Source: an uncultured Acidobacteriota bacterium (lineage in GTDB: Bacteria; Acidobacteriota; UBA6911). Taken from it: a DNA stretch of 64,000 bases. This document shows, piece after piece, positions 1 through 64,000 of this stretch (the first letter of the stretch is position 1; each line of letters opens with the position of its first letter). The DNA lies in the NCBI GenBank assembly GCA_963827655.1, contig CAWHCF010000047.1, positions 32,001 to 96,000 of the forward strand, written 5' to 3'. Position numbers and translations under genes: made by a program. The notes beneath the pieces were generated by a model, which saw only the letters and a list, made by a program, of their open reading frames with translations, had not been told where the DNA came from and made no database searches.

Positions 1-252
1 AACGGTTTCCAACCGGGTTCCCCACTGAGGCCGCGCCAGCGCCAGAACGCTGCTTGTGAAAAATCCGCAAAGAAGCAAGGCTCGCAAGACCGCTTTTGTG
101 CGGCTGAACCCCATGGTCAGCGGCGCGACCAGAGCCCGTCCAACGAGAAGTTCCAGCCTCTTTCGCTTTTGGCGAAAGGACCACGCGAAGAAAACCGCCA
201 ACACGGGAAGACCCCAGAGCAGATTCAGATACTCGGATCGAGCAAAATGCAT
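1..252 (-). CDS. VWA-domain protein, BatB-like (N-terminal part, runs off the window)
   Basis: Manual translation from ATG at 252: MHFARSEYLNLLWGLPVL...SVLALARPQWGTRLETV. The ALARPQWG motif and position after batA fit BatB. Confidence 0.8.
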   Translation of the reverse strand, partial: MHFARSEYLNLLWGLPVLAVFFAWSFRQKRKRLELLVGRALVAPLTMGFSRTKAVLRALLLCGFFTSSVLALARPQWGTRLETV

Positions 253-253
253 A

Positions 254-414
254 ACGATTGACGATTGACGATTGACGATTGACGATTTATTGACGATTGA
301 CGATTTAAATCGACTCATAGTTCCAATCGATCTATAGAATGTGCATAACACGATTGACGATTGACGATTTAAGTCGACGCCCAATCGTCAATCGTAAATC
401 GTCAATCGTCAATC
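254..414. repeat. Heptamer tandem array (GACGATT)n facing inverted (AATCGTC)n
   Basis: Directly visible: two forward blocks and one reverse block, with G/T variants (GACGATT/TACGATT). Confidence 0.95.
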
Positions 415-1410
415 CTACGGGATCTTCCGGAAACGCGTGAAGCCCGCAAGAGTCCCGATCAACGCCAGGCCGAAGCCAGGAAAGAGAAATTCAGCGAATC
501 TTTCGTTATAGTGCGTGTACGTCTTGACTTCGATTTTCGTCTTTTCTAGCCGGCCGATCTCGCTGAATATTTTCTCGAGCGAAGGCCGGTCGGTCGCGCG
601 GTAGTAAGTTCCGCCGGTTATTTCCGCGATCTTCGAGAGACTCTCCTCGTCAATCTCCACCGGAAGGTTCACGTACACTTGCCCGTAGTTGGGATCCTTC
701 ACCGGAAATCTCGCGGTTCCGCGGCTGCCGACTCCGACGCTGTAGATCTTTATCCCCAGGGATTGGGCAATTTTGGCGGCGTCGAAAGGTTGCACTTCAC
801 CGCGGTTGTTTACCCCGTCGGTGACCAGAATTACCAGGCGGCTTTTCGCCTTGCTGTCGCGCAGCCGGTTCAGACAGCTGGCAAGCGCATTGCCGATGGC
901 CGTCCCATCCTCAATGGTCCCCAGCTGGATACTGTCTACCACATTGAGCAAAGCACCGTAGTCCAGGGTCAGTGGGCAGCGGGTGAATGCCTTTCCGGCA
1001 AAAACCACCAATCCGACCCGGTCGTGCCGCAGGCCGCCAATGAATTGACTCACGACGTTCTTGGCCACCGTGAACCGATTGCGAGGAGCAAAGTCCTCTG
1101 CCGCCATGCTCCCGGACGCATCGAGTGCCACTATGATGTCGACCCCCTCGGTCAGGATTTCCTCTTCCTCGACTCCCTGCTGGGGTCGCGCAAAGGCGAT
1201 CACCCCCAGCGACAAGGCGAGCAACCTGAGACCAAAGAGAACGTGCATCGCGCGTACCGTCCATGGTGGCCGCGCTCCCTCGAGCAGGATGGTGGATGCG
1301 AAACGCAGGCTCCCTTCGCCCTCTTTCATCCGCTGCAGATGTCGCCACACTAATAAAGGGATGAGGAGCAGGAAAAGCAGGAACCAGGGATGGGCAAACT
1401 GTAACATCAT
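415..1410 (-). CDS. batA: VWA-domain protein, BatA-like
   Basis: N-terminal TM, FARPQ, MIDAS DASGSM, GTAIGNAL, TDG, C-terminal TM. Confidence 0.9.
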   Translation of the reverse strand: MMLQFAHPWFLLFLLLIPLLVWRHLQRMKEGEGSLRFASTILLEGARPPWTVRAMHVLFGLRLLALSLGVIAFARPQQGVEEEEILTEGVDIIVALDASGSMAAEDFAPRNRFTVAKNVVSQFIGGLRHDRVGLVVFAGKAFTRCPLTLDYGALLNVVDSIQLGTIEDGTAIGNALASCLNRLRDSKAKSRLVILVTDGVNNRGEVQPFDAAKIAQSLGIKIYSVGVGSRGTARFPVKDPNYGQVYVNLPVEIDEESLSKIAEITGGTYYRATDRPSLEKIFSEIGRLEKTKIEVKTYTHYNERFAEFLFPGFGLALIGTLAGFTRFRKIP

Positions 1411-2399
1411 GGAACTCCGGCTAAGGGTTCCGCAGCTGGAGCGGCCGGTAAAGCCCGGCTTCTCTTGCAGGCATCCAGGATCTGGAAGGCGTCCTTGACC
1501 GCATTTTCGGTCTCGGTCTTCGAGGGCACGTACTTGGCAAATTTTACCAGATCACAATGGATCAGCAGCGATTCGATGGAGTCAAGATCTTGGGTTGATG
1601 CCCCGGCGCGCTGCTCGCGTAAATTCTCCATCACTTCGGGTGTCGTTTTCTCCAGAGTATGGATGCCGTAGCCAGATTCGAGAATCTTCTTCACTATGTC
1701 GGACAGGGCCACGTAGAATTGCTTCACAAACCCATTCTCCAGCCACCGTCGAGCAAGCAGGTCATGCAGATCCGCTTCGGCAGAAGCAAGCGGATCAACG
1801 AGAAGCTGTTCCGGAACCGGGAGAGCCGGCCGCCGGCGCCGTTGCCACCACCACCAGACTCCCGCAGCTACAGCGAGCAGGACCAACAGGACTGCCAGCC
1901 AGAGAATCCAGTTCACCGGGTCCGGAATCTCGGCTTGCTTTTTTAGATCCTTGAGATTCTGCTCCTTCTCGCTCAGGACGCTCTGGATGTGAATTTTGAG
2001 CGACTGCGTGGCCGCGACCGTTTCTTTTCCCTCCGGGCTGCGCAGGCTCAACTGCAGCGGAGGAAACTCGAACTCGCCGACCTTGTACAGCGCCACCGTG
2101 GCTCTTTTCCGGTGGCGAATACGTCCATCGGCTGGCGGTTTTTCTTTTTTATTCTCCCCTTCAGATACGGTCACATCGGCAAAGGGTTCGAGAATTGTGA
2201 ACTCGGCGGTCGGGCTCTCGAGCATGGGAAGACGAAACTGGTAGCTCTGCGGCAAGGTGAGCTCCAGGTCGATGCGAATAGGATCCCCGACCAAGGCCTT
2301 CCGCGGTTGAGCCTCGATTTTGATCTCTACACCGGGCGGGAGTTGTGGCGACTGGAGCAGCCACAAGAACGCAGAGACGCAAAGAAATGAAGTACCCAC
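1407..2399 (-). CDS. Single-TM protein of moxR/bat operons (BatD/DUF4381-like)
   Basis: Likely GTG start at 2399, Ig-like region, TM, DLVKFAKY motif; lies between DUF58 and batA. Confidence 0.7.
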   Translation of the reverse strand: MGTSFLCVSAFLWLLQSPQLPPGVEIKIEAQPRKALVGDPIRIDLELTLPQSYQFRLPMLESPTAEFTILEPFADVTVSEGENKKEKPPADGRIRHRKRATVALYKVGEFEFPPLQLSLRSPEGKETVAATQSLKIHIQSVLSEKEQNLKDLKKQAEIPDPVNWILWLAVLLVLLAVAAGVWWWWQRRRRPALPVPEQLLVDPLASAEADLHDLLARRWLENGFVKQFYVALSDIVKKILESGYGIHTLEKTTPEVMENLREQRAGASTQDLDSIESLLIHCDLVKFAKYVPSKTETENAVKDAFQILDACKRSRALPAAPAAEPLAGVP

Positions 2400-2400
2400 G

Positions 2401-3279
2401 CTACCTCGAGCGCCGCGCTCGTTCCTCGAAAAACCGGACCAGCGGGACATCATAGGGCTGAGCGGTATCAATCATGACGCTGTCAATCTGGTGCGATCGA
2501 AACAGCTTTTGCTGTTTGGCGCGATTCCGCTCCCAGTTGTGCCGGTAAGCCGCCCGCACGTAAGGAAGTGAAGTGTCCACGCAGCTAATCTCCCCGGTCT
2601 CGGCATCGCGAATCTCTATGATTCCCACATCGGGCAGCTCTTGTTCCCGTGGGTCAACGATCTGAATGATCACGACATCATGCCTCCGGTTGGCTACCTT
2701 CAGCGCCTGCTCATACCCTTGATCGAGCAGATCGGAAATCAGGAAGACAACCGCCTGCTTGCGCAGTACGAGGTTCAGGTGCTCCAGGGCGCTCTGTATC
2801 CGAGTTCCGGGATGTTCCGGCTGATAGACAAGCAATTCCCGAATTACACGGAGAACGTGCGTAGCCCCCCGTCGCGGAGGTATGAATTTTTCCACCTGAT
2901 CGGTGAAGAGAATGGCTCCCACGCGATCATTGTTTTTTATGGCCGAGAAAGCCAGCAGAGCGGAAATCTCGGCCGCGATCTCGGCTTTCATCTTGCCGCT
3001 CGATCCGAAAAGGCCTGATGCGCTGGCGTCAACCAGGAGCATTACAGTCAACTCTCGTTCTTCGACGTAACGCTTCACGAAAGGATGCCCCATCCGTGAG
3101 GTCACGTTCCAGTCGATTGTTCGAACATCATCGCCGTGCTGATACTCTCGAACCTCTTCGAATTCCATCCCGCGTCCCTTAAAGACCGAATGGTATTCTC
3201 CGGCGAGAGATTCATTGACCAACCGGTTGGTTGTAATCTCAATGCGCCGGATCTTCCGGATAATCTCCCCGGGCAGCAT
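2401..3279 (-). CDS. DUF58 family protein
   Basis: GRGMEFEEVREYQHGDDVRTIDWNVTSR motif, downstream of moxR. Confidence 0.92.
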   Translation of the reverse strand: MLPGEIIRKIRRIEITTNRLVNESLAGEYHSVFKGRGMEFEEVREYQHGDDVRTIDWNVTSRMGHPFVKRYVEERELTVMLLVDASASGLFGSSGKMKAEIAAEISALLAFSAIKNNDRVGAILFTDQVEKFIPPRRGATHVLRVIRELLVYQPEHPGTRIQSALEHLNLVLRKQAVVFLISDLLDQGYEQALKVANRRHDVVIIQIVDPREQELPDVGIIEIRDAETGEISCVDTSLPYVRAAYRHNWERNRAKQQKLFRSHQIDSVMIDTAQPYDVPLVRFFEERARRSR

Positions 3280-3330
3280 CTAGCACCAGCCTGTGACGAT
3301 GTTAGCTTGGCGTCCTAGCGGTTGATTTTT

Positions 3331-4323
3331 CTACGGAACCTGCACGGCGTCGAAGATTCGGCTGATCACCGACTCTGTGGTAACTTCTTCGGCTTCCGCT
3401 TCGTAAGTCAATATGATTCGATGTCTGAGGACGTCGAGACCAATGGCTTTGACATCTTCAGGAGTCACGTAGCCACGTCCCTTGACGAAAGCGTGCGCGC
3501 GCGATCCCTGCGCCAGGTAGATGGTGGCCCGGGGCGACGCTCCGAACTGGATCAAGCCTTTCAGATCCAGTTTGAAGTCCTCGGGCTTGCGGGTGGCGAA
3601 GACCAGCTGCACGATGTAATCCTTGATCCGCTCGTCGATGTAGACGTCCTTGACCACCTCTCGCACGCGAAGAATTTCGAGCGGCGTCACTATTTTATTC
3701 ACGATCACGGGATCATCGCGTGACATGAGATCAAGGATCTGTCGTTCTTCCTTGATGTCAGGGTAATCAATCTTGAGCTTGAGCATGAATCGGTCGATCT
3801 GAGCCTCCGGCAGAGGATAGGTCCCCTCTTGCTCAATCGGATTCTGCGTGGCGAGCACGACGAATGGTTCCTCGAGCGGATAGGTGCTGTCGCCGATCGT
3901 GACCTGGCGCTCCTGCATGGCTTCGAGTAATGCGCTCTGGACCTTGGCCGGCGCCCGATTAATCTCGTCCGCCAGGATGACGTTGGCGAAGATGGGTCCC
4001 TTCCTGGGCGAAAACGTCCCGTCTTTCTGGTTAAAGATCATGGTGCCGATGAGGTCGGCAGGAAGGAGATCGGGCGTGAATTGAATACGCTGGAACCTTG
4101 TGTCTACGGCAGCAGCGAGCGTTTTGACCGCGAGCGTCTTGGCCAGTCCCGGAACGCCTTCGAGCAGGATGTGGCCTCGCGAAAGCAGCCCGATGAGGAG
4201 CCGCTCCACCATGTACTTCTGTCCCACGATGACTCGATGGACCTCACTAATGAGCCGCTCGACAAAAATACCTTCGTCTCTGACCTTCTGGTTTATTTCC
4301 TGAATGTGGGCGGCAAGCTCCAT
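3331..4323 (-). CDS. moxR: MoxR family AAA+ ATPase
   Basis: GVPGLAKT, RIQFTPDLLPAD, DEINRAPAKVQSALLEAM, TQNPIEQEGTYPLPEAQ. Confidence 0.95.
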   Translation of the reverse strand: MELAAHIQEINQKVRDEGIFVERLISEVHRVIVGQKYMVERLLIGLLSRGHILLEGVPGLAKTLAVKTLAAAVDTRFQRIQFTPDLLPADLIGTMIFNQKDGTFSPRKGPIFANVILADEINRAPAKVQSALLEAMQERQVTIGDSTYPLEEPFVVLATQNPIEQEGTYPLPEAQIDRFMLKLKIDYPDIKEERQILDLMSRDDPVIVNKIVTPLEILRVREVVKDVYIDERIKDYIVQLVFATRKPEDFKLDLKGLIQFGASPRATIYLAQGSRAHAFVKGRGYVTPEDVKAIGLDVLRHRIILTYEAEAEEVTTESVISRIFDAVQVP

Positions 4324-4365
4324 ACGCCTTCTCTTTGTCTAAATGTGGGTGTAAAGCCGCGAATT

Positions 4366-4731
4366 CTATTTCGGTTCCAGCGGATACCCGGCTTCTTTCC
4401 AGGCATTGAATCCCCCGTAGAGGGGATGAGCGTTCCTGAAGCCACGAGCTGCGAGTTCCTCCGCCACACGGGCGCTCGATACCTCATGCGGTCCGGCGCA
4501 GTAGATGACAATCGGCTGATCCTGCGGAAGCTCCCGAACATATTTTTCGACCTGGTCGGGAGGCAAGCGAATGGCGCCGGGAAGCTTGGCGTCCGATTCC
4601 TCCCAGGCCTGGGCGCTGCGCGCGTCCACAAAAACCAGAGGCTCGTCCCGATCCAGCCTTCCCTTCGCATCATCGACCGTGATCTTGGTAGGCTCGGTAA
4701 AATCCGTCTTGTCGTGTTGCATGGTTTTCAT
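4366..4731 (-). CDS. Rhodanese-like domain protein
   Basis: FVDARS, LPGA, IVIYCAG, LYGGFNAWKEAGYP; start at MKTMQ. Confidence 0.85.
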   Translation of the reverse strand: MKTMQHDKTDFTEPTKITVDDAKGRLDRDEPLVFVDARSAQAWEESDAKLPGAIRLPPDQVEKYVRELPQDQPIVIYCAGPHEVSSARVAEELAARGFRNAHPLYGGFNAWKEAGYPLEPK

Positions 4732-4888
4732 CTCACCGAAAAGTATAGCGCCCCGGAGGGCAATCGGCATTATTGGACACACTTCCTTCGGATTTTTTCA
4801 AAGAATTTTTGCCTGGCAGTACGGCAGCAGGAAAAAGACCAACCTCTAAGACGCAAAGACTCGAAGAAACGCGAAAGGGATACGCCGA

Positions 4889-5033
4889 TCACTGATGGAC
4901 TGGTTCAAGGTCGCGAACCCTGGGCAGCACCTCTTGCTCGTAGAATCGCAGACACCATGGTTCCGAGGCCCATCCGCTCTGTGGCCTGCGCTATAGCGCC
5001 AATCACATTCCAGCCAAAGGGACTATGACCCTG
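4889..5033 (-). pseudogene. Relic of an LLM-class (F420-dependent type) oxidoreductase with a large internal deletion
   Basis: Manual translation: QGHSPFGWNVIGAIAQATERMGLGTMV joined out of frame to C-terminal LRFYEQEVLPRVRDLEPVHQ*. Family call is from motif recall. Confidence 0.6.
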
Positions 5034-5043
5034 ACGGTCTCCA

Positions 5044-6175
5044 TCACATGTTTAATTCAGCGCGCGCTTGAAGGAGCCGAAGGACATGGCTGCGTGAAAT
5101 GACTCCTTCCAGACGATGATCTGTGACGACCGGCAACTGGTTGATATCGTCGCGGCCCATCGACTCCAGAGCGTCGGCGACCGGGGTGCTCCGGATCAAC
5201 CGTGTGTAGCTTGTCGAGCGGGCGCATGATGTCGCCGACCGTCGTGTACGGCCACCTGTTTCGCGGGACTTCCTTAACTTCATGAGGCGTGACGAGACCG
5301 GCTATGTGGCCATTCTCCACGACGAAAAAACAGCGCCGTCCGGTTCGCAGCAGATAGTCGTCTGCGAAGGTCTGGAGGTTAAAGTGACGGTCCACAGTCG
5401 GGCATTCGCGAGTCATGATGTCGCCCACACGAATGCCTCGCAGATCCTCGGCCACTCTGACGCGCGTGTGGCTCTCGCGCGCCGCGACCAGGAGAAACCA
5501 GCCGATAAACGCAAGCCACAGCCCTCCCAGGCCCGCGCCGGTAAAGAAACGAAAGAATCCTGACACGATGAATCCGAACGCGATGAGCTGCCCGACGCGC
5601 GCCGCGATCCGGGTCGCCCGGCTCGGATCTTTGGTATTCCACCAAATGATCGCGCGCAACACACGCCCCCCGTCGAGCGGAAAACCAGGAATCATGTTAA
5701 ATCCAGCCAGCGTGATATTAATGTAGCCGAGCCAGACCGCCATCGCCAGCAGTTGGGTTCCTGGAGCGGCGCCGGGGGACCAGCCAAGCGCCCAGGCAAC
5801 TCCGAGGCACACAACCCCAATCACGGCGCTCGTGATCGGACCAACGATCCCCATCCAAAACTCTGTTTTCGGGTCCGGCGCCTCTCTTTCGATCTGGGCC
5901 ACACCTCCGAGGGCGAACAAAGTTATAGATCGAACCGGTAACCCGCGAGCTCTGGCGACCGCCGCATGAGAAAGCTCATGCACGACAATGGAAGCGAAGA
6001 ACAGGAGCGAAGTCGTTATCGCCAGAACCCAGATGGAGACGCTCCCCCAGTGCGCGTTCGTCGCGCTGAAGTGCCCTGCCAGTGAAAGAGTAATCAGCAG
6101 CGCGATTAGCAGCCAGCTGTAGTGAAGTCCAAGTTTGACTCCGAAGATTCGACCCAGTTTGATTTGTGCTTCCAT
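5044..6175 (-). CDS. Site-2 (M50) zinc metalloprotease with C-terminal CBS pair; frameshift near 5190
   Basis: HELSH and [11 protein letters not shown] motifs. The second CBS domain continues in ORF 5044..5283 ([10 protein letters not shown]...INQLPVV). Confidence 0.9.
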
Positions 6176-6206
6176 AGTTCTTTCCCTTCGTCACGCCCGT
6201 AGGAGA

Positions 6207-6221
6207 GCAAATTGCAGACCA
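6207..6221 (-). promoter_or_regulatory. Possible sigma-54 promoter for the M50-CBS gene
   Basis: TGGTCTGCAATTTGC (GG-N10-GC) about 30 nt upstream of the ATG. Confidence 0.45.
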
Positions 6222-6234
6222 AGCTGAGCAAGTG

Positions 6235-6306
6235 TTCGTGTCTTCGCAGTTAGCGCCCGGCAGAACAAATACCGCAAAGACCCAAGACGCCAGGAAACAC
6301 CAAGAA
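6235..6306. repeat. ~9-nt-periodic imperfect palindromic element
   Basis: TTCGTGTCTTCGCAGTTAGCGC...GAACAAATACCGCAAAGACCCAAGACGCCAGGAAACACCAAG; homologous to the reverse complement of 19480-19561. Confidence 0.75.
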
Positions 6307-6415
6307 TCGTGGGATCACCCCGCTGTGCCGGGAAGAATTCCTCGATTCCTCTAGTCGTTCTCGTCGACGAGTTCGGATAACACCCGTATGGAACCAATTA
6401 GCGGCCTACGTCCGT

Positions 6416-6430
6416 TGGCACGGATTCTGC
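6416..6430 (+). promoter_or_regulatory. Sigma-54 promoter for degP-hsp20-PRT
   Basis: TGGCACGGATTCTGC matches TGGCAC-N5-YTGC. Confidence 0.6.
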
Positions 6431-6538
6431 GTGATTGGTCTTGTTGGGTCTTCCGGTTGACCTTCGACGGGGCGTCGAATCTCAAAGAGGGTAAACACCA
6501 TGGATGCGAGATCAAACACTCTAAATGCGGATATCACA

Positions 6539-8017
6539 ATGCATTCGCCATCGAAAATGAAGGTCGGGGTGGGACTTGGAATCCTGGTGTTGGCGCTGGC
6601 TGCCCTGGCCGTAGAGATGAAGTTCGACACGGTACGAAATCTCGTTTCGGGTCCGGCACCTGGTTCCACTTCGCCGCCCCAGCCTGAAAGAACATCCGGA
6701 AAGCCGGCGCTGGTCGATCTGAGCAAGGGTTTCGCAGCGGTGTCGAAGCAAGTCGAAGGCGCCGTCGTTAACGTCAGTTCGGAACAGGTGGTCCAGACCT
6801 CTCCGCAGGAAGACATGTTTCGGCGATTCTTCGGGGATCAAGGTCCTTTTGGCAACGTTCCCAGAAACCGGAGGGAGAACAGTCTTGGTTCGGGCGTTAT
6901 CGTCGACGCCGCGGGTTATGTCCTGACTAATAACCACGTGGTCGATCGCGGGAGCAGGATCAAAGTAAAGCTGCACGACGGAAGGCAGATAAGCGCCACC
7001 GTGGTCGGGAAAGATGCGGCGACTGACCTGGCGGTGTTGAAGATTGACGCCTCCAATCTCCACGCCCTTCGCCTGGGTGATTCCAGCAAAGTAGAAGTCG
7101 GCGATTGGGTCCTGGCATTCGGGAGCCCATTTGGCCTGGAGAAAACAATGACGGCGGGAATCGTGAGCGCGAAGGGGCGTGTCATCGGAGCGAGCGCCTA
7201 CGACGATTTCCTTCAAACGGATGCTGCGATTAACCCCGGCAACAGCGGCGGACCGTTAGTGAATCTGGCCGGCGAAGTGGTCGGCATCAACACGGTTATT
7301 TTCAGCCGGAGCGGCGGCTTCGAAGGGGTTGGCTTCGCCATTCCTTCCGACCTGGCCCAAAGTGTTTACGGGCAGCTGGCGAAGAGCGGCAAGGTTACCC
7401 GCGGATGGCTTGGCGTGGACGTCCAGGAACTGACTCCTGAACTGGCGAAGAGTTTCAATCTGCGGGAGAAGAAGGGTGTGCTGGTATCCGAGGTTGAGCC
7501 CGGCAGTCCGGCCGCCAAAGCGGGAGTCAAGTCCGGCGACATCCTTCTCGAATACAACGGCAGGCCCGTCAATAGCTACAAGGATTTGTCCCTTGCGGTC
7601 GCCGAAAGCAAAGTCGGCGTTTCTTCGAAACTGAAGCTGCTGCGGCAGGGCCAGGAGGTCGCGCTGGATGTGAAGGTCGGGGAGCGTCCGGAACAGCGAA
7701 GCGAAGCTTCCGTGCCGCCGGCATCCGAGGAGCAAGGAAGGCTTGGGGTCACGGTCGCAGATATCACGCCGGAAGTAGCGCGCCAGTTAGGCGTCTCGAG
7801 CACCGAAGGCGCCCTGGTGATGGAAGTGCGGCCAGGAACTCCGGCGGATGAAGGAGGTGTCCGCCCCGGGGATGTCATCCGCGAGATCAATCGAAATCCG
7901 GTAAAGGGCGCGGGAGAATTGGTCAGCGCCGCACGGAATCTGAAGCGTGGGAGCACCGTGATGCTGAAGCTCGAACGTGAAGGCAGAGCACGGTTCGTAG
8001 CTTTTGAGGTCTCATAA
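6539..8017 (+). CDS. degP: HtrA/DegP (Do/DeqQ) serine endoprotease with two PDZ domains
   Basis: TNNHVV, DLAVLKI, TDAAINPGNSGGPL, two PDZ domains, N-terminal TM. Start is 6500 or 6539. Confidence 0.93.
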   Translation: MHSPSKMKVGVGLGILVLALAALAVEMKFDTVRNLVSGPAPGSTSPPQPERTSGKPALVDLSKGFAAVSKQVEGAVVNVSSEQVVQTSPQEDMFRRFFGDQGPFGNVPRNRRENSLGSGVIVDAAGYVLTNNHVVDRGSRIKVKLHDGRQISATVVGKDAATDLAVLKIDASNLHALRLGDSSKVEVGDWVLAFGSPFGLEKTMTAGIVSAKGRVIGASAYDDFLQTDAAINPGNSGGPLVNLAGEVVGINTVIFSRSGGFEGVGFAIPSDLAQSVYGQLAKSGKVTRGWLGVDVQELTPELAKSFNLREKKGVLVSEVEPGSPAAKAGVKSGDILLEYNGRPVNSYKDLSLAVAESKVGVSSKLKLLRQGQEVALDVKVGERPEQRSEASVPPASEEQGRLGVTVADITPEVARQLGVSSTEGALVMEVRPGTPADEGGVRPGDVIREINRNPVKGAGELVSAARNLKRGSTVMLKLEREGRARFVAFEVS

Positions 8018-8093
8018 AGCCACTCGCCCTCGCGTCTCTGCCCCGCACCTCCCTCCACAGGCGCGAAGGCGAAGTAAAAGAAAGGAGAAAGCA

Positions 8094-8699
8094 ATGTCTA
8101 AGACAAAGTCAACGCCGGAAGCAACTTCACAGCAAAGATCCGACGAAGAGGGGATCGAGCGCAGAAATCCCTACGGTTTGTCGCAATCGGACTGGAGTCC
8201 ATTCTCTTTCATGCGGCGTTTTTCTGAAGAAATGGACCGGATCTTCGAGGACTTCGGCTACGGTCGAAGCCGGCCCAGTCTCTGGAGCTCGGGTTTCGGC
8301 GGTGGCCTCACGCCGCGCAGCGAATTCGGGCGGACTATCTGGTCGCCGCAGATTGAGATGTTCGAGCGAGGCAACCAGCTTGTGGTTCGTGCCGACCTGC
8401 CCGGCTTGAAAAAGGATGATATCAAGCTCGAGGTGGCCGATAACTGTTTAACGGTCGAGGGGGAGCGGCGCTACGAGCAAGAAGAGAAGCAAGAGAATCG
8501 CTACCATAGCGAACGCAGCTATGGACGCTTCTATCGTTGCATCGAGCTGCCCAAAGGAGTCGACCCGGGTAGCGTTAACGCCACGTTCCACGATGGAGTG
8601 CTCGAAGTGACTATGCCCAAGCCCCCGAGCGAGTCTTCGGGCGGGCGCAGGATTGAGATTCAGGAGAGCGCCGCTTCCAAGACTGCCGAGAAGAAATGA
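8094..8699 (+). CDS. Hsp20/alpha-crystallin small heat-shock protein
   Basis: ADLPGL, ERSYGRFYRCIELP, ATFHDGVLEV; RBS AAGGAG. Confidence 0.92.
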   Translation: MSKTKSTPEATSQQRSDEEGIERRNPYGLSQSDWSPFSFMRRFSEEMDRIFEDFGYGRSRPSLWSSGFGGGLTPRSEFGRTIWSPQIEMFERGNQLVVRADLPGLKKDDIKLEVADNCLTVEGERRYEQEEKQENRYHSERSYGRFYRCIELPKGVDPGSVNATFHDGVLEVTMPKPPSESSGGRRIEIQESAASKTAEKK

Positions 8700-9364
8700 G
8701 TAGACGATTTCGCGACCGGACCGATGCCGGTCGCGCGCTGGGAGTCCGGCTCGCCGCGTACGCCCACAGGCCTGACGTATCAGTCCTCGCACTTCCGCGC
8801 GGCGGAGTCCCGGTAGCGTTCGAAATTGCCAAGGCTCTTCAAGCGCCCCTGGACGTTTTCCTCGTGCGAAAACTGGGGGTCCCCGGACGCGAAGAGCTGG
8901 CGATGGGTGCGATAGCGACGGGCGGTGTGCGAGTCCTGAACCAGGAAATAGTTCGGGGCTTTCACATCCCCGATCACCTGATTGAGCGCGTCTCGCGAGA
9001 TGAAGAACTTGAACTCAACCGGCGCGAACGGGCTTACCGTGGCGACCGGCCGCCCCTGGAGGTGGCCGGTCGCGCGGCTATCGTAGTGGACGATGGTCTC
9101 GCGACCGGCTCCAGCATGCGCGCTGCAACCGTCGCCCTGCGAAAACTCGAGCCGGCGCGCATCGTGGTGGCGGTTCCCGTGGCGGCGCCAGAAATCTGCA
9201 GCGAGCTTCAAACCGAGGTGGACGAGATGGTCTGTGCCCGCACTCCGGACCCATTCTACGCCGTGGGCTTGTGGTACGAAGAGTTCGATCAAACGACGGA
9301 CGACGAAGTACGCGATCTGCTCGAGCGAGCGTCGAAGGAAATATCAGCGGTACCCACTCATTGA
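8696..9364 (+). CDS. Phosphoribosyltransferase family protein
   Basis: FRDRTDAG, LALPRGGVPVA, VVDDGLATGSSM. Confidence 0.9.
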   Translation: MSRRFRDRTDAGRALGVRLAAYAHRPDVSVLALPRGGVPVAFEIAKALQAPLDVFLVRKLGVPGREELAMGAIATGGVRVLNQEIVRGFHIPDHLIERVSRDEELELNRRERAYRGDRPPLEVAGRAAIVVDDGLATGSSMRAATVALRKLEPARIVVAVPVAAPEICSELQTEVDEMVCARTPDPFYAVGLWYEEFDQTTDDEVRDLLERASKEISAVPTH

Positions 9365-9453
9365 CTAACCTTTGAGTCAACGGGCAGGGGGACGCACGAC
9401 GCACAGGTCTGACGAAGATCTTCGCAAAACCAGCTGTCCCACGTCAGCATCTT

Positions 9454-9497
9454 GTGGCGACGGGCCAAATCTGACTGTGCCTTCAGCCCGTCGCCAC
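9454..9497. repeat. REP-like hairpin
   Basis: GTGGCGACGGGC ... GCCCGTCGCCAC, a perfect 12-bp inverted repeat. Confidence 0.6.
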
Positions 9498-9640
9498 CAG
9501 GGCAAGTTGACCGAAGTCGTTCCGAGTAGGCTTGACGCGTGAAATCCTGATTAGCTCCCGCTGTGCCGCGCCTTGGGTGCTCGTTCTCTCAGGCATAAAC
9601 TCTTTCCCGGCCTTGACGGCCTAGCCATTTCCCGGGCGCT

Positions 9641-9720
9641 GGCAGCAAGCTGCCGCAGCACAAGGTGCAAGCAAGCTTAAGCAAGCTTGCGCACTCCAAA
9701 GGAGCGCCTATCGGAGTGCG
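9641..9720. repeat. REP-like element, copy 1
   Basis: GGCAGCAAGCTGCCGCAGCACAAGGTGCAAGCAAGCTT...GCACTCCAAA; near-identical copy at 55147-55198. Confidence 0.8.
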
Positions 9721-9744
9721 GTGCTGGCTTCGCCAACCATCCAG

Positions 9745-10152
9745 TCAGCGATGGGGTCGCTTTCGACGGCGCGCGGCCTGCCGCGCCTGGCGCGCGAGAG
9801 CTGTTCTCGAAGCTGCGCCGCGCCCCTCGCGCTTCAGTGCCCGCAAAGTAGCGCGTGAGCGCTTTCGTGAGGGCCTCGACTTGCGCGTGCCTTGTCCCGC
9901 ACGATAGGCGCGGACTGCGCTGCGCCGCGTTCTTTCCGGGACGCTCCCCTTCCTGGGCGGTTTCAGCTTGACTCCGGCCTTTCGCGCCTTCGACAAGCCG
10001 ATAGCAATGGCCTGCTTGGTCGATCGAACGCCGTGCTTCCCGCTTCGAACGTGGTGGATCTCCTCACGCACGAACTCGCCCGCCTGGGTTGAAGGCGACT
10101 TCCCTTCGCGTTTTGCTTTCCGAGCGCGTTCCATGGTTTTCTTTTCCGGCAT
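9745..10152 (-). CDS. Small basic DUF6496-like putative DNA-binding protein
   Basis: MPEKKTMERAR...GKSPSTQAGEFVREEIHH...KQAIAIGLSKARKAG; RBS GGAAGGGGAG. Confidence 0.8.
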   Translation of the reverse strand: MPEKKTMERARKAKREGKSPSTQAGEFVREEIHHVRSGKHGVRSTKQAIAIGLSKARKAGVKLKPPRKGSVPERTRRSAVRAYRAGQGTRKSRPSRKRSRATLRALKREGRGAASRTALARQARQAARRRKRPHR

Positions 10153-10186
10153 GTTTCTCCCCTTCCTGCTTGCTCGTGGTTTTCTC

Positions 10187-10397
10187 TTAGCGGTTGCCCG
10201 AACCGAGGCAGATCTGACAGGTTCCGGTACCCAGACACTCCACGCACTTTCTCGAAGCGCCGGGCGAGTCACTCCGGATCTTCTCGGAAACCACGCTCGG
10301 TCCCGGCAGGTTGGAGTGGCGTGATCCGGTTCCGCTAACACCTGGAACATTTGCCTGTTCCCTGGCAGCTGGCACAGACTGCAGTTTCAACTTTCAT
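10187..10397 (-). CDS. ~69-aa DnaJ-type zinc-finger protein (4x CxxCxGxG); frameshift near 10337
   Basis: Joining two frames gives CASCQGTG, CSRCSGTG, CVECLGTG, CQICLGSG. RBS GGAGG precedes the ATG. Confidence 0.75.
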
Positions 10398-10433
10398 GAC
10401 AATCCTCCATGTTTTCCACCGGACGAGAGGTGC

Positions 10434-10448
10434 GCAATTACCGTGCCT
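10434..10448 (-). promoter_or_regulatory. Sigma-54 promoter for zinc-finger and DUF6496 genes
   Basis: AGGCACGGTAATTGC (GG-N10-GC), 36 nt upstream of the ATG. Confidence 0.6.
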
Positions 10449-11096
10449 CAGCCTTCGGGTGCATTTGTTGTTCATAGCGTTGAGCTTATGGACTTTCGCG
10501 GCGGCGGCCGCCAGGAACGAACGAGAGCCACGCCTGGAAAGTTTACCCTGTTCGGATTTGAGCACCCATTGGCGCTGCAAGGTTCGGAAAGACGTCGAAA
10601 GTGCTTGTTTCTGCCATGGAGAGCACTCGCACAGTCTAGATGTGGTGCAGTGAGGGATGGCAGTTCTGCGAAAGTTGGGCGAACAACGCCCGTACCATCG
10701 GATTTGTTTGCGGGTTCGTCTTGATGACGTGCACTGCAAGTAAATCTTCGCTTCAAACCGAAGAATCACGCAATCCGAAGCGCCATTTTTTCGATGGTCC
10801 TTGTGTGGCACGATCAGGTTTGGTAGCAACACCTAGGAGCAGGTGCGAGAATGCTGTCTGAGATCGAAGAGGGCCCGCCTGGCCGACGATATCGCGGAGA
10901 CTTCGAAGGCCATCGCTGGTTCTTTTTCGAGAAGGACAAAGGATGACGCCAGGACCTGGCTACTTGCAGCCGACAAACGGCGCTCGGAAGTGAGACCTCG
11001 ATACGCGATACGTAACCCAACTGCCCCCGGCATATTAAAGATGGGCTAGGTGCCACAAGACTGTGGATTTCTGCCTAGCAGGTTGAGCCGACAAAT

Positions 11097-14000
11097 ATGA
11101 GCAACTCGAACTCAAGCGGAGAGCCGGCTCAGCAGCAACGTCGGATTTTCCTGAGTTACGGTCACGACTCGTTTATCGCGCTGGCGCGGCAGTTAAAGAT
11201 CGACCTGGAAGCGGCCGGCTTTCATGTCTGGTTCGATGAAGAGAGGCTCATGACCGGCACAGATTGGGAGGTCTATATAGAGGACGGCCTCGACTGGGTC
11301 GCCTCCGCCGCTGACGCCGGCTTCTTCTTGCTGCTCATGACCCCCCACTCCGTCCGTCGACCGGACGGCTTCTGCTTGAACGAACTCGCGCGAACCCTGT
11401 CGCGCGGCATCCCGCTTTATCCGATCATGGTCGAAAGCTGCGAACCGCCTCTCTCCATCGCGAGGCTACAGTGGCTGGATATGCAGGATTGTCTGCCGCT
11501 GGATGACCGACCTGAGCGGTACCGTCAGGCGCTGTCTCGACTGCTGAAGGCCCTGGAAGTTGGACAGGTAGAACCTACCGGAAAGTGGGCCTGGTTCCGC
11601 AAACAGTTCGGACCAATATCGTTCGAGGCCGAAATGAAGCCCCACCTGGCCCACTTCGTCGGCCGTCAGTGGGTGCTCGATGAAATCCAGGCGTGGCTTG
11701 CGGACCCTGAGGGCTCGAGCATATTCCGGATCATTGCGGAGCCAGGCGTCGGCAAGACGGCGCTGGCCACTCAACTCTGCCATAGATTGAAAGGGGTGCT
11801 TGCCTTCCACTTCTGCAAGTTCGGTCACAGCCTGAAGATCGACGCCAGGAAGTGTGTTCTTTCCCTGACCTACCAGCTGGCAACCCAAATTCCGGGCTAT
11901 GCGTCTTCCTTGGAGGCCTTGGATCTCTCCCAGATCACCACGGAAGAGAACGCTCGGTCCGTCTTCGACGCGCTTATCAGCCAGCCACTTTCCAGGCTCA
12001 CTGGTTCGCGCGAGCATGCATGCTGTATCGTGATCGATGCCCTTGACGAGGCCACCTTCGAGGGTCGGAACACCATCGCCGAGGTGATTGCTTCCGAGTT
12101 TGCGAATGTGCCGAGCTGGTTACGGCTCATCGTCACCAGCCGGCCAGAGCCGGATGTGGCCTTCCACCTTCAGGCCTACGATCCCTACATACTGGATGCA
12201 GGTTCGGCCGAGAACGCGGAAGACTTGTGTCGCTACCTGGATGGCCGTCTGCGGTCGCTGACGGCTCCTCCGGAAGCCGTAGATGCCGCTATTTCAAGCA
12301 TCCTGGCCAAGAGTGAGGGCAGCTTCCTCTTCGCCAAATGGGTTGTCGATGACCTGCAAGCGAACCGTATCGAACTGAGTCAGATCGGGCAGCTCTCGAA
12401 AGGGCTCAGCGGCGTTTATGCCGGATTCCTTTCCAGGCAGTTCCCGGATACCCAGCGGTACGACGAGCAATGCCGGCCGGCCCTGGAACTCATCGTCGCC
12501 GCGCGGCGACCGCTGCCTCCGAGCCTGATAGGCAACGCCCTCGGCTGGGACCGGCGACAGCTCCGAGACCTCCGGCGGAGCGTGGGCACGCTGTTTCCCG
12601 AATCAGAGGAAGGACTCCGACCCTTTCACAAATCCTTGAGTGACTGGCTGACCAACGAGCGGCTATCGGGTTCCTATTTTACTGCGATTGAGGACGGACA
12701 CCGGGCGCTCGCGAAAGCTGGACTCCGGCAGTGGGGTGCCGCTCCCGAAAAGTTAGATCCTTACTTCAAGGCCCATCTTCCTTATCACCTGGCCAACGCT
12801 TCGCAACCGATTGAGGCCGCGGCGATACTCAGAGACCCTCAATTTCTCCAGCATCGGTGCGATGCCGGTTTTCTCTTCGAAGCTATCCAGGACTACGAAC
12901 GGTTGCAGGATCCGGCTTTGCAGGCCATTGGCCGAGCTCTCAGCCTCTCTGCCGCACCGCTCGGCAGGGACTCATCCCAACTGCCGAGCCAACTTGTCGG
13001 ACGGCTCAGTCGGAGACCCGAACCAGCATTGCAGACCTTCCTGGAAAACCTCGACCAGCACACAAGCTTTGCGTGGCTTCGACCCCGTTTCTCGCCCCTG
13101 GCCGGCCCGGAGATACGGCTGAAGAGATACTGGAAGGCTCTGCCAAGAGTTTTCGAGTGTCGCATGATACTTTCCCAGGACGAGCAACTACTGGCCCTGA
13201 TTGGATCCGAGCAAGAACACTATTTTCGCTGCCACGACGGCCAGACCGTCGCCTCGGACCTGGCTCGGTTCGAATTGGGCGCGATCGACTCTGGTCTGTC
13301 GCGCCAACAGCTTAGCAGCCATCTCTGGGAGGTACTGCCTACGAATCACTGGTCCCAGCGCGTTGAGCGGGGCGCGATTACCGCGGTCGCAAAGTGGTAC
13401 GACAGAGAAACAGGATGGATGAGAACGTTACCAGCTTTTGTTTCCGAACTGGAGTTGAGGGTGAAGGATACCTTGGTTCCGCTCCAACCTAGCAGCGACG
13501 TGACCCTCGCCCTGTCAGTTACGGAAGACGAACGCCACCTTGTGGGTGGCGGCCGGAGCGGTCGAGTCGCGGTCTGGCGGGTTGAGGATGGCCACCTCTT
13601 GCATGATTTCCAGGTTTGCCGGACTCCCATTATCGCGATCGCCGCCACGCGAGACTTCAAGAGCGTTTTCTTTTTGACGGCCGATGGATTTCTTGGCATC
13701 TCTGCGATCCAGAGGGGCGACCCTGCTGAGCAGGCGCCCCTTGACACGAGGCGCGAATCGATCGGTTTATTCCTCGCCCCTGGCGGCGAATGGGTCGCCG
13801 CGGTTGCCAGGGACGGCAATGTCACTCAATGGAACCTCCAGACGGGTGAGAGCATGTACGAGGGCCGCGCACCCACTCCAGTCCATAAAGTCGATTTCTC
13901 TGCCAGCCAGGACCTGCGCTTCATCACCATTGAAGGGCCGGGCATGGACTACTACGATGGCAACATATTTGTGGTCCATGACTTGCTGGCAGGTCAAGAG

Positions 14001-14774
14001 GTCTACAGAGGTGCATCGGCGTTGAAAGAGTACCGTTGGAATCCGGCACTAGGTATCCTGCGGGACCGCGCGATCCTTCAGACTGACGCCATAAGCATTA
14101 ACCGTGATATGTACCACATCGACCTCAAAACGGGCGAGCTACGCACGGGGCCAGCACCAGATTCCACCGAACCACTGCCCTGGCTTGATCGGAGGTATCA
14201 GCTTTACGGCCGCGCGGGCTTTTGTCAGATCAGCGAAAACGGTCACGAGGTTCTGGTCTGGCTCAAGGGAGAGGAGGACCGATTCGTCAGCTTCACAGCG
14301 GACCAGCACATCGTGGACGTGGCCGTCGCTCGAGACAGAGCCGTTGTCGTAGCACTGGGGCTTCTTGGCCAAGTGTACGTACTCGACCTCATCCAGGGCA
14401 CCTTGATCCAGAAGTCTCTCCCAGCCGTATTGCCGCCATGGCTGATCTTGAAGGAAGAACTGGCGCAACTGGCCGCACCTGTGGCGGACCAGCTTCAACT
14501 CTTCGCGGGGCAAGGTGAAAATAGCTCCAGGGCATTGTTGTTGGCTTCGAATGTCTTCCGTCTGGCAGTTGAATTGCTGAGCTACGGCGAGGACCATTTG
14601 GCCCCGCGCCAACTGGAGACGTTGAAACAAGTCGCCGCGTTCTGGGAAAGTGCTGAGGACTCATTTTGGTCGAGACACGAGGATCCTCTGAAGGATTTCA
14701 TACAGTCGGAGCAGTGGGCTCAGTTACGGCGAATGGCGCAGGAGACACTGCGCACATTCGACAATGAGCGATGA
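11097..14774 (+). CDS. TIR - NACHT/STAND NTPase - WD40-repeat protein (NLR-like)
   Basis: TIR: RIFLSYGH, VWFDEE, FCLNEL. NTPase: FVGRQW, AEPGVGKT, CIVIDALDE, LIVTSRP, PFHKSLSDWL. WD40-like repeats (GGGRSGRVAVWRV, ARDGNVTQWNL). Confidence 0.88.
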   Translation: MSNSNSSGEPAQQQRRIFLSYGHDSFIALARQLKIDLEAAGFHVWFDEERLMTGTDWEVYIEDGLDWVASAADAGFFLLLMTPHSVRRPDGFCLNELARTLSRGIPLYPIMVESCEPPLSIARLQWLDMQDCLPLDDRPERYRQALSRLLKALEVGQVEPTGKWAWFRKQFGPISFEAEMKPHLAHFVGRQWVLDEIQAWLADPEGSSIFRIIAEPGVGKTALATQLCHRLKGVLAFHFCKFGHSLKIDARKCVLSLTYQLATQIPGYASSLEALDLSQITTEENARSVFDALISQPLSRLTGSREHACCIVIDALDEATFEGRNTIAEVIASEFANVPSWLRLIVTSRPEPDVAFHLQAYDPYILDAGSAENAEDLCRYLDGRLRSLTAPPEAVDAAISSILAKSEGSFLFAKWVVDDLQANRIELSQIGQLSKGLSGVYAGFLSRQFPDTQRYDEQCRPALELIVAARRPLPPSLIGNALGWDRRQLRDLRRSVGTLFPESEEGLRPFHKSLSDWLTNERLSGSYFTAIEDGHRALAKAGLRQWGAAPEKLDPYFKAHLPYHLANASQPIEAAAILRDPQFLQHRCDAGFLFEAIQDYERLQDPALQAIGRALSLSAAPLGRDSSQLPSQLVGRLSRRPEPALQTFLENLDQHTSFAWLRPRFSPLAGPEIRLKRYWKALPRVFECRMILSQDEQLLALIGSEQEHYFRCHDGQTVASDLARFELGAIDSGLSRQQLSSHLWEVLPTNHWSQRVERGAITAVAKWYDRETGWMRTLPAFVSELELRVKDTLVPLQPSSDVTLALSVTEDERHLVGGGRSGRVAVWRVEDGHLLHDFQVCRTPIIAIAATRDFKSVFFLTADGFLGISAIQRGDPAEQAPLDTRRESIGLFLAPGGEWVAAVARDGNVTQWNLQTGESMYEGRAPTPVHKVDFSASQDLRFITIEGPGMDYYDGNIFVVHDLLAGQEVYRGASALKEYRWNPALGILRDRAILQTDAISINRDMYHIDLKTGELRTGPAPDSTEPLPWLDRRYQLYGRAGFCQISENGHEVLVWLKGEEDRFVSFTADQHIVDVAVARDRAVVVALGLLGQVYVLDLIQGTLIQKSLPAVLPPWLILKEELAQLAAPVADQLQLFAGQGENSSRALLLASNVFRLAVELLSYGEDHLAPRQLETLKQVAAFWESAEDSFWSRHEDPLKDFIQSEQWAQLRRMAQETLRTFDNER

Positions 14775-14876
14775 GGACGAAGTTGTCTTCGCCAGCGCCC
14801 TCGTTACGTTGTCGACGGGCGAGAGGCCAAGATGCGGCACAGCGTGTGCTGTGCGCCCTTGAATTCTGATTCCCGG

Positions 14877-14950
14877 CTGAAATCAGTCGCCCTGCTCAAT
14901 ACTTACTCGAAGTCGATTCTGGCTTCTGACTCCTTGCTTCTGACTTCTCA
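14877..14950 (+). pseudogene. Possible C-terminal relic of a four-helix-bundle protein with TTCTGRC-type heptamer tail
   Basis: Translates LKSVALLNTYSKSILASDS and runs into TTCTGGC TTCTGAC TCCTTGC TTCTGAC. Family call is from recall. Confidence 0.4.
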
Positions 14951-14975
14951 AGTTCCCACGAGCCCCTTGGCTGGT

Positions 14976-17900
14976 TTAATGAAAATCGTGCGAGACCGTG
15001 GCGGGAGGAAGGGGAAGCGGCTCAACACTCCGCGCCTTCACTGAGATTACGTTCTCCTGATTCTGCAAGATGCCCTGAATGAGCAGAAAGGGTTCGTTTA
15101 CCAGCGCAACACGGTGGTGATCGAAAATGTCGGGGGTAACGATTATGTTCGAAATGCCGGTTTCATCTTCCAAACTTAAAAAGACAAACCCGTTGGCCGT
15201 ACCCGGACGCTGGCGCACGATGACGCACCCCGCTACCCGTACAGGCTGGCCATCCGGAATTCTTTGTAAATCCAGAGCGCGCAAAACGCCTATTCTCTTC
15301 AATTCATTGCGGCGGTAAGCAAGAGGATGATGGCCAATGGTCAGCCCGGTTCCGCGAAAGTCTGCGGCCATACGCTCTTCGTCAGTCATCCTGGCCAGGG
15401 GTGAACGGCTGTTTGATTCCGGAAGCTCCTGAAACAAAGGACCGGTGGGGCGTGATGCGCGCTCGGTTTCCCAGAGAGCGTCGCGGCGATGTTTTTTTTC
15501 GCTGACTTTCGATGGGATGAAGTTAAGGGCGCCTATTTCCGCCAGCAGTGTGAGCTCATTCTTTCGCAGCTCGGGAACACGCGCTGCGAGATCGTCGATC
15601 CCCTGGATAGCGAACCGCGCGCGTTCCTGGAGTAATGCGCGGGCGGCCTCTTCGCGAAGGCCCTTGGCGTAGCAAAGTCCCAGGCGCAAGCACTTTTCAC
15701 CCTGCTCTTCTTCTATGGTGCAAAGCCAGTTGGAGCGCGTGACGTCAATCGGCTTGATTCTCAAACCATGGCGTTGTCCGTCTTTGATGATGGTAGACGA
15801 GTGGTAAAAACCCATTGGCTGGTTGTTGAGCAATGCGGCGGTGAATGCAGGAAGGTAATGGCACTTCAGGTAGGCGCTGGCGTAAGCCAGCAGGGCAAAG
15901 CTCGCCGCATGAGATTCGGGAAAGCCATAGAGCGCGAATGATGTAATGGACTGCACGATGCGTTCCTGTGTCTCTTGATCGATTCCCTTACGATCCATGC
16001 CGCGCCGCAGTTTGATCTCAACTTCCCGCATGCGAGTTTCCGAGCGTTTGAACCCGAGAGCACGGCGCAGTTCCTCGGCTTCCCCGCCCGAGAATCCGGC
16101 GCAAATCATGGCCATTCTCAGCAACTGTTCTTGAAACAGGGGAACCCCAAGCGTGCGGCGAAGCACCGGTTCGAGCGAAGGGTGAAGACAGTCGGGGGGC
16201 TCGCGCCTCTGGCGGCGTCTGATATAAGGATGAACCATTTTGCCGACAATCGGACCGGGGCGGATGATCGCCACCTGGACCACGAGATCGTAAAAAGTTT
16301 TGGGACAGAGACGCGGGAGAGAGGCCATTTGGGCACGGCTCTCCACCTGAAACATTCCGATCGTGTCGGCTTTTTGTAAAGCAGCGTAAACCGCCGGATC
16401 ATCTTGCGGAAGGTGCGCGAGATCGACCTCTTCCCGGTATGAGTCGCGTATCAATTCAATCGTATCTTCCAGCACCGCCATCATCCCGAGACCCAGCAGA
16501 TCGACCTTCAGGATGCCCATGTCGGCACAGTCCTCTTTATCCCACTGAACCACGACCCGGCCGGGCATCGTGGCGGGCTCCAGCGGAACAATGGAGTCCA
16601 GTTGCCCCTGGCAAATTACCATTCCGCCGGAATGCTGCCCCAGGTGCCGCGGGAGGTCCTGCGCCGAGACATAAAGTTGCAGAAATTTCTGAATGCGAGG
16701 ATCGGCCAGGTCGAGCCCGGCATCGCGGAACTGGCGTTCCGTCGTGTCCTTGGGATCCTTCCACTCCCAGGTCCGGACCAGGCTTGAAAGGCGGCTCAGG
16801 GTCGCTTCATCGAATCCCAGGACTTTCCCGACCTCGCGCGCGGCGGAGCGCCCGCGATAGGTAATCACATTCGCCGTCATAGCGGCGCCCAATCTCCCAT
16901 AGCGCTCGTAAACGTACTGGATGGCGCGCTCGCGATGATCGCCGCTGGGAAGGTCGAGATCGATGTCCGGCCACTCGCCCCGTTCCTCGGAAAGAAACCG
17001 CTCGAAGAGTAGCTCCATGCCCACCGGGTCGACGGCGGTAATTCCCAGCGAGTAACAAACGGCGCTGTTGGCGGCCGAGCCCCGGCCTTGAATCAAAATG
17101 CCCTGATCGCGGCAAAAATTGACGATGTCCCAAACAATCAGAAAATAGCCGGGCAGATCGAGTTTTTCGATCAGCTCCAGTTCGCGCGCAATCTGGCGGT
17201 GCGCGCGGGCATAGGTTTCAGGCGTGCGATAGCGGCGGCGGGCCCCTTCGTCCGTGCGCCGGCGCAGAAACGATATCATCGTCTCGCCGGCCGGGACCGG
17301 GTACTTAGGGAACTCGTATCCTAAATCGGCAAGCGTGAAATCGAGCCGCCCGGAGAGTTCTACCGTGTTGGCGATGGCTTCGGGCTGATCGGCGAAAAGT
17401 TCCGACATGACGGCGGCCGGCTTCAAGTATCGTTCGGAGTTTCTGGCCAGGAGACGGCCCGCCGAATCGAGACGCGTCTTCTTGCGCACGCATGTGAGCA
17501 CGTCCAATAGTTCGCGCTGCTCCGGAACGGCATGGCGCGCTTCATTGGTAGCGAGCAAGGGGAGCCGGAGTCTGCGGGCTATTTCAATCACGCCCTGGTT
17601 GCGAGCTTCTTCCTCGCGGCTGAAATGGCGTTGCAGCTCGGCATATACTCCCTTTTTTCCGAACACCTGCGACATCCATTCAGCCCGGCGGCTTGCGTCC
17701 TCGAGTCCGCTTCGAAGTGAAAAGGCCAGCGGCCCCTCCTCCCCGCCGGTCAGGCAGATCAGACCCCCGGCGTGCTCCGCAATTTCTTCCAGCGTCGCCC
17801 GGCCTTCCCCTTTTTTGGCGCGCAATTTCATCTTCGTGACCAGCCGGCAGAGATTCTGATACCCCGCGCGGTTTTGAACCAGCAAGGGCCAGCGGCTCCC

Positions 17901-18119
17901 CTCGAAGGTAGTGATTTCCGAGCCGATGTGGGCCCGGATTCCCAGTTTCTTTGCCGCTAAATGGAATCGAGGCGCGCCGTAAACGCCGTCGTGATCGAGC
18001 AGCGCCAACGCAGGGCTGCCGAGTTCGGCCGAGCGGGACGCCATCTCCTCCGGAAGCGACGCTCCTTCAAGAAAACTGAAGGCGGAGCAGGCGTGAAGCT
18101 CAACGTACGATTCAGTCAT
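14976..18119 (-). CDS. dnaE2: Error-prone DNA polymerase DnaE2 (ImuC)
   Basis: YVELHACSAFSFLEGAS, GRGSAANS, PDIDLD, PRHLGQHSGG, C-terminal SHDFH. Confidence 0.96.
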   Translation of the reverse strand: MTESYVELHACSAFSFLEGASLPEEMASRSAELGSPALALLDHDGVYGAPRFHLAAKKLGIRAHIGSEITTFEGSRWPLLVQNRAGYQNLCRLVTKMKLRAKKGEGRATLEEIAEHAGGLICLTGGEEGPLAFSLRSGLEDASRRAEWMSQVFGKKGVYAELQRHFSREEEARNQGVIEIARRLRLPLLATNEARHAVPEQRELLDVLTCVRKKTRLDSAGRLLARNSERYLKPAAVMSELFADQPEAIANTVELSGRLDFTLADLGYEFPKYPVPAGETMISFLRRRTDEGARRRYRTPETYARAHRQIARELELIEKLDLPGYFLIVWDIVNFCRDQGILIQGRGSAANSAVCYSLGITAVDPVGMELLFERFLSEERGEWPDIDLDLPSGDHRERAIQYVYERYGRLGAAMTANVITYRGRSAAREVGKVLGFDEATLSRLSSLVRTWEWKDPKDTTERQFRDAGLDLADPRIQKFLQLYVSAQDLPRHLGQHSGGMVICQGQLDSIVPLEPATMPGRVVVQWDKEDCADMGILKVDLLGLGMMAVLEDTIELIRDSYREEVDLAHLPQDDPAVYAALQKADTIGMFQVESRAQMASLPRLCPKTFYDLVVQVAIIRPGPIVGKMVHPYIRRRQRREPPDCLHPSLEPVLRRTLGVPLFQEQLLRMAMICAGFSGGEAEELRRALGFKRSETRMREVEIKLRRGMDRKGIDQETQERIVQSITSFALYGFPESHAASFALLAYASAYLKCHYLPAFTAALLNNQPMGFYHSSTIIKDGQRHGLRIKPIDVTRSNWLCTIEEEQGEKCLRLGLCYAKGLREEAARALLQERARFAIQGIDDLAARVPELRKNELTLLAEIGALNFIPSKVSEKKHRRDALWETERASRPTGPLFQELPESNSRSPLARMTDEERMAADFRGTGLTIGHHPLAYRRNELKRIGVLRALDLQRIPDGQPVRVAGCVIVRQRPGTANGFVFLSLEDETGISNIIVTPDIFDHHRVALVNEPFLLIQGILQNQENVISVKARSVEPLPLPPATVSHDFH

Positions 18120-19440
18120 ACGTTCCTTCAATGAACCAGGAGCCGCTGTCCAGATCGCGCGCGATGCGGCAGAGCGTCCCGTTATTCAGTTCGACATCCC
18201 ATTCGTCCTTGGACCATCTTTCAGCAGACCACCATTCACCGGAGGTCCGCCACGGACCCGAGGATGCCACGACATCGCCCTGAACCGCCTGGAGCGATCC
18301 GGTTCTCGCCGGCGCAACGCGGACGGGAAACCCAAGAGGCGCCTCGACTTCAGCGCACAACGGGGGGCGAAACACCCGGAACCCGGCGAGACAGAGGCGC
18401 TGGGAGACGGCCGGATTAGCCTGGCCCGGGCCATTTTCCGGCCCGGTGAAATGCCGGATGCGAAAAGCTCCAGGGCGATGTGTGTCTACAAGCTCTGCTG
18501 CTCCGACGTTATCGGATCCGACCAGCTTCGCAATCCGCGCCAGTGTCAGTTCCAGTTTTTCCGGCGCCGGCGATGGAGGCACGAAGAGTCCATTCTGAAT
18601 CACCCGCGGTTTCACAGGCTCGGCCGCAAGCCAGACTGCCAGGACCGGCGCCTGAGGAGGATGACGTTCCACATCAAGCTCGAGCAGCTTCAGTAAGGTT
18701 TTGGCATCGCGCATGGCGAAAGGGAGCCGCATTCTTCGCTCATTCTCGCTCCGGTTCTCCAGTTTCAAACGAAGCCTGAGTTCGTTGGTAGCCAGCGAGC
18801 GCGTCTTGAGATGCGCGCAGAGCCGGGTTAGCAGGCTCGCCAGAATGAAGGAGAGCGGCTCTAAAAGCGATACCGGATGCTCCAGCTCGGCCCCGGTCTC
18901 GAAATTGATCACCGGCCGCGCGGGAACCAGTGGCCGATCGCTCGCGCCTTTTGCGAGCCTTTGCAAGCGGACGCCTTCCATTCCCAGTCGCTGGGAGAGG
19001 CCGGCCTCAGGGAGAGCCACGAGATCCCCAAAGCGGCGGATTCCCCAAATTCGGAGTGTCTGTTCAATTTCAAGCGCGCGGGAATCGTCGATTCCGGCCA
19101 GGAGAGGGGAAAGGATTTCCAGCGGCAGGCCACCCAAAAATTCCGCTTCCTGGCCGGGGGGTATGACGGAGATGCCTGGAAAACCTCGGGCGGCATGGAA
19201 AGCTGCGTCGGGATTACTCGCGATTGCGATGTTGACCTTGAGTCCCAGCTCCGCAGCGCTGCGCGCGATTTCGTGCGCGATATTCCGTGGCGAGCCAAAC
19301 AGGCTGCTCGATCCTCCGGCGTCCAGGATCACGGCGTCCAGCGCGCTATCCTCGACGTGAGGCGAGAATCGGCGGGCGCATTCGAGTAACAATGCGCGCC
19401 TGGAATCGGGCAGTTCAGCCCCATAGATACAGGCAAACAT
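18112..19440 (-). CDS. imuB: ImuB, inactive Y-family polymerase
   Basis: RFSPHVE, DTHRP, GPWRTSGEWW...WFIEGTYD; overlaps the dnaE2 start. Confidence 0.88.
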   Translation of the reverse strand: MFACIYGAELPDSRRALLLECARRFSPHVEDSALDAVILDAGGSSSLFGSPRNIAHEIARSAAELGLKVNIAIASNPDAAFHAARGFPGISVIPPGQEAEFLGGLPLEILSPLLAGIDDSRALEIEQTLRIWGIRRFGDLVALPEAGLSQRLGMEGVRLQRLAKGASDRPLVPARPVINFETGAELEHPVSLLEPLSFILASLLTRLCAHLKTRSLATNELRLRLKLENRSENERRMRLPFAMRDAKTLLKLLELDVERHPPQAPVLAVWLAAEPVKPRVIQNGLFVPPSPAPEKLELTLARIAKLVGSDNVGAAELVDTHRPGAFRIRHFTGPENGPGQANPAVSQRLCLAGFRVFRPPLCAEVEAPLGFPVRVAPARTGSLQAVQGDVVASSGPWRTSGEWWSAERWSKDEWDVELNNGTLCRIARDLDSGSWFIEGTYD

Positions 19441-20227
19441 GGATTAATTGGCAATTTCTTGTTTTTTGACAAGATTTCCTAGTGTTTCTTCGTGTCTTCG
19501 GTCTTAGTGGTATTTGTTCCGCGCTAACCACGAAGACACGAAGACGCGAAGAAACACGGAATATTCTTGGTTCCAGCGGAGACAAAACCGGCTTGGTTCG
19601 TTCGACCTGGAACCGAATCCCATGCAATAGACCGGCGGCGCCGCATCCCTTCCATTCCGGATTCCCTCGCTTCATTTTTAGTGCCAGGGCACATGATTGG
19701 GCTTGAGGCTCCTGGTCGATTACAACCAGACCGGTAGGCGTTGCCTCAATAGCATGGTGAAAACGAAACCAGAAAGGAGACGGAATTCGACTGGCATGAC
19801 GGGGTGAAACGTCCCCTAGATCCAGGATTACAATCCCGAAGCCCCCTCCCTGCAGCAAAAATTCCGTTGCCTTGAACGCATGCTCGATGTTGGCAGCGCA
19901 TCGAATCCATAGCAGGCGATTTAAATCAACCCCGGCGGCTGAAGCAGAGGTGGGATCGAGCGAATCATTGCAATCGACCAGAGCGCAGATCTCCTGGCGT
20001 GTGGTTGCTTCGGCCAGAATGCTCACGGCAAGGGTCGTCCGTCCTGACGATCGAGATCCGAAAATTTCCGTGATGGCCCCGCGTGGAATTCCTCCAATTA
20101 TCGAATCGACCGCCGGAATTCCACTGGAGATTACCTCGGGACCCGGCTTTTCACGGAAGCGGACAGCAGGTCCGAAACGACTGGTCAGCACGGACTCTAA
20201 CTCCCTGAGCGCGACCTTCTCTGGCAT
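19415..20227 (-). CDS. imuA: ImuA, RecA-like protein
   Basis: SSGIPAVD, GGIPRGAITEIFGSRSSGRTT, GVDLNRLLW. C-terminus extends through a repeat element. Confidence 0.85.
   Translation of the reverse strand: MPEKVALRELESVLTSRFGPAVRFREKPGPEVISSGIPAVDSIIGGIPRGAITEIFGSRSSGRTTLAVSILAEATTRQEICALVDCNDSLDPTSASAAGVDLNRLLWIRCAANIEHAFKATEFLLQGGGFGIVILDLGDVSPRHASRIPSPFWFRFHHAIEATPTGLVVIDQEPQAQSCALALKMKRGNPEWKGCGAAGLLHGIRFQVERTKPVLSPLEPRIFRVSSRLRVFVVSAEQIPLRPKTRRNTRKSCQKTRNCQLIHVCLYLWG
19480..19561. repeat. ~9-nt-periodic palindromic element at the imuA 3' end
   Basis: GTGTTTCTTCGTGTCTTCGGTCTTAGTGGT...AACCACGAAGACACGAAGACGCGAAGAAACACGG. Confidence 0.85.
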
Positions 20228-20229
20228 TA

Positions 20230-20250
20230 TATTCACCTTTTATTCACCTT
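20230..20250. promoter_or_regulatory. Putative LexA (SOS) box upstream of imuA
   Basis: Direct repeat TATTCACCTT-T-TATTCACCTT = ATTC-N7-ATTC, similar to the GTTC-N7-GTTC box of Alphaproteobacteria and Acidobacterium. Confidence 0.7.
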
Positions 20251-20286
20251 GGCATTTTGCATTGCCCGGCGTTTAGCTGTCAACGG

Positions 20287-20370
20287 GATTGACGATTTAC
20301 GATTGACGATTTACGATCGGAAAACTGGATCCTGATTTTAATCGTCAATCGTCAATCGTAAATCGTCAAT
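20287..20370. repeat. Heptamer inverted array (GACGATT)n/(AATCGTC)n
   Basis: Directly visible hairpin-forming pair with a short spacer. Confidence 0.95.
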
Positions 20371-20690
20371 GCTTATAAACGTGGTCAAGCACTTCAAGTG
20401 GAAACCGGGGAAAAGGCGCATTCATGCCAACCGATTCCGGAAATGCCGATGCAGGCCTTGGCTTGAAGCTGAAATTTCTCCAGCGATTGTATTGCCTGGG
20501 AGCTACTTCAGCTCAGGCTCTCCTGGGAGAAACAGTTCAGGGTCAGCGGTCGCGAGGGGAGTTCGTGAAATCTTCTTTGCTCCCAGGTCATGGCAACCGT
20601 TCACCCGTCATCCATTCTGCGGGCGCCCGACGACGAGACGCCGGTCGAGCGGCAAAGGTTCATCGATGATTTGAAAAAACTGAAGTCGAT
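20371..20690 (+). pseudogene. udgX: Decayed UdgX-family uracil-DNA glycosylase (C-terminal half)
   Basis: Three frames give NVVKHFKWKPGKRRIHA...CRPWLEAEI / CLGATSAQALLG...RGEFVKSSL / MATVHPSSILRAPDDE...RFIDDLKK. KRRIH is the UdgX signature. Confidence 0.85.
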
Positions 20691-20766
20691 ACGACGATTG
20701 ACGATTGCATGGCTAGGCGACGCTGACTGGCCGGGTTTTCAATCGTCAATCGTCAATCGTCAATCG
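20691..20766. repeat. Heptamer inverted array (GACGATT)n/(AATCGTC)n
   Basis: Directly visible; supplies the stop codon of the LVIVD gene (...LRLTIDD*). Confidence 0.9.
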
Positions 20767-21769
20767 AAGGATGAGCAGGCCGGCTTCGCCGTCGGCCAGA
20801 AAAACGGTGATGCTGCCGTCCGGAGCGGATTCCGCCTGAACTCCAAGCGCCGTTCCGCTGGTATGGTATTCGGCTGCAATACGAGGTTTTTGTAAATCGT
20901 CAACGTCGAGCACTGTCAGTCCCCGTTTCCAGTTGGCCACGAAGACATAACGCCCGCTCCAGGCAACCCCGTGCGCCCAACCGCCCGATTCCGGATGAGC
21001 TCGATCTTTGGGGTTCAAACCCAATGAGTGGCGGGCAATCACCCTTGGCTGTGCCGGGTCCGAGAGATCTACCAGGCTTACCCCGCCATGCCCTTCCGCA
21101 ACCGCCGCCATAGGACGTCCATCGGGTGAGTTCCCCAGAGCCAGCGCAATTGCGGTGGCCGGCGTAGGGACTACGGCGATTTCCACAGGTTTTTCCGGAG
21201 CCCGGATATCGACGATACGCAGGCCGTAGTTCCAGTCGGCAAGGAGCGCGTGCTCCCGCCAGAGCTTGACATCGTGGGACCACCCGGGTGAGGCGAGCCC
21301 CGCAATCTGGCGAATCCCGTCTTTGCCCGGCTGAGCCACGACCAGGCCGTGCAGGCCAAATGCGACGAACGCCAGGTCGCCGCGCGTCGAGACGTAGTTT
21401 GCGATCTCGTTTTCAAACGCGAGCCGGCCGAGCACCGCTCCGTCGGGAGCCATGTGAACCAGTCCTTCGAACCGCGCGGCCAGCAGCAGGCCATCAGCCC
21501 GTGGGGCAAGCGAAATGACATCTGCCACCGGGGTGAAGGTCTGAGGCGAAGTTAACCCTTGGTCCCGCCGAAATACGAGGAGTCCCGCCTGGCGATCAGA
21601 GACGTAGATCTTGTTGTCTGCCAAAGCTACGTCGTGGGCCCATCCTGGAGTGTCGAAGCGCGCGGTCTCTTCGATGCGATAACGTCTCGAGCCGTGAATA
21701 CAGGCCGAAATGCAGAAAACCAGTGCGGCGAGAAGCGCAGTAGGCAGTCGCTTTCGGCCTTCCGACGCT
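20746..21769 (-). CDS. LVIVD-repeat beta-propeller lipoprotein (start codon unresolved)
   Basis: Repeats such as GLRIVDIRAPEKP and GVSLVDLSDPAQP. The frame stays open upstream of 21624 through RKRLPTALLAALVFCISAC (lipobox) with no ATG. Confidence 0.75.
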
Positions 21770-21871
21770 TAGCTGATGGTAGCGCGGCGGAACTCCCACT
21801 TTCTTTGTTGTCTTGATTCGACATTCAACGAAGGCAGTAGTCTACCTCGTTAATGCCCTTCTGCCTACTGC

Positions 21872-22648
21872 TTACTGCCTTACTGCTTTGCTCAAATTGC
21901 GGTAGTAAATCAGCCCGCGTTTGTAGCCGAGCCGGAACGGTTCCTGCTCGTGGATTTCACGATAATGTTTCCGCAGGTGCGGGCGTGCTTTGCTGAAGCT
22001 TTTGCCGCGTACCGCCGGATGCAATGCAGCCTCGAATCCCTGCCGGTAGGCCGATTCGTCGGTGGCAAAATCTCTTTCTCCAGCCCTGTAATGCTCGGCT
22101 TCAGCATCTCGCAGCCCAATCCACCACTGTTTCCGCGCCGCATCGATGCTTTCGGCCCCCACTTCCTCAAATGCCGTGCGCGCTGCATCGGCCTGTCCCT
22201 CGTCATCGGCAAGCGCAATAACGACCGTGCGCCCTCGTCGAAGAGCGTCTTCGTAAACAAAGAGCTCATCCTTCGGGAGACCGTCGGACATCGAATTCTC
22301 CAGCGCGCCACCGGCTGCCGCCCCGGCCGCCGCCCCGCCGGCTCCCAGCAGAGCGGCCGCGTAGAGCCCGGCCGCCGCGACGGCCCCCACGCCCGGCACC
22401 GCCAGGCTGGCGAATGCGGCCCCAATCGGGCCCAGGGCCGCGCCAGTGACTCCTCCGACGACAGCTCCGATGGCTTTCCCCATTCCGGGCTGCTCAGTTT
22501 CCAAGGTTGGGACTTCTGTAAGCGCTCTCGCGGAATCGCTGGGAGTCAGGAAATTGATGTTCTCGTCGCTTATACCAAGCGCGCGCAGCTTAAGGATCGC
22601 GTGCCGCGCTTCCGAGGAAGAGTTAAAAACACCGGTAACAGCTTTCAT
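21872..22648 (-). CDS. General-stress-protein-like (YflT-type N-terminus, Gly/Ala zipper) membrane protein
   Basis: MKAVTGVF..., Gly/Ala zipper, YEDALRRGRTVV; RBS GGAGG. Confidence 0.7.
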   Translation of the reverse strand: MKAVTGVFNSSSEARHAILKLRALGISDENINFLTPSDSARALTEVPTLETEQPGMGKAIGAVVGGVTGAALGPIGAAFASLAVPGVGAVAAAGLYAAALLGAGGAAAGAAAGGALENSMSDGLPKDELFVYEDALRRGRTVVIALADDEGQADAARTAFEEVGAESIDAARKQWWIGLRDAEAEHYRAGERDFATDESAYRQGFEAALHPAVRGKSFSKARPHLRKHYREIHEQEPFRLGYKRGLIYYRNLSKAVRQ

Positions 22649-22671
22649 GTTCACCTCCGTGAACAAACAAC

Positions 22672-22686
22672 GCAACTCGCATTCCA
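22672..22686 (-). promoter_or_regulatory. Possible sigma-54 promoter
   Basis: TGGAATGCGAGTTGC (GG-N10-GC), 23 nt upstream of the ATG. Confidence 0.5.
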
Positions 22687-23054
22687 CAGGCAGACAGCCA
22701 ACTGTTAGAGAGAGTTGAACTTGGAAATCTCCTGGCGAATGTCCCACCAGGAGGTGACCGTGAAGCAGGAAAAAATCCTCTGTGCTCCCTGAATACCACA
22801 AGACGTGAAGACGCGAAGAAACACCAAGATCAAACAAGGCTTGAGAAGAGCACGGTGGAAGCGTAAAGTAGATCCATAATCTCAATCGGGCTGCTCGTGG
22901 GACTCACCGACACTTGGAGCCCAGGCGTGACAAGGGAAGTCAGACCGGTCCGAAAAGCGCAGGTGGTTGTTTTTTCTGATTCGCCGAAGTTTCCCAATGA
23001 TCAGGAATCTTCACGGTATAAATCGGTCCAAGGGTGTGATCCAGCAGGTTCCAT

Positions 23055-23420
23055 GTGAAAATCCTCGTCGTTGATGATGATCCGGCGATGCGTCTCGTCG
23101 CCTCGATTGCCCTCGAACAGGTTGGCGGGTTCGAGGTTCTGCTCGCGCAGGGAGGCCTCGAGGCGATTGAATGCGCCAGACAAAACAAGCCTGACGCTAT
23201 CTTGATGGATCTGGTCATGCCCGACGTTGATGGGCCCGACGTTCTTCAAACACTGCGGAAGCACGAGTCTACCGACAAGATACCCATAATCTTCCATACA
23301 GCGAAGACGGATCCTTCAGAAGTCAGAGGGATGCTTGCTCTCGGCGCAAAAGGAGTTATTGGAAAACCCTTTGATCCGGCGGCGCTGGCAGAAGAAATCG
23401 AGCGAATTCTGGAGTCCTGA
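23055..23420 (+). CDS. Single-domain response regulator (CheY-like)
   Basis: ILVVDDD, ILMDLVMPDVDG, IIFHTA, KPFD. Confidence 0.9.
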   Translation: MKILVVDDDPAMRLVASIALEQVGGFEVLLAQGGLEAIECARQNKPDAILMDLVMPDVDGPDVLQTLRKHESTDKIPIIFHTAKTDPSEVRGMLALGAKGVIGKPFDPAALAEEIERILES

Positions 23421-23444
23421 AGAAGTCTTCAAAGCACCTGGCCT

Positions 23445-23912
23445 ATGGGTAAGAATCAGTCGCGCAAGTTGAGCCAGGTCTTAGAGCGCTTCTCGCACAA
23501 CGTCACCCAGTGGGCCGGCAGTTCCATGGCTTTTAGCGCCGCTCTGGCGGTGATCGTGGTCTGGGCGGTTACGGGACCAATCTTCGGGTTCTCCGACACC
23601 TGGCAGCTTGTCATCAACACAGGGACGACAATTGTCACGTTCCTGATGGTCTTTCTGATACAGCGCACCCAAAACAAAGAATCCAGGGCCATCCACGTAA
23701 AGCTCAACGAAATCGTAGCCGCGCTGGAAGGGGCCAGTAATCGCTTGATCGACGTCGAAGATTTGACGGAGGACGAGATCGAGACTCTTCACCAGCATTA
23801 CCGCAGACTGGTTGCGATGGCCAAAAAGGACTCGTCCTTGACCAAATCTCACTCCATTGAAGAGGCAGAAACGCGGCATCGCTCCAAGATCGAGAAGAGA
23901 CCTGCCGGTTGA
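23445..23912 (+). CDS. Low-affinity iron permease (Fet4-like) family protein
   Basis: FSDTWQLVINTGTTIVTFLMVFLIQRTQN...KLNE. Confidence 0.9.
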   Translation: MGKNQSRKLSQVLERFSHNVTQWAGSSMAFSAALAVIVVWAVTGPIFGFSDTWQLVINTGTTIVTFLMVFLIQRTQNKESRAIHVKLNEIVAALEGASNRLIDVEDLTEDEIETLHQHYRRLVAMAKKDSSLTKSHSIEEAETRHRSKIEKRPAG

Positions 23913-23945
23913 CCACTTTCGGTCTTCGCGCTAAAAAAACGAAGG

Positions 23946-24669
23946 CTACGATGACCGCGAAGACGCCAGGACCCGATCGTTCCGCTTCGCCAGCAGTCTC
24001 CAGGGAAGCTCCAGAATTATGAAGCTCAGGAGCGCGATCAGCTCCAGGGACAAGATGTACCAGGGCCAGGGCCCCAGGTAGTCGATCAAGGAAGGCTGCG
24101 AAGGCGGGTGCCGCAGATAGCCGTAGTTCCAGCCGAAGGCCAGGTCGAGCGCGCCCACAGCCAGCGCATACAAATTGACCGCGAGAAGCATGCGAGGAAC
24201 GCTGGCGGCGCGGGGTCGAAGTTTGCGGACCGCGATCAGATAAACGATCGCCAGCAGAATGGTTCCGTGAGACCAAAAGAATTGGATGAAATCCCAGGAT
24301 GGGAAACCTAGCCCGAGGTCAGGCGTAACGACCGCGTGCAGGGTTCCGCCCAGCCCCCAGAAATAAGCAATTTCAAAGGCAAGACGATCAGGCCTGAAAA
24401 GCGCGATGATGCAAGCCAGCAAGACGCAGTGGCATAGTTCGAGCGGAAGTGAGTTCTCCCAGCTCAGTTCGCCTGCCAGCCCTTTTTGCATGTAAGCCGC
24501 TACGACATAGGCTGCAAGCGAGACGCCAAGAGCTCTACCCAGCCCGTCCCTCTGCGCGGGGGAAAACCGCTCCGCGGACCACGCGATGAGGCCGCACAGC
24601 CCCACGATGATCCCCAGTGTGACCAGGTGTTCGACGCTGAACGGTTCGAAGCTAGCCGGCTCTGGCACG
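23946..24669 (-). CDS. YwaF/TIGR02206-like integral membrane protein, in frame with the upstream peptidase
   Basis: LPLELCH, AYFWGLGG, TPDL, NYGYLRHPP, LGPWPWY. Possible own GTG start at 24669. Confidence 0.8.
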
Positions 24670-24713
24670 TCAATCGTCAATAAATCGTCAATCGTCAATC
24701 GTAAATCGTCAAT
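24669..24713. repeat. Heptamer array at the peptidase/YwaF junction
   Basis: (AATCGTC/AATCGTA)n; encodes IDDLRLTIDDLLTID on the minus strand. Confidence 0.9.
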
Positions 24714-27707
24714 TGCGCGGCCTGTATTCAGGTGATCGAAATTCAAAATTGCATTGAAGACCAGGAAGTAGGTCCCCTGGGTTTGACCGCGCCAGATTGG
24801 ATTGATCGAAAACAGGAGCACATGACCGCGCTCAACGGGCACATCGATTACGGCTGGATGCTGCGCGATCTCGCTGCCGGCTTCGAGGAGCCCCGAGATG
24901 AGCAGGTCCTTGGCTTCGGCATAGCGCAGCACGATACGCGGCCGGTACTCGGGAGGAATGACGTAGATCCCGTTGCGCTTTTGCTCGTCGGTGAGCGGAA
25001 GCGCCTCCCACGGCTCCGCCTCGGGTTCTTCGGGAAGCTCACCGGCGCGCCGGTCCTGCGGAGTATCAGGATCATCTGCCGTGCCCCGTCCGGTCGGCCG
25101 CTCACGTTCCTCGGGCCGCCTTCGCCCGGCCCTGCCGCCGGCCATGTTGCTGATATTGAAGATTGGACCGTCGAAGCAATAAACGGACATCGAGTCCCCA
25201 TAGCCGTAAGCGATCGGACTCGCTCGATCGACGAACTTCGAGCGCAGCACACTTCCGGCCACTTTCAGACGTTGCGGGCGGGCGATCTGGACCCCGGGTG
25301 TGAACCCGTAGGCGACGGCCAGATCGGCGGTGTCCATCACCCCTATAAGAAGGCCTCCCTGGCGAACGAAATTCTGTAGATTCTCGAGTCCCCGCCAACC
25401 CAGGCCCGGTCTTATATCGTCAGTGGCATCGATCTTTCCGAGGTTTGGAGTTTCAGGGGTTGTCTTCCAGGGGAGCGGGTTTCCCCACATCGGCATGCCT
25501 GCGACAATCGCCTGCGGTCCGCCCCGGCCGACCGGTGGAAAGAGAATGACGTCATACTTCGAAACCAGCGACTCGTCTTTCGCGACATCTTGAGTACTCA
25601 AGTACTGGTACGGGATTTTCAGTTGATCGAAGGCCAGGCGCCACCATCCCTCATTTTGCGTGCTCAACCAGGAGTGCAGGATTGCAATACGCGCCGCCTT
25701 GACCGGATGCGTTTTCGCCGCGGGAGCGGCATTCAACGCCCGGATTCTCAGGCCCAGCTCGGACGCAGCGCGCTCAATTTCGGCGGCTTGGACGTTACGA
25801 ACCAGAAAAGAACCTCGTGAGAATTTCTCCCCGTCAGCCTCGAACGGCTCCTCGACAGCCTCGAACGCCGCATCCTTAAAACGATAGCGCAACGTCATGA
25901 GCGCATTATCGGCATTATGATTCACGGCAAATACCGATCCGCTGCCTTTCAGGCTGCCCGGCGCGCGCACCTCGCCGGAGACCCTTTCCATCGGAGTCTC
26001 CAGAATGTTGGCGCCGGTTACCCGCACCACTTGCGCACCGAACAGCTCCCCCAGAGTCCAGCCCGTATCGTCATAGGGATTCTTCTGGGGATCGTTGGGG
26101 CTCCAGTACTGAGTATCGAGCAGCGCGTCAGCTACCCTGCTGTAAGGTTGATCCATCCGCACGATGTAACTGCCGGCCGCGAACTGACGCGTTTCGGGAG
26201 TGGATTCCTTTCTGACTTCGCCTGCCGCGCCGTCGCTCGACGACCTCCGGGGCTTCTTCTTCGGTTCCAAGGTCACGGAAAACTGGCCGGTGGCCCTGGA
26301 AATCTCGCATCCCTGGAGCTGGATCAGCCGAAGAAGCTCGGCCTGGCCGCCGGGTCGCGGATCGTCGGCCGGAAAGATATAGGCGGATGGTCCCGCCTCT
26401 TTCGGCTTCAGGATCGAACGCTTGCTCTTGAGATAGAAGTTGCGCAAGAAGAGTTTTGAATTGGCTGCGAAGTGAGACAGCGACACCAGTAATCCCGTCT
26501 GCTGGTAGTTATTGTTGTTGCGCTGCGACCATCTGGCTTTGGGCAACGGCGGGTTCTGGCGGTACCAGGTTCTTGCATACTGCTGGGGTTCCAGGGTGCG
26601 TTCCAGCGTATCAGCGCCGCCATTACCAAACGTCTCATAGAGCCGGCTGATTCCGTTGTGAGTGGCCGCAAGAAACATGAGGTAGCCCGGCGACCATGTG
26701 TCGAAGGTGCCGTGGGCAAAGACGCCCGGCATGCCAAACTTGGTCATCTCCGAGACGTTGTGCCAGCCGATCATCTGCCATTCGTCGGCCAGGATAGGAT
26801 CAATCCACGCATTGTAGGGGCCGTCGCCAATGGTGTTGTCGTACAGGTAGGGTACGGATTCGTGCAGGTCATGCAGGACCTGAGCTTTCCAGTGGAGAAA
26901 AGTCTTCAACACATTCTGGGTGAGCTTAAGGGATAGACCAATGGCGTCGCGGTTGTTATCGTGCCCGACATACTTTCCCCAGTAGACCAGCGGCGGCCAG
27001 TTCAGGTCTGGATTGGCCAGGTGCCAGTTGTAGATATCGACCTGGCGGTCGCGTCCGTCCACTTCGACAATGGGAGTGATCAACGTGATCATGCCGTCGC
27101 GGATTGACTTGACGTAGGGACTGTCGTCTACGGCCAGACGGTAGGCTAGCTCCATAAGAGCCGTCGGCGATCCGGTCTCAGGTGAGTGTATCGCGCCGGT
27201 GATGTAGTACACCGGCACCGAATCAGCCAGAATCCGCTCGGCCTCACCGTCGTTCATGTTGATCGTGCGCGGATCGGCAAGCCGTGCGAGACGTTCGCGA
27301 TTCTCCTGGAGGCGTGCCAGAAGTTGCTCCGACGCGACCGCGACCGCGATCATCTCGCGCCCTTCTTCGGTTGAGCCGATTGAATAGACCTTCACTCGAG
27401 GGCTCGCCTTTTCGAGCATCCGCATGTAACGGTACACGTCGGCTGAGTAAGGCAGTTTCCCAGGAGCGCCGGCAATGTCCCCAAGCACAGCCCTCGGTGT
27501 GGGCACGCTCTTCGATGCCGGAAGATAGTCGACCAGAGGCGAGCTGAAGAAGGGCTCGGTCGTATACTCACGGATCTTGTTCGTATACTCTTCGTCGATC
27601 GGCTGCGACGGGTGACGTCCGGGTCGTGGCGGGTCGGCGGCGACCAGCGCGGTGGCGAAGCAGAGAGCGGTCAAAGCGATGGGTCGCGTCATTTCAGAGA
27701 AGGTCAT
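24714..27707 (-). CDS. Secreted M14-family zinc carboxypeptidase-like protein (no stop codon before YwaF)
   Basis: Signal peptide, IHSPE (HxxE), DNNRD, DLHE, C-terminal GATase-like domain. Confidence 0.85.
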
Positions 27708-27909
27708 GCCTGTCCTCCGGTCTCGATTGCGGATTTCGGATTGTAAAAGGGGCGTTAGCAGACGTTAATTAAATCCGAAGCCGGCATCCGGATATTCTAC
27801 ACCGGAGGCCGAAGATTCGTGACATTCGCGCCTGGCCCGGCTGTCAGAAGTTGTGAAGAGATTCAGCCGAATGGACGCTCGGATTGACACTTTCCGAAGC
27901 CTTATGTGC

Positions 27910-28047
27910 CGACGGGTCCGATCAGACCCGTCGCAAGTAACGTGATCAGTGAGACTTGAGCCTTAAAAAGTTCATTTGTGCTACCAGGTGGGCCGGACGG
28001 GCTTGATAGCCCGTCCGCACATGTATCGGGTTTTTGCGACAGTCTCA
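27910..28047. repeat. Two GACGGG hairpins with degenerate TGAGACT...AGTCTCA ends (REP/MITE-like)
   Basis: CGACGGGTC..GACCCGTCG and CGGACGGGCT..AGCCCGTCCG; TTTTTGCGACAGTCTC resembles an IS end. Confidence 0.45.
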
Positions 28048-28263
28048 TCAGACCGTGCCTTTCACGTCAGTTGATCTGCCGATCAATCGCGTAAAGAGAT
28101 CGCTGAGAAGAACTTTCGAGAAGCATACCGGCTACTGTCTCGATCTCAGATCTTGTTGCAACCCCTCCCGAGTATCGGCTGCTATAATCGTAGAGCCTTC
28201 GCGTCTCGGCGGTGAGCGGGCAACAAGGGCCGCGAAACGCGGGGAAACACCGAGGGATTTGCG

Positions 28264-31200
28264 TTGAAGAATAGCCATTCCTCCGTCGTTATTCTCGGAG
28301 AACTCGAGGAGCCGATCCGCGCCGAACTCTTCAGCGTCGAACGACTCGAGCAGCACGCCGAGAGCCTGGCCGCCGCGCAGCATGTCACCCCCGACCCGCG
28401 CAAAGGCCGCCCGCTCGCGGGGCGTGTCCGGGAAAACGGGCGGGTTTTGCTCGACTGTTATCGCGTGATCGCCGCGGCAATCCGCGAAGAGCGCGCCATC
28501 ACCCCGGCTGCCGAATGGCTGGTAGATAACTTCCACATCGTGGATGAGCAGCTGCGCGAGATCCGCGAGGACCTGCCCCTGAGTTATTACCGCGAGCTGC
28601 CCAAGCTCGCCGGCGGACACCTGGAGGGATATCCGCGCGTTTATGGAATCGCCTGGGCATTCGTCGCCCACTCCGATAGCCGCTTCGATCCTGAAGCGCT
28701 GCGGCGCTTCGTCCGCGCCTACCAGCGCGTCCAGCCGTTGTCGATCGGAGAACTATGGGCGATCGCAATCAATCTCAGGGTGATGCTGGTGGAGAACCTG
28801 CGGCGCCTGGCGGAAGGCATCGTGGAGCGGCGCGCCGCGCGCCAGGAAGCCGACGCGCTGGCGGACAGGCTGCTCGGCCTGATCGACAAACCCGCCGAGC
28901 GCGCCGACGCGGTGCTGCGCAAGTATGAAGGTGAGGCGCTGTCAATGGCCTTTGCCGTGCAGCTGGTCCAGCGTTTGCGCGATCAGGATCCCGACGTGAT
29001 TCCCGCTCTGCTTTGGCTGGACGAGCGTCTTGCGGAGAGCGGCACGACCGCCGACGAGATCGTGCGGCTTGAACATCAGCGGCAGGCGGCCATGAATGTA
29101 ACGGTCCGCAACATCATCACAAGCATGCGTGAGATGTCGGCGTTCGACTGGTCGGAGTTTTTCGAAAGCGTCAGCCTGGTCGATGAAATCCTCCGCGACG
29201 GCAGCGACTTTGCCGCGATGAACTTCGCCACACGCGACCGATACCGCCACGCCATCGAGGATCTGGCTCGAGGCTCGAAGCTGTCGGAACTCGAAATTGC
29301 GCGGCGCGCCGTCGAGCGGGCGCAGCGGGCCCGCCGAGACACCGGCCAGGCTCCCGACGCGCGTCGGGAAGACCCGGGCTATTACCTCATCTCGAAAGGG
29401 CGCGTGTCGTTTGAGAAAGAGACGGGGTTCCGAGTCTCATGGAGGCATCGGCTCATCCGGGCCTATGTCGGCATGGCGACGCCCGCCTACCTGGGAACGA
29501 TCGCAATCTTGACCGGATTGATTCTGACGCTACCCCTTCTAACCGGCATCGAGCCCTGGTCAAGCCGTTCCGGTCTTCTCTTGTTCGCGTTTCTCGCGCT
29601 GATTCCCGCCTCGGAGCTGGCGATTGCGCTGGTGAATCGATTCCTGCTCGAGTTGTTCGCGCCCCGCCCGCTGCCGAAGCTGGAACTTCGCGACGGAATT
29701 CCGCCCGGTCTGCGGACGATGGTCGTAGTACCGACCATTTTCACGAGTGAAGCCCAGGCGCGCGAGTTGATAGAACGCCTGGAGGTTCATTATCTAGCCA
29801 ACCCGCAAGGGGACCTCCGTTTCGCGCTTCTGTCGGACTGGGCGGATGCGCATAACGAGACCATGCCCGGGGACGAGGAGTTGCTTGCGGCGGCAATCGA
29901 GGGCATCGAGCAACTGAACCTGCATCACGGGCCTGCCCCGGAGGGAGGTGAGCGATTTCTGCTGTTTCATCGCAAGCGCGTCTGGAATGCGCGCGAGGGG
30001 AAGTGGATCGGTTGGGAGCGCAAGCGCGGGAAGTTGCACGAGCTTAACCGGCTGCTCCGGGGCGCCACCGACACGACCTTCCTTCCTGTCGGTGATCAGC
30101 CGGCCGAAGCACCCTCCGGAGTCCGGTACGTGATCACGCTCGACTCCGACACGAAGTTTCCCAGGGAGACCGCCAGACGTCTGGTCTCAACAATGGCGCA
30201 TCCCCTGAATCGGCCGAGGTTTGATGCTCGCAGAGGGCGGGTGGTCGAAGGGTATGGCGTGATGCAGCCACGAGTCATGCCGGCTCTTCCCGGCGATCGA
30301 GAGGAATCCGTTTTCCACCTGATCTTCGCGGGCCCGTGCGGCGTCGATCCTTACGCCGCGGCGGTTTCTGACATCTACCAGGACCTCTTTGGAGAGGGAA
30401 GTTACACCGGCAAAGGAATCTATGATGTAGACGCGTTCGAGACCGCGCTGACGGGACGCGTGCCTGAGAACGCTTTGCTCAGCCACGATCTGTTCGAGGG
30501 ACTCTTCGCGCGCGCCGGGCTGGTTACCGACATCGAGCTCTTCGAAGATTTTCCCTCCCACTACCAGCTCGCGGCGCTCCGCCAGCATCGCTGGGCTCGA
30601 GGCGACTGGCAATTGTTGCCCTGGATCTTTGGCCGGGCGTCCCGCTCGATCTCCTGGATCGGACGATGGAAGATGCTCGACAACCTGCGACGAAGTCTAT
30701 TCGCTCCCGCCGCACTCCTCACCCTGATTGCCGGTTGGACGCTCCCGTTTGCTTCTTCGGCTGTCTGGACACACTTTATCGTGGGCACGATCGCTTTCCC
30801 CCCCCTTTTTCATTTCGTCACCGGGCTGCTGCCACCGCGCCGCGGAATCTCGAAGCGAAGTCACCTTCGCACCCTGATGACCGACCTTACGATCGCGGCT
30901 TCTCAGCTCGCCCTCACCGTGGCCTTTCTCGCTCACCAGGCATGGCTGATGGCCGATGCCATTCTGCGAACGCTCGCTCGCCTGTTCTGGACGCGCCGGA
31001 GACTGCTCGAGTGGGTCACGGCGGCGCGAGCCAAGGCCGGTCTTAGCCTGGACCTCGCCGCCTTTTATCGGCACATGGCCGCAGCCGTAGCAATCTCGGG
31101 AGGGGTGGCAACAGTCGTGGCCCTGAATAGACTGGACGCCTGGCAAGAGGCAGCTCCGATGCTCCTGCTCTGGGCGTTCTCTCCCGCGGTGGCCCGCTGG

Positions 31201-34200
31201 GTGAGCCTTCCCCCGCGCCTGATAGGCCCCGAGCCCCTCTCGGACGCGGACGCGCGTGTCTTGCGACTCACCTCGCGCCAGACCTGGCGCTTCTTCGAAG
31301 TCTTTGCGGGTTCGGAAGACCACGGCTTGCCTCCGGACAATCTGCAGGAAGATCCCCGGCCGGTAGTGGCCCACCGGACCTCTCCTACCAATATTGGCCT
31401 GTATCTGCTCTCGATCTCGGCGGCCCGCGATTTCGGATGGGTCGGGACCGCGGAATGCGTCGATCGTCTCGACGCTACGCTCGCCACCATGGGAACGCTG
31501 GAGCGATTCCGGGGACATTTCTACAACTGGTACGAGACTCGAGATCTCAGGCCACTCGAGCCCAAATATGTTTCAACGGTCGACAGCGGGAACCTGGCAG
31601 GCCACCTGATCACCCTGCAGAACGCCTGTCGGGAAATGATGGACCAGCCATTGCTGGGGCGCCGCGCTCTCTCGGGAATCGAGGATGCGCTCCTGCTCGT
31701 GCGCCAGGCCGAGTCCGCCATCAAGGACCATCACCGAACTCAAACCGTGACGCGCAAGGATTTGGACGATGCCCTGGAAGGACTCCACGAGCTTCTTGGC
31801 GCGCTCCCGGTGACACCGTCCGACTGGGCGGAGCGCTTCGCGCAACTGGAAACGCGGGCCAACACCCTGGTCGACATCGCGCGCACTCTGACGGAGGAAC
31901 GGGGCGAGAGCGGGAATCTCGAGGTTTTGAACTGGGCCGAGGCTGCGCGAGCCTGCATCGCCAGCCATGGGCGCGACCTCGATCTGATGTTTCCGTGGGC
32001 AAAACTTCTCCGGGAAGGCGCCGGCCCCGAGTTGCCAGCGGAAGTCCGGCAAATGCTCGCTTCCGTGACCACGCCGGCCGAAACGCCCGATCACTGTGTG
32101 GCGGCCCTGCGCGAGCTGGAAGTTTTTCGCGAGCAAGTGGGCAACATGAATCCGGTGGGGGCCCGCGTTATCCCGTATCTCGACGAACTTGCGCGCGGCC
32201 TCGAAAACTCCGCCGCGGCCAGCAAGGTGCTCGCCCATCGGCTGGCAGCCCACGCCCGGCTCTGCGGAGAAATGGCCGACGCGATGGAGTTCGACTTTCT
32301 CTTTGACGAAGAGCGCAAGCTCTTTTCCATAGGCTTCCGCGTATCGGACGGCCGTCTCGACTCGGGGCATTACGACTTGCTGGCTTCGGAAGCCCGGCTG
32401 GCCAGTTTCATCGCCATCGCCAAAGGCGACGTTCCTTCGTCTCACTGGTTCCAGCTTAGCCGTCCCTTGACGCCGGTCGGCAAGGGGTCAGCGCTGATCT
32501 CCTGGTCAGGGTCCATGTTTGAATACTTGATGCCCTTGTTAGTCATGCGCTCTCACACCCGCAGCATGCTGGATCAGACTTACCGGCTGGTAGTGCGACG
32601 CCAGATAAAGTATGGCGCCGAGCGGGGAGTCCCGTGGGGCGTGTCGGAATCAGCTTTCAGCGCGCGCGATCTGGCACTGACCTATCAGTACTCGAATTTC
32701 GGCGTACCAGGCCTCGGGCTCAAACGCGGCCTGAGCGAAGACATCGTCATTGCCCCCTATGCGACAGCGCTGGCAGCGATGGTCGATCCTGCAGCGGCGG
32801 TGCGCAACTTTACCCGGCTTGCCGAAGAGGGCGCCGCCGGACGGTATGGATTCTACGAAGCGCTGGATTACACGGCATCGCGGCTGCCAGAGGGGAAAAA
32901 GGTGGTCGTGGTGCGCGCTTATATGGCGCACCATCAGGGCATGTCGATCGTCGCAATCGCTAACGTGCTGCGCGATGGGGTGATGCGCGAGCGCTTTCAT
33001 GCGGAGCCTATGATTCAGGCAACGGAGCTGCTGCTTCAGGAAACCACGCCGCGAGGGGTTGCCGTTGCCAGGCCTCGGGCCGAAGAAGTGAAGGCCGCCG
33101 TCGATGTGCGCGATCTGGTGCCGCCGGTGCTGCGCCGCTTCAGATCTCCGCACGATCTGATTCCGCGTACCCATCTTCTTACCAACGGCCAGTATGTCGT
33201 CATGATGACTGCGGCCGGCTCGGGATACAGCCGCTGGCGCGACCTTGCGATCACGCGGTGGCGCGAGGACGTCACTCGTGATTGCTGGGGATCCTACGTC
33301 TTTCTGCGCGATGCCGAAAGCGGCGAAGTCTGGTCTGCGGGATACCACCCGAGCGGCGCCGAACCGGATCACTATGAAGTGGTCTTTTCCGAGGATCGTG
33401 CGGAAATTCACCGGAGGGATGGAGCGCTTTCTACAACACTCGAGGTGCTGGTCTCACCCGAAGATGATGCCGAAGTCCGGCGTGTGTCCATCAGGAACTT
33501 CGGGTCGCGCCCCCGCATCGTTGAGCTGACGTCGTACGCTGAGGTCGTGCTGGCGCCTCCGGCCGGCGACGCCGCGCACCCGGCGTTCTCGAATCTCTTT
33601 GTACAAACCGAGTTCGTTCCCGATCTTGCGGCATTGCTCGCTACGCGGCGCCCGCGTTCGCCCAGCGAGACGCGCGTCTGGGCGGGTCACGTAGTTATCG
33701 TCGAAGGGGAGACCCTTGCCGGCGTTCAATACGAGACCGATCGGGCCCGCTTTTTGGGCCGGGGCCGCGAAATACGCAATCCGGTTTCCGTGATAGACGG
33801 CAGGCCTCTCTCGAACACCGCAGGGTCCGTGCTCGATCCAATTCTGAGCCTCCGACGGCGGGTTCGGATTGCGCCCGGCTCCACGGCGCGAGTGGTCTTT
33901 TCGACTTTCATCGCGCCGTCACGCGAGGTCGCGCTCGACCTGGCCGATAAATACAGGGATCTGGCGACGTTCGAACGGGCTGCCACGCTGGCCTGGACTC
34001 AGGCCCAGGTCCAGCTTCGTCATCTTCGCATCGGCACCGACGAAGCCCACCTCTTCCAGCGGATCGCCAATCGCATTCTCTACTCAGATCCATCATTGAG
34101 ACCTTCGTCCGAAGTTCTCCGGCGCAATGAGCGCGGGCCCTCGGCCCTCTGGCAGCACGGAATCTCGGGCGACCTCCCGATTGTTCTGGTGCACATCGAT

Positions 34201-37005
34201 GAGTCCGGCGATCGGGAGATTGTTCGCCAGTTGCTCCATGCCCATGAATACTGGCGGATGAAGCGGCTCGCCGTCGACCTGGTCATACTGAACGAGCAAC
34301 CGACATCATACGCCCAGGAACTGCAGGCTGCGCTCGAAGCTCTGAAGCGAGCCAGCCAGTCAGCTTCTCGCCACGAGGAGCACGAACCGCACGGGAAGGT
34401 ATTCATTCTGAGAGCGGACCTTCTTTCCGCGGCTGACCGCGACCTGCTCCGAACCGTGGCCCGCGCCGTCCTCCTGGGACGTCAGGGAAGCCTCGCCGAG
34501 CAGGTCGTCCGGCTGATCCGGGCTCCCAATACGCCTCTGCCTCCACCCCGCGTCGCTGCGGCGAGGCCCCTTGCTGAAGTTCCCCCGCCGCGGCCGGAAC
34601 TGGAGTTTTTTAACGGCCTGGGCGGTTTCGCGTCTGGAGGGCGCGAGTACGTTACCATCCTGGGAGAGGGGCAATGGACGCCGGCGCCCTGGATCAATGT
34701 CATTGCGAATGAGTCATTCGGCTTCCAGGTCTCCGAGCTGGGCTCGGGTTACACGTGGTCTCTGAACAGCCGGGAAAACCAGATCACGCCGTGGTCGAAC
34801 GATCCGGTCACCGATCCTCCTGGAGAGGCCATCTATATTAAAGATGAAGAAACCGGGGAGATCTGGGGACCCACAGCGCTTCCGATCCGCGAAGACGCAT
34901 GGCCCTATGTTGCGCGGCATGGCCAGGGCTATAGCCGGTTCGAACACGTGTCCCACGGCATCGCCCTCGAACTGCTGCAGTTCGTTCCGCTGCAAGATCC
35001 AATCAAGATTTCCCGGCTCGTCGTGGAAAATCGCACCCCTCGCCCAAGACGGCTATCCGTGACCGCATATGTAGAGTGGGTCCTCGGCGTTTCCCGGCCT
35101 GCGTCGGCCCCCTTGATCGTGACCGAGATCGACCAGGACACGGGCGCAATGTTCGCCCGCAACGCCTGGAATAGCGAATTCGGCGAGCGGGTCGCTTTCG
35201 CCGATCTCGGCGGGCGCCAGACTTCCTGGACCAGCGACCGGACAGAGTTTCTGGGTCGAAACGGAACGCTGGACTATCCTGCGGCGCTGGTTCGACGAGA
35301 ACCTCTGTCGCAAAAAACCGGCGCCGGTTTTGATCCGTGCGGGGTGCTCCAGACCATGCTGGAGCTGCGTCCGAACGCCAGGATCGAGATTCTCTTTTTG
35401 CTGGGCCAGGCTGCCACCAGCCAGGAAGCGCAGCAGTTGATCGTGCGTTACCGGGACCAGGCGGTTGAGACCAGCCTGCGCCCCGTCATCGATCGATGGG
35501 ATGACATCCTGGGCGCGCTCGAGGTCAAGACCCCCGACCGATCGCTCGACATCATGTTGAACCGGTGGCTGCTCTACCAGACGCTCGCGTGCAGGGTTTG
35601 GGCCCGATCGGCCTTTTATCAGGCGAGCGGCGCCTACGGTTTCCGCGACCAGTTGCAGGATGTCATCGCGCTGACGGTCGCGACACGGCAAATCACGCGC
35701 GAACACTTGCTGCGAGCCGCAGCGCGGCAGTTCGTCGAGGGTGACGTTCAGCACTGGTGGCATCCACCTTCGGGCCGCGGAGTCCGAACCCGGATTTCGG
35801 ACGACCTTCTCTGGCTTCCTTATGCGGTGGCTCACTACATCGAGGTCACCGGCGATAAGGCCATTCTCGATGAATTTGTTTCCTTTCTGGAAGGCGCGCC
35901 TCTGGCTGCCGATCAGCACGAATTGTATTTCGAACCCCGGACGGCCGAGATGCCGGGCACTCTGTTCGAGCACTGCGCTCGCGCTCTGGACCGCAGCCTC
36001 TCGGTCGGCAGTCATGGCCTCCCTCTGATGGGCTCGGGAGACTGGAATGACGGCATGAATCGAGTAGGACACCAGGGAAAGGGCGAGAGCGTGTGGCTCG
36101 GCTGGTTCCTGTACGCGACGCTACAAAAATTCATACCGCTGGCCGAGGCCGCGCGCGAGTCTCGGCGGGCGGAAAGCTGGCGTCGCCACGTCGCCTCGCT
36201 CAAACAGGCGCTCGAGAGGGCCTGGGATGGCGACTGGTACCGCCGTGCCTACTTCGACGATGGCACGCCGCTAGGCTCGGCCACCAATTCCGAATGCCGG
36301 ATTGATTCGATTGCCCAATCCTGGGGCATCATCTCGGCCGCGGCGGACCGGGCGCGGGGCGCGCGGGCCATGGCCGCGGTCGAGGAATATCTGGTTCGCC
36401 GCGGTGACGGCCTGGTGCTGCTCTTCACTCCCCCCTTTGATCGAATCCCGCTCGATCCGGGTTACATCAAAGGCTACCTTCCGGGAGTCCGTGAAAACGG
36501 CGGGCAATATACCCATGCGGCGATCTGGTCGACCGTCGCGTTTGCCATGCTGGGCGACGGCGACAAGGCCGGAGAACTCTTTACGATCTTGAACCCTATC
36601 AATCATGCAAGCACTCGCGCGGGCGTCCATCGTTACAAGGTCGAACCTTACGTGGTTGCCGGCGATATCTACGCCGAGCCGCCGCATGTCGGCCGCGGCG
36701 GATGGACCTGGTATACAGGGTCGGCGGGTTGGATGTACCAGGCTGGAATTCAGTGGATCCTCGGGTTTCGTCTGAAGGGGGCCCGGCTCCTCATCGATCC
36801 CTGCATTCCACGCGCATGGCGGGACTTCGAGATCAAATTCGCGTACCACTCCGCCAGATACGAAATTCTAGTGGAAAACCCTCGCGGCGCGACGCGCGGA
36901 ATCTCCTCGATCGAGATTGACGGAAAAACACTCGCGAGCGGCGTGAACGAGATTGAGCTGGCTGACGACGGCGTGACGCATCAGGTGCGCGTGATTCTCG
37001 GGTGA
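28264..37005 (+). CDS. ndvB: Cyclic beta-1,2-glucan synthase (NdvB/ChvB/Cgs; GT84 plus GH94 domains)
   Basis: 2913 aa; WERKRGKL, GKGIYDVDAF, SHDLFEG, RQHRWARGDWQ, YQASGAYGFRDQLQD, GDWNDGMN, ENGGQYTH. Confidence 0.95.
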   Translation: MKNSHSSVVILGELEEPIRAELFSVERLEQHAESLAAAQHVTPDPRKGRPLAGRVRENGRVLLDCYRVIAAAIREERAITPAAEWLVDNFHIVDEQLREIREDLPLSYYRELPKLAGGHLEGYPRVYGIAWAFVAHSDSRFDPEALRRFVRAYQRVQPLSIGELWAIAINLRVMLVENLRRLAEGIVERRAARQEADALADRLLGLIDKPAERADAVLRKYEGEALSMAFAVQLVQRLRDQDPDVIPALLWLDERLAESGTTADEIVRLEHQRQAAMNVTVRNIITSMREMSAFDWSEFFESVSLVDEILRDGSDFAAMNFATRDRYRHAIEDLARGSKLSELEIARRAVERAQRARRDTGQAPDARREDPGYYLISKGRVSFEKETGFRVSWRHRLIRAYVGMATPAYLGTIAILTGLILTLPLLTGIEPWSSRSGLLLFAFLALIPASELAIALVNRFLLELFAPRPLPKLELRDGIPPGLRTMVVVPTIFTSEAQARELIERLEVHYLANPQGDLRFALLSDWADAHNETMPGDEELLAAAIEGIEQLNLHHGPAPEGGERFLLFHRKRVWNAREGKWIGWERKRGKLHELNRLLRGATDTTFLPVGDQPAEAPSGVRYVITLDSDTKFPRETARRLVSTMAHPLNRPRFDARRGRVVEGYGVMQPRVMPALPGDREESVFHLIFAGPCGVDPYAAAVSDIYQDLFGEGSYTGKGIYDVDAFETALTGRVPENALLSHDLFEGLFARAGLVTDIELFEDFPSHYQLAALRQHRWARGDWQLLPWIFGRASRSISWIGRWKMLDNLRRSLFAPAALLTLIAGWTLPFASSAVWTHFIVGTIAFPPLFHFVTGLLPPRRGISKRSHLRTLMTDLTIAASQLALTVAFLAHQAWLMADAILRTLARLFWTRRRLLEWVTAARAKAGLSLDLAAFYRHMAAAVAISGGVATVVALNRLDAWQEAAPMLLLWAFSPAVARWVSLPPRLIGPEPLSDADARVLRLTSRQTWRFFEVFAGSEDHGLPPDNLQEDPRPVVAHRTSPTNIGLYLLSISAARDFGWVGTAECVDRLDATLATMGTLERFRGHFYNWYETRDLRPLEPKYVSTVDSGNLAGHLITLQNACREMMDQPLLGRRALSGIEDALLLVRQAESAIKDHHRTQTVTRKDLDDALEGLHELLGALPVTPSDWAERFAQLETRANTLVDIARTLTEERGESGNLEVLNWAEAARACIASHGRDLDLMFPWAKLLREGAGPELPAEVRQMLASVTTPAETPDHCVAALRELEVFREQVGNMNPVGARVIPYLDELARGLENSAAASKVLAHRLAAHARLCGEMADAMEFDFLFDEERKLFSIGFRVSDGRLDSGHYDLLASEARLASFIAIAKGDVPSSHWFQLSRPLTPVGKGSALISWSGSMFEYLMPLLVMRSHTRSMLDQTYRLVVRRQIKYGAERGVPWGVSESAFSARDLALTYQYSNFGVPGLGLKRGLSEDIVIAPYATALAAMVDPAAAVRNFTRLAEEGAAGRYGFYEALDYTASRLPEGKKVVVVRAYMAHHQGMSIVAIANVLRDGVMRERFHAEPMIQATELLLQETTPRGVAVARPRAEEVKAAVDVRDLVPPVLRRFRSPHDLIPRTHLLTNGQYVVMMTAAGSGYSRWRDLAITRWREDVTRDCWGSYVFLRDAESGEVWSAGYHPSGAEPDHYEVVFSEDRAEIHRRDGALSTTLEVLVSPEDDAEVRRVSIRNFGSRPRIVELTSYAEVVLAPPAGDAAHPAFSNLFVQTEFVPDLAALLATRRPRSPSETRVWAGHVVIVEGETLAGVQYETDRARFLGRGREIRNPVSVIDGRPLSNTAGSVLDPILSLRRRVRIAPGSTARVVFSTFIAPSREVALDLADKYRDLATFERAATLAWTQAQVQLRHLRIGTDEAHLFQRIANRILYSDPSLRPSSEVLRRNERGPSALWQHGISGDLPIVLVHIDESGDREIVRQLLHAHEYWRMKRLAVDLVILNEQPTSYAQELQAALEALKRASQSASRHEEHEPHGKVFILRADLLSAADRDLLRTVARAVLLGRQGSLAEQVVRLIRAPNTPLPPPRVAAARPLAEVPPPRPELEFFNGLGGFASGGREYVTILGEGQWTPAPWINVIANESFGFQVSELGSGYTWSLNSRENQITPWSNDPVTDPPGEAIYIKDEETGEIWGPTALPIREDAWPYVARHGQGYSRFEHVSHGIALELLQFVPLQDPIKISRLVVENRTPRPRRLSVTAYVEWVLGVSRPASAPLIVTEIDQDTGAMFARNAWNSEFGERVAFADLGGRQTSWTSDRTEFLGRNGTLDYPAALVRREPLSQKTGAGFDPCGVLQTMLELRPNARIEILFLLGQAATSQEAQQLIVRYRDQAVETSLRPVIDRWDDILGALEVKTPDRSLDIMLNRWLLYQTLACRVWARSAFYQASGAYGFRDQLQDVIALTVATRQITREHLLRAAARQFVEGDVQHWWHPPSGRGVRTRISDDLLWLPYAVAHYIEVTGDKAILDEFVSFLEGAPLAADQHELYFEPRTAEMPGTLFEHCARALDRSLSVGSHGLPLMGSGDWNDGMNRVGHQGKGESVWLGWFLYATLQKFIPLAEAARESRRAESWRRHVASLKQALERAWDGDWYRRAYFDDGTPLGSATNSECRIDSIAQSWGIISAAADRARGARAMAAVEEYLVRRGDGLVLLFTPPFDRIPLDPGYIKGYLPGVRENGGQYTHAAIWSTVAFAMLGDGDKAGELFTILNPINHASTRAGVHRYKVEPYVVAGDIYAEPPHVGRGGWTWYTGSAGWMYQAGIQWILGFRLKGARLLIDPCIPRAWRDFEIKFAYHSARYEILVENPRGATRGISSIEIDGKTLASGVNEIELADDGVTHQVRVILG

Positions 37006-37118
37006 CCGTAGCACGCGGCGTTGGGGCATCCGCGACGTGGTTGATTTCCAGATGTCGCCTGCGAGGTTGCCACCGTGCATCGAAAAACTAATTGAGGCGC
37101 AACCGACGCGACAGCTCT

Positions 37119-37237
37119 TCACAGCACTTCAAATTTCCGGTTCCGCGCCCACTTGTAAACGCTGAAGTCCCTGTCGAACGTGACGATTCGGGGCTCCGGT
37201 GGATCTCGGCGCACCGGATGAGACATGCGTCAGCGAA
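37119..37237 (-). pseudogene. C-terminal relic of a PIN-domain (VapC-type) toxin
   Basis: FADACLIRCAEIHR / EPRIVTFDRDFSVYKWARNRKFEVL* with one frameshift; truncated at a repeat. Confidence 0.7.
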
Positions 37238-37278
37238 GACTCGAAGAAACGCTAAAAGGAAGGGTGATGACTTTCGTT

Positions 37279-37387
37279 CAGTGGGTAGTCGGCAGTTGGC
37301 AGTGAAGGGTTGTCAGATTAGATGCTTGCCTAACCCTATCCCCCTTTGGCGCGCTTTCTTTCACTGCCAACAGCGGACCACCCATTG
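37279..37387. repeat. Degenerate inverted heptamer pair of GGCAGTT type
   Basis: CAGTGGGTAGTCGGCAGTTGGCAGTGAA ... TTCACTGCCAACAGCGGACCACCCATTG. Confidence 0.65.
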
Positions 37388-37460
37388 CCGCGTGTCACGC
37401 CAATGAGCTATGGATTTCTTTACATCCTGGCGTCTTCGTGTCCTTGGCAGTTAGGAAAAG

Positions 37461-37475
37461 GCAACAGCCGTGCCA
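37461..37475 (-). promoter_or_regulatory. Orphan sigma-54 promoter consensus
   Basis: TGGCACGGCTGTTGC, a perfect TGGCAC-N5-TTGC, with no intact gene downstream. Confidence 0.5.
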
Positions 37476-37610
37476 GGTAGTCGAGATCAACAAAAAGGCC
37501 AAGTAATTGCAATTACAAGAGGAATAAGAGAGTTTCGAGTGTCCGACAACAGCGAAAAGCCAGGACGCCCGACGGATGCCGGGCTCAAGGACGCGAAGAA
37601 AGGTTCTGCT

Positions 37611-38753
37611 TTACCCGCCTCTCTTGATGGTAATGTTTCCGTTGATCGTCTCGATACGGATACGATGCTTCCCCCCACCGGACACGCCCGTGCCGTAAAT
37701 GAATTTCCTGGGCGATCCCTTGGAATAATCCCAATTAGGAGTATCTCGAATCTGGAGTGGAAAATCGCTGGCGATCGTGTAGTTCTGTTTGCTGTTCCGG
37801 GTATACGCCAGCTCGAGGTCAAACTGGACCGAAAGGCCGGCAGGCAAGGTCAAAGTAATCTCCCCTCCCTTGGAAGAAATATTCGCACTCCGCCGCGTCC
37901 CGTTCTCGGCGCCGGTCATGTTCACCGAAACATTTCCTCCCATGGTCTCGGCCTCGACCCAGCCATCGATGGCCTGGATCCTGATGTCGCCGCCCATCGT
38001 CTTTGCTTTAACAAATCTCCCGGCGCGCCCGACGTTGACGTCGCCACCCATGGTCGACACGTTGGCGCCCAGAGGAGCATCGTCCACCCGAATCTCGCCC
38101 CCCATGGTAGAAATATTCACTTCCTCCCCCACCGAGTCCGGCGGGCCCGAAGACCGCGACGAAGCCAGTCTGCGCACGTTCCTGTAGACTACATTCCCGC
38201 CCATGGACGAGCCTTTCACATTTCCAATCACGTCCTCGAACACCACCTTGCCCCCCATGGTGCTGAGCGTGCCATCCACTTCCGAGTTGGTGAGGTTGAT
38301 CTCCCCCCCCATGGTTGAAAGGTCCAAATCTCCCTTGATGTTTGACAGCCGCAGCTCTCCTCCCATGGTTTTGCCGCTCAAGCGTCCGTCGATTTCCGTG
38401 ATCCGGATGGCTCCGCCCATCGAGTCGATCGCTACGTCAAACCGTTTTGGAACGCTGACATCGAATTCCAGACTCGCGCTGTTGTCTTGCTGGTGGATGT
38501 ACCGGGAGGTCACCTGCACCCCGGCGCTTGTCTGTTCGAACTCGACCGTCGCGTTTTTGCCGTCCCTTCCCTTTAATAGACCATCAACGGAAACAACCGG
38601 TCGGTCCCATCCGGTTATTCGGATCTCCCCCCCCGTTTTAAGCGTAAGGGTTAGCTTCTGACCTGGCGAGACATTGAAGGACCGCCGGATCGTCTCCTGA
38701 GCAAGAGCCAGGCTCCATGAAAGTGCCATCAGGCACAGAAGCATTCTTTTCAT
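37611..38753 (-). CDS. DUF4097 beta-strand-repeat secreted protein
   Basis: Signal peptide MKRMLLCLMALSWSLALAQ; many (T/S)MGG repeats. Confidence 0.85.
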   Translation of the reverse strand: MKRMLLCLMALSWSLALAQETIRRSFNVSPGQKLTLTLKTGGEIRITGWDRPVVSVDGLLKGRDGKNATVEFEQTSAGVQVTSRYIHQQDNSASLEFDVSVPKRFDVAIDSMGGAIRITEIDGRLSGKTMGGELRLSNIKGDLDLSTMGGEINLTNSEVDGTLSTMGGKVVFEDVIGNVKGSSMGGNVVYRNVRRLASSRSSGPPDSVGEEVNISTMGGEIRVDDAPLGANVSTMGGDVNVGRAGRFVKAKTMGGDIRIQAIDGWVEAETMGGNVSVNMTGAENGTRRSANISSKGGEITLTLPAGLSVQFDLELAYTRNSKQNYTIASDFPLQIRDTPNWDYSKGSPRKFIYGTGVSGGGKHRIRIETINGNITIKRGG

Positions 38754-38894
38754 CGTTGGACTCCGTTCTGTTGCACCTTTGATTACTCCGGGCCGAAAGA
38801 TCGGCGAAACGATTCCTCGGTGTTCCGTCGCGGTCAGCGCTACGAAACAAATGCCACCAGGACCCAAAGACACCAAGGGCCCTTGGGTGGCCTC

Positions 38895-39794
38895 TTACTG
38901 CACGTACGCAGCCGCCCGCGCGCGAAGCGGCGCGTCCTCTCCGGAGCGAAGCTCCTGAATGACACCTTTCAGAGTCTCCGGCTGGAGCTGATCAACCAGG
39001 TAATCCAGGGCTGCGAGGCGCATCTGAACCGATTCTTCTTGCCGTAAGACCTTCAAGAAGGCGCCCTGAATCTCCGGATCCTTCTTCTGGGGCGCCAGGA
39101 TCGATTGGGCTTTAAGCCGGACAGCCACGCTCGGATCGTTGAGCATCGAAAAGAGCAAGGCTTCTTTCAGCTCGGGTCCCATGAGGTTTTCGGCGAAGGA
39201 GATCGCCTTGAGACGGGTGCCCACCGAAGACGGGTTCAGCAAAGCCTGAATCAGTGTCTCCTTGACCAGTGGATCGTCCTTCGCGGCGGTCAGATCCACT
39301 CGCGTGGTAACGTCGAAGCTTAATGCAACCGTGCCTTCGCCCATATTTCTGAAGGAGATATTGGAGTACGTGTAGGGGGACGCTTCCACATCGGCCAGCT
39401 GCTTGTTTTCGCGCGCTTCACGACGAATCTGGGCGAGTAGGACGCTCTCTTTCGCTGATTGCCAGAAGTAGCCGATCGCGAATCCTGCGACAAGCAACGA
39501 AGCAGCAATGCCAAGGCCCAATGCCGGTGCGGACGTGAGACGCGCCCACATTCCGGGCCTCGGGCTACTCTCCCGCGGTGGCAGGGCGCGAAGAACGGAG
39601 CGCCGCAGGTCGTTGAAGTCAAGCTCACCGGGGACCACCAGCTCGCACCCCGTCAGAGAGGCGTTCAGGGTGATCAGCTCCCGGCAATCTTTACAGTGCC
39701 GGCCGTGGTCCAGCAAAGCCTCCTTCTCGTGGAGTGCCAACTCGCCGGCCAGCAACTTCTTAACTAACGGTTCGTATTCTGTGCACTGGTTCAT
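38895..39794 (-). CDS. Anti-sigma factor (zf-HC2, TM, HEAT repeats)
   Basis: HGRHCKDC, TM helix, LNDPSVAVRLKA repeats; overlaps the sigma gene. Confidence 0.85.
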   Translation of the reverse strand: MNQCTEYEPLVKKLLAGELALHEKEALLDHGRHCKDCRELITLNASLTGCELVVPGELDFNDLRRSVLRALPPRESSPRPGMWARLTSAPALGLGIAASLLVAGFAIGYFWQSAKESVLLAQIRREARENKQLADVEASPYTYSNISFRNMGEGTVALSFDVTTRVDLTAAKDDPLVKETLIQALLNPSSVGTRLKAISFAENLMGPELKEALLFSMLNDPSVAVRLKAQSILAPQKKDPEIQGAFLKVLRQEESVQMRLAALDYLVDQLQPETLKGVIQELRSGEDAPLRARAAAYVQ

Positions 39795-40347
39795 TGAAGA
39801 TTCCCGCCGAATGTCGGCCCAGGTTTTCCCTCAGCCGACGCACGCTTCTGAATAGGATGTTCTTGACCAGACCCTCACTGCATTTCAGGACTGAAGCGAT
39901 TTCCTGGATTGACATACCGTTAAAGTATCGGAGTATGACAACCAGCCGTTGTTTGCGACTGAGGTGGAAGAGGCTCTTGACCAGCATCGTCCGGCTCTCC
40001 TTGCCGAGTAATTCACCCTCCTGGTCGCCGGCGCTCGAGACCAGGATGCAGTCGTCAACCTGTTCATAATTCAAATGCTTTCGATGCTTGCGGATCCAGT
40101 TCAAACTTTCGTGGTAAGTGATCCGGGTAAGCCAGGTCTTGAACCTATCGCTTGCCCGCAAGGATCCGAGGTTCTCGTAGACCTTCAGAAAGACGTTCTG
40201 CGAAATATCGAGGGCGTGCTCGCGACCCCACCCATAGCCAAGGGCAATCTTGTAGACTAGCTTCTGGTGGCGCACCATCAGCTCGTCGAAAGCCTGGAGC
40301 GAACCCGAGAGGGATTCCTCTATTAGCGCACGGTCACTTCTCTCCAA
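39760..40347 (-). CDS. ECF RNA polymerase sigma factor
   Basis: DISQNVFLKVY, FKTWLTRI, region 4 SIQEIASVLKCSEGLVKNILFR; probable TTG start. Confidence 0.92.
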   Translation of the reverse strand: MERSDRALIEESLSGSLQAFDELMVRHQKLVYKIALGYGWGREHALDISQNVFLKVYENLGSLRASDRFKTWLTRITYHESLNWIRKHRKHLNYEQVDDCILVSSAGDQEGELLGKESRTMLVKSLFHLSRKQRLVVILRYFNGMSIQEIASVLKCSEGLVKNILFRSVRRLRENLGRHSAGIFNEPVHRIRTVS

Positions 40348-40770
40348 AGGTAACCCCTTCCTACCTCTATCAGACAATGAAGACCGCAAGAAGTTAGCAT
40401 ACTGGTCGGTCTTGAGTCGCCCGGGGACCTCATGCCGAGAGCTGCGGGCAGCGTGGCCGCTTGGTTCCCCAAAAAGACGGGGCCCGGTGGGAACAAAGTA
40501 ACTCAAGATTTGTCTAAACTGTTCCGAATACACCTGGCGATGTTGTTTATAAAACCCATGATTCTCAGTGCATAGAGATCGGACCGGGAAGAAAGGCAAG
40601 CCGCGTTGCGTCTCAGGTAAAGTCCGGTGTTCAAGAGGGCTTCGCAAAGACACCAGCCACCAAAAACGCGAAGATTTTCCGGGCAACGTAACGCGTATTA
40701 GCTATAATTAGAGGTTTTGGCGAGCCGCAGCCCGCTCCCGCTTTAACCGGAAGCTTGCGCTGGACATTCG

Positions 40771-40797
40771 TGAAACTTTCTAGTCTTTTTACTCGTA
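40771..40797 (+). promoter_or_regulatory. ECF-type (SigW-like) promoter upstream of the MFP gene
   Basis: TGAAAC-N17-CGTA, 40 nt upstream of the ATG. Confidence 0.5.
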
Positions 40798-40837
40798 CTT
40801 ATCTACCCGTACTTATCGGCAGTGTGGAGGGTATTTA

Positions 40838-42321
40838 ATGAGCAAGAGGAAGAAAATCTGGATTGCTCTGGGTGGCGTGGCCCTGCTCGGGGTAGTCGCG
40901 TTCTTCAGCATCCGGGCTAACCGCAAGGACACCACGTCCGTCCAGACCTCACGAGCGGAGCGCCGGGAAACACTGAAGTCCAAGGTGGCCGCGAGCGGTG
41001 AAATCCGCGCCAAAGAGTTCGTCGACCTTCAGTCCGAGATCGCCGGCGTAATTATCGATCTGCCTGTGCGCGAAGGGGATCGCGTCAAAAAGGGCGACAT
41101 CCTGTTGCGCATCGATCCCATCTCGACCGAAGCCGAGACCTCGGCCACTCGGTCGCAGTACGAAGCGACGGTCTCCGATGTTCGGGGACAGGAGTTCCAG
41201 ATCCTCAATGCCGAGGCGAATCTGGCCCGCGACGAAGCCTCCCTCAGGTCGGCGCGCGCGGAACTGGAGCAGGCTGAGAATAACTTCAACCGAGTCGAGA
41301 CCAGTTACAAGCGCAAGCAGCAATTGCACGAAGAGGGCTTGATCTCGCGCGAAGACTACGAAATGGCCCAGAATGATGCCAAGACAGCAAGAACTCAGCT
41401 GGAAGTGGCCAGAGCACGCTTGGCTCAGATGGAAACGCAGATGCAGGTGGCCCGGAACAACGATTCAGCAGATGAAGTCCTCACACCAGGGCTCGGTGAA
41501 CCGTTCGAAAGCGATGGCCGCCAACCTGACGCGGGCCAAGGACCAGTCTTCAAAGACAACGCTGTATTCTCCCCTCACCGGAGTGATCACGCAGCTCCTG
41601 GTTGAAAAGGGGGAGCGAGCCGTACCGGGCATTCTGAGCAATCCTCAGGCCACTCTGATGACCATCGCCGACTTGAGCGTGATTCAGGCTGAACTGAAGG
41701 TCGACGAAACTGATATCGTGAACCTCGCGCTCAGCAATCAGGCACAGGTCAAGGTAGACGCTTTGCCCGATGCGGTTTTCGAGGGCGTGGTTACCGAAAT
41801 CGGCAACAGCCCTCTCAAAACCACTCAGGGAGCCAACCAGCAGCAGGAGGCCAAGGACTTCAAAGTGATTGTGACGCTGAAGGATCCGTCGCTGAAATTG
41901 AGACCCGGGATGTCCTGCACCGGTGATATAATCACCGACACCAAGCAAAACGTGCTCGTGGTTCCTATCCAGGCGCTGACGGTTCGTGAAGTGGAGGTCG
42001 ATAAAGAAGGTGTGTATCACGAACCCGATCTCAAGAAGTCAAAGGAGACATCGAGCGCGGTAGCGCAAGCAGACTCTTCGAAAAAGAAGCCGAAGAAGGA
42101 GCTCGAGGGTGTATTTGTCGTAAACAAGGAAAAAATAGCCAGGTTCCGTCCCAGTCAAGACCGGTATCACAGGGGATTCGGAAATGGAGATTCTCACTAA
42201 TCTCAAGGAAGGCGACGAGGTCATCTCCGGCAGCTTTCAAACGCTCCGAAGCATCAAGGATGGGACGGCAGTAAAAATCGACAACAGCATCAAGACAACA
42301 CAAAACGAAAAGAAGAGCTGA
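40838..42321 (+). CDS. Efflux membrane fusion protein (MacA/YknX-like); frameshifts near 41460 and 42152
   Basis: [45 protein letters not shown] across three frames. Confidence 0.88.
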
Positions 42322-42397
42322 GCCGTTTCTCGCGCCTTCTGTCGTGGGCTTGCTTGACGGCATTCACCACGCAGACACGAGACGCCAGGCCGATGTC

Positions 42398-43111
42398 ATG
42401 AGCGGAAGCAACCACGACAATAACATTCTTATCAAGACCGAAGATCTCTGGAAAACCTACCACATGGGGGCGGAAGAGATCCATGCGCTGAGGGGAGTCT
42501 CTTTCGAAATTCGGAGGGGTGAATATGTGGCGATCATGGGACCTTCCGGCTCCGGCAAATCAACCATGATGAACCTCATCGGCTGCCTGGACACCCCCAG
42601 CAAGGGGAAGTATTTCCTGAACAAGCGACTGGTTTCGGAAATGGACGATGATGAACTTGCCCATATCCGGAACAAAGAAATCGGATTCGTTTTCCAGACC
42701 TTCAATCTTCTGGCTCGTGCCACAGCCTTGCACAACGTCGAGCTTCCCCTGATTTATAACGGAACGCCCGCCGCGGAGCGGAAAGAACGAGCTATGAAAG
42801 CGCTGAAGTCCGTAGAACTGGGGGAGCGCATGTATCACAAGCCGAATGAGCTCTCGGGGGGGCAGCGACAGCGGGTGGCCGTCGCGCGCGCGCTGGTTAA
42901 CAATCCTTCCATCATTCTTGCCGACGAACCGACCGGGAATCTCGACTCTGCCACCAGCGCAGAGATAATGAACCTGTTAGACACACTCCATAAGCGCGGC
43001 AACACTATTGTCCTGGTCACGCATGAGCCGGACATTGCCGCCCACGCCCACCGGGTCATCCGGCTACTCGACGGACAGGTAGCCAGCGATGAAATCCTCC
43101 GCACAGCCTGA
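42398..43111 (+). CDS. ABC transporter ATP-binding protein (MacB/LolD/YknY type)
   Basis: [34 protein letters not shown]. Confidence 0.93.
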
Positions 43112-43186
43112 TCTTTCGAGGCTTCGCCCCTCTGCGGTGGGAACAAATCCCGCCGCCACGACGCGGGGATGCGCGCAAGCTGCGCA

Positions 43187-43952
43187 TCAGGCCATCAATA
43201 CGGAAATCCCTACTCGTATCACCACGTAGACGCCCCACAGAACCAAGACCACGGCGGCTGCTTTTCCAAGCTTTGTTCCCGCGACGGTAGAAAATCCGAG
43301 GGCAAGGAGGTAAATCGTCCAGAAGGAGAAGAGGTCGATTCTGGCCAGGAGGCTGTGAAGAAGGGGATTCGTCTTCTCGTCCACCGCCACCGCCGGATTA
43401 CTCGCGACATTCCTGCTGATGTCGATCACATCGAGCGAATCGGGTTCCTTGACCAGCATGAGAACAATGGCGAGAAGCGTCAGGATAATCGCCGGGCGGC
43501 GCCATCGCCCAGAACGTTACGGCCAGGGCTTTCTTGTACGTGAGCGACGCCCCCATCAAAACGAAAGCGAGCAGAAATACACCGGCCAGAAAAAGAAAGG
43601 CAATCAACAGGTTAACGGGGGCCAGGGCCACCTGCATATATTGCTGAAACGCACTTCGAGGCTGGGACAGAATCTTCTGGATCTGCTCCTCCGCCATGTT
43701 TTTCGTCAACGGATTCCATGTGAGCGCCTGTCTCATATAGGTCTCGTAGTCGACGCGTGTCACCGCCACGTACTGCCCTGCTATCACCACGAGGGCCAGC
43801 ACCACGAAGATTCCAAGCCAGGTGGGGCGTCGCTTGATTTCCTCGAAGACTTTCCCCGGTTCGAAGAAGATGGCGCTCAATCTCCCGAAGAGACCACTCG
43901 TCGGAACCTCCGGTGTTTCGTTGGGCGCCGCAGTTGCGGTGTCGACACTCAT
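43187..43952 (-). CDS. Yip1 family membrane protein; frameshift near 43495
   Basis: IFFEPGKVFEEIKRRPTW, IDLFSFW, multiple TMs over two ORFs. Confidence 0.8.
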
Positions 43953-43961
43953 GAGCACCTC

Positions 43962-44930
43962 TCAAAGAGTTTCCTGAGTATACAGGAAACAGGCAACCTT
44001 CGCATTCTCCGCGCACGCGCTGAGTGACGGGTATTCCTCACGGCAGCGGGGCATCACGCACGGGCAACGCGGATGAAAACGGCACCCGGGCGGAGGATCC
44101 GCAGCCGAGGGAATCTCCCCGGCCAGGACCGGTCTGGTCGCCTGCAACGGGTGGGTGAGAGCCGGCATACTCTGAACCAAAGCTTGACTGTAAGGGTGCC
44201 TGGGAGCCGTGAAAAACGAATCGGCCGGGGCGTCCTCTACGATTCGCCCGAGGTACATCACCGCAACTCGGGAGGAAAGGTAGTGGATCACGGGTAGCGA
44301 ATGAGAGATCAAGAGAATCGTGAGATCGTAGCGTTTCTGAAGCTCGGACAGCAGATTCAGGATCTGGGCCTGAACAGAGGCGTCCAGAGCCGAGACCGGC
44401 TCGTCGGCCACAAGAAGACGCGGTTTGAGTGCCAGGGCGCGAGCGATGACGATTCGCTGTTGCTGCCCGCCGCTCAGCGAACGGGGCAGACGTCCAGCAA
44501 GCGAGCCGTCCAGGGCCACGGCATCCATCAGCTCGCCGATCCACTTCTTTCTCTCGCGGCGCGTTCCCAACCCCTGCAGTTCGTATGGTTCCGAAAGAAT
44601 GGCTTCAACCGTCATTCGAGGATCCAGGGAGGCAAGCGGATGCTGGAATATCATTTGAAACTCGCGTCGTTTCTGCCGGAGCGATCTCGACGACAAGGAG
44701 CGCAGGTCAATGCCGTCGAAGACTATCGATCCCGAGGTGGGTTCGATCAGCTTGCAGGCGCACCGCGCCAGCGTAGACTTCCCACAGCCCGATTCTCCGA
44801 CCAACCCGAGGACTTCGCCGGGATATAGCTGGAGATTGACGCAGTCCACGGCCCTTATGACGCCGGACCTTGCGAACGCACCTGCCGGAAACTCTCTGGA
44901 CAAGTCTCGAATTTCAAGAAGAGGTCGCAT
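43962..44930 (-). CDS. Oligo/dipeptide ABC ATP-binding protein (OppF/DppF)
   Basis: GESGCGKST, LSGGQQQR, PRHPYS, PPPGCRFHPRC. Confidence 0.92.
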   Translation of the reverse strand: MRPLLEIRDLSREFPAGAFARSGVIRAVDCVNLQLYPGEVLGLVGESGCGKSTLARCACKLIEPTSGSIVFDGIDLRSLSSRSLRQKRREFQMIFQHPLASLDPRMTVEAILSEPYELQGLGTRRERKKWIGELMDAVALDGSLAGRLPRSLSGGQQQRIVIARALALKPRLLVADEPVSALDASVQAQILNLLSELQKRYDLTILLISHSLPVIHYLSSRVAVMYLGRIVEDAPADSFFTAPRHPYSQALVQSMPALTHPLQATRPVLAGEIPSAADPPPGCRFHPRCPCVMPRCREEYPSLSACAENAKVACFLYTQETL

Positions 44931-44990
44931 TCCGCGTACTGTACACACTCCCCTCATTAACCACGAAGCAGCCCAGAAACACCTGTTCCG

Positions 44991-45965
44991 CTATTCGGCT
45001 TTGATGCAGGCCGCCCAATGAGTTTCCGAGAGCGCCCGCGGGGGAGGGAAAGAGCGCGTGCATCGCTCCTCGGCGAGAGGGCACCGCGGCTCGAAAGCGC
45101 ACCCCGGGAACTCTTGTGCCGAGACTGGCGGAGTCCCGAAGATTTGAGGCAGAGGACCGCGATCGGCTCGGTGTTGAAGCGTCGGAAGACACTCCAGAAG
45201 CGCCCGCGTGTAGGGATGAGCCGGGTTGTCGAAGGTGTCTGCGGCCGTGCCGGTTTCGATCAGGCGTCCGTGATACATGACGGCCACGCGATCGGCCAGA
45301 CCCGCGACCATGGGAAGATCGTGACTGATCAAGAGCAGGGCCAGATGGTACCGGTGGGTCATTTCCCTCAGTAACGCCAGGATCTGAGCCTGAATGCTTG
45401 GGTCCAGCCCGCTGGTCGGTTCATCGGCAATCAGGAGGGCCGGCCGGTTGCAAATCCCAAGGGCGATTCCGAGTCGCCGGCACATCCCGCCCGAAAGTTG
45501 AAATGGGTAGCGTCCCATGTTCAATTCAGGGTCGGGAAATCCAACTTCAGCGAGAAGCTCGAGCGACTTTCGCCAGGCTTGTCGTTTTGCCAGATCCTGG
45601 TGGGCCCGGAGCGATTCCACCAGGTGCTCTCCGACGGTGAGCACCGGATTCAGCGCGCTCCGCGGGTCCTGGAAAACTATGCCAATCTTCCGGCCTCGGA
45701 TGCTCTTCCATTGCCGAGCTCCAAGCGAGCGAAGATTGAGTCCCTCGAACAAGATATCGCCGGATTCTATCCGCCGGCCACGATCCATGAGACCGAGCAG
45801 AGAGAGCGCGAGCGTCGACTTGCCGCAGCCGGTTTCACCGACCAGGGCGAGGATCTCACCCGCTGTTATCTGAAACGATATCTCGCGAACCGCGTAGACC
45901 GGCTCCTGAGCTGTCTGGTAGGAGACCTCCAGGCGTCGAACATCAAGCAGCGGCGAGACTCGCAC
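44991..45965 (-). CDS. Oligo/dipeptide ABC ATP-binding protein (OppD/DppD)
   Basis: GETGCGKST, FQDPRSALNP, YPFQLSGGM, HPYTRALL. Confidence 0.92.
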   Translation of the reverse strand: MRVSPLLDVRRLEVSYQTAQEPVYAVREISFQITAGEILALVGETGCGKSTLALSLLGLMDRGRRIESGDILFEGLNLRSLGARQWKSIRGRKIGIVFQDPRSALNPVLTVGEHLVESLRAHQDLAKRQAWRKSLELLAEVGFPDPELNMGRYPFQLSGGMCRRLGIALGICNRPALLIADEPTSGLDPSIQAQILALLREMTHRYHLALLLISHDLPMVAGLADRVAVMYHGRLIETGTAADTFDNPAHPYTRALLECLPTLQHRADRGPLPQIFGTPPVSAQEFPGCAFEPRCPLAEERCTRSFPPPRALSETHWAACIKAE

Positions 45966-46068
45966 GGCCTTTTGATTAGCGTTTCTTGGAGTCTTCGTGT
46001 CTTGGAGGTTCGTTTTTGTGCCCAACCACACAGACTCGAAGCGGTTGCGGCCGCAGGCCGCGCTGTGC

Positions 46069-47542
<1,474 letters not shown>

Positions 47543-47572
47543 TCTCCCTTCGTTTGCATCCTGGAGGAGCGG

Positions 47573-47914
47573 ATGAAGTTCTCGTCGCGGAAGGTAGGCG
47601 GGGTTATCATAATCGACATCGAAGGCAAGATCCTCATGGGAGAAGGTGATATCGAAATCAAGAAGTCAGTGGACGAGCTCCTTGCCCGCGGCGAGCGCAA
47701 TATTGTGTTGAACCTCGCGAAAGTTCCTTACATTGATAGCGCAGGCCTCGGCGAAATCATTCGCTGCTTTACGTCGATTCGCAAGAGCGGCGGAAGTTTA
47801 AAACTGCTATCGCCCAACCAGCGACTTATCGATCTCCTCAGCATCACCAAACTGGTGAACGTCTTTGATTGGTACAACGATGAAGCCTCGGTTGTGAACA
47901 GCTTTTCCTCTTAA
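47573..47914 (+). CDS. STAS-domain anti-anti-sigma factor
   Basis: VPYIDSAGLGE, LLSITKL; RBS GGAGG. Confidence 0.92.
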   Translation: MKFSSRKVGGVIIIDIEGKILMGEGDIEIKKSVDELLARGERNIVLNLAKVPYIDSAGLGEIIRCFTSIRKSGGSLKLLSPNQRLIDLLSITKLVNVFDWYNDEASVVNSFSS

Positions 47915-48034
47915 CGCCGCTTTGCGAGTTGCTGCTTGGCGCTTTCGCCCTGAACGGCGAACAGCGGAAGGACGCCACCAGAAGGGCGAGAGTTTTGTGT
48001 GACGGGGGTAATACAGCCCGGGCGGGTTTCGTAA

Positions 48035-49117
48035 ATGCACTGGTTCCAAGCCATCTTTTTTCTTCTTTCTCTGTCGCCTCCTTCAGTTCAGTCTTCCGAA
48101 GGAAGGTTTGTGTCCGAACACTTGCGGCTCAGAATCCCGGCGGACCGTGAATGGCTGGGAAGAGAGACGATCAACGATTTGGAGCGATGCTGGCGCTTCA
48201 TCGACGGCATTACCGGAGAACTGCCGCGCAGAATCATAGTCGAAGTCGCGTGGGACCGGCTCGAGAGTTCCGCGAACGTTTCCGAAGGAAGCATCACGAT
48301 CGGGATGGGGCATCCTGCCGCTCGCGCTCAGCTGAAAGCTTATCTTCTGCATAGCGCCGCGCGCGAAATGGCGCGGCTTGCGCTCGCGGAGCAGTCCCGC
48401 GGCGGCGCTTTGCGTGAAGATGTGCAGTTCCTGACAGAAGGAATGGTCGAGATCATCGCTCGCGAGTATCTCGGGCTGGGGAAATCGCTAGTCAGCGCAT
48501 GGGTTCTTGCCCATTTCCTGGACCGGACCAAGCCGCTGGGTCTGGCCACGCAATCTTCCGCCGCCTCAGCCTCGCGCGGCCGCCCCGATCTGCGCGCGGC
48601 GGCGCCTGGCATTACTTTTCTCCTGAGCTGCCGCGAGCTACACGGGCGCGAAAGAGTCGTAAAACTCTTTGAGGCTCTCAAGAAGGGAAACCTGGAGGAA
48701 GCGCTCACGTCAACTTTTAGAACCCCGGCCAGCGTACTGGAAGAGGCCTGGCTCAAGAAGCTGCGCAGTTATCCGGCGGTTGACGATCTCATTGTAACTT
48801 CCGCAGAGGACAGTCCGGTACTGCGTCAGACAACCTTCGTCCCTCCCTCGGGACGAAGGGGTAGCAACCTGGAGATGAGACTCCTGATTCAGGATAAAAC
48901 CAATGATCTCTCTCCCGGCTCGGTCTTTGTGGTGGACGAGGGTTCCAGCCGAGTGATTCAGGGTCGCGGGAGCGGGCAAAAAGAGGGAGAGTTCACGATC
49001 TTCCAGATTGCTGTTGACGAGAAGCGCCAACCTGGCAAGTATGGTTTCAGAGCATCTGCCGTAGATGACGCGGGTAACATCCGCCACTGGGATGGCGCGT
49101 ACACGATTGACGATTGA
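48035..49117 (+). CDS. Secreted protein, degenerate peptidase-MA-like domain plus Ig-like C-terminus
   Basis: Signal peptide; AAREMARLAL...FLTEGMVE echoes HExxH...EG; ends YTIDD* in a repeat. Confidence 0.6.
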   Translation: MHWFQAIFFLLSLSPPSVQSSEGRFVSEHLRLRIPADREWLGRETINDLERCWRFIDGITGELPRRIIVEVAWDRLESSANVSEGSITIGMGHPAARAQLKAYLLHSAAREMARLALAEQSRGGALREDVQFLTEGMVEIIAREYLGLGKSLVSAWVLAHFLDRTKPLGLATQSSAASASRGRPDLRAAAPGITFLLSCRELHGRERVVKLFEALKKGNLEEALTSTFRTPASVLEEAWLKKLRSYPAVDDLIVTSAEDSPVLRQTTFVPPSGRRGSNLEMRLLIQDKTNDLSPGSVFVVDEGSSRVIQGRGSGQKEGEFTIFQIAVDEKRQPGKYGFRASAVDDAGNIRHWDGAYTIDD

Positions 49118-49233
49118 CGATTTACGATTGACGATTTCAAAGAGGGGATGAAGTAGTCCGATTGGCTAATGCCAATGGACGATTTACAAGAGTGAAAGTC
49201 TGTATTTGACAATCGTCAATCGTCAATCGTCAA
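49103..49233. repeat. Heptamer inverted array between convergent genes
   Basis: (GACGATT)n at 49103-49137 and (AATCGTC)n at 49210-49233; both stop codons fall in the arms. Confidence 0.95.
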
Positions 49234-50198
49234 CGCTTCTTATTCTCCGTGACCCGGTCGATAGACTCTTTCAGTCCCGGTGAAGCCTTGAGGTCGTAGG
49301 CTTTCTTGTAGGCGTTGAGCGCAAGGTCCCACTTCTTCTGTTTCTCATAGACCAGGCCTATGCGCTGGAAGACCTCGGCGCTTTTGGGCATGAGCTCCAG
49401 CGCCTTGACTGAGAGCTTTTTCCGCTTCCGCTGTGTTGTTCTTGAAAAGGTAGGCCTCACCAAGGTTGTAGTAGATGAACCCGTCCTTGGGATTGTTTTC
49501 CCTGGCCTTGCCGAACAGGTCGATGGCCTGGTCATACTGCTTGGCCGACAGCGCCGCCACACCTTTCTTGAAATAAGATTTCGCTATGAATTCCGTGGTC
49601 GCGGTATGTCCCGGTTTTAGCGCCAGGGCTTTCTGCAGTGCCTGGATCGCGTCATCGTGGCGATTGAGGTGGTAGTTGGCGATCCCTAGCTGCGAGAAAT
49701 CGGTCCAGTCGTTCCCCTTGATTCGGATCGCATTCGTAAGTTCGCTCGGCGGCCTCGCTGTATTTCTCCATCCGATGGTAGGCAGATCCTCGCAGGTGAT
49801 GCAGCTTGTACTTGTCATCGTCGGACTTTGCGAATTGTTCCCCTTGATTAAGGGTCTGGATGCAATTGTCGAAGCGCTGCATGTTGAAGTGGGCCTGTCC
49901 CAGCCCCTGGTAGGTCGAAAATGAAGTCGATTTGAGTTGTACCGCGCGCGTGAGCGATGAAACCGCCAGCGCATTGTTCTTCAGACTCAGATAACTCAGC
50001 CCCACCAGCCGATGACCGAACTCCCAATCGGGATTCTGATCCAGGTCGGGCTTGAGCTCTTGGATCGCCTTATCGAAATTCCCCTGGTTATACAACGCGA
50101 CCGCCTGCTTGTAGTCTGCAAGCCCGACTCCGGTGGCGAAAGCCCAAGAGCCGCCGCGCCGACAGACCCAGTCTGCGCAGATGAAAAAACCTCTTCAT
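49230..50198 (-). CDS. Secreted tetratricopeptide-repeat protein (several frameshifts)
   Basis: Consecutive TPRs across ORFs 49652..50095, 49345..49974 and 49230..49562; RBS GGAGG at the start. Confidence 0.8.
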
Positions 50199-50424
50199 TT
50201 GCCGATTCCTCCAGCAAGGCCGCCCCGGTCGCAACCCCGCGGTCATGAGTAGTGACGGCTTTTGCCAACTTCATGAATTAAATAGAGTCCGCCTCCACGC
50301 CGAAGGTTTCAGGAAACACTTCAATCGGGGAGGGACGAAAACTGTTCCCGATGCCAGTTGTTAACTGTATCGACAAGCAGGCAGGCGAGTCAATATGGGG
50401 TGTCCGCGGGGTTACGGTGACCCC

Positions 50425-51801
50425 CTATGAGCGAGTCTTGATCTTCAGGCGCTTCAGCTTTTCGCTGAGGGTGGTGGCGTTTACGGAGAGCAGTTGCGAG
50501 GCCTTCTTCTGGTTCCAGTCGGTTTTTTCGAGCGCGGCCAGAATCAGCGACCGCTCGAAATTCCCTACCCGCTCCTTGAGGGGAAGGCCGTCTTCGGGAA
50601 AATCAACGGCCGAGTTGCTACTGCTGGTTGTGATGCTCTTGGGAAAGAGGTCGGCGGTGATAACGTCCCCGGGAGCCAGAACAACCGCGCGCTCAATCGC
50701 ATTCTCCAGCTCCCGGACATTGCCCGGCCAGTCATAGTCCATCAGGACTCTCATGGCTGCCGGTTCCATGACGCAATGTTCCTTCTGGTTCTCTTCGCAA
50801 TATTTCTTTGTGAAGTGCTCGACGAGCAGCGGGATATCCTCGGCACGCTCGCGCAGGCGCGGCAGTTTCACGACGATGACATTCAGACGGTAGAAGAGGT
50901 CGTCCCGGAAAGTTCCACGATCCACTGCCGATTGCAGATCTGTGTTGGTCGCGGCGATGATCCGAACATCGACCTTGATGTTTTCTAGACCGCCCAGCCG
51001 GCGAAACTCCCGTTCCTGTATGACCCGAAGGAGTTTTGTCTGCATTTCCATTGAAATGGTAGCGACCTCATCCAGGAATAGGGTTCCGCCATCGGCCACT
51101 TCGAACAGTCCCTTCTTGGCGCTGGTAGCTCCCGTGTAGGCACCTCGAACATGGCCGAACATTTCGCTCTCAAGCAGTTCGGACGGTATGTTGCCGCAGT
51201 TTATCGCAACGAACGGCGCCTCGGCCCTCCCGCTGGCAGCATGGATCGCCTTGGCCACGAGCTCTTTCCCGGTTCCACTTTCACCCTGCACCAGGATCGT
51301 ACTGCGCCGGGGAGCGACCTGAGTGATAAGATCGAAAACCTGCTGCATCGGGGCGCCTTTGCCGATGATATTCTTGAAGTTATAGCGCTCCTGCAGCGAT
51401 ATCTTGAGCCGTATGTTCTCCTCGAGCAGTCTGTGATGCTCCGCCGCGTTCTTCACGGCGAGGACAATCTCATCGTTCTTGAAGGGCTTGGTTATGAAAT
51501 CAAAAGCCCCGAGTTTGGTCGCCCTGACGGCCTTTTCGATCGACGCAAAGGCCGTGAGCACAAGGGTCACCGGGTTGTTTTCCATCTTCTTGAACTCTTC
51601 CAACACCCGGAAGCCATCGATGTCGGGCATCATCAAGTCCAGCAGCACAACGCTGTAGTCCTTCTCACGCACTTTCTCGAGCGCCTGGTTTCCCGTATGC
51701 GCGAAGTCGACCGAGTAGCTTTCGCCGGTCAGCAGAGTTGAAAGCACATCCCGTACGACCTCTTCATCGTCGACTATCAGTATCCGTCCGTTCTTACTCA
51801 T
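50425..51801 (-). CDS. Sigma-54-dependent response regulator (NtrC family)
   Basis: REC domain, GESGTGKE, GAYTGA, WPGNVRELEN, Fis-type HTH. Confidence 0.95.
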   Translation of the reverse strand: MSKNGRILIVDDEEVVRDVLSTLLTGESYSVDFAHTGNQALEKVREKDYSVVLLDLMMPDIDGFRVLEEFKKMENNPVTLVLTAFASIEKAVRATKLGAFDFITKPFKNDEIVLAVKNAAEHHRLLEENIRLKISLQERYNFKNIIGKGAPMQQVFDLITQVAPRRSTILVQGESGTGKELVAKAIHAASGRAEAPFVAINCGNIPSELLESEMFGHVRGAYTGATSAKKGLFEVADGGTLFLDEVATISMEMQTKLLRVIQEREFRRLGGLENIKVDVRIIAATNTDLQSAVDRGTFRDDLFYRLNVIVVKLPRLRERAEDIPLLVEHFTKKYCEENQKEHCVMEPAAMRVLMDYDWPGNVRELENAIERAVVLAPGDVITADLFPKSITTSSSNSAVDFPEDGLPLKERVGNFERSLILAALEKTDWNQKKASQLLSVNATTLSEKLKRLKIKTRS

Positions 51802-54644
51802 GACGCCGCTTGTGAGGCCTCCACGATGGGCAATTTGATTTTGAAATGAGTCCCCTTACCTGGAGCGCTATCCACGAAGATTCTCCCTCCGTGTTCCTGA
51901 AGGATTCCGTAAGTCACGGCCAAGCCCAAGCCGGTTCCCTTCCCGGTCGTCTTGGTGGTAAAGAATGGATCGTAGATCCGCTTGATGTTTTCCTGAGAGA
52001 TCCCGACTCCGGTGTCCCAGATGTCAATCATCACCATTGAATCATTCATGCCCGTCTTGACGTTTAAGGCGCCGCCTGCGGGCATCGCATCCTGTGCGTT
52101 CAGGAACAGGTTGACGAAAACCTGCTGCAGCTTACCGCCATTCCCGTAAACGCGTGGCAGCGCTCGATCGTATTCGGGTTCTACCGTGATGTGATTCTGG
52201 CGAAGCTGGTGCTCCAGCAGCGACAAACTCTCATGTATGAGCGTATTGATGTCGAGCTCCTTGAATTCACTTCCATTCATGCGCGCGAAATTCAGTAGTC
52301 CGTTCACGATCTCGGCCGCCCGGAAGGTCTGCTTCTCGATTTTCTCCAGTATGCGCTTGCGCCGGTCGGACTCGGGTGTTTCCTTGAGCAGCATCTGCGT
52401 ATAGCTTGAGATTCCGGTGATCGGAGTGTTCACTTCGTGAGCAATGCCGGCCGCAAGAAGCCCGATGGAAGAGAGTTTCTCTACCTGCAACAGCTGGTCT
52501 TCCAGCTGCACCTTCCGAGTGATGTCGTCCATGACAATGAGGCAGCCGGTAGTCTGATCGGTACTATCCATAATGGGAACAATACTGAGATTGACGATGA
52601 GCTTTTCGTCACGACGATTCTCCAGGTACAGTTTGAAAATATTGCTGGAGGTTTTCAGTTCCCACCCCTGCGTTCCCGTAACCTTCGCGATGGACGCAAT
52701 GACGTCCGGCGCAAGAAGATCTTCCACGCTGCGGCGATCTAACTGGTCGCGCCGTACCTGATATAGCTCCTCGAAGGCCCGATTGCAGGAAGTGATCCTT
52801 CCGCTCAGATCCAGGACCAGCACGGCAACGTTGATGCTTTCGATAATGTTCTCGGTGTAGATCTTGAGATGCTCGAGTTCGAGAGCTTTTACCTCGACCG
52901 AACGGTAGAGCCGGGCATTCTCCAGCGCGATGGCCGCATACCTGGCCAGCGCGGCCAGGAGATCCAGGTCCTCCGTCGAGAAATGCCCCTCGCGTGGAAG
53001 TTGCCCGAGGCCGATCAAGCCTATGCGGCGCCCGTGCAGGTTCAGATCCTGCATGTACTGCAGGCCAAAACACGCCATGCTCGCGTGGGCGCGATGCAAG
53101 TGGTCAGTTTCGCCGCTGTAATCCACGCTGAATGGCTGCCCTCGATCCAACAACTCCTCTTCGCGGAATGAAATGGGATCGTTGTCGCCTGATACGTCCA
53201 ATCCAAATTCGTCGGTAAGGCGAAAACATCCCGGCTGATATGGATCCGCCAGGAAGAGGGCCGCCCTGCGGATCTGAAATGTCTTCGACACGCGCTCGAG
53301 AATGCTGCGTGCCAACCGTCCCAGACTGATCTCGGTGTTGAGCGTCCGGGCGAATTCCAACAGGCTCGCCCGATCATCAAATTGTTCCTTGTAGAAAAAT
53401 CGATCGAGACGGGCCTGAATTGCATGGCGAACCGGCGCGAACAGCAGGGCGATGGCCAACGCCGCAACGCAGATCGCGATGAAATTAGCTTCCGGAGCCA
53501 CCCACTCGAGGGTTCTGCTCAAAACCAGGACAAACAATATATAGAGAGCAAGCAGGAGAGAGCTTGCTATGAAATAGGCGGCGCCGCGGCGAACGATAAT
53601 TTCCACGTCAAGCAGACGATACCGGATGACGGCATAGGCAAAAGAAAGCGGAATGAAGCAAAGAAAAAGCATCGACGCTTCCATGGCGAAGGTCGGACGA
53701 ACCCCGAGCAGCCAGGGAATCGCGTAAATCAGGCTGAAAAGCGCCATGCCGGCCAGAGTGCCGTAGCTGACCCATTTCATTTGCTGGCGCGTAGTCCAGT
53801 CGCGCGCTCCGGCTTGCCGCCTCCAGAGCAAGATGGCGCCGATGAGAAAGGACGCGCAAAAGTACACAAGCTGGACTCGCTCAAGGATTTCGCCGAACGG
53901 GCATCACGAGGCAGACCCACATCGACGAGCCGGCCCAACATCCAAAGCACCTGCACCACGCCCATGGCGATGGCCGGCGCATACAGCAGGGGCGCCCGGC
54001 TAGTTCCCTGACTTAACTCAACCGGGAATCTCATACAAAAATGGATGAACAGTGCGGGGAGCGCGAGAAAAGCGGCGACCGAAACGAAGTAGACCGTCCA
54101 GTCCAGAGCATCCAGCCTGGTCGTGAAGTGATAGAGATAGACGATGAAGGCGCAAAGGCAGATCAGGTAGAAGTGGAAGGCTCGCGGTACCCGGCCACGC
54201 CGTAAGATCACAAAAAGGCCGATTGCCAGGTGCACGAATGCGAGCACAACCCGCAGGCCATCGGTGGGGGTAATGAAGGCCTTGGAACGAATCTGGAGCA
54301 CGGCGTCGCGTTGGGAACCCGAAATCGGATCTTTGACACGGTAGACTGCTGCGCGTGTTCGCCCCCATTCGGTCCAGGATCTCATAGAACTCGCCAAGGT
54401 TGGCTATTTCATGGCCCTCCACCGCAACCAGGAAGTCCCCGGCTCGTATCCCCGCCACCTCTCCGGGTCCCTCTCGGGAAATCTCCGTTGCTCGAAGCGA
54501 CCCCCCATCCTCTTGCCAGAAAACGCCATCCCACGGCTCAACCCAGGAAGCCCGCGCGCGCAAGTTGAGGGCGCCGACAATCACCACAAGGGTGCTTATC
54601 AGGATAGTCGCCAACACTTTGAAGGGTACTGGAAACCTGTTCAT
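51798..54644 (-). CDS. Membrane sensor histidine kinase (PDZ, multi-TM, GAF, PAS, HisKA); frameshifts near 53870 and 54350
   Basis: GPGEVAGIRAGD (PDZ), TM bundle, AAIALENARLY, AHEVNTP, DPFFTTK, GTGLGL. Confidence 0.9.
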
Positions 54645-54686
54645 CCGACGTTCTACCCGCAGAGAGGAAAATACCGAACAGCCAAC

Positions 54687-54701
54687 GCAATTAGCATGCC
54701 A
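54687..54701 (-). promoter_or_regulatory. Sigma-54 promoter for the kinase/regulator operon
   Basis: TGGCATGCTAATTGC, 42 nt upstream of the ATG. Confidence 0.65.
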
Positions 54702-55146
54702 CGAGCGCTGTTCCTAATCAGGACTTTTGAATCTCTTTAATCCTTGAATCTTAACGCATTCTGATTCTTGCGCGCGAGCAGACGACGAAATTTTAATCCG
54801 AGTTCAACGACTTGCACAGTGCCATCCAACATTTTGAACTCAGCGAGCGTCCGGATCAACCCGAAACTGGCCGCGGAATCGCGACCCACGAAGTGCCGTC
54901 CTGACGGAACTGTCGCTATTGCGGTCGAGAGAGGACGCGCCGCTGCAGCTTCTACGAATCGGTACATAGACGACGGTAGCGCAGTCGACGTTCCTCCAAT
55001 TTCGTTCAGGGCAAGCGGCAAGACATGCGTTCGAGGCGCACCCTGCGATTTCTCAGGGTGATAATCGTCATCTGATGACCAACTCTCATCTCGTAGAAAA
55101 CCATCGCTAGGTACTGTTCGAGGCGTGGTACTGGACGCGGGGCGCC

Positions 55147-55198
55147 GGCAGCAAGCTGCCGCGGCACAAGGCGCAAGCAAGCTTGCACACTCCCAAAA
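55147..55198. repeat. REP-like element, copy 2
   Basis: GGCAGCAAGCTGCCGCGGCACAAGGCGCAAGCAAGCTTGCACACTCCCAAA. Confidence 0.8.
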
Positions 55199-55442
55199 GG
55201 CACGCCCCTACTTCGACGGGCCAGAAGGCCTCGTGGCGCGACCCGCGCATTTACCTGGGGCCTGTAGAACTGCGCCGCTTGGTCAGGCGCTACATGGGTC
55301 AGGAACGTCCGGTCACAAGCTGCGAACAGCGGCACCGACGACCGAGGCCCCTGTGGCCCCGGCCGTCATCCGGTCAGAAGGGTAAGCCGCATTGCGCAAG
55401 GGGCGGACTGAAGCGCCCGCGCAGATGCTATTTTCACGCCAG

Positions 55443-55740
55443 TTAGCGGCGGTAGATCTCGTAAATCGCCCCATGCGTGAGAGAAACCACAAAGAGATTG
55501 CCGTTCGGTCCGGTCAGGACACCCGTGCCCACGCCAAAGTCGCGGCCAATAAGCAGGGTCTCGCTCTCGGTAATCTCGTGCTTGGCAATATTGTCGGCCA
55601 CCCGGTCGTCCAACCGTGGATCGTCCACCGCGATTGTCCGTCGATTCCCGGTCAGCCTGAAGCGGAACAGGTAGCCGCCGGCCAAGAGAGGCGTCGCCGC
55701 CCCGACGAACAAGTTACCTTCGAACTGGCGGCCTAATGCC
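55443..55740 (-). pseudogene. C-terminal relic of a PQQ-dependent sugar dehydrogenase (GSDH-like)
   Basis: LGRQFEGNLFVG...FGVGTGVLTGPNGNLFVVSLTHGAIYEI; the 5' part is replaced by a MITE fragment. Confidence 0.7.
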
Positions 55741-55886
55741 CGGCTGCACGCTTGCGAAGCGCAAGCGACGAGCAACAAAGCAGGCTGCAGCCCGAAGGCG
55801 CGCGATCCCGAGAACGCCAGAGTGCGCGGCTTAAAACTGCCCGGCGAATCTCGGGCCACAATGTGAAGTATTTCTGCGCGAGCCCT
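55738..55886. mobile_element. Truncated MITE copy (right end only)
   Basis: Shares GCGCAAGCGACGA, GAGCAACAAAGC and AATGTGAAGT(T)ATTTCTGCGCGAGCCCT with 61015-61247. Confidence 0.75.
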
Positions 55887-55950
55887 GAGTGGCAGAGGTG
55901 CACCATTGCGGGCAGGGTGTGCCGGACGCGGGTAGCGTTGAACGAGGAGA

Positions 55951-57741
55951 CTAGAAAAGGTTGAGATTGAGGCCGAAGCGAACCGAGCGGGGATTTCGAG
56001 TCAGTATGAGCTCTCCATCGGTAGTTTGGAGCCGGTCTTTCCCCTGATCGAGCAGGTTGCGCACGTCGACGAGGGCCTCCCAGCGGCCAGGTGTTCCGAT
56101 GAATTCAGGAACGGGAATCGCCTGCCGGATAAAGAAGCTCATTCCCTTACTCGCGCTATCCTTTCGGTCCGAGAAAACGTCGATCGGACTCAAGGTAGTT
56201 CCAGGATACCAGCGAACGATTGTCGTCAGGTGCGTCCTGGTCCGGGGGAAGACCGCATCGAGCTGGCTGGTAAACGAATGGTAATAGGACTTTTGAATAT
56301 GATTCAGAAGATTGCGCGCCAGAAGGTCGCTCGTAACTGCATCGTCTGGAAGCGTTACGGCCGTCCCGGTACCGTAGACGTAAGCGATGGAGCCACGCAG
56401 AAAATCCAGTATGCTCCGGTTCATGGCGACTCGCACTCCATGCTGGTCGCTCTGGTCTTCTCTTAGTTGAGCCAGTTTTGTCTGCTCGTCCTTCTTGCTC
56501 ACGCTACGCACAAGGAAGGGAGTCCCCGGACCATCCAAGCGATCCTCGTATATCGCAACTTCAACCGTGGTGTCATCCGGCAGTGCCTTTGCCACCGAAA
56601 TCTCTTTATGCTGGTACCGGCTCACATAAAGCTCGCCATCGAGTTGAGCGATATACGTAGGCTCCATCATGCTCAGTACTTCGCCGTCCGGTAGCAACAC
56701 GCTATTGTTGTCGCTGATGCGCCGGGATGCCAGCCCGGCTTTGATTGCCCAGGTGTCGGCCGGAGTCACAGTGAGCTGGAAGAAGGGGCTGAAAACGCTC
56801 TTGGTTTCTCCATAGGAGATTCTCGACAAGTCAAACCCGTACTCGGCCTTTACAGGGTCGAGAATATTCGCGCTGGCTTCAAAACCAAGCCCCACGGTCT
56901 GAACTCCCGAATCCCGCAGGTAAGTCGAATCCCCGGTGAAGAACTGCGTTGGGCGTCCCAGGCTACTCATGCTGGGACCGTTCGAACCGAGGCGGCCATA
57001 GGCAAGCGACAGTTTATAGTCCCGCCCGTCCTCGGGTCTGTAGTTGTAAGTGTTCCGTACCCGCCAGAACGAGTCGTAGCCCGAGTTTACCTGACCCGAA
57101 AAGATCACGCGCCCATGTTCGCCAACCGGCTCCGCAAAAGCAAAATTCGAGACGATGCCGTTGCGGCCCTCGCTGGGAAACACCGAGTAGTTTTCGCTGC
57201 TCAGGCCGGCGCTGGAAGCAACATTCACAGTAGCGCTGCGGACGAAGCTGCTCGATTCACTCAAATTAGAGTCCGCGGCGGAAGACGCTTCGTTGGCTCC
57301 TTCGAGATGGCGGAAGATCAGCCGGCGGCTGGAGATGGTCCGCAATACAGTGTTGAAATCCCAGTTACGCGGATCGTCATCGGTAATCAGGTCGAGGAAT
57401 TGCTGGAGGACGATGTCTAGATTCGTAGTTTTCCCGGAAGTAATTTCAACGTCGGATCGTGTAAGGGGTTGATAGCCCTCGCGACTGACCTGCAGCTGGT
57501 AAGATCCCGGAGTCAGGTTAGCAAGAACGTAGGCGCCCTGCCGGTCCGATCGTGTAAAGGAGATTATCCCCCCTCTATAGTCTTCCTTGAAAATAGTGAT
57601 GATGGCCCCGAGTAAGCCTGTGCCATCCTGCGTAGTAACCTTGCCCGTAACACGGCCTCCGGGCTTCCCCCATAAAGCGCCCGGAAGGGAGAGGATCACC
57701 AGGGAACAGATGACAGCAAGCACTCGAGCACGTAGTTTCAT
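55951..57741 (-). CDS. Carboxypeptidase-regulatory-like domain outer-membrane beta-barrel protein
   Basis: Signal peptide, GRVTGKV, LTPGSYQLQVSREGY, C-terminal PRSVRFGLNLNLF. Confidence 0.75.
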   Translation of the reverse strand: MKLRARVLAVICSLVILSLPGALWGKPGGRVTGKVTTQDGTGLLGAIITIFKEDYRGGIISFTRSDRQGAYVLANLTPGSYQLQVSREGYQPLTRSDVEITSGKTTNLDIVLQQFLDLITDDDPRNWDFNTVLRTISSRRLIFRHLEGANEASSAADSNLSESSSFVRSATVNVASSAGLSSENYSVFPSEGRNGIVSNFAFAEPVGEHGRVIFSGQVNSGYDSFWRVRNTYNYRPEDGRDYKLSLAYGRLGSNGPSMSSLGRPTQFFTGDSTYLRDSGVQTVGLGFEASANILDPVKAEYGFDLSRISYGETKSVFSPFFQLTVTPADTWAIKAGLASRRISDNNSVLLPDGEVLSMMEPTYIAQLDGELYVSRYQHKEISVAKALPDDTTVEVAIYEDRLDGPGTPFLVRSVSKKDEQTKLAQLREDQSDQHGVRVAMNRSILDFLRGSIAYVYGTGTAVTLPDDAVTSDLLARNLLNHIQKSYYHSFTSQLDAVFPRTRTHLTTIVRWYPGTTLSPIDVFSDRKDSASKGMSFFIRQAIPVPEFIGTPGRWEALVDVRNLLDQGKDRLQTTDGELILTRNPRSVRFGLNLNLF

Positions 57742-57840
57742 AGACACAGGTCTTTCTGTGGGCAAACCTTCAGGGCCCGAATTGTAAAGATTTACCACAC
57801 CAACCCCGATAGTGTCAACACGATGAAGAGAACGCTTTAT

Positions 57841-57915
57841 CTTCGCGTCTTAGCGGTTAGCGACTAAAAAGAAAAGCCACCGCTAAGACGCAAAGAATGC
57901 GGAGAAGCGCACGAA
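57841..57915. repeat. ~9-nt-periodic palindromic element
   Basis: CTTCGCGTCTTAGCGGTTAGCG...ACCGCTAAGACGCAAAGAATGCGGAG. Confidence 0.75.
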
Positions 57916-57950
57916 GAGGAAGATGCGCTTCGGGCAAAAAAGGTTCACGA

Positions 57951-58814
57951 CTAAGGCAGCAGCCGACCGGCAAAGCCATCGACATGAATCCCGACTCGCC
58001 CTGGCATCACTTCTCGGGCCACCATGACGATGCGATCACGGTAGTTCACGCTGACCGAATCATTATCGACGCGGCTCATTGCTCCTGGGAGGGCGGTGTC
58101 AAACGTGCGCCGGCCATCGGGCGTCCCGTCTCCCTGGATGAAATGATCGATCACCACAGCATCGGCAACCTCAGAGATGCGTTTGAAAAAAGCGCGAGGC
58201 TGATCGATCGGAAAGAGAGGAGATACGGTGACCACTACCTTCAAGCCCACTCTGTGCAGCTCCGCGGCGGCTGCGAGCCGTTTTGCTACCGAACTCGCCG
58301 GAGGCGGCAAGCCGGGCAGCCGGTCGCGATCGCTCTCGACCGAGATATGAATCCGCAGCTCGCACCTCTCGGCAAGCAAACGATAGAGATCCGTGCAGGC
58401 AGTCACGCGGTGCGTGTGGGTCTGCAGGATCAAGAGGTCGGGCGGAAGTTCCCGCATGGTTTCCAGAACCTGTCGCGTGATTCGGAATCGGTCTTCCTGC
58501 GGAAGAAAAGGATCGGTAGAGCTCGACATAAAGATCCCGAATCGTCCGCGGCTCGCGCGCGCCCAGCTCCGCTCGGTCTCAAAGCGCTCGCGATACGAAT
58601 CCGCAGCGTTCGTCCGAACCTCCAGGAAGCTGCCCCAGCGATGGCCGCGAGTGAGAAAACTGTTGTGCTGCACATAGCAGCCGACCCCGCAGAGCGCGTT
58701 GCCGAAGGTGCAGCCACGATATGGCTGCAAAGAATGGGAGGATACGGTCGTCAGAAACCCGGTCGTGCGAGTCAGGATGCTGCGCACGGCGGTCTGGCTG
58801 ATTTGAACACCCAT
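57951..58814 (-). CDS. Radical SAM protein, SplB/spore-photoproduct-lyase-like family
   Basis: SLQPYRGCTFGNALCGVGCYV, MSSSTDPF, TVSPLFP. Confidence 0.8.
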   Translation of the reverse strand: MGVQISQTAVRSILTRTTGFLTTVSSHSLQPYRGCTFGNALCGVGCYVQHNSFLTRGHRWGSFLEVRTNAADSYRERFETERSWARASRGRFGIFMSSSTDPFLPQEDRFRITRQVLETMRELPPDLLILQTHTHRVTACTDLYRLLAERCELRIHISVESDRDRLPGLPPPASSVAKRLAAAAELHRVGLKVVVTVSPLFPIDQPRAFFKRISEVADAVVIDHFIQGDGTPDGRRTFDTALPGAMSRVDNDSVSVNYRDRIVMVAREVMPGRVGIHVDGFAGRLLP

Positions 58815-58881
58815 GTCCGTTCGCGTTTTACGCCTTCGCGATGGTTCTCATTTTTTCAGGAAACCGCCAGGACGCGAGTAA

Positions 58882-59370
58882 TCACTTCGTCGGCGGCGCC
58901 GCTGGCGCGCCGGCAGGCTCGATGTCGGCATGGAGGACTGTCGGTGTGCATGTCGATGTACCCCTCGGAAGGGCCTTCATCACGACCTGTTGCACTGAAA
59001 CGGTCTTTCCCGGCAACAGTGGATCGGAGATCAAGTGGGTCCTGGTTTCCAACGCCTTCCCTTCCTTTGTGAGGTAAGCGAACGCGAGCGTGATGTTCCG
59101 GTAAGCCGGCTCGCCATCATTTCGGACCACAACAAAGTGACTGGCATCAACGGTCCCGTCACTTGAAGATTGCGACAGTTCCATGGTCGCATCCACGATC
59201 TGGAGGTCTTTTGGACGAAGAACCCTCGTCAGTGTGGGTTTCGACTTCCGAACGTCTTCAACCGAAGGCGGCGCCGTTGAAGGAGTCTTTTCGGGGGCTC
59301 TGACGATCATCCAACCGAGCGCGAGCGCCAGGACCGCTGTCAATGTCAGGAAAATCAAGCGTCGGCGCAC
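58882..59370 (-). CDS. Exported hypothetical protein (FxLYD-like Ig fold)
   Basis: N-terminal TM; VRNDG..AYRNITLAFAYL..LLPG. Confidence 0.6.
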   Translation of the reverse strand: MRRRLIFLTLTAVLALALGWMIVRAPEKTPSTAPPSVEDVRKSKPTLTRVLRPKDLQIVDATMELSQSSSDGTVDASHFVVVRNDGEPAYRNITLAFAYLTKEGKALETRTHLISDPLLPGKTVSVQQVVMKALPRGTSTCTPTVLHADIEPAGAPAAPPTK

Positions 59371-59459
59371 AACAAATCACTCAGTCTGGTGTCAGGCCTT
59401 GAAAGTTTATTTCTCACGTTTCTTCTGGCATTCGATCCGCGTCAACAGGATCTGAATTC

Positions 59460-60719
59460 TCAAGGCGTGACGCTATCATCGCGCCTCCACGCAATATTAC
59501 CTCCAATCACGGTCGCTTCGCACTCGCCTGCCCCTTCCAGAATTTGAGACACCAGGTTCTTGGGCCCGGGATCATCCGTCAGCCGAAGGATCGTCATGTC
59601 GGCCCAATAACCCCGCCGGAGCCGTCCCAAAGCGCTGCCGAAACCGAGAGCAGCCGCGCCGTTGAGCGTAGCCATACGAAAGATTTCCACGGCCTTCAAG
59701 TCCTTTCGAGATCCGAAGAGAAACCTCATCTCGTCCAGGACGCTGAGCGAGTCGTTGCTCGCGAGAGAATCCGTCCCCAGAGCTACATTGACGCCGAGAT
59801 CGAGCAGCTCACGAACAGGGTGATCCTTGTGGCCAAAGAAATCGTGACTGCGCGGGCAATACACTACACTGCTTCGACTGCGCAGTATCTTCCTCATCGA
59901 ATCACTATCGAGGTAATTGCAGTGGATCAAGAGAACAGGGGTTTCCAGAATACCTGATTGCTCAAGATAACTCACGGGATCGACGCCTGGAGGAGTCCAG
60001 TCTTTCGGCCACGCATTCACACTCTTGAGAAAGGTCTTGATCGGCCCTGTTCCCGACCGGAGAAACTCCAGCTCCTCTCTGGTTTCGGCGAGATGGGTAG
60101 CCAGAGGGAGCTCCTTCTCCCGAGCCAGGCCGGCAATCGCGCGGTACAATTCCGGAGACACGGAATAGGGTGCATGCGGCGAGACGCCAATTCTCAAGAG
60201 TTTGTCGCGGCGTCCTCGCTTCAGGCGCGCTTGCAGTGACGCCAGGCTCTGGTTGACGTTTTCCGGCAAGAACGAAAGGGCTTCTTCGAAAACGACCTTG
60301 CGTAGAGTCAGCGGCTTCAGGGCCTCCCAGCTGACGCCGCTCGCGGAAATATCCGCGACCAGAGTGGTGCCCGAGGACAGGCACATCTGAGCGCCGACGC
60401 GCGCGGACTCAACGTATTCTTTCGCGGTCCATTCACGGCGCCGTTCGATAAGCTGCGAAATCCAATCGAAAAAGGAAGAGAAGCGGACAAGTTGTCCGTG
60501 CAGGCACGTGAGTTCCAGATGCGTGTGGGCGTTTACCAGGCCCGGGATCAACACGGCGGAGCCCCAATCGACGATCTCAGCTTCCAGAGTGGTCGGCGGG
60601 CCGTGCCACGGCTCGACCCGGGAAATGCGCCCGGGATCCGAAACATGCACCGTGGCATCCTGCAGAAGCAGATCGGCTTCAGCCAGGACGTACTTCGCTC
60701 GGTGAATCGTACGAATCAT
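59460..60719 (-). CDS. Metal-dependent amidohydrolase (nucleoside deaminase-like)
   Basis: PGLVNAHTHLE, SPHAPYS, THLAET, GTDSLASN. Confidence 0.9.
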   Translation of the reverse strand: MIRTIHRAKYVLAEADLLLQDATVHVSDPGRISRVEPWHGPPTTLEAEIVDWGSAVLIPGLVNAHTHLELTCLHGQLVRFSSFFDWISQLIERRREWTAKEYVESARVGAQMCLSSGTTLVADISASGVSWEALKPLTLRKVVFEEALSFLPENVNQSLASLQARLKRGRRDKLLRIGVSPHAPYSVSPELYRAIAGLAREKELPLATHLAETREELEFLRSGTGPIKTFLKSVNAWPKDWTPPGVDPVSYLEQSGILETPVLLIHCNYLDSDSMRKILRSRSSVVYCPRSHDFFGHKDHPVRELLDLGVNVALGTDSLASNDSLSVLDEMRFLFGSRKDLKAVEIFRMATLNGAAALGFGSALGRLRRGYWADMTILRLTDDPGPKNLVSQILEGAGECEATVIGGNIAWRRDDSVTP

Positions 60720-60754
60720 AAGTTTCAGTATTAGTAGCGATCGCGGGGAGGCTC

Positions 60755-60897
60755 AAAAGAAAAGGGCCCGAGTGAGGGAGTCTAAAGGAGACAGGCGCTC
60801 CAGCAAACTGGATTCTTGCCGTTGGCAGTCCTGACGCCCCCGCCTGAAAGTCTCGTAACGGGTACTTGGACCCAGACTTCCCACTCTCGGGCCTTTT
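60755..60897 (-). ncRNA. Candidate structured RNA, ~140 nt, family unassigned
   Basis: Long closing stem, nested helices, upstream TTGCAC-N17-TATATT and a 3' U-rich tail. Confidence 0.6.
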
Positions 60898-60900
60898 TGA

Positions 60901-60929
60901 AATATAAGCCGCTGCTCCTTGGGGTGCAA
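60901..60929 (-). promoter_or_regulatory. Sigma-70 promoter of the candidate RNA
   Basis: TTGCAC (60929-60924), 17-nt spacer, TATATT (60906-60901). Confidence 0.6.
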
Positions 60930-61014
60930 CAAGATTTTTGATCCGTGGGTTTCGAAGTGTCTTCGAGTCTTTGTGGTTAGCGCAGCCAAACAAAACCCGG
61001 CCTCTGAGACGCTC

Positions 61015-61247
61015 AGGGTTCGCGCAGAAATAAGTTTGCATTCTGCTGCAGGCCCCCAGGCCCGCTGGCGAGGCGCAAGCGACGATGCGTACCCGGTGCG
61101 GTACGTGAGGAGCGAGCAACAAAGCCAGCGGGCCTGCGGGCCGCAGCCCAAGGGGCGCGATTCCGAGCGTGCGCAGCTAAGGGAAACGGTTCATGATTGA
61201 CTACCGAGTCTCGCGCCAGAATGTGAAGTTATTTCTGCGCGAGCCCT
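61015..61247. mobile_element. MITE with 19-bp terminal inverted repeats
   Basis: AGGGTTCGCGCAGAAATAA ... TTATTTCTGCGCGAGCCCT (1 mismatch); ends lie in CTCAG / CTAAG contexts; no transposase. Confidence 0.8.
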
Positions 61248-61351
61248 AAGATACCGAGGAACTCATTCGTGCTTGGTCGCAAAGCCGGGCTTCAGTATAT
61301 TGGGTGGCTGTTGGTTTTCCTTGTTCAAGACACGGATGGTGGAGGAGGTTC

Positions 61352-62302
61352 ATGGCACTCTTTTTGCGCGAAGCCGATGTAGAGAAACTGGCGACGATGA
61401 CGATGGCGCTCGAATCAGTGGAGGAGGCATTTCATCTTCAGGGCGAAAACAAGGCGGAGAATGCCCCGAGGCGACGCCATCGAGTGGAGAAGGGATTGCT
61501 GCACGTGATGAGCGCGTCCCTTCCTACGTTGGGTCTGGCGGGACTCAAGAGTTATGCGACGGTCGCTGGAAAGGCTCGCTTTGAAGTCCTCTTGTACAAC
61601 GAGGACGGGAGTCTGCTGGCGGTTATGGAAGGAAACAAACTAGGCCAGCTGCGGACCGGCGCTGCCAGCGGCGTTGCCACAAAGTACATGGCGCGAAAGG
61701 AGGCCTCGCGCATCGGCATCTTAGGCACAGGCTGGCAGGCGCGCGCACAGCTTGAAGCCCTTTGCGCTGTCAGGCCGGCACAAACGATCGTGGCCTACGG
61801 CCGCGACTCCGGGCGCCGTGAGACATTCTGTAAAGAAATGACCGAAAAACTGGGCGTGGGAGTGTATCCGGCTGAAACGCCCGAAGAAGCCGTCAAGGAA
61901 ATGGATATCGTCGTTACCGCGACCACGTCAAAAGAACCGGTGTTTCAGGGGAGTTGGCTTTCCCCTGGGACTCACGTGAACGCCATCGGCTCAAACTTCA
62001 TGTCCAAGCAAGAAATCGATGTGGAAACGGTTCGACGCAGCGCGTGCGTAGTTGTGGATTCCCTCGAGCAGTCCAGAATCGAATCAGGCGACCTGGCCCG
62101 CGCCGCCGAGGCAGGGGCATTCTATTGGGAAGACGCGCGCGAGTTGGGCCTGGTCGTTACCGGCGAATTCCCCGGGCGTGAAGACGACAAAGAAGTAACC
62201 CTGTTCAAATCCCACGGAATCGCGCTCGAAGACGTCGCGCTCGCCGGGCGAATCTACCGCGCCGCCTTGAGCGCGCGCATCGGCGAAACACTCCCGCTTT
62301 GA
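61352..62302 (+). CDS. Ornithine cyclodeaminase/mu-crystallin family protein
   Basis: LRTGAASGVAT, GILGTGWQA, GTHVNAIGS, LFKSHGIALED; RBS GGAGG. Confidence 0.92.
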   Translation: MALFLREADVEKLATMTMALESVEEAFHLQGENKAENAPRRRHRVEKGLLHVMSASLPTLGLAGLKSYATVAGKARFEVLLYNEDGSLLAVMEGNKLGQLRTGAASGVATKYMARKEASRIGILGTGWQARAQLEALCAVRPAQTIVAYGRDSGRRETFCKEMTEKLGVGVYPAETPEEAVKEMDIVVTATTSKEPVFQGSWLSPGTHVNAIGSNFMSKQEIDVETVRRSACVVVDSLEQSRIESGDLARAAEAGAFYWEDARELGLVVTGEFPGREDDKEVTLFKSHGIALEDVALAGRIYRAALSARIGETLPL

Positions 62303-62383
62303 TTGCAGATTGCGGATTCGGATTGCGGATTGAAGCGGACTGGATTTTGAAATCTGCAATCCGCAATCGGAAAATCCGCAATT
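62301..62383. repeat. Heptamer inverted array of TGCGGAT/ATCCGCA type
   Basis: ATTGCAGATTGCGGATTCGGATTGCGGATT ... AATCTGCAATCCGCAATCGGAAAATCCGCAAT. Confidence 0.85.
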
Positions 62384-62388
62384 GGACC

Positions 62389-62448
62389 ATGATCATAATG
62401 AAGTTTGGCGGCACGTCTGTCGAAGATGCCCCGTCAATCGAGCGCCTA
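62389..62448 (+). pseudogene. First ~20 codons of an aspartate kinase
   Basis: MIIMKFGGTSVEDAPSIERL; then runs directly into the stop codon of the convergent DUF533 gene. Confidence 0.75.
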
Positions 62449-63108
62449 AGAAAGCTTGGATGCCTCGGTTATTTTCGCCGCCGCTTCCTGTTCCAGACGA
62501 TCCCTGGCAGCCGAGTCGAGCCCGAGATGGTGCGCCAGCTGGGCAAGATAGATTCTCTCGGCGCCGGACACACCCTCATCGGCCCGCACAATCGTGAATG
62601 CCAGCGTGTACAGATCCGCCCTGACCTGCGGATCGCTCACCCCCGAAACGATTTCAGCCAGGGACTGTGGATTCAGCAACTCCCGTTCGACCAGAGCCTC
62701 CGCGCCTATTTCGCGCGCATGACTCAGAATTCGTGCGGTCTCCTCGGCCGATAGCTCTCCATCCGCGCGCGCCGCGGAAATCGTCAAGCGAACCAGCCGG
62801 AGCACCGGGTCTGGAATCCCGGGAGGTTGGGAAGGCTCCACGCCGGCTGCGGCGCCGCCCGGCAAAGGTGGAGGAGAGGTTGGAGCCGGCGCGCCAGTCC
62901 CGCCGGCCGGAGCGGGGGCGGGAGGCGTGGTCTGGGCAGCGCTGGATTCGACCAGACCCCAGACAACGCCAACCGCCGTCAGCAAAGTGCTGGCATTCAA
63001 AAAGGAATTGCGCCCGCCGGTCAGAAACCGCGCCGCCCCGCGCCGGCGCTTTTTCCTGCTGAACAGGGCGTCTTGAATCAACGATCCAATCAGCTGTTCT
63101 GCGTCCAA
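62446..63108 (-). CDS. DUF533 (YebE/TerB-like) protein
   Basis: ISAARADGELSAEE, AERIYLAQLAHHLGLD. Confidence 0.85.
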   Translation of the reverse strand: MDAEQLIGSLIQDALFSRKKRRRGAARFLTGGRNSFLNASTLLTAVGVVWGLVESSAAQTTPPAPAPAGGTGAPAPTSPPPLPGGAAAGVEPSQPPGIPDPVLRLVRLTISAARADGELSAEETARILSHAREIGAEALVERELLNPQSLAEIVSGVSDPQVRADLYTLAFTIVRADEGVSGAERIYLAQLAHHLGLDSAARDRLEQEAAAKITEASKLS

Positions 63109-63168
63109 ATGGCCCCCCGTTTCACAGGAGCGATGCCACCTTCCTTAATTAACGCTTGTGGTGGCCCC

Positions 63169-64000
63169 CTAGTTGGTAACGCTCACGGGCTTGTCCGGAG
63201 TCACCGGAGTTGCCGTCAACAGCCCCTGGTACTGAATCAATGCCGTGGCGACAAACCTCCTGCCTCCTTGCGCCAGCAGGACAATGGATCCCCTGAAAGT
63301 TGTCCTGGCCGGCAGGTACTCGTGCAGGAACTTTGAAATCTGCCGCTGCGGACCGAGCGGATTCAGCTCCGGTGGACTGATCGTGTCCGTGGGGTGGCCC
63401 TCGGCATTCAGGACCACAATCCTGATGTTGATACCCTCATTGCTCGGGTTCGCGATCGAGAACCCGGTGAATCGACTCTGCGAAGAGCTATTGTCGACCC
63501 CGATAGTGGCGAATTCAACCGGTTGAGTGGCGAAAACTCCCGCAACGGATCGCAGAGCGCCTCCGTCCGACAATTGAAAAGTGCTGACGCCCGACAACCC
63601 GCTGCTGGCGCTCTCGAAGCGGGCCCAGCCGGTCCTGACTTGAAGAGGGGTCAGGCTCGTGGCAAGAAACACCCTGGTCCCTCCGGCTGGAACCGAAATG
63701 CCGAACGAAGAGCCATCGATGTTCGACGGGTTCTTCGGAAGGCTGAAGGCTGGAAGGAGCCTCGTTCAGGCTGACTACAAATGGATTCCCCAAACTATCG
63801 GTGAGGGCCAGGGTGCCGGTCGCCGCCGACGCGCCGAGATTATTAAGCGCAACAACCGTGGAATACCCCACGCCAGTGACGACCTGGGGAAAGTACAGAG
63901 AGGAAAACACCGTGATGGTAAAGTTCACAGAGTTCGAGTTGGCCGTCCCGGTCGCCACCCGCACCGTGGCCGTTCCCGGCTGCGCGATGTCCGGCGCCAG
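63169..64000 (-). CDS. C-terminal part of a large secreted beta-rich protein (frameshifted, starts outside the window)
   Basis: LYFPQVVTGVGYSTVVALNN, TGWARFES, TGFSIANP across ORFs 63515..63964 and 63169..63672. Confidence 0.65.

Follow-up and report, generated by a model that had tools for sequence, protein, structure and literature searches.

Among the described systems closest to the protein analysed here, the bNACHT proteins of Kibby et al. (10.1101/2022.07.19.500537) have the same tripartite plan of N-terminal effector, NACHT module and C-terminal repeats. In the part available to us, that report counts TIR among the NAD+-targeting effectors of bacterial NACHT proteins; in this part, no TIR-NACHT-WD40 protein is found among those tested, and the word 'WD40' is absent. 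The available part of PMC13581612 (Nature 2026) describes 198 defence-associated clades and places WD40 beta-propeller sensors among defence-associated STANDs, so that, as far as these two sources were available, bacterial NACHT proteins with TIR effectors and STANDs with WD40 sensors have already been listed. Avs3 (8dgc) has the STAND fold in common with the protein studied here and was its top Foldseek match (E 4.6e-8), but at 14-16% identity, with a TM of 0.27 and an NTPase of another clade. Apaf-1 and Dark also combine a STAND NTPase with a helical domain and WD40 propellers (Apaf-1 matched our N-terminal model at E 2e-7, Dark our C-terminal model at Z 10.9 over 326 residues), and the plant TIR-NLR RPP1 likewise places a TIR before a STAND NTPase. 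The NTPases of these proteins, however, are of the AP-ATPase/NB-ARC kind, and a CARD or LRR replaces the TIR or the propeller, whereas the protein studied here has the NACHT-type D-x-x-D-E after Walker B. Its best Pfam models are those of NPHP3, TANC1 and fungal NWD2/HET-E type NLRs (NPHP3_N, HTH_TANC1 and AAA_lid_TANC1, with a weak match to Beta-prop_NWD2_C), from which it differs in being bacterial, in its TIR head, and in winged-helix and lid matches that stay under cut-off.

Bacterial and archaeal TIR-NPHP3_N-WD40/-TPR proteins (P0004-P0121), called 'TIR domain-containing protein' by NCBI and 'WD40 repeat protein' by JGI, possess the same TIR/NTPase/winged-helix module, ~35-48% identical across residues ~15-600, and share its invariant motifs. 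On the other hand, the propeller of the protein studied here is far more degenerate than that of its TIR-NPHP3_N-WD40 relatives (WD40 matches at E 1e-118 and below in some of them, such as the split copy in L040), and its helical tail was found only in its own cluster. The TIR-NACHT-propeller architecture is already known, and this protein joins a large described family.

The window, i.e., the whole stretch of 64,000 nucleotides that was analysed, holds one such gene, encoding in this order a TIR domain, a NACHT-clade NTPase, a winged helix/helical domain, a beta-propeller and a helical tail, all on the forward strand (Table 1). The intact frame of 1225 residues reported in an earlier note on this DNA was confirmed, and so was its position between a stress cluster (degP-hsp20-PRTase) and the imu cassette (dnaE2-imuB-imuA). 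The gene is monocistronic; its upstream neighbour is divergent and its downstream neighbour convergent. That it is flanked by poorly coding DNA and relics holds upstream, where ~950 bp (10150-11096) contain no ORF with a family match and a glyoxalase remnant is present, but not downstream, where only 201 bp separate the gene from the convergent dnaE2 stop. The remnant comprises the last ~56 codons of a gene and shares 87% DNA identity with G000:C23:258220-258338, whose ORF matches Pfam Glyoxalase (tblastn 35/56 identities, E 2e-16, with the stop inside). No RNA family was found in 9000-15200 at E<=0.1, and a scan of 10700-15050 detected neither promoter-like sites nor terminator-like sites in either intergenic stretch adjoining the gene. 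No RNA run was found among the public runs matching the stretch; these runs each cover at most 0.16 of its sampled words, and their contigs, being short and of low depth, therefore carry no information on habitat or abundance.

Table 1. Features of the TIR-NACHT-propeller gene and its surroundings (positions in the window)
Feature	Position	Strand	Remarks
DegP	6500-8017		neighbouring gene
Hsp20	8004-8699		neighbouring gene
Phosphoribosyltransferase (PRTase)	8696-9364		neighbouring gene
Short dispersed repeat	9621..9734	.	between the PRTase gene and a DUF6496 gene
Glyoxalase/VOC-family gene remnant	10785..10940	+	3' end with in-frame stop; ~155 bp upstream of the NLR-like start
Whole NLR-like ORF	11097..14774	+	1225 aa + stop; ATG start, no internal stop, 3678-nt frame fully open
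TIR domain	11145..11489	+	residues 17-131; Pfam TIR_2; putative catalytic Glu E96, codon 11382-11384
NACHT-clade P-loop NTPase core	11667..12143	+	residues 191-349; Pfam NPHP3_N
Walker A	11736-11759	+	A214-x4-G219-K220-T221, within the NTPase core
Walker B and NACHT-type acidic pair	12027-12050	+	I311..D314-A-L-D317-E318, then T347-S348-R349-P350 motif
Winged helix and helical linker	12441..13061	+	TANC1-like, residues 449-569; linker to ~655; invariant F510-H511
Divergent WD40-like beta-propeller, putative sensor	13062..14411	+	residues ~656-1105; phmmer and model
Lineage-specific C-terminal four-helix bundle	14412..14771	+	residues 1106-1225; model
DnaE2	14976-18131	-	neighbouring gene
ImuB	18112-19440	-	neighbouring gene
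ImuA	19415-20236	-	neighbouring gene

The N-terminal domain matches Pfam TIR_2 above the gathering score (E 4.2e-16, 60 bits versus a cut-off of 28). The Glu of FCLNEL, which the earlier note considered to be retained, is indeed present: the motif begins at residue 92, giving E96, and C93, N95 and E96 are each kept in 120 of 120 aligned homologues. In the family profile alignment, this Glu of CLNE pairs with that of the 'WVHKEI' stretch of the SARM1 TIR, which we take to be the catalytic residue; PDB entries of the SARM1 TIR are titled NAD(+) hydrolase. A match to Thoeris type III ThcB4 in NCBIfam was weak (E 2.9e-5, 23 bits versus a cut-off of 220), and for Thoeris ThsB there was neither a match above cut-off nor a linked ThsA-type effector neighbour. 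The genome itself contains 31 TIR_2 matches, 30 of them above cut-off.

Next to the TIR domain, NPHP3_N (E 6.1e-25, 88.7 bits versus a cut-off of 24.8) and AAA_16 (40.6 bits versus 32.6) were both matched above cut-off, while NACHT (PF05729), at 19.8 bits, stayed under its cut-off of 26.7, yet is listed for many homologues. NACHT NTPases, as Koonin and Aravind in 2000 and Leipe et al. in 2004 reportedly defined them, carry GK[ST], a Walker B Asp followed by D-[GAS]-h-D-E, and T-[ST]-R-P. The NTPase studied here combines an NPHP3_N match above cut-off with these NACHT motifs and, in the model, a STAND fold. The Walker A and B motifs recognised earlier hold up across the family, with G217, G219, K220, D314 and D317 kept in 120/120 aligned homologues and E318 in 119/120; Walker A, the acidic signature and the TSRP motif are each kept in 109-120 of the 120, except for position 214 (Gly in 113/120). 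The family-wide retention of the nucleotide-binding motifs and of the TIR Glu argues for a working enzyme and a working switch across the family. The helical region that follows, also noted before, is modelled as all-helical (pLDDT 84-95), and its H511 is kept in 120/120 aligned homologues, with HTH_TANC1 (residues 449-569, E 5.8e-5, 23.4 bits) and APAF1_C (E 0.017) matching under cut-off. H511 may correspond to the His of the winged helix that, when mutated, makes NLRC4 and bNACHT25 hyperactive (10.1101/2022.07.19.500537). The model of residues 1-620 shows a STAND fold (pLDDT 79.8), which Foldseek matched to Avs3, Apaf-1, RPP1, MalT, NLRP3 and NOD2 with E values between 4.6e-8 and 1e-4.

For the putative sensor, a divergent WD40 domain had been claimed, and what stands of this is a WD40-like fold in the model, but no Pfam WD40 or propeller model at cut-off (best 30.3 bits versus 305; PF00400 14.9 versus 27); the Pfam beta-propeller models over residues ~790-960 are all far under cut-off. 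A phmmer comparison with WD40 proteins of the PDB over residues 785-945 gave a best E of 6.2e-5 (SMU1, RACK1). The model of this region has ~36 strands at a mean pLDDT of 69.8, i.e., moderate confidence, and is predicted to form a propeller of four-stranded blades; VIA-align superposed its residues 52-260 on WD40 propellers with Z 11-14.5 and an rmsd of 3.3-4.2 A (159-187 residues aligned). In its global shape, number of blades and closure of the ring, the model is tentative (Foldseek TM 0.15-0.24). Besides, a WD40 instead of a TPR sensor is not the unusual trait it had been taken for, as most of the best 120 listed homologues carry WD40/beta-propeller families and the remainder TPR.

The family comprises TIR-NPHP3_N proteins, hundreds in number, which end in WD40 or TPR repeats and come from many bacterial phyla and some archaea; among GTDB species genomes, 160 loci were found, scattered over many phyla and including three archaeal records. 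Their N-terminal ~600 residues are kept at ~45% identity and the C-terminal repeats swap between WD40 and TPR, a pattern that points to one shared effector-switch module to which different sensors can be fitted. In six of the 120 listed homologues (P0029, P0035, P0054, P0075, P0078, P0102) a NUDIX domain is present, and at locus L022 a NUDIX gene adjoins the family member, which fits ADP-ribose-type products. None of the 40 relatives searched has a full-length copy of the gene; the vertically conserved context that would have spoken against a defence function was thus not found, and the gene fits an accessory one. Orthologues of dnaE2 (73-74% identity) in G014, G009 and G007 have no other window genes downstream, and therefore no 'empty site' can be reconstructed. 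We also considered whether the gene is functionally tied to the imuA-imuB-dnaE2 cassette or the stress genes, and rejected this because relatives do not keep the adjacency.

An NLR-like reading is the best one for this protein. We consider it probable, on balance, that the gene encodes a single-gene NLR-like STAND receptor in which ligand-triggered oligomerisation would switch on NAD+ cleavage by the TIR. The steps proposed are modelled on the working of solved STAND/NLR proteins and of TIR enzymes. In the resting state, the receptor would be monomeric, ADP-bound and closed, its NTPase kept shut by the propeller. A trigger, most probably a protein of a phage or of another invader, would bind to the propeller and so permit the nucleotide to be exchanged and the NACHT modules to oligomerise, and the oligomer would gather the N-terminal TIR domains into composite active sites capable of E96-dependent NAD+ cleavage. 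The likeliest output would be abortive infection, in which NAD+ is depleted and the infected cell stops growing or dies; we favour this over a relayed nucleotide signal because there is no linked downstream effector gene.

Of the one-gene immune receptor proposed in the earlier note, the TIR, the NACHT-clade switch, the repeat sensor and the single gene are retained, but for the anti-phage role we infer what we can from domain logic alone. PADLOC returned only weak TIR-domain matches (best E 4.5e-6, including ThsB) and a 20-residue P-loop match, none of its NLR, bNACHT or Avs models matched at E<=1, and the 16 neighbouring window genes gave no defence-model match beyond a generic protease domain. 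Around the homologues, a clear defence gene within two genes was found at only one of 28 loci (Tmn, L059), the remaining PADLOC matches being domain-level (kinase, TPR, WD40, methyltransferase). This rarity would suit a use of the same switch outside anti-phage defence, in regulated cell death, kin recognition or as another kind of conflict sensor, answering an endogenous or non-viral cue. At 11 of the 28 loci, further genes of NLR-like or 'conflict' type lie no more than two genes away, by our own labelling of Pfam matches and with no base-rate control (DUF4062-TPR, a second TIR-NPHP3_N-TPR, CHAT, patatin-TPR-S, kinase-TPR, SAM-cyclase-AAA_16-TPR, RelA/SpoT-RyR, YobI, a TIR protein, NUDIX), and the number of TIR_2 matches in the genome is an expansion typical of conflict repertoires. 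STAND-repeat proteins with TIR effectors are described in the available part of PMC8195603 for conflict systems of bacteria with complex lifestyles, a subject on which PMC7159879, likewise available in part, is cited alongside. We nevertheless regard a non-anti-phage role as rather unlikely: the tested bacterial NACHT/Avs proteins named in the available parts of 10.1101/2022.07.19.500537 and PMC13581612 are all anti-phage, and a sporadic distribution with a fast-evolving sensor suits parasite pressure equally well.

The receptor might instead be a decaying or already inactive copy, its frame intact, its switch compromised and its lineage losing the gene. The 90%-identity cluster has five other contigs, and on all of them the gene was found in pieces only (872 aa; 961 aa; 438 aa; one contig with 306+228+214 aa; another with 153+336 aa). 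At least four of these pieces lose the frame at an end, and they do so in no fewer than three different places, near residues 370, 395 and 951; the window DNA has no homopolymer at the two break sites inspected. The substitutions W211R and G214A beside the P-loop (W in 117/120 and G in 113/120) and the gene remnant just upstream point the same way. Against this, the 3678-nt frame is open here, as is that of the 82% relatives P0002 and P0277 (1228 aa), and the catalytic and nucleotide-binding residues are all kept. The classical Walker A pattern, [AG]-x4-G-K-[ST], permits Ala at its first position, and A214 fits it. Departures at conserved columns, 10 of 138 here versus a median of 4, are high but not extreme, since 9 of the 120 sequences have at least 10 of them. 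Furthermore, public-run contigs X1 and X2 of related strains (88-99% alike) span both break sites (~12200 and ~13950) without gaps, and no indels were reported in four public runs from three studies; the breaks could accordingly be peculiar to single strains or stem from faulty assembly. Altogether, we consider decay of this copy quite unlikely.

The C-terminal tail is modelled as four long helices. Its structure matches are generic helix bundles only (Z ~10-11, below the tool's meaningful level for helical folds), Pfam gave no match at E<=10, the ESM Atlas no usable one, and the genome search no further copy at E<=1; on these grounds we rejected the idea of an adaptor, effector-associated or Death-like, that would pair with a homotypic partner elsewhere. 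Among 1.84 billion representatives, the 120-residue tail was matched only by P0003, the representative of its own 90%-identity cluster, to which it is limited, with the 82% relatives keeping it at 67.5% identity; compared with P0002, identity is 81% in the propeller, 86% in the TIR and 87% in the NTPase, so that propeller and tail have diverged further than the two N-terminal domains, in line with the receptor reading favoured above. A bolder form of the receptor hypothesis, which we think highly doubtful, would be that the degenerate propeller and its lineage-specific four-helix-bundle cap make up a new STAND sensor module, with a trigger unlike that of the canonical WD40/TPR relatives, and that repeated breakage in near-identical strains reflects continuing gain and loss, under selection, of a TIR suicide switch that is costly to this soil bacterium with its ~30 TIR genes.

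Least likely of all is a TIR that acts as signal generator or protein-protein adaptor while an unlinked effector kills: the TIRs of bacterial Thoeris produce signalling nucleotides, a precedent to which the weak ThcB4 and PADLOC ThsB matches and the many further TIR proteins of the genome add, but no conserved partner gene occurs across the 28 homologous loci, the tail has no second genome copy to pair with an effector, and the invariant Glu opposes a purely adaptor TIR.

The NLR-like receptor favoured here provides a well-delimited, intact example of a large, phylum-spanning TIR-NACHT family that is close, by Pfam models, to eukaryotic NPHP3/TANC/NWD-type NACHT proteins and of which apparently no member has been assayed so far; among the papers listed by our full-text literature searches there was no study of bacterial TIR-NACHT proteins. 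At stake is whether bacteria already have a plant-like TIR-NLR logic that works through a NACHT switch and a propeller sensor. For this question, the present copy is less attractive than its canonical WD40/TPR relatives, given its incomplete host assembly (53 contigs), degenerate sensor and fragmentary closest relatives.

The short repeat in the neighbourhood of the gene is dispersed, with 11 more partial copies in its own genome (75-93% identity) and 14 matches in the relative G007.

The NLR-like gene is, as the earlier note had claimed, an intact frame that runs uninterrupted from its ATG start for 1225 codons, and three Pfam domains in its product exceed their cut-offs (TIR_2, NPHP3_N and AAA_16). 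Residues 1-620 were modelled with AlphaFold2 using 14 homologues (mean pLDDT 79.8), and a Foldseek search with this model returned the STAND proteins Avs3, Apaf-1, RPP1 (a plant TIR-NLR), MalT, NLRP3 and NOD2, with E-values from 4.6e-8 to ~1e-4.

The N-terminal ~620 residues were aligned in 120 sequences, i.e., the NLR-like protein and 119 of the 120 homologues listed, leaving out P0003, the representative of the protein's own cluster, which is without the N-terminal part. The Glu of FCLNEL (E96) and the Walker A and B motifs recognized from the sequence were borne out, as E96, G217, G219, K220 and D314 are kept in all 120 sequences, together with the NACHT-type D317 and the winged-helix H511, while E318 is conserved in 119 and T347-S348-R349 in 118-119. 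The surrounding TIR motif, R87-R88-P89-x-G91-x-C93-L94-N95-E96, is essentially invariant, and in a profile from 15 family members the Glu of CLNE aligns with that of 'WVHKEI' in the TIR domain of SARM1, the catalytic Glu of this enzyme. Of 138 columns with at least 90% conservation, the NLR-like protein departs from its family at 10 (median 4), and at least 10 such departures occur in 9 of the 120 sequences. Two of its departures lie just before the P-loop, R211 in place of W (117/120) and A214 in place of G (113/120), and P0002, an 82% identical relative, retains W and G there. The classical Walker A pattern permits Ala at the position equivalent to A214.

Coordinates of the features of the NLR-like protein, its fragmented close relatives and the genes discussed
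Feature	Position	Remark
NLR-like gene	window 11097-14774 (+)	one open frame
TIR_2	residues 17-131	Pfam 60 bits, cut-off 28
NPHP3_N (NACHT-like P-loop module)	residues 191-349	Pfam 88.7 bits, cut-off 24.8
AAA_16		Pfam 40.6 bits, cut-off 32.6
Classical NACHT model		Pfam 19.8, under cut-off (26.7)
TANC1-like winged helix	residues 449-569	Pfam, under cut-off
APAF1_C-like helical stretch	residues 544-604	Pfam, under cut-off
Beta-propeller models, several	residues ~790-960	Pfam, all under cut-off
Fragment contig, 872 aa	from residue 372
Fragment contig, 961 aa	residues 1-951	then out of frame
Fragment contig, 438 aa	residues 369-726
Fragment contig, three pieces	residues 193-395, 690-917, 920-1225
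Fragment contig, two pieces	residues 696-951, 1073-1225
Dispersed repeat	window 9621-9734	~40-110 bp matched
Interval upstream of the NLR-like gene	window ~10150-11096	no ORF with a family match
Overlapping ORFs, different frames	window 10187-10390 (-), 10335-10832 (-)	no Pfam match for either
Glyoxalase/VOC-family remnant	window 10785-10940 (+)	last ~56 codons, in-frame stop
Intact paralogue of the remnant	G000:C23:257798-258334	host genome
imuA-imuB-dnaE2 mutagenesis cassette	window 14976-20236 (-)	complete
M14-TMEM164 ORF	window 23946-27707 (-)	1253 aa
GH94-type ORF	window 28264-37005 (+)	2913 aa
Tandem TIR-NPHP3_N paralogues	L048, 4840-9837, 9887-12871	uncultured Saccharicrinis record

The model of residues 621-1225 (mean pLDDT 69.8) comprises, in order, two helices, ~36 beta-strands to about residue 1100 and four long helices (1114-1225). 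Using VIA-align, model residues 52-260 matched WD40 propellers (Z 11-14.5, rmsd 3.3-4.2 A, 159-187 residues), and the helical-domain-plus-propeller part of Dark matched the C-terminal model with a Z of 10.9 over 326 residues. Foldseek E-values to WD40 proteins were strong (1e-16 to 1e-11), yet TM-scores were only 0.15-0.24, so that propeller blades are supported but not a blade number or ring closure. At the sequence level, resemblance to WD40 repeats is limited to about three blades (785-945), with phmmer matches to SMU1 and RACK1 at E ~6e-5. The divergent WD40 sensor proposed earlier is upheld for its blades, although no Pfam WD40 model attains its cut-off. The helical tail gave only generic helix-bundle matches in VIA-align (Z 10-11). 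In an exhaustive search of 1.84 billion representatives, the C-terminal 605 residues closely matched only P0003 and two fragments; beyond those, WD40-repeat matches covered ~790-920, a few matches in one stretch reached about residue 1100, and the tail had no match outside the P0003 cluster.

Bacterial TIR-STAND-repeat architectures have already been described. TIR is named among the effectors of bacterial NACHT proteins in 10.1101/2022.07.19.500537, PMC8195603 discusses STAND NTPases that have TIR effectors and are joined to LRR, WD and TPR repeats, and a 2026 survey covering 589 STAND clades reports sensors formed by WD40 propellers as well as orthologues of Apaf-1 in bacteria (PMC13581612). 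The NLR-like protein therefore belongs to an already known kind, and the degenerate propeller and private helical tail are all that is distinctive in it. Among the papers listed in full-text literature searches, none reports an experimental test of a bacterial TIR-NACHT protein, and the term 'TIR-NACHT' does not occur in the 12 examined for it.

A search with the entire protein gave no full-length match in any of 40 relatives (24 from the same family), and six had TIR-only or propeller-only matches (best E 1.6e-6). In a collection of 5.8 billion proteins, 764 of the 8000 candidates scored matched at E<=1e-3, and among the matches listed, P0002 and P0277 (1228 aa, 82% identity) formed the only full-length close cluster. 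Across the N-terminal ~600 residues, other homologues share ~35-48% identity, and their C-terminal parts consist of either WD40/propeller repeats or TPRs; a WD40 rather than a TPR sensor, as suggested earlier, is not unusual among them. Six of the 120 homologues listed additionally contain NUDIX. Scanning a single genome from each GTDB species gave 160 loci encoding relatives, in Acidobacteriota, Planctomycetota, Bacteroidota, Verrucomicrobiota, Desulfobacterota, Proteobacteria, Myxococcota and others, with three archaeal records (L035, L057, L060). The 8.2-Mb host genome has one strong NPHP3_N match and 31 TIR_2 matches, of which 30 exceed the cut-off and three lie close together on contig C7. 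Its TIR repertoire is large, and in no other member than the NLR-like protein is the TIR joined to a strong NPHP3_N module.

The 90%-identity cluster has eight members on six contigs, of which the window copy alone is full-length. The five other contigs (P0003, P0272, P0273, P0271/P0275/P0276 and P0274/P0122) carry copies at least 90% identical, in pieces only; P0122, a fragment in its own cluster but from one of these same contigs, was counted with the pieces. Breaks lie near residues 370, 395 and 951, and at least four pieces have out-of-frame ends. This fragmentation reflects either recurrent loss/pseudogenization or assembly error. At the two break sites inspected, the window DNA has no homopolymer run. 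By contrast, short contigs from related strains in public runs span both sites gap-free, without a reported indel in any of four runs from three studies. In one homologous locus, L040, the copy is split into two ORFs (408 and 869 aa).

Upstream of the NLR-like gene lie a MoxR-DUF58-BatA/VWA set, an M50 protease, DegP, Hsp20 and a phosphoribosyltransferase, followed by a small DUF6496 gene on the minus strand, and dnaE2, imuB and imuA are convergent downstream, so that the gene is monocistronic. PADLOC (E<=1e-8) gave no match in 16 neighbouring window genes except a generic trypsin-domain one for DegP. The gene is not set apart by GC (0.55-0.61 vs 0.54-0.65 in its surroundings). The dispersed repeat, possibly a REP- or MITE-like element, has 11 other copies in the host genome and 14 matches in a relative (G007).

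Homologous loci of at least 21 kb numbered 34 of 79; leaving out L045 (no recognizable ORF with a crude ORF picker) and five others (L082-L091), we scanned two genes per side in 28 loci (112 proteins). PADLOC (E<=1e-12) matched 13 proteins in 12 loci, all at domain level (kinase, TPR, WD40, methyltransferase, GlgB, cyclase domain, NUDIX, RelA/SpoT, TIR) except a near-full-length Tmn match at L059. Hand labelling of Pfam results, a raw count without a base rate, gave an NLR-like or conflict-related neighbour in 11 loci (DUF4062-TPR twice, a second TIR-NPHP3_N-TPR, CHAT, patatin-TPR-S, kinase-TPR, SAM-cyclase-AAA_16-TPR, RelA/SpoT-RyR, YobI, a TIR protein and NUDIX) and housekeeping neighbours in the remainder. 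No partner gene recurred, which supports the one-gene system proposed earlier. Among the neighbours scanned, a clear known defence gene was present at L059 only. One of the tandem paralogues at L048 is a 1666-aa TPR form.

The evidence fits an NLR-like switch best. Its domain anatomy, fold and residue conservation come from the present analysis, whereas its activation, oligomerization, NADase activity and trigger, the larger part of the reading, are inferred from solved STAND/NLR and TIR systems. The propeller would hold an ADP-bound NACHT module closed until binding of a trigger led to nucleotide exchange and oligomerization, and the clustered TIR domains would then cleave NAD+ via E96. NAD+ depletion and abortive infection would be the likeliest output, because there is no linked effector.

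Other features of the window were also observed. The overlapping minus-strand ORFs carry CxxCxGxG-type cysteine motifs at their ends (CASCQGTGKCSRC; CVECLGTGTCQICLGSG) and may represent a frameshifted small zinc-ribbon gene. Orthologues of dnaE2 (62-74% identity) occur in eight of the relatives searched, but the genes downstream of them are different at the three loci examined. The 1253-aa ORF joins an M14 zinc carboxypeptidase domain to a TMEM164-family domain at the C-terminus, an uncommon combination. The 2913-aa ORF combines GH94 supersandwich and catalytic domains with a glucoamylase domain, a layout that points to a giant enzyme of the cyclic beta-1,2-glucan synthase-like type.
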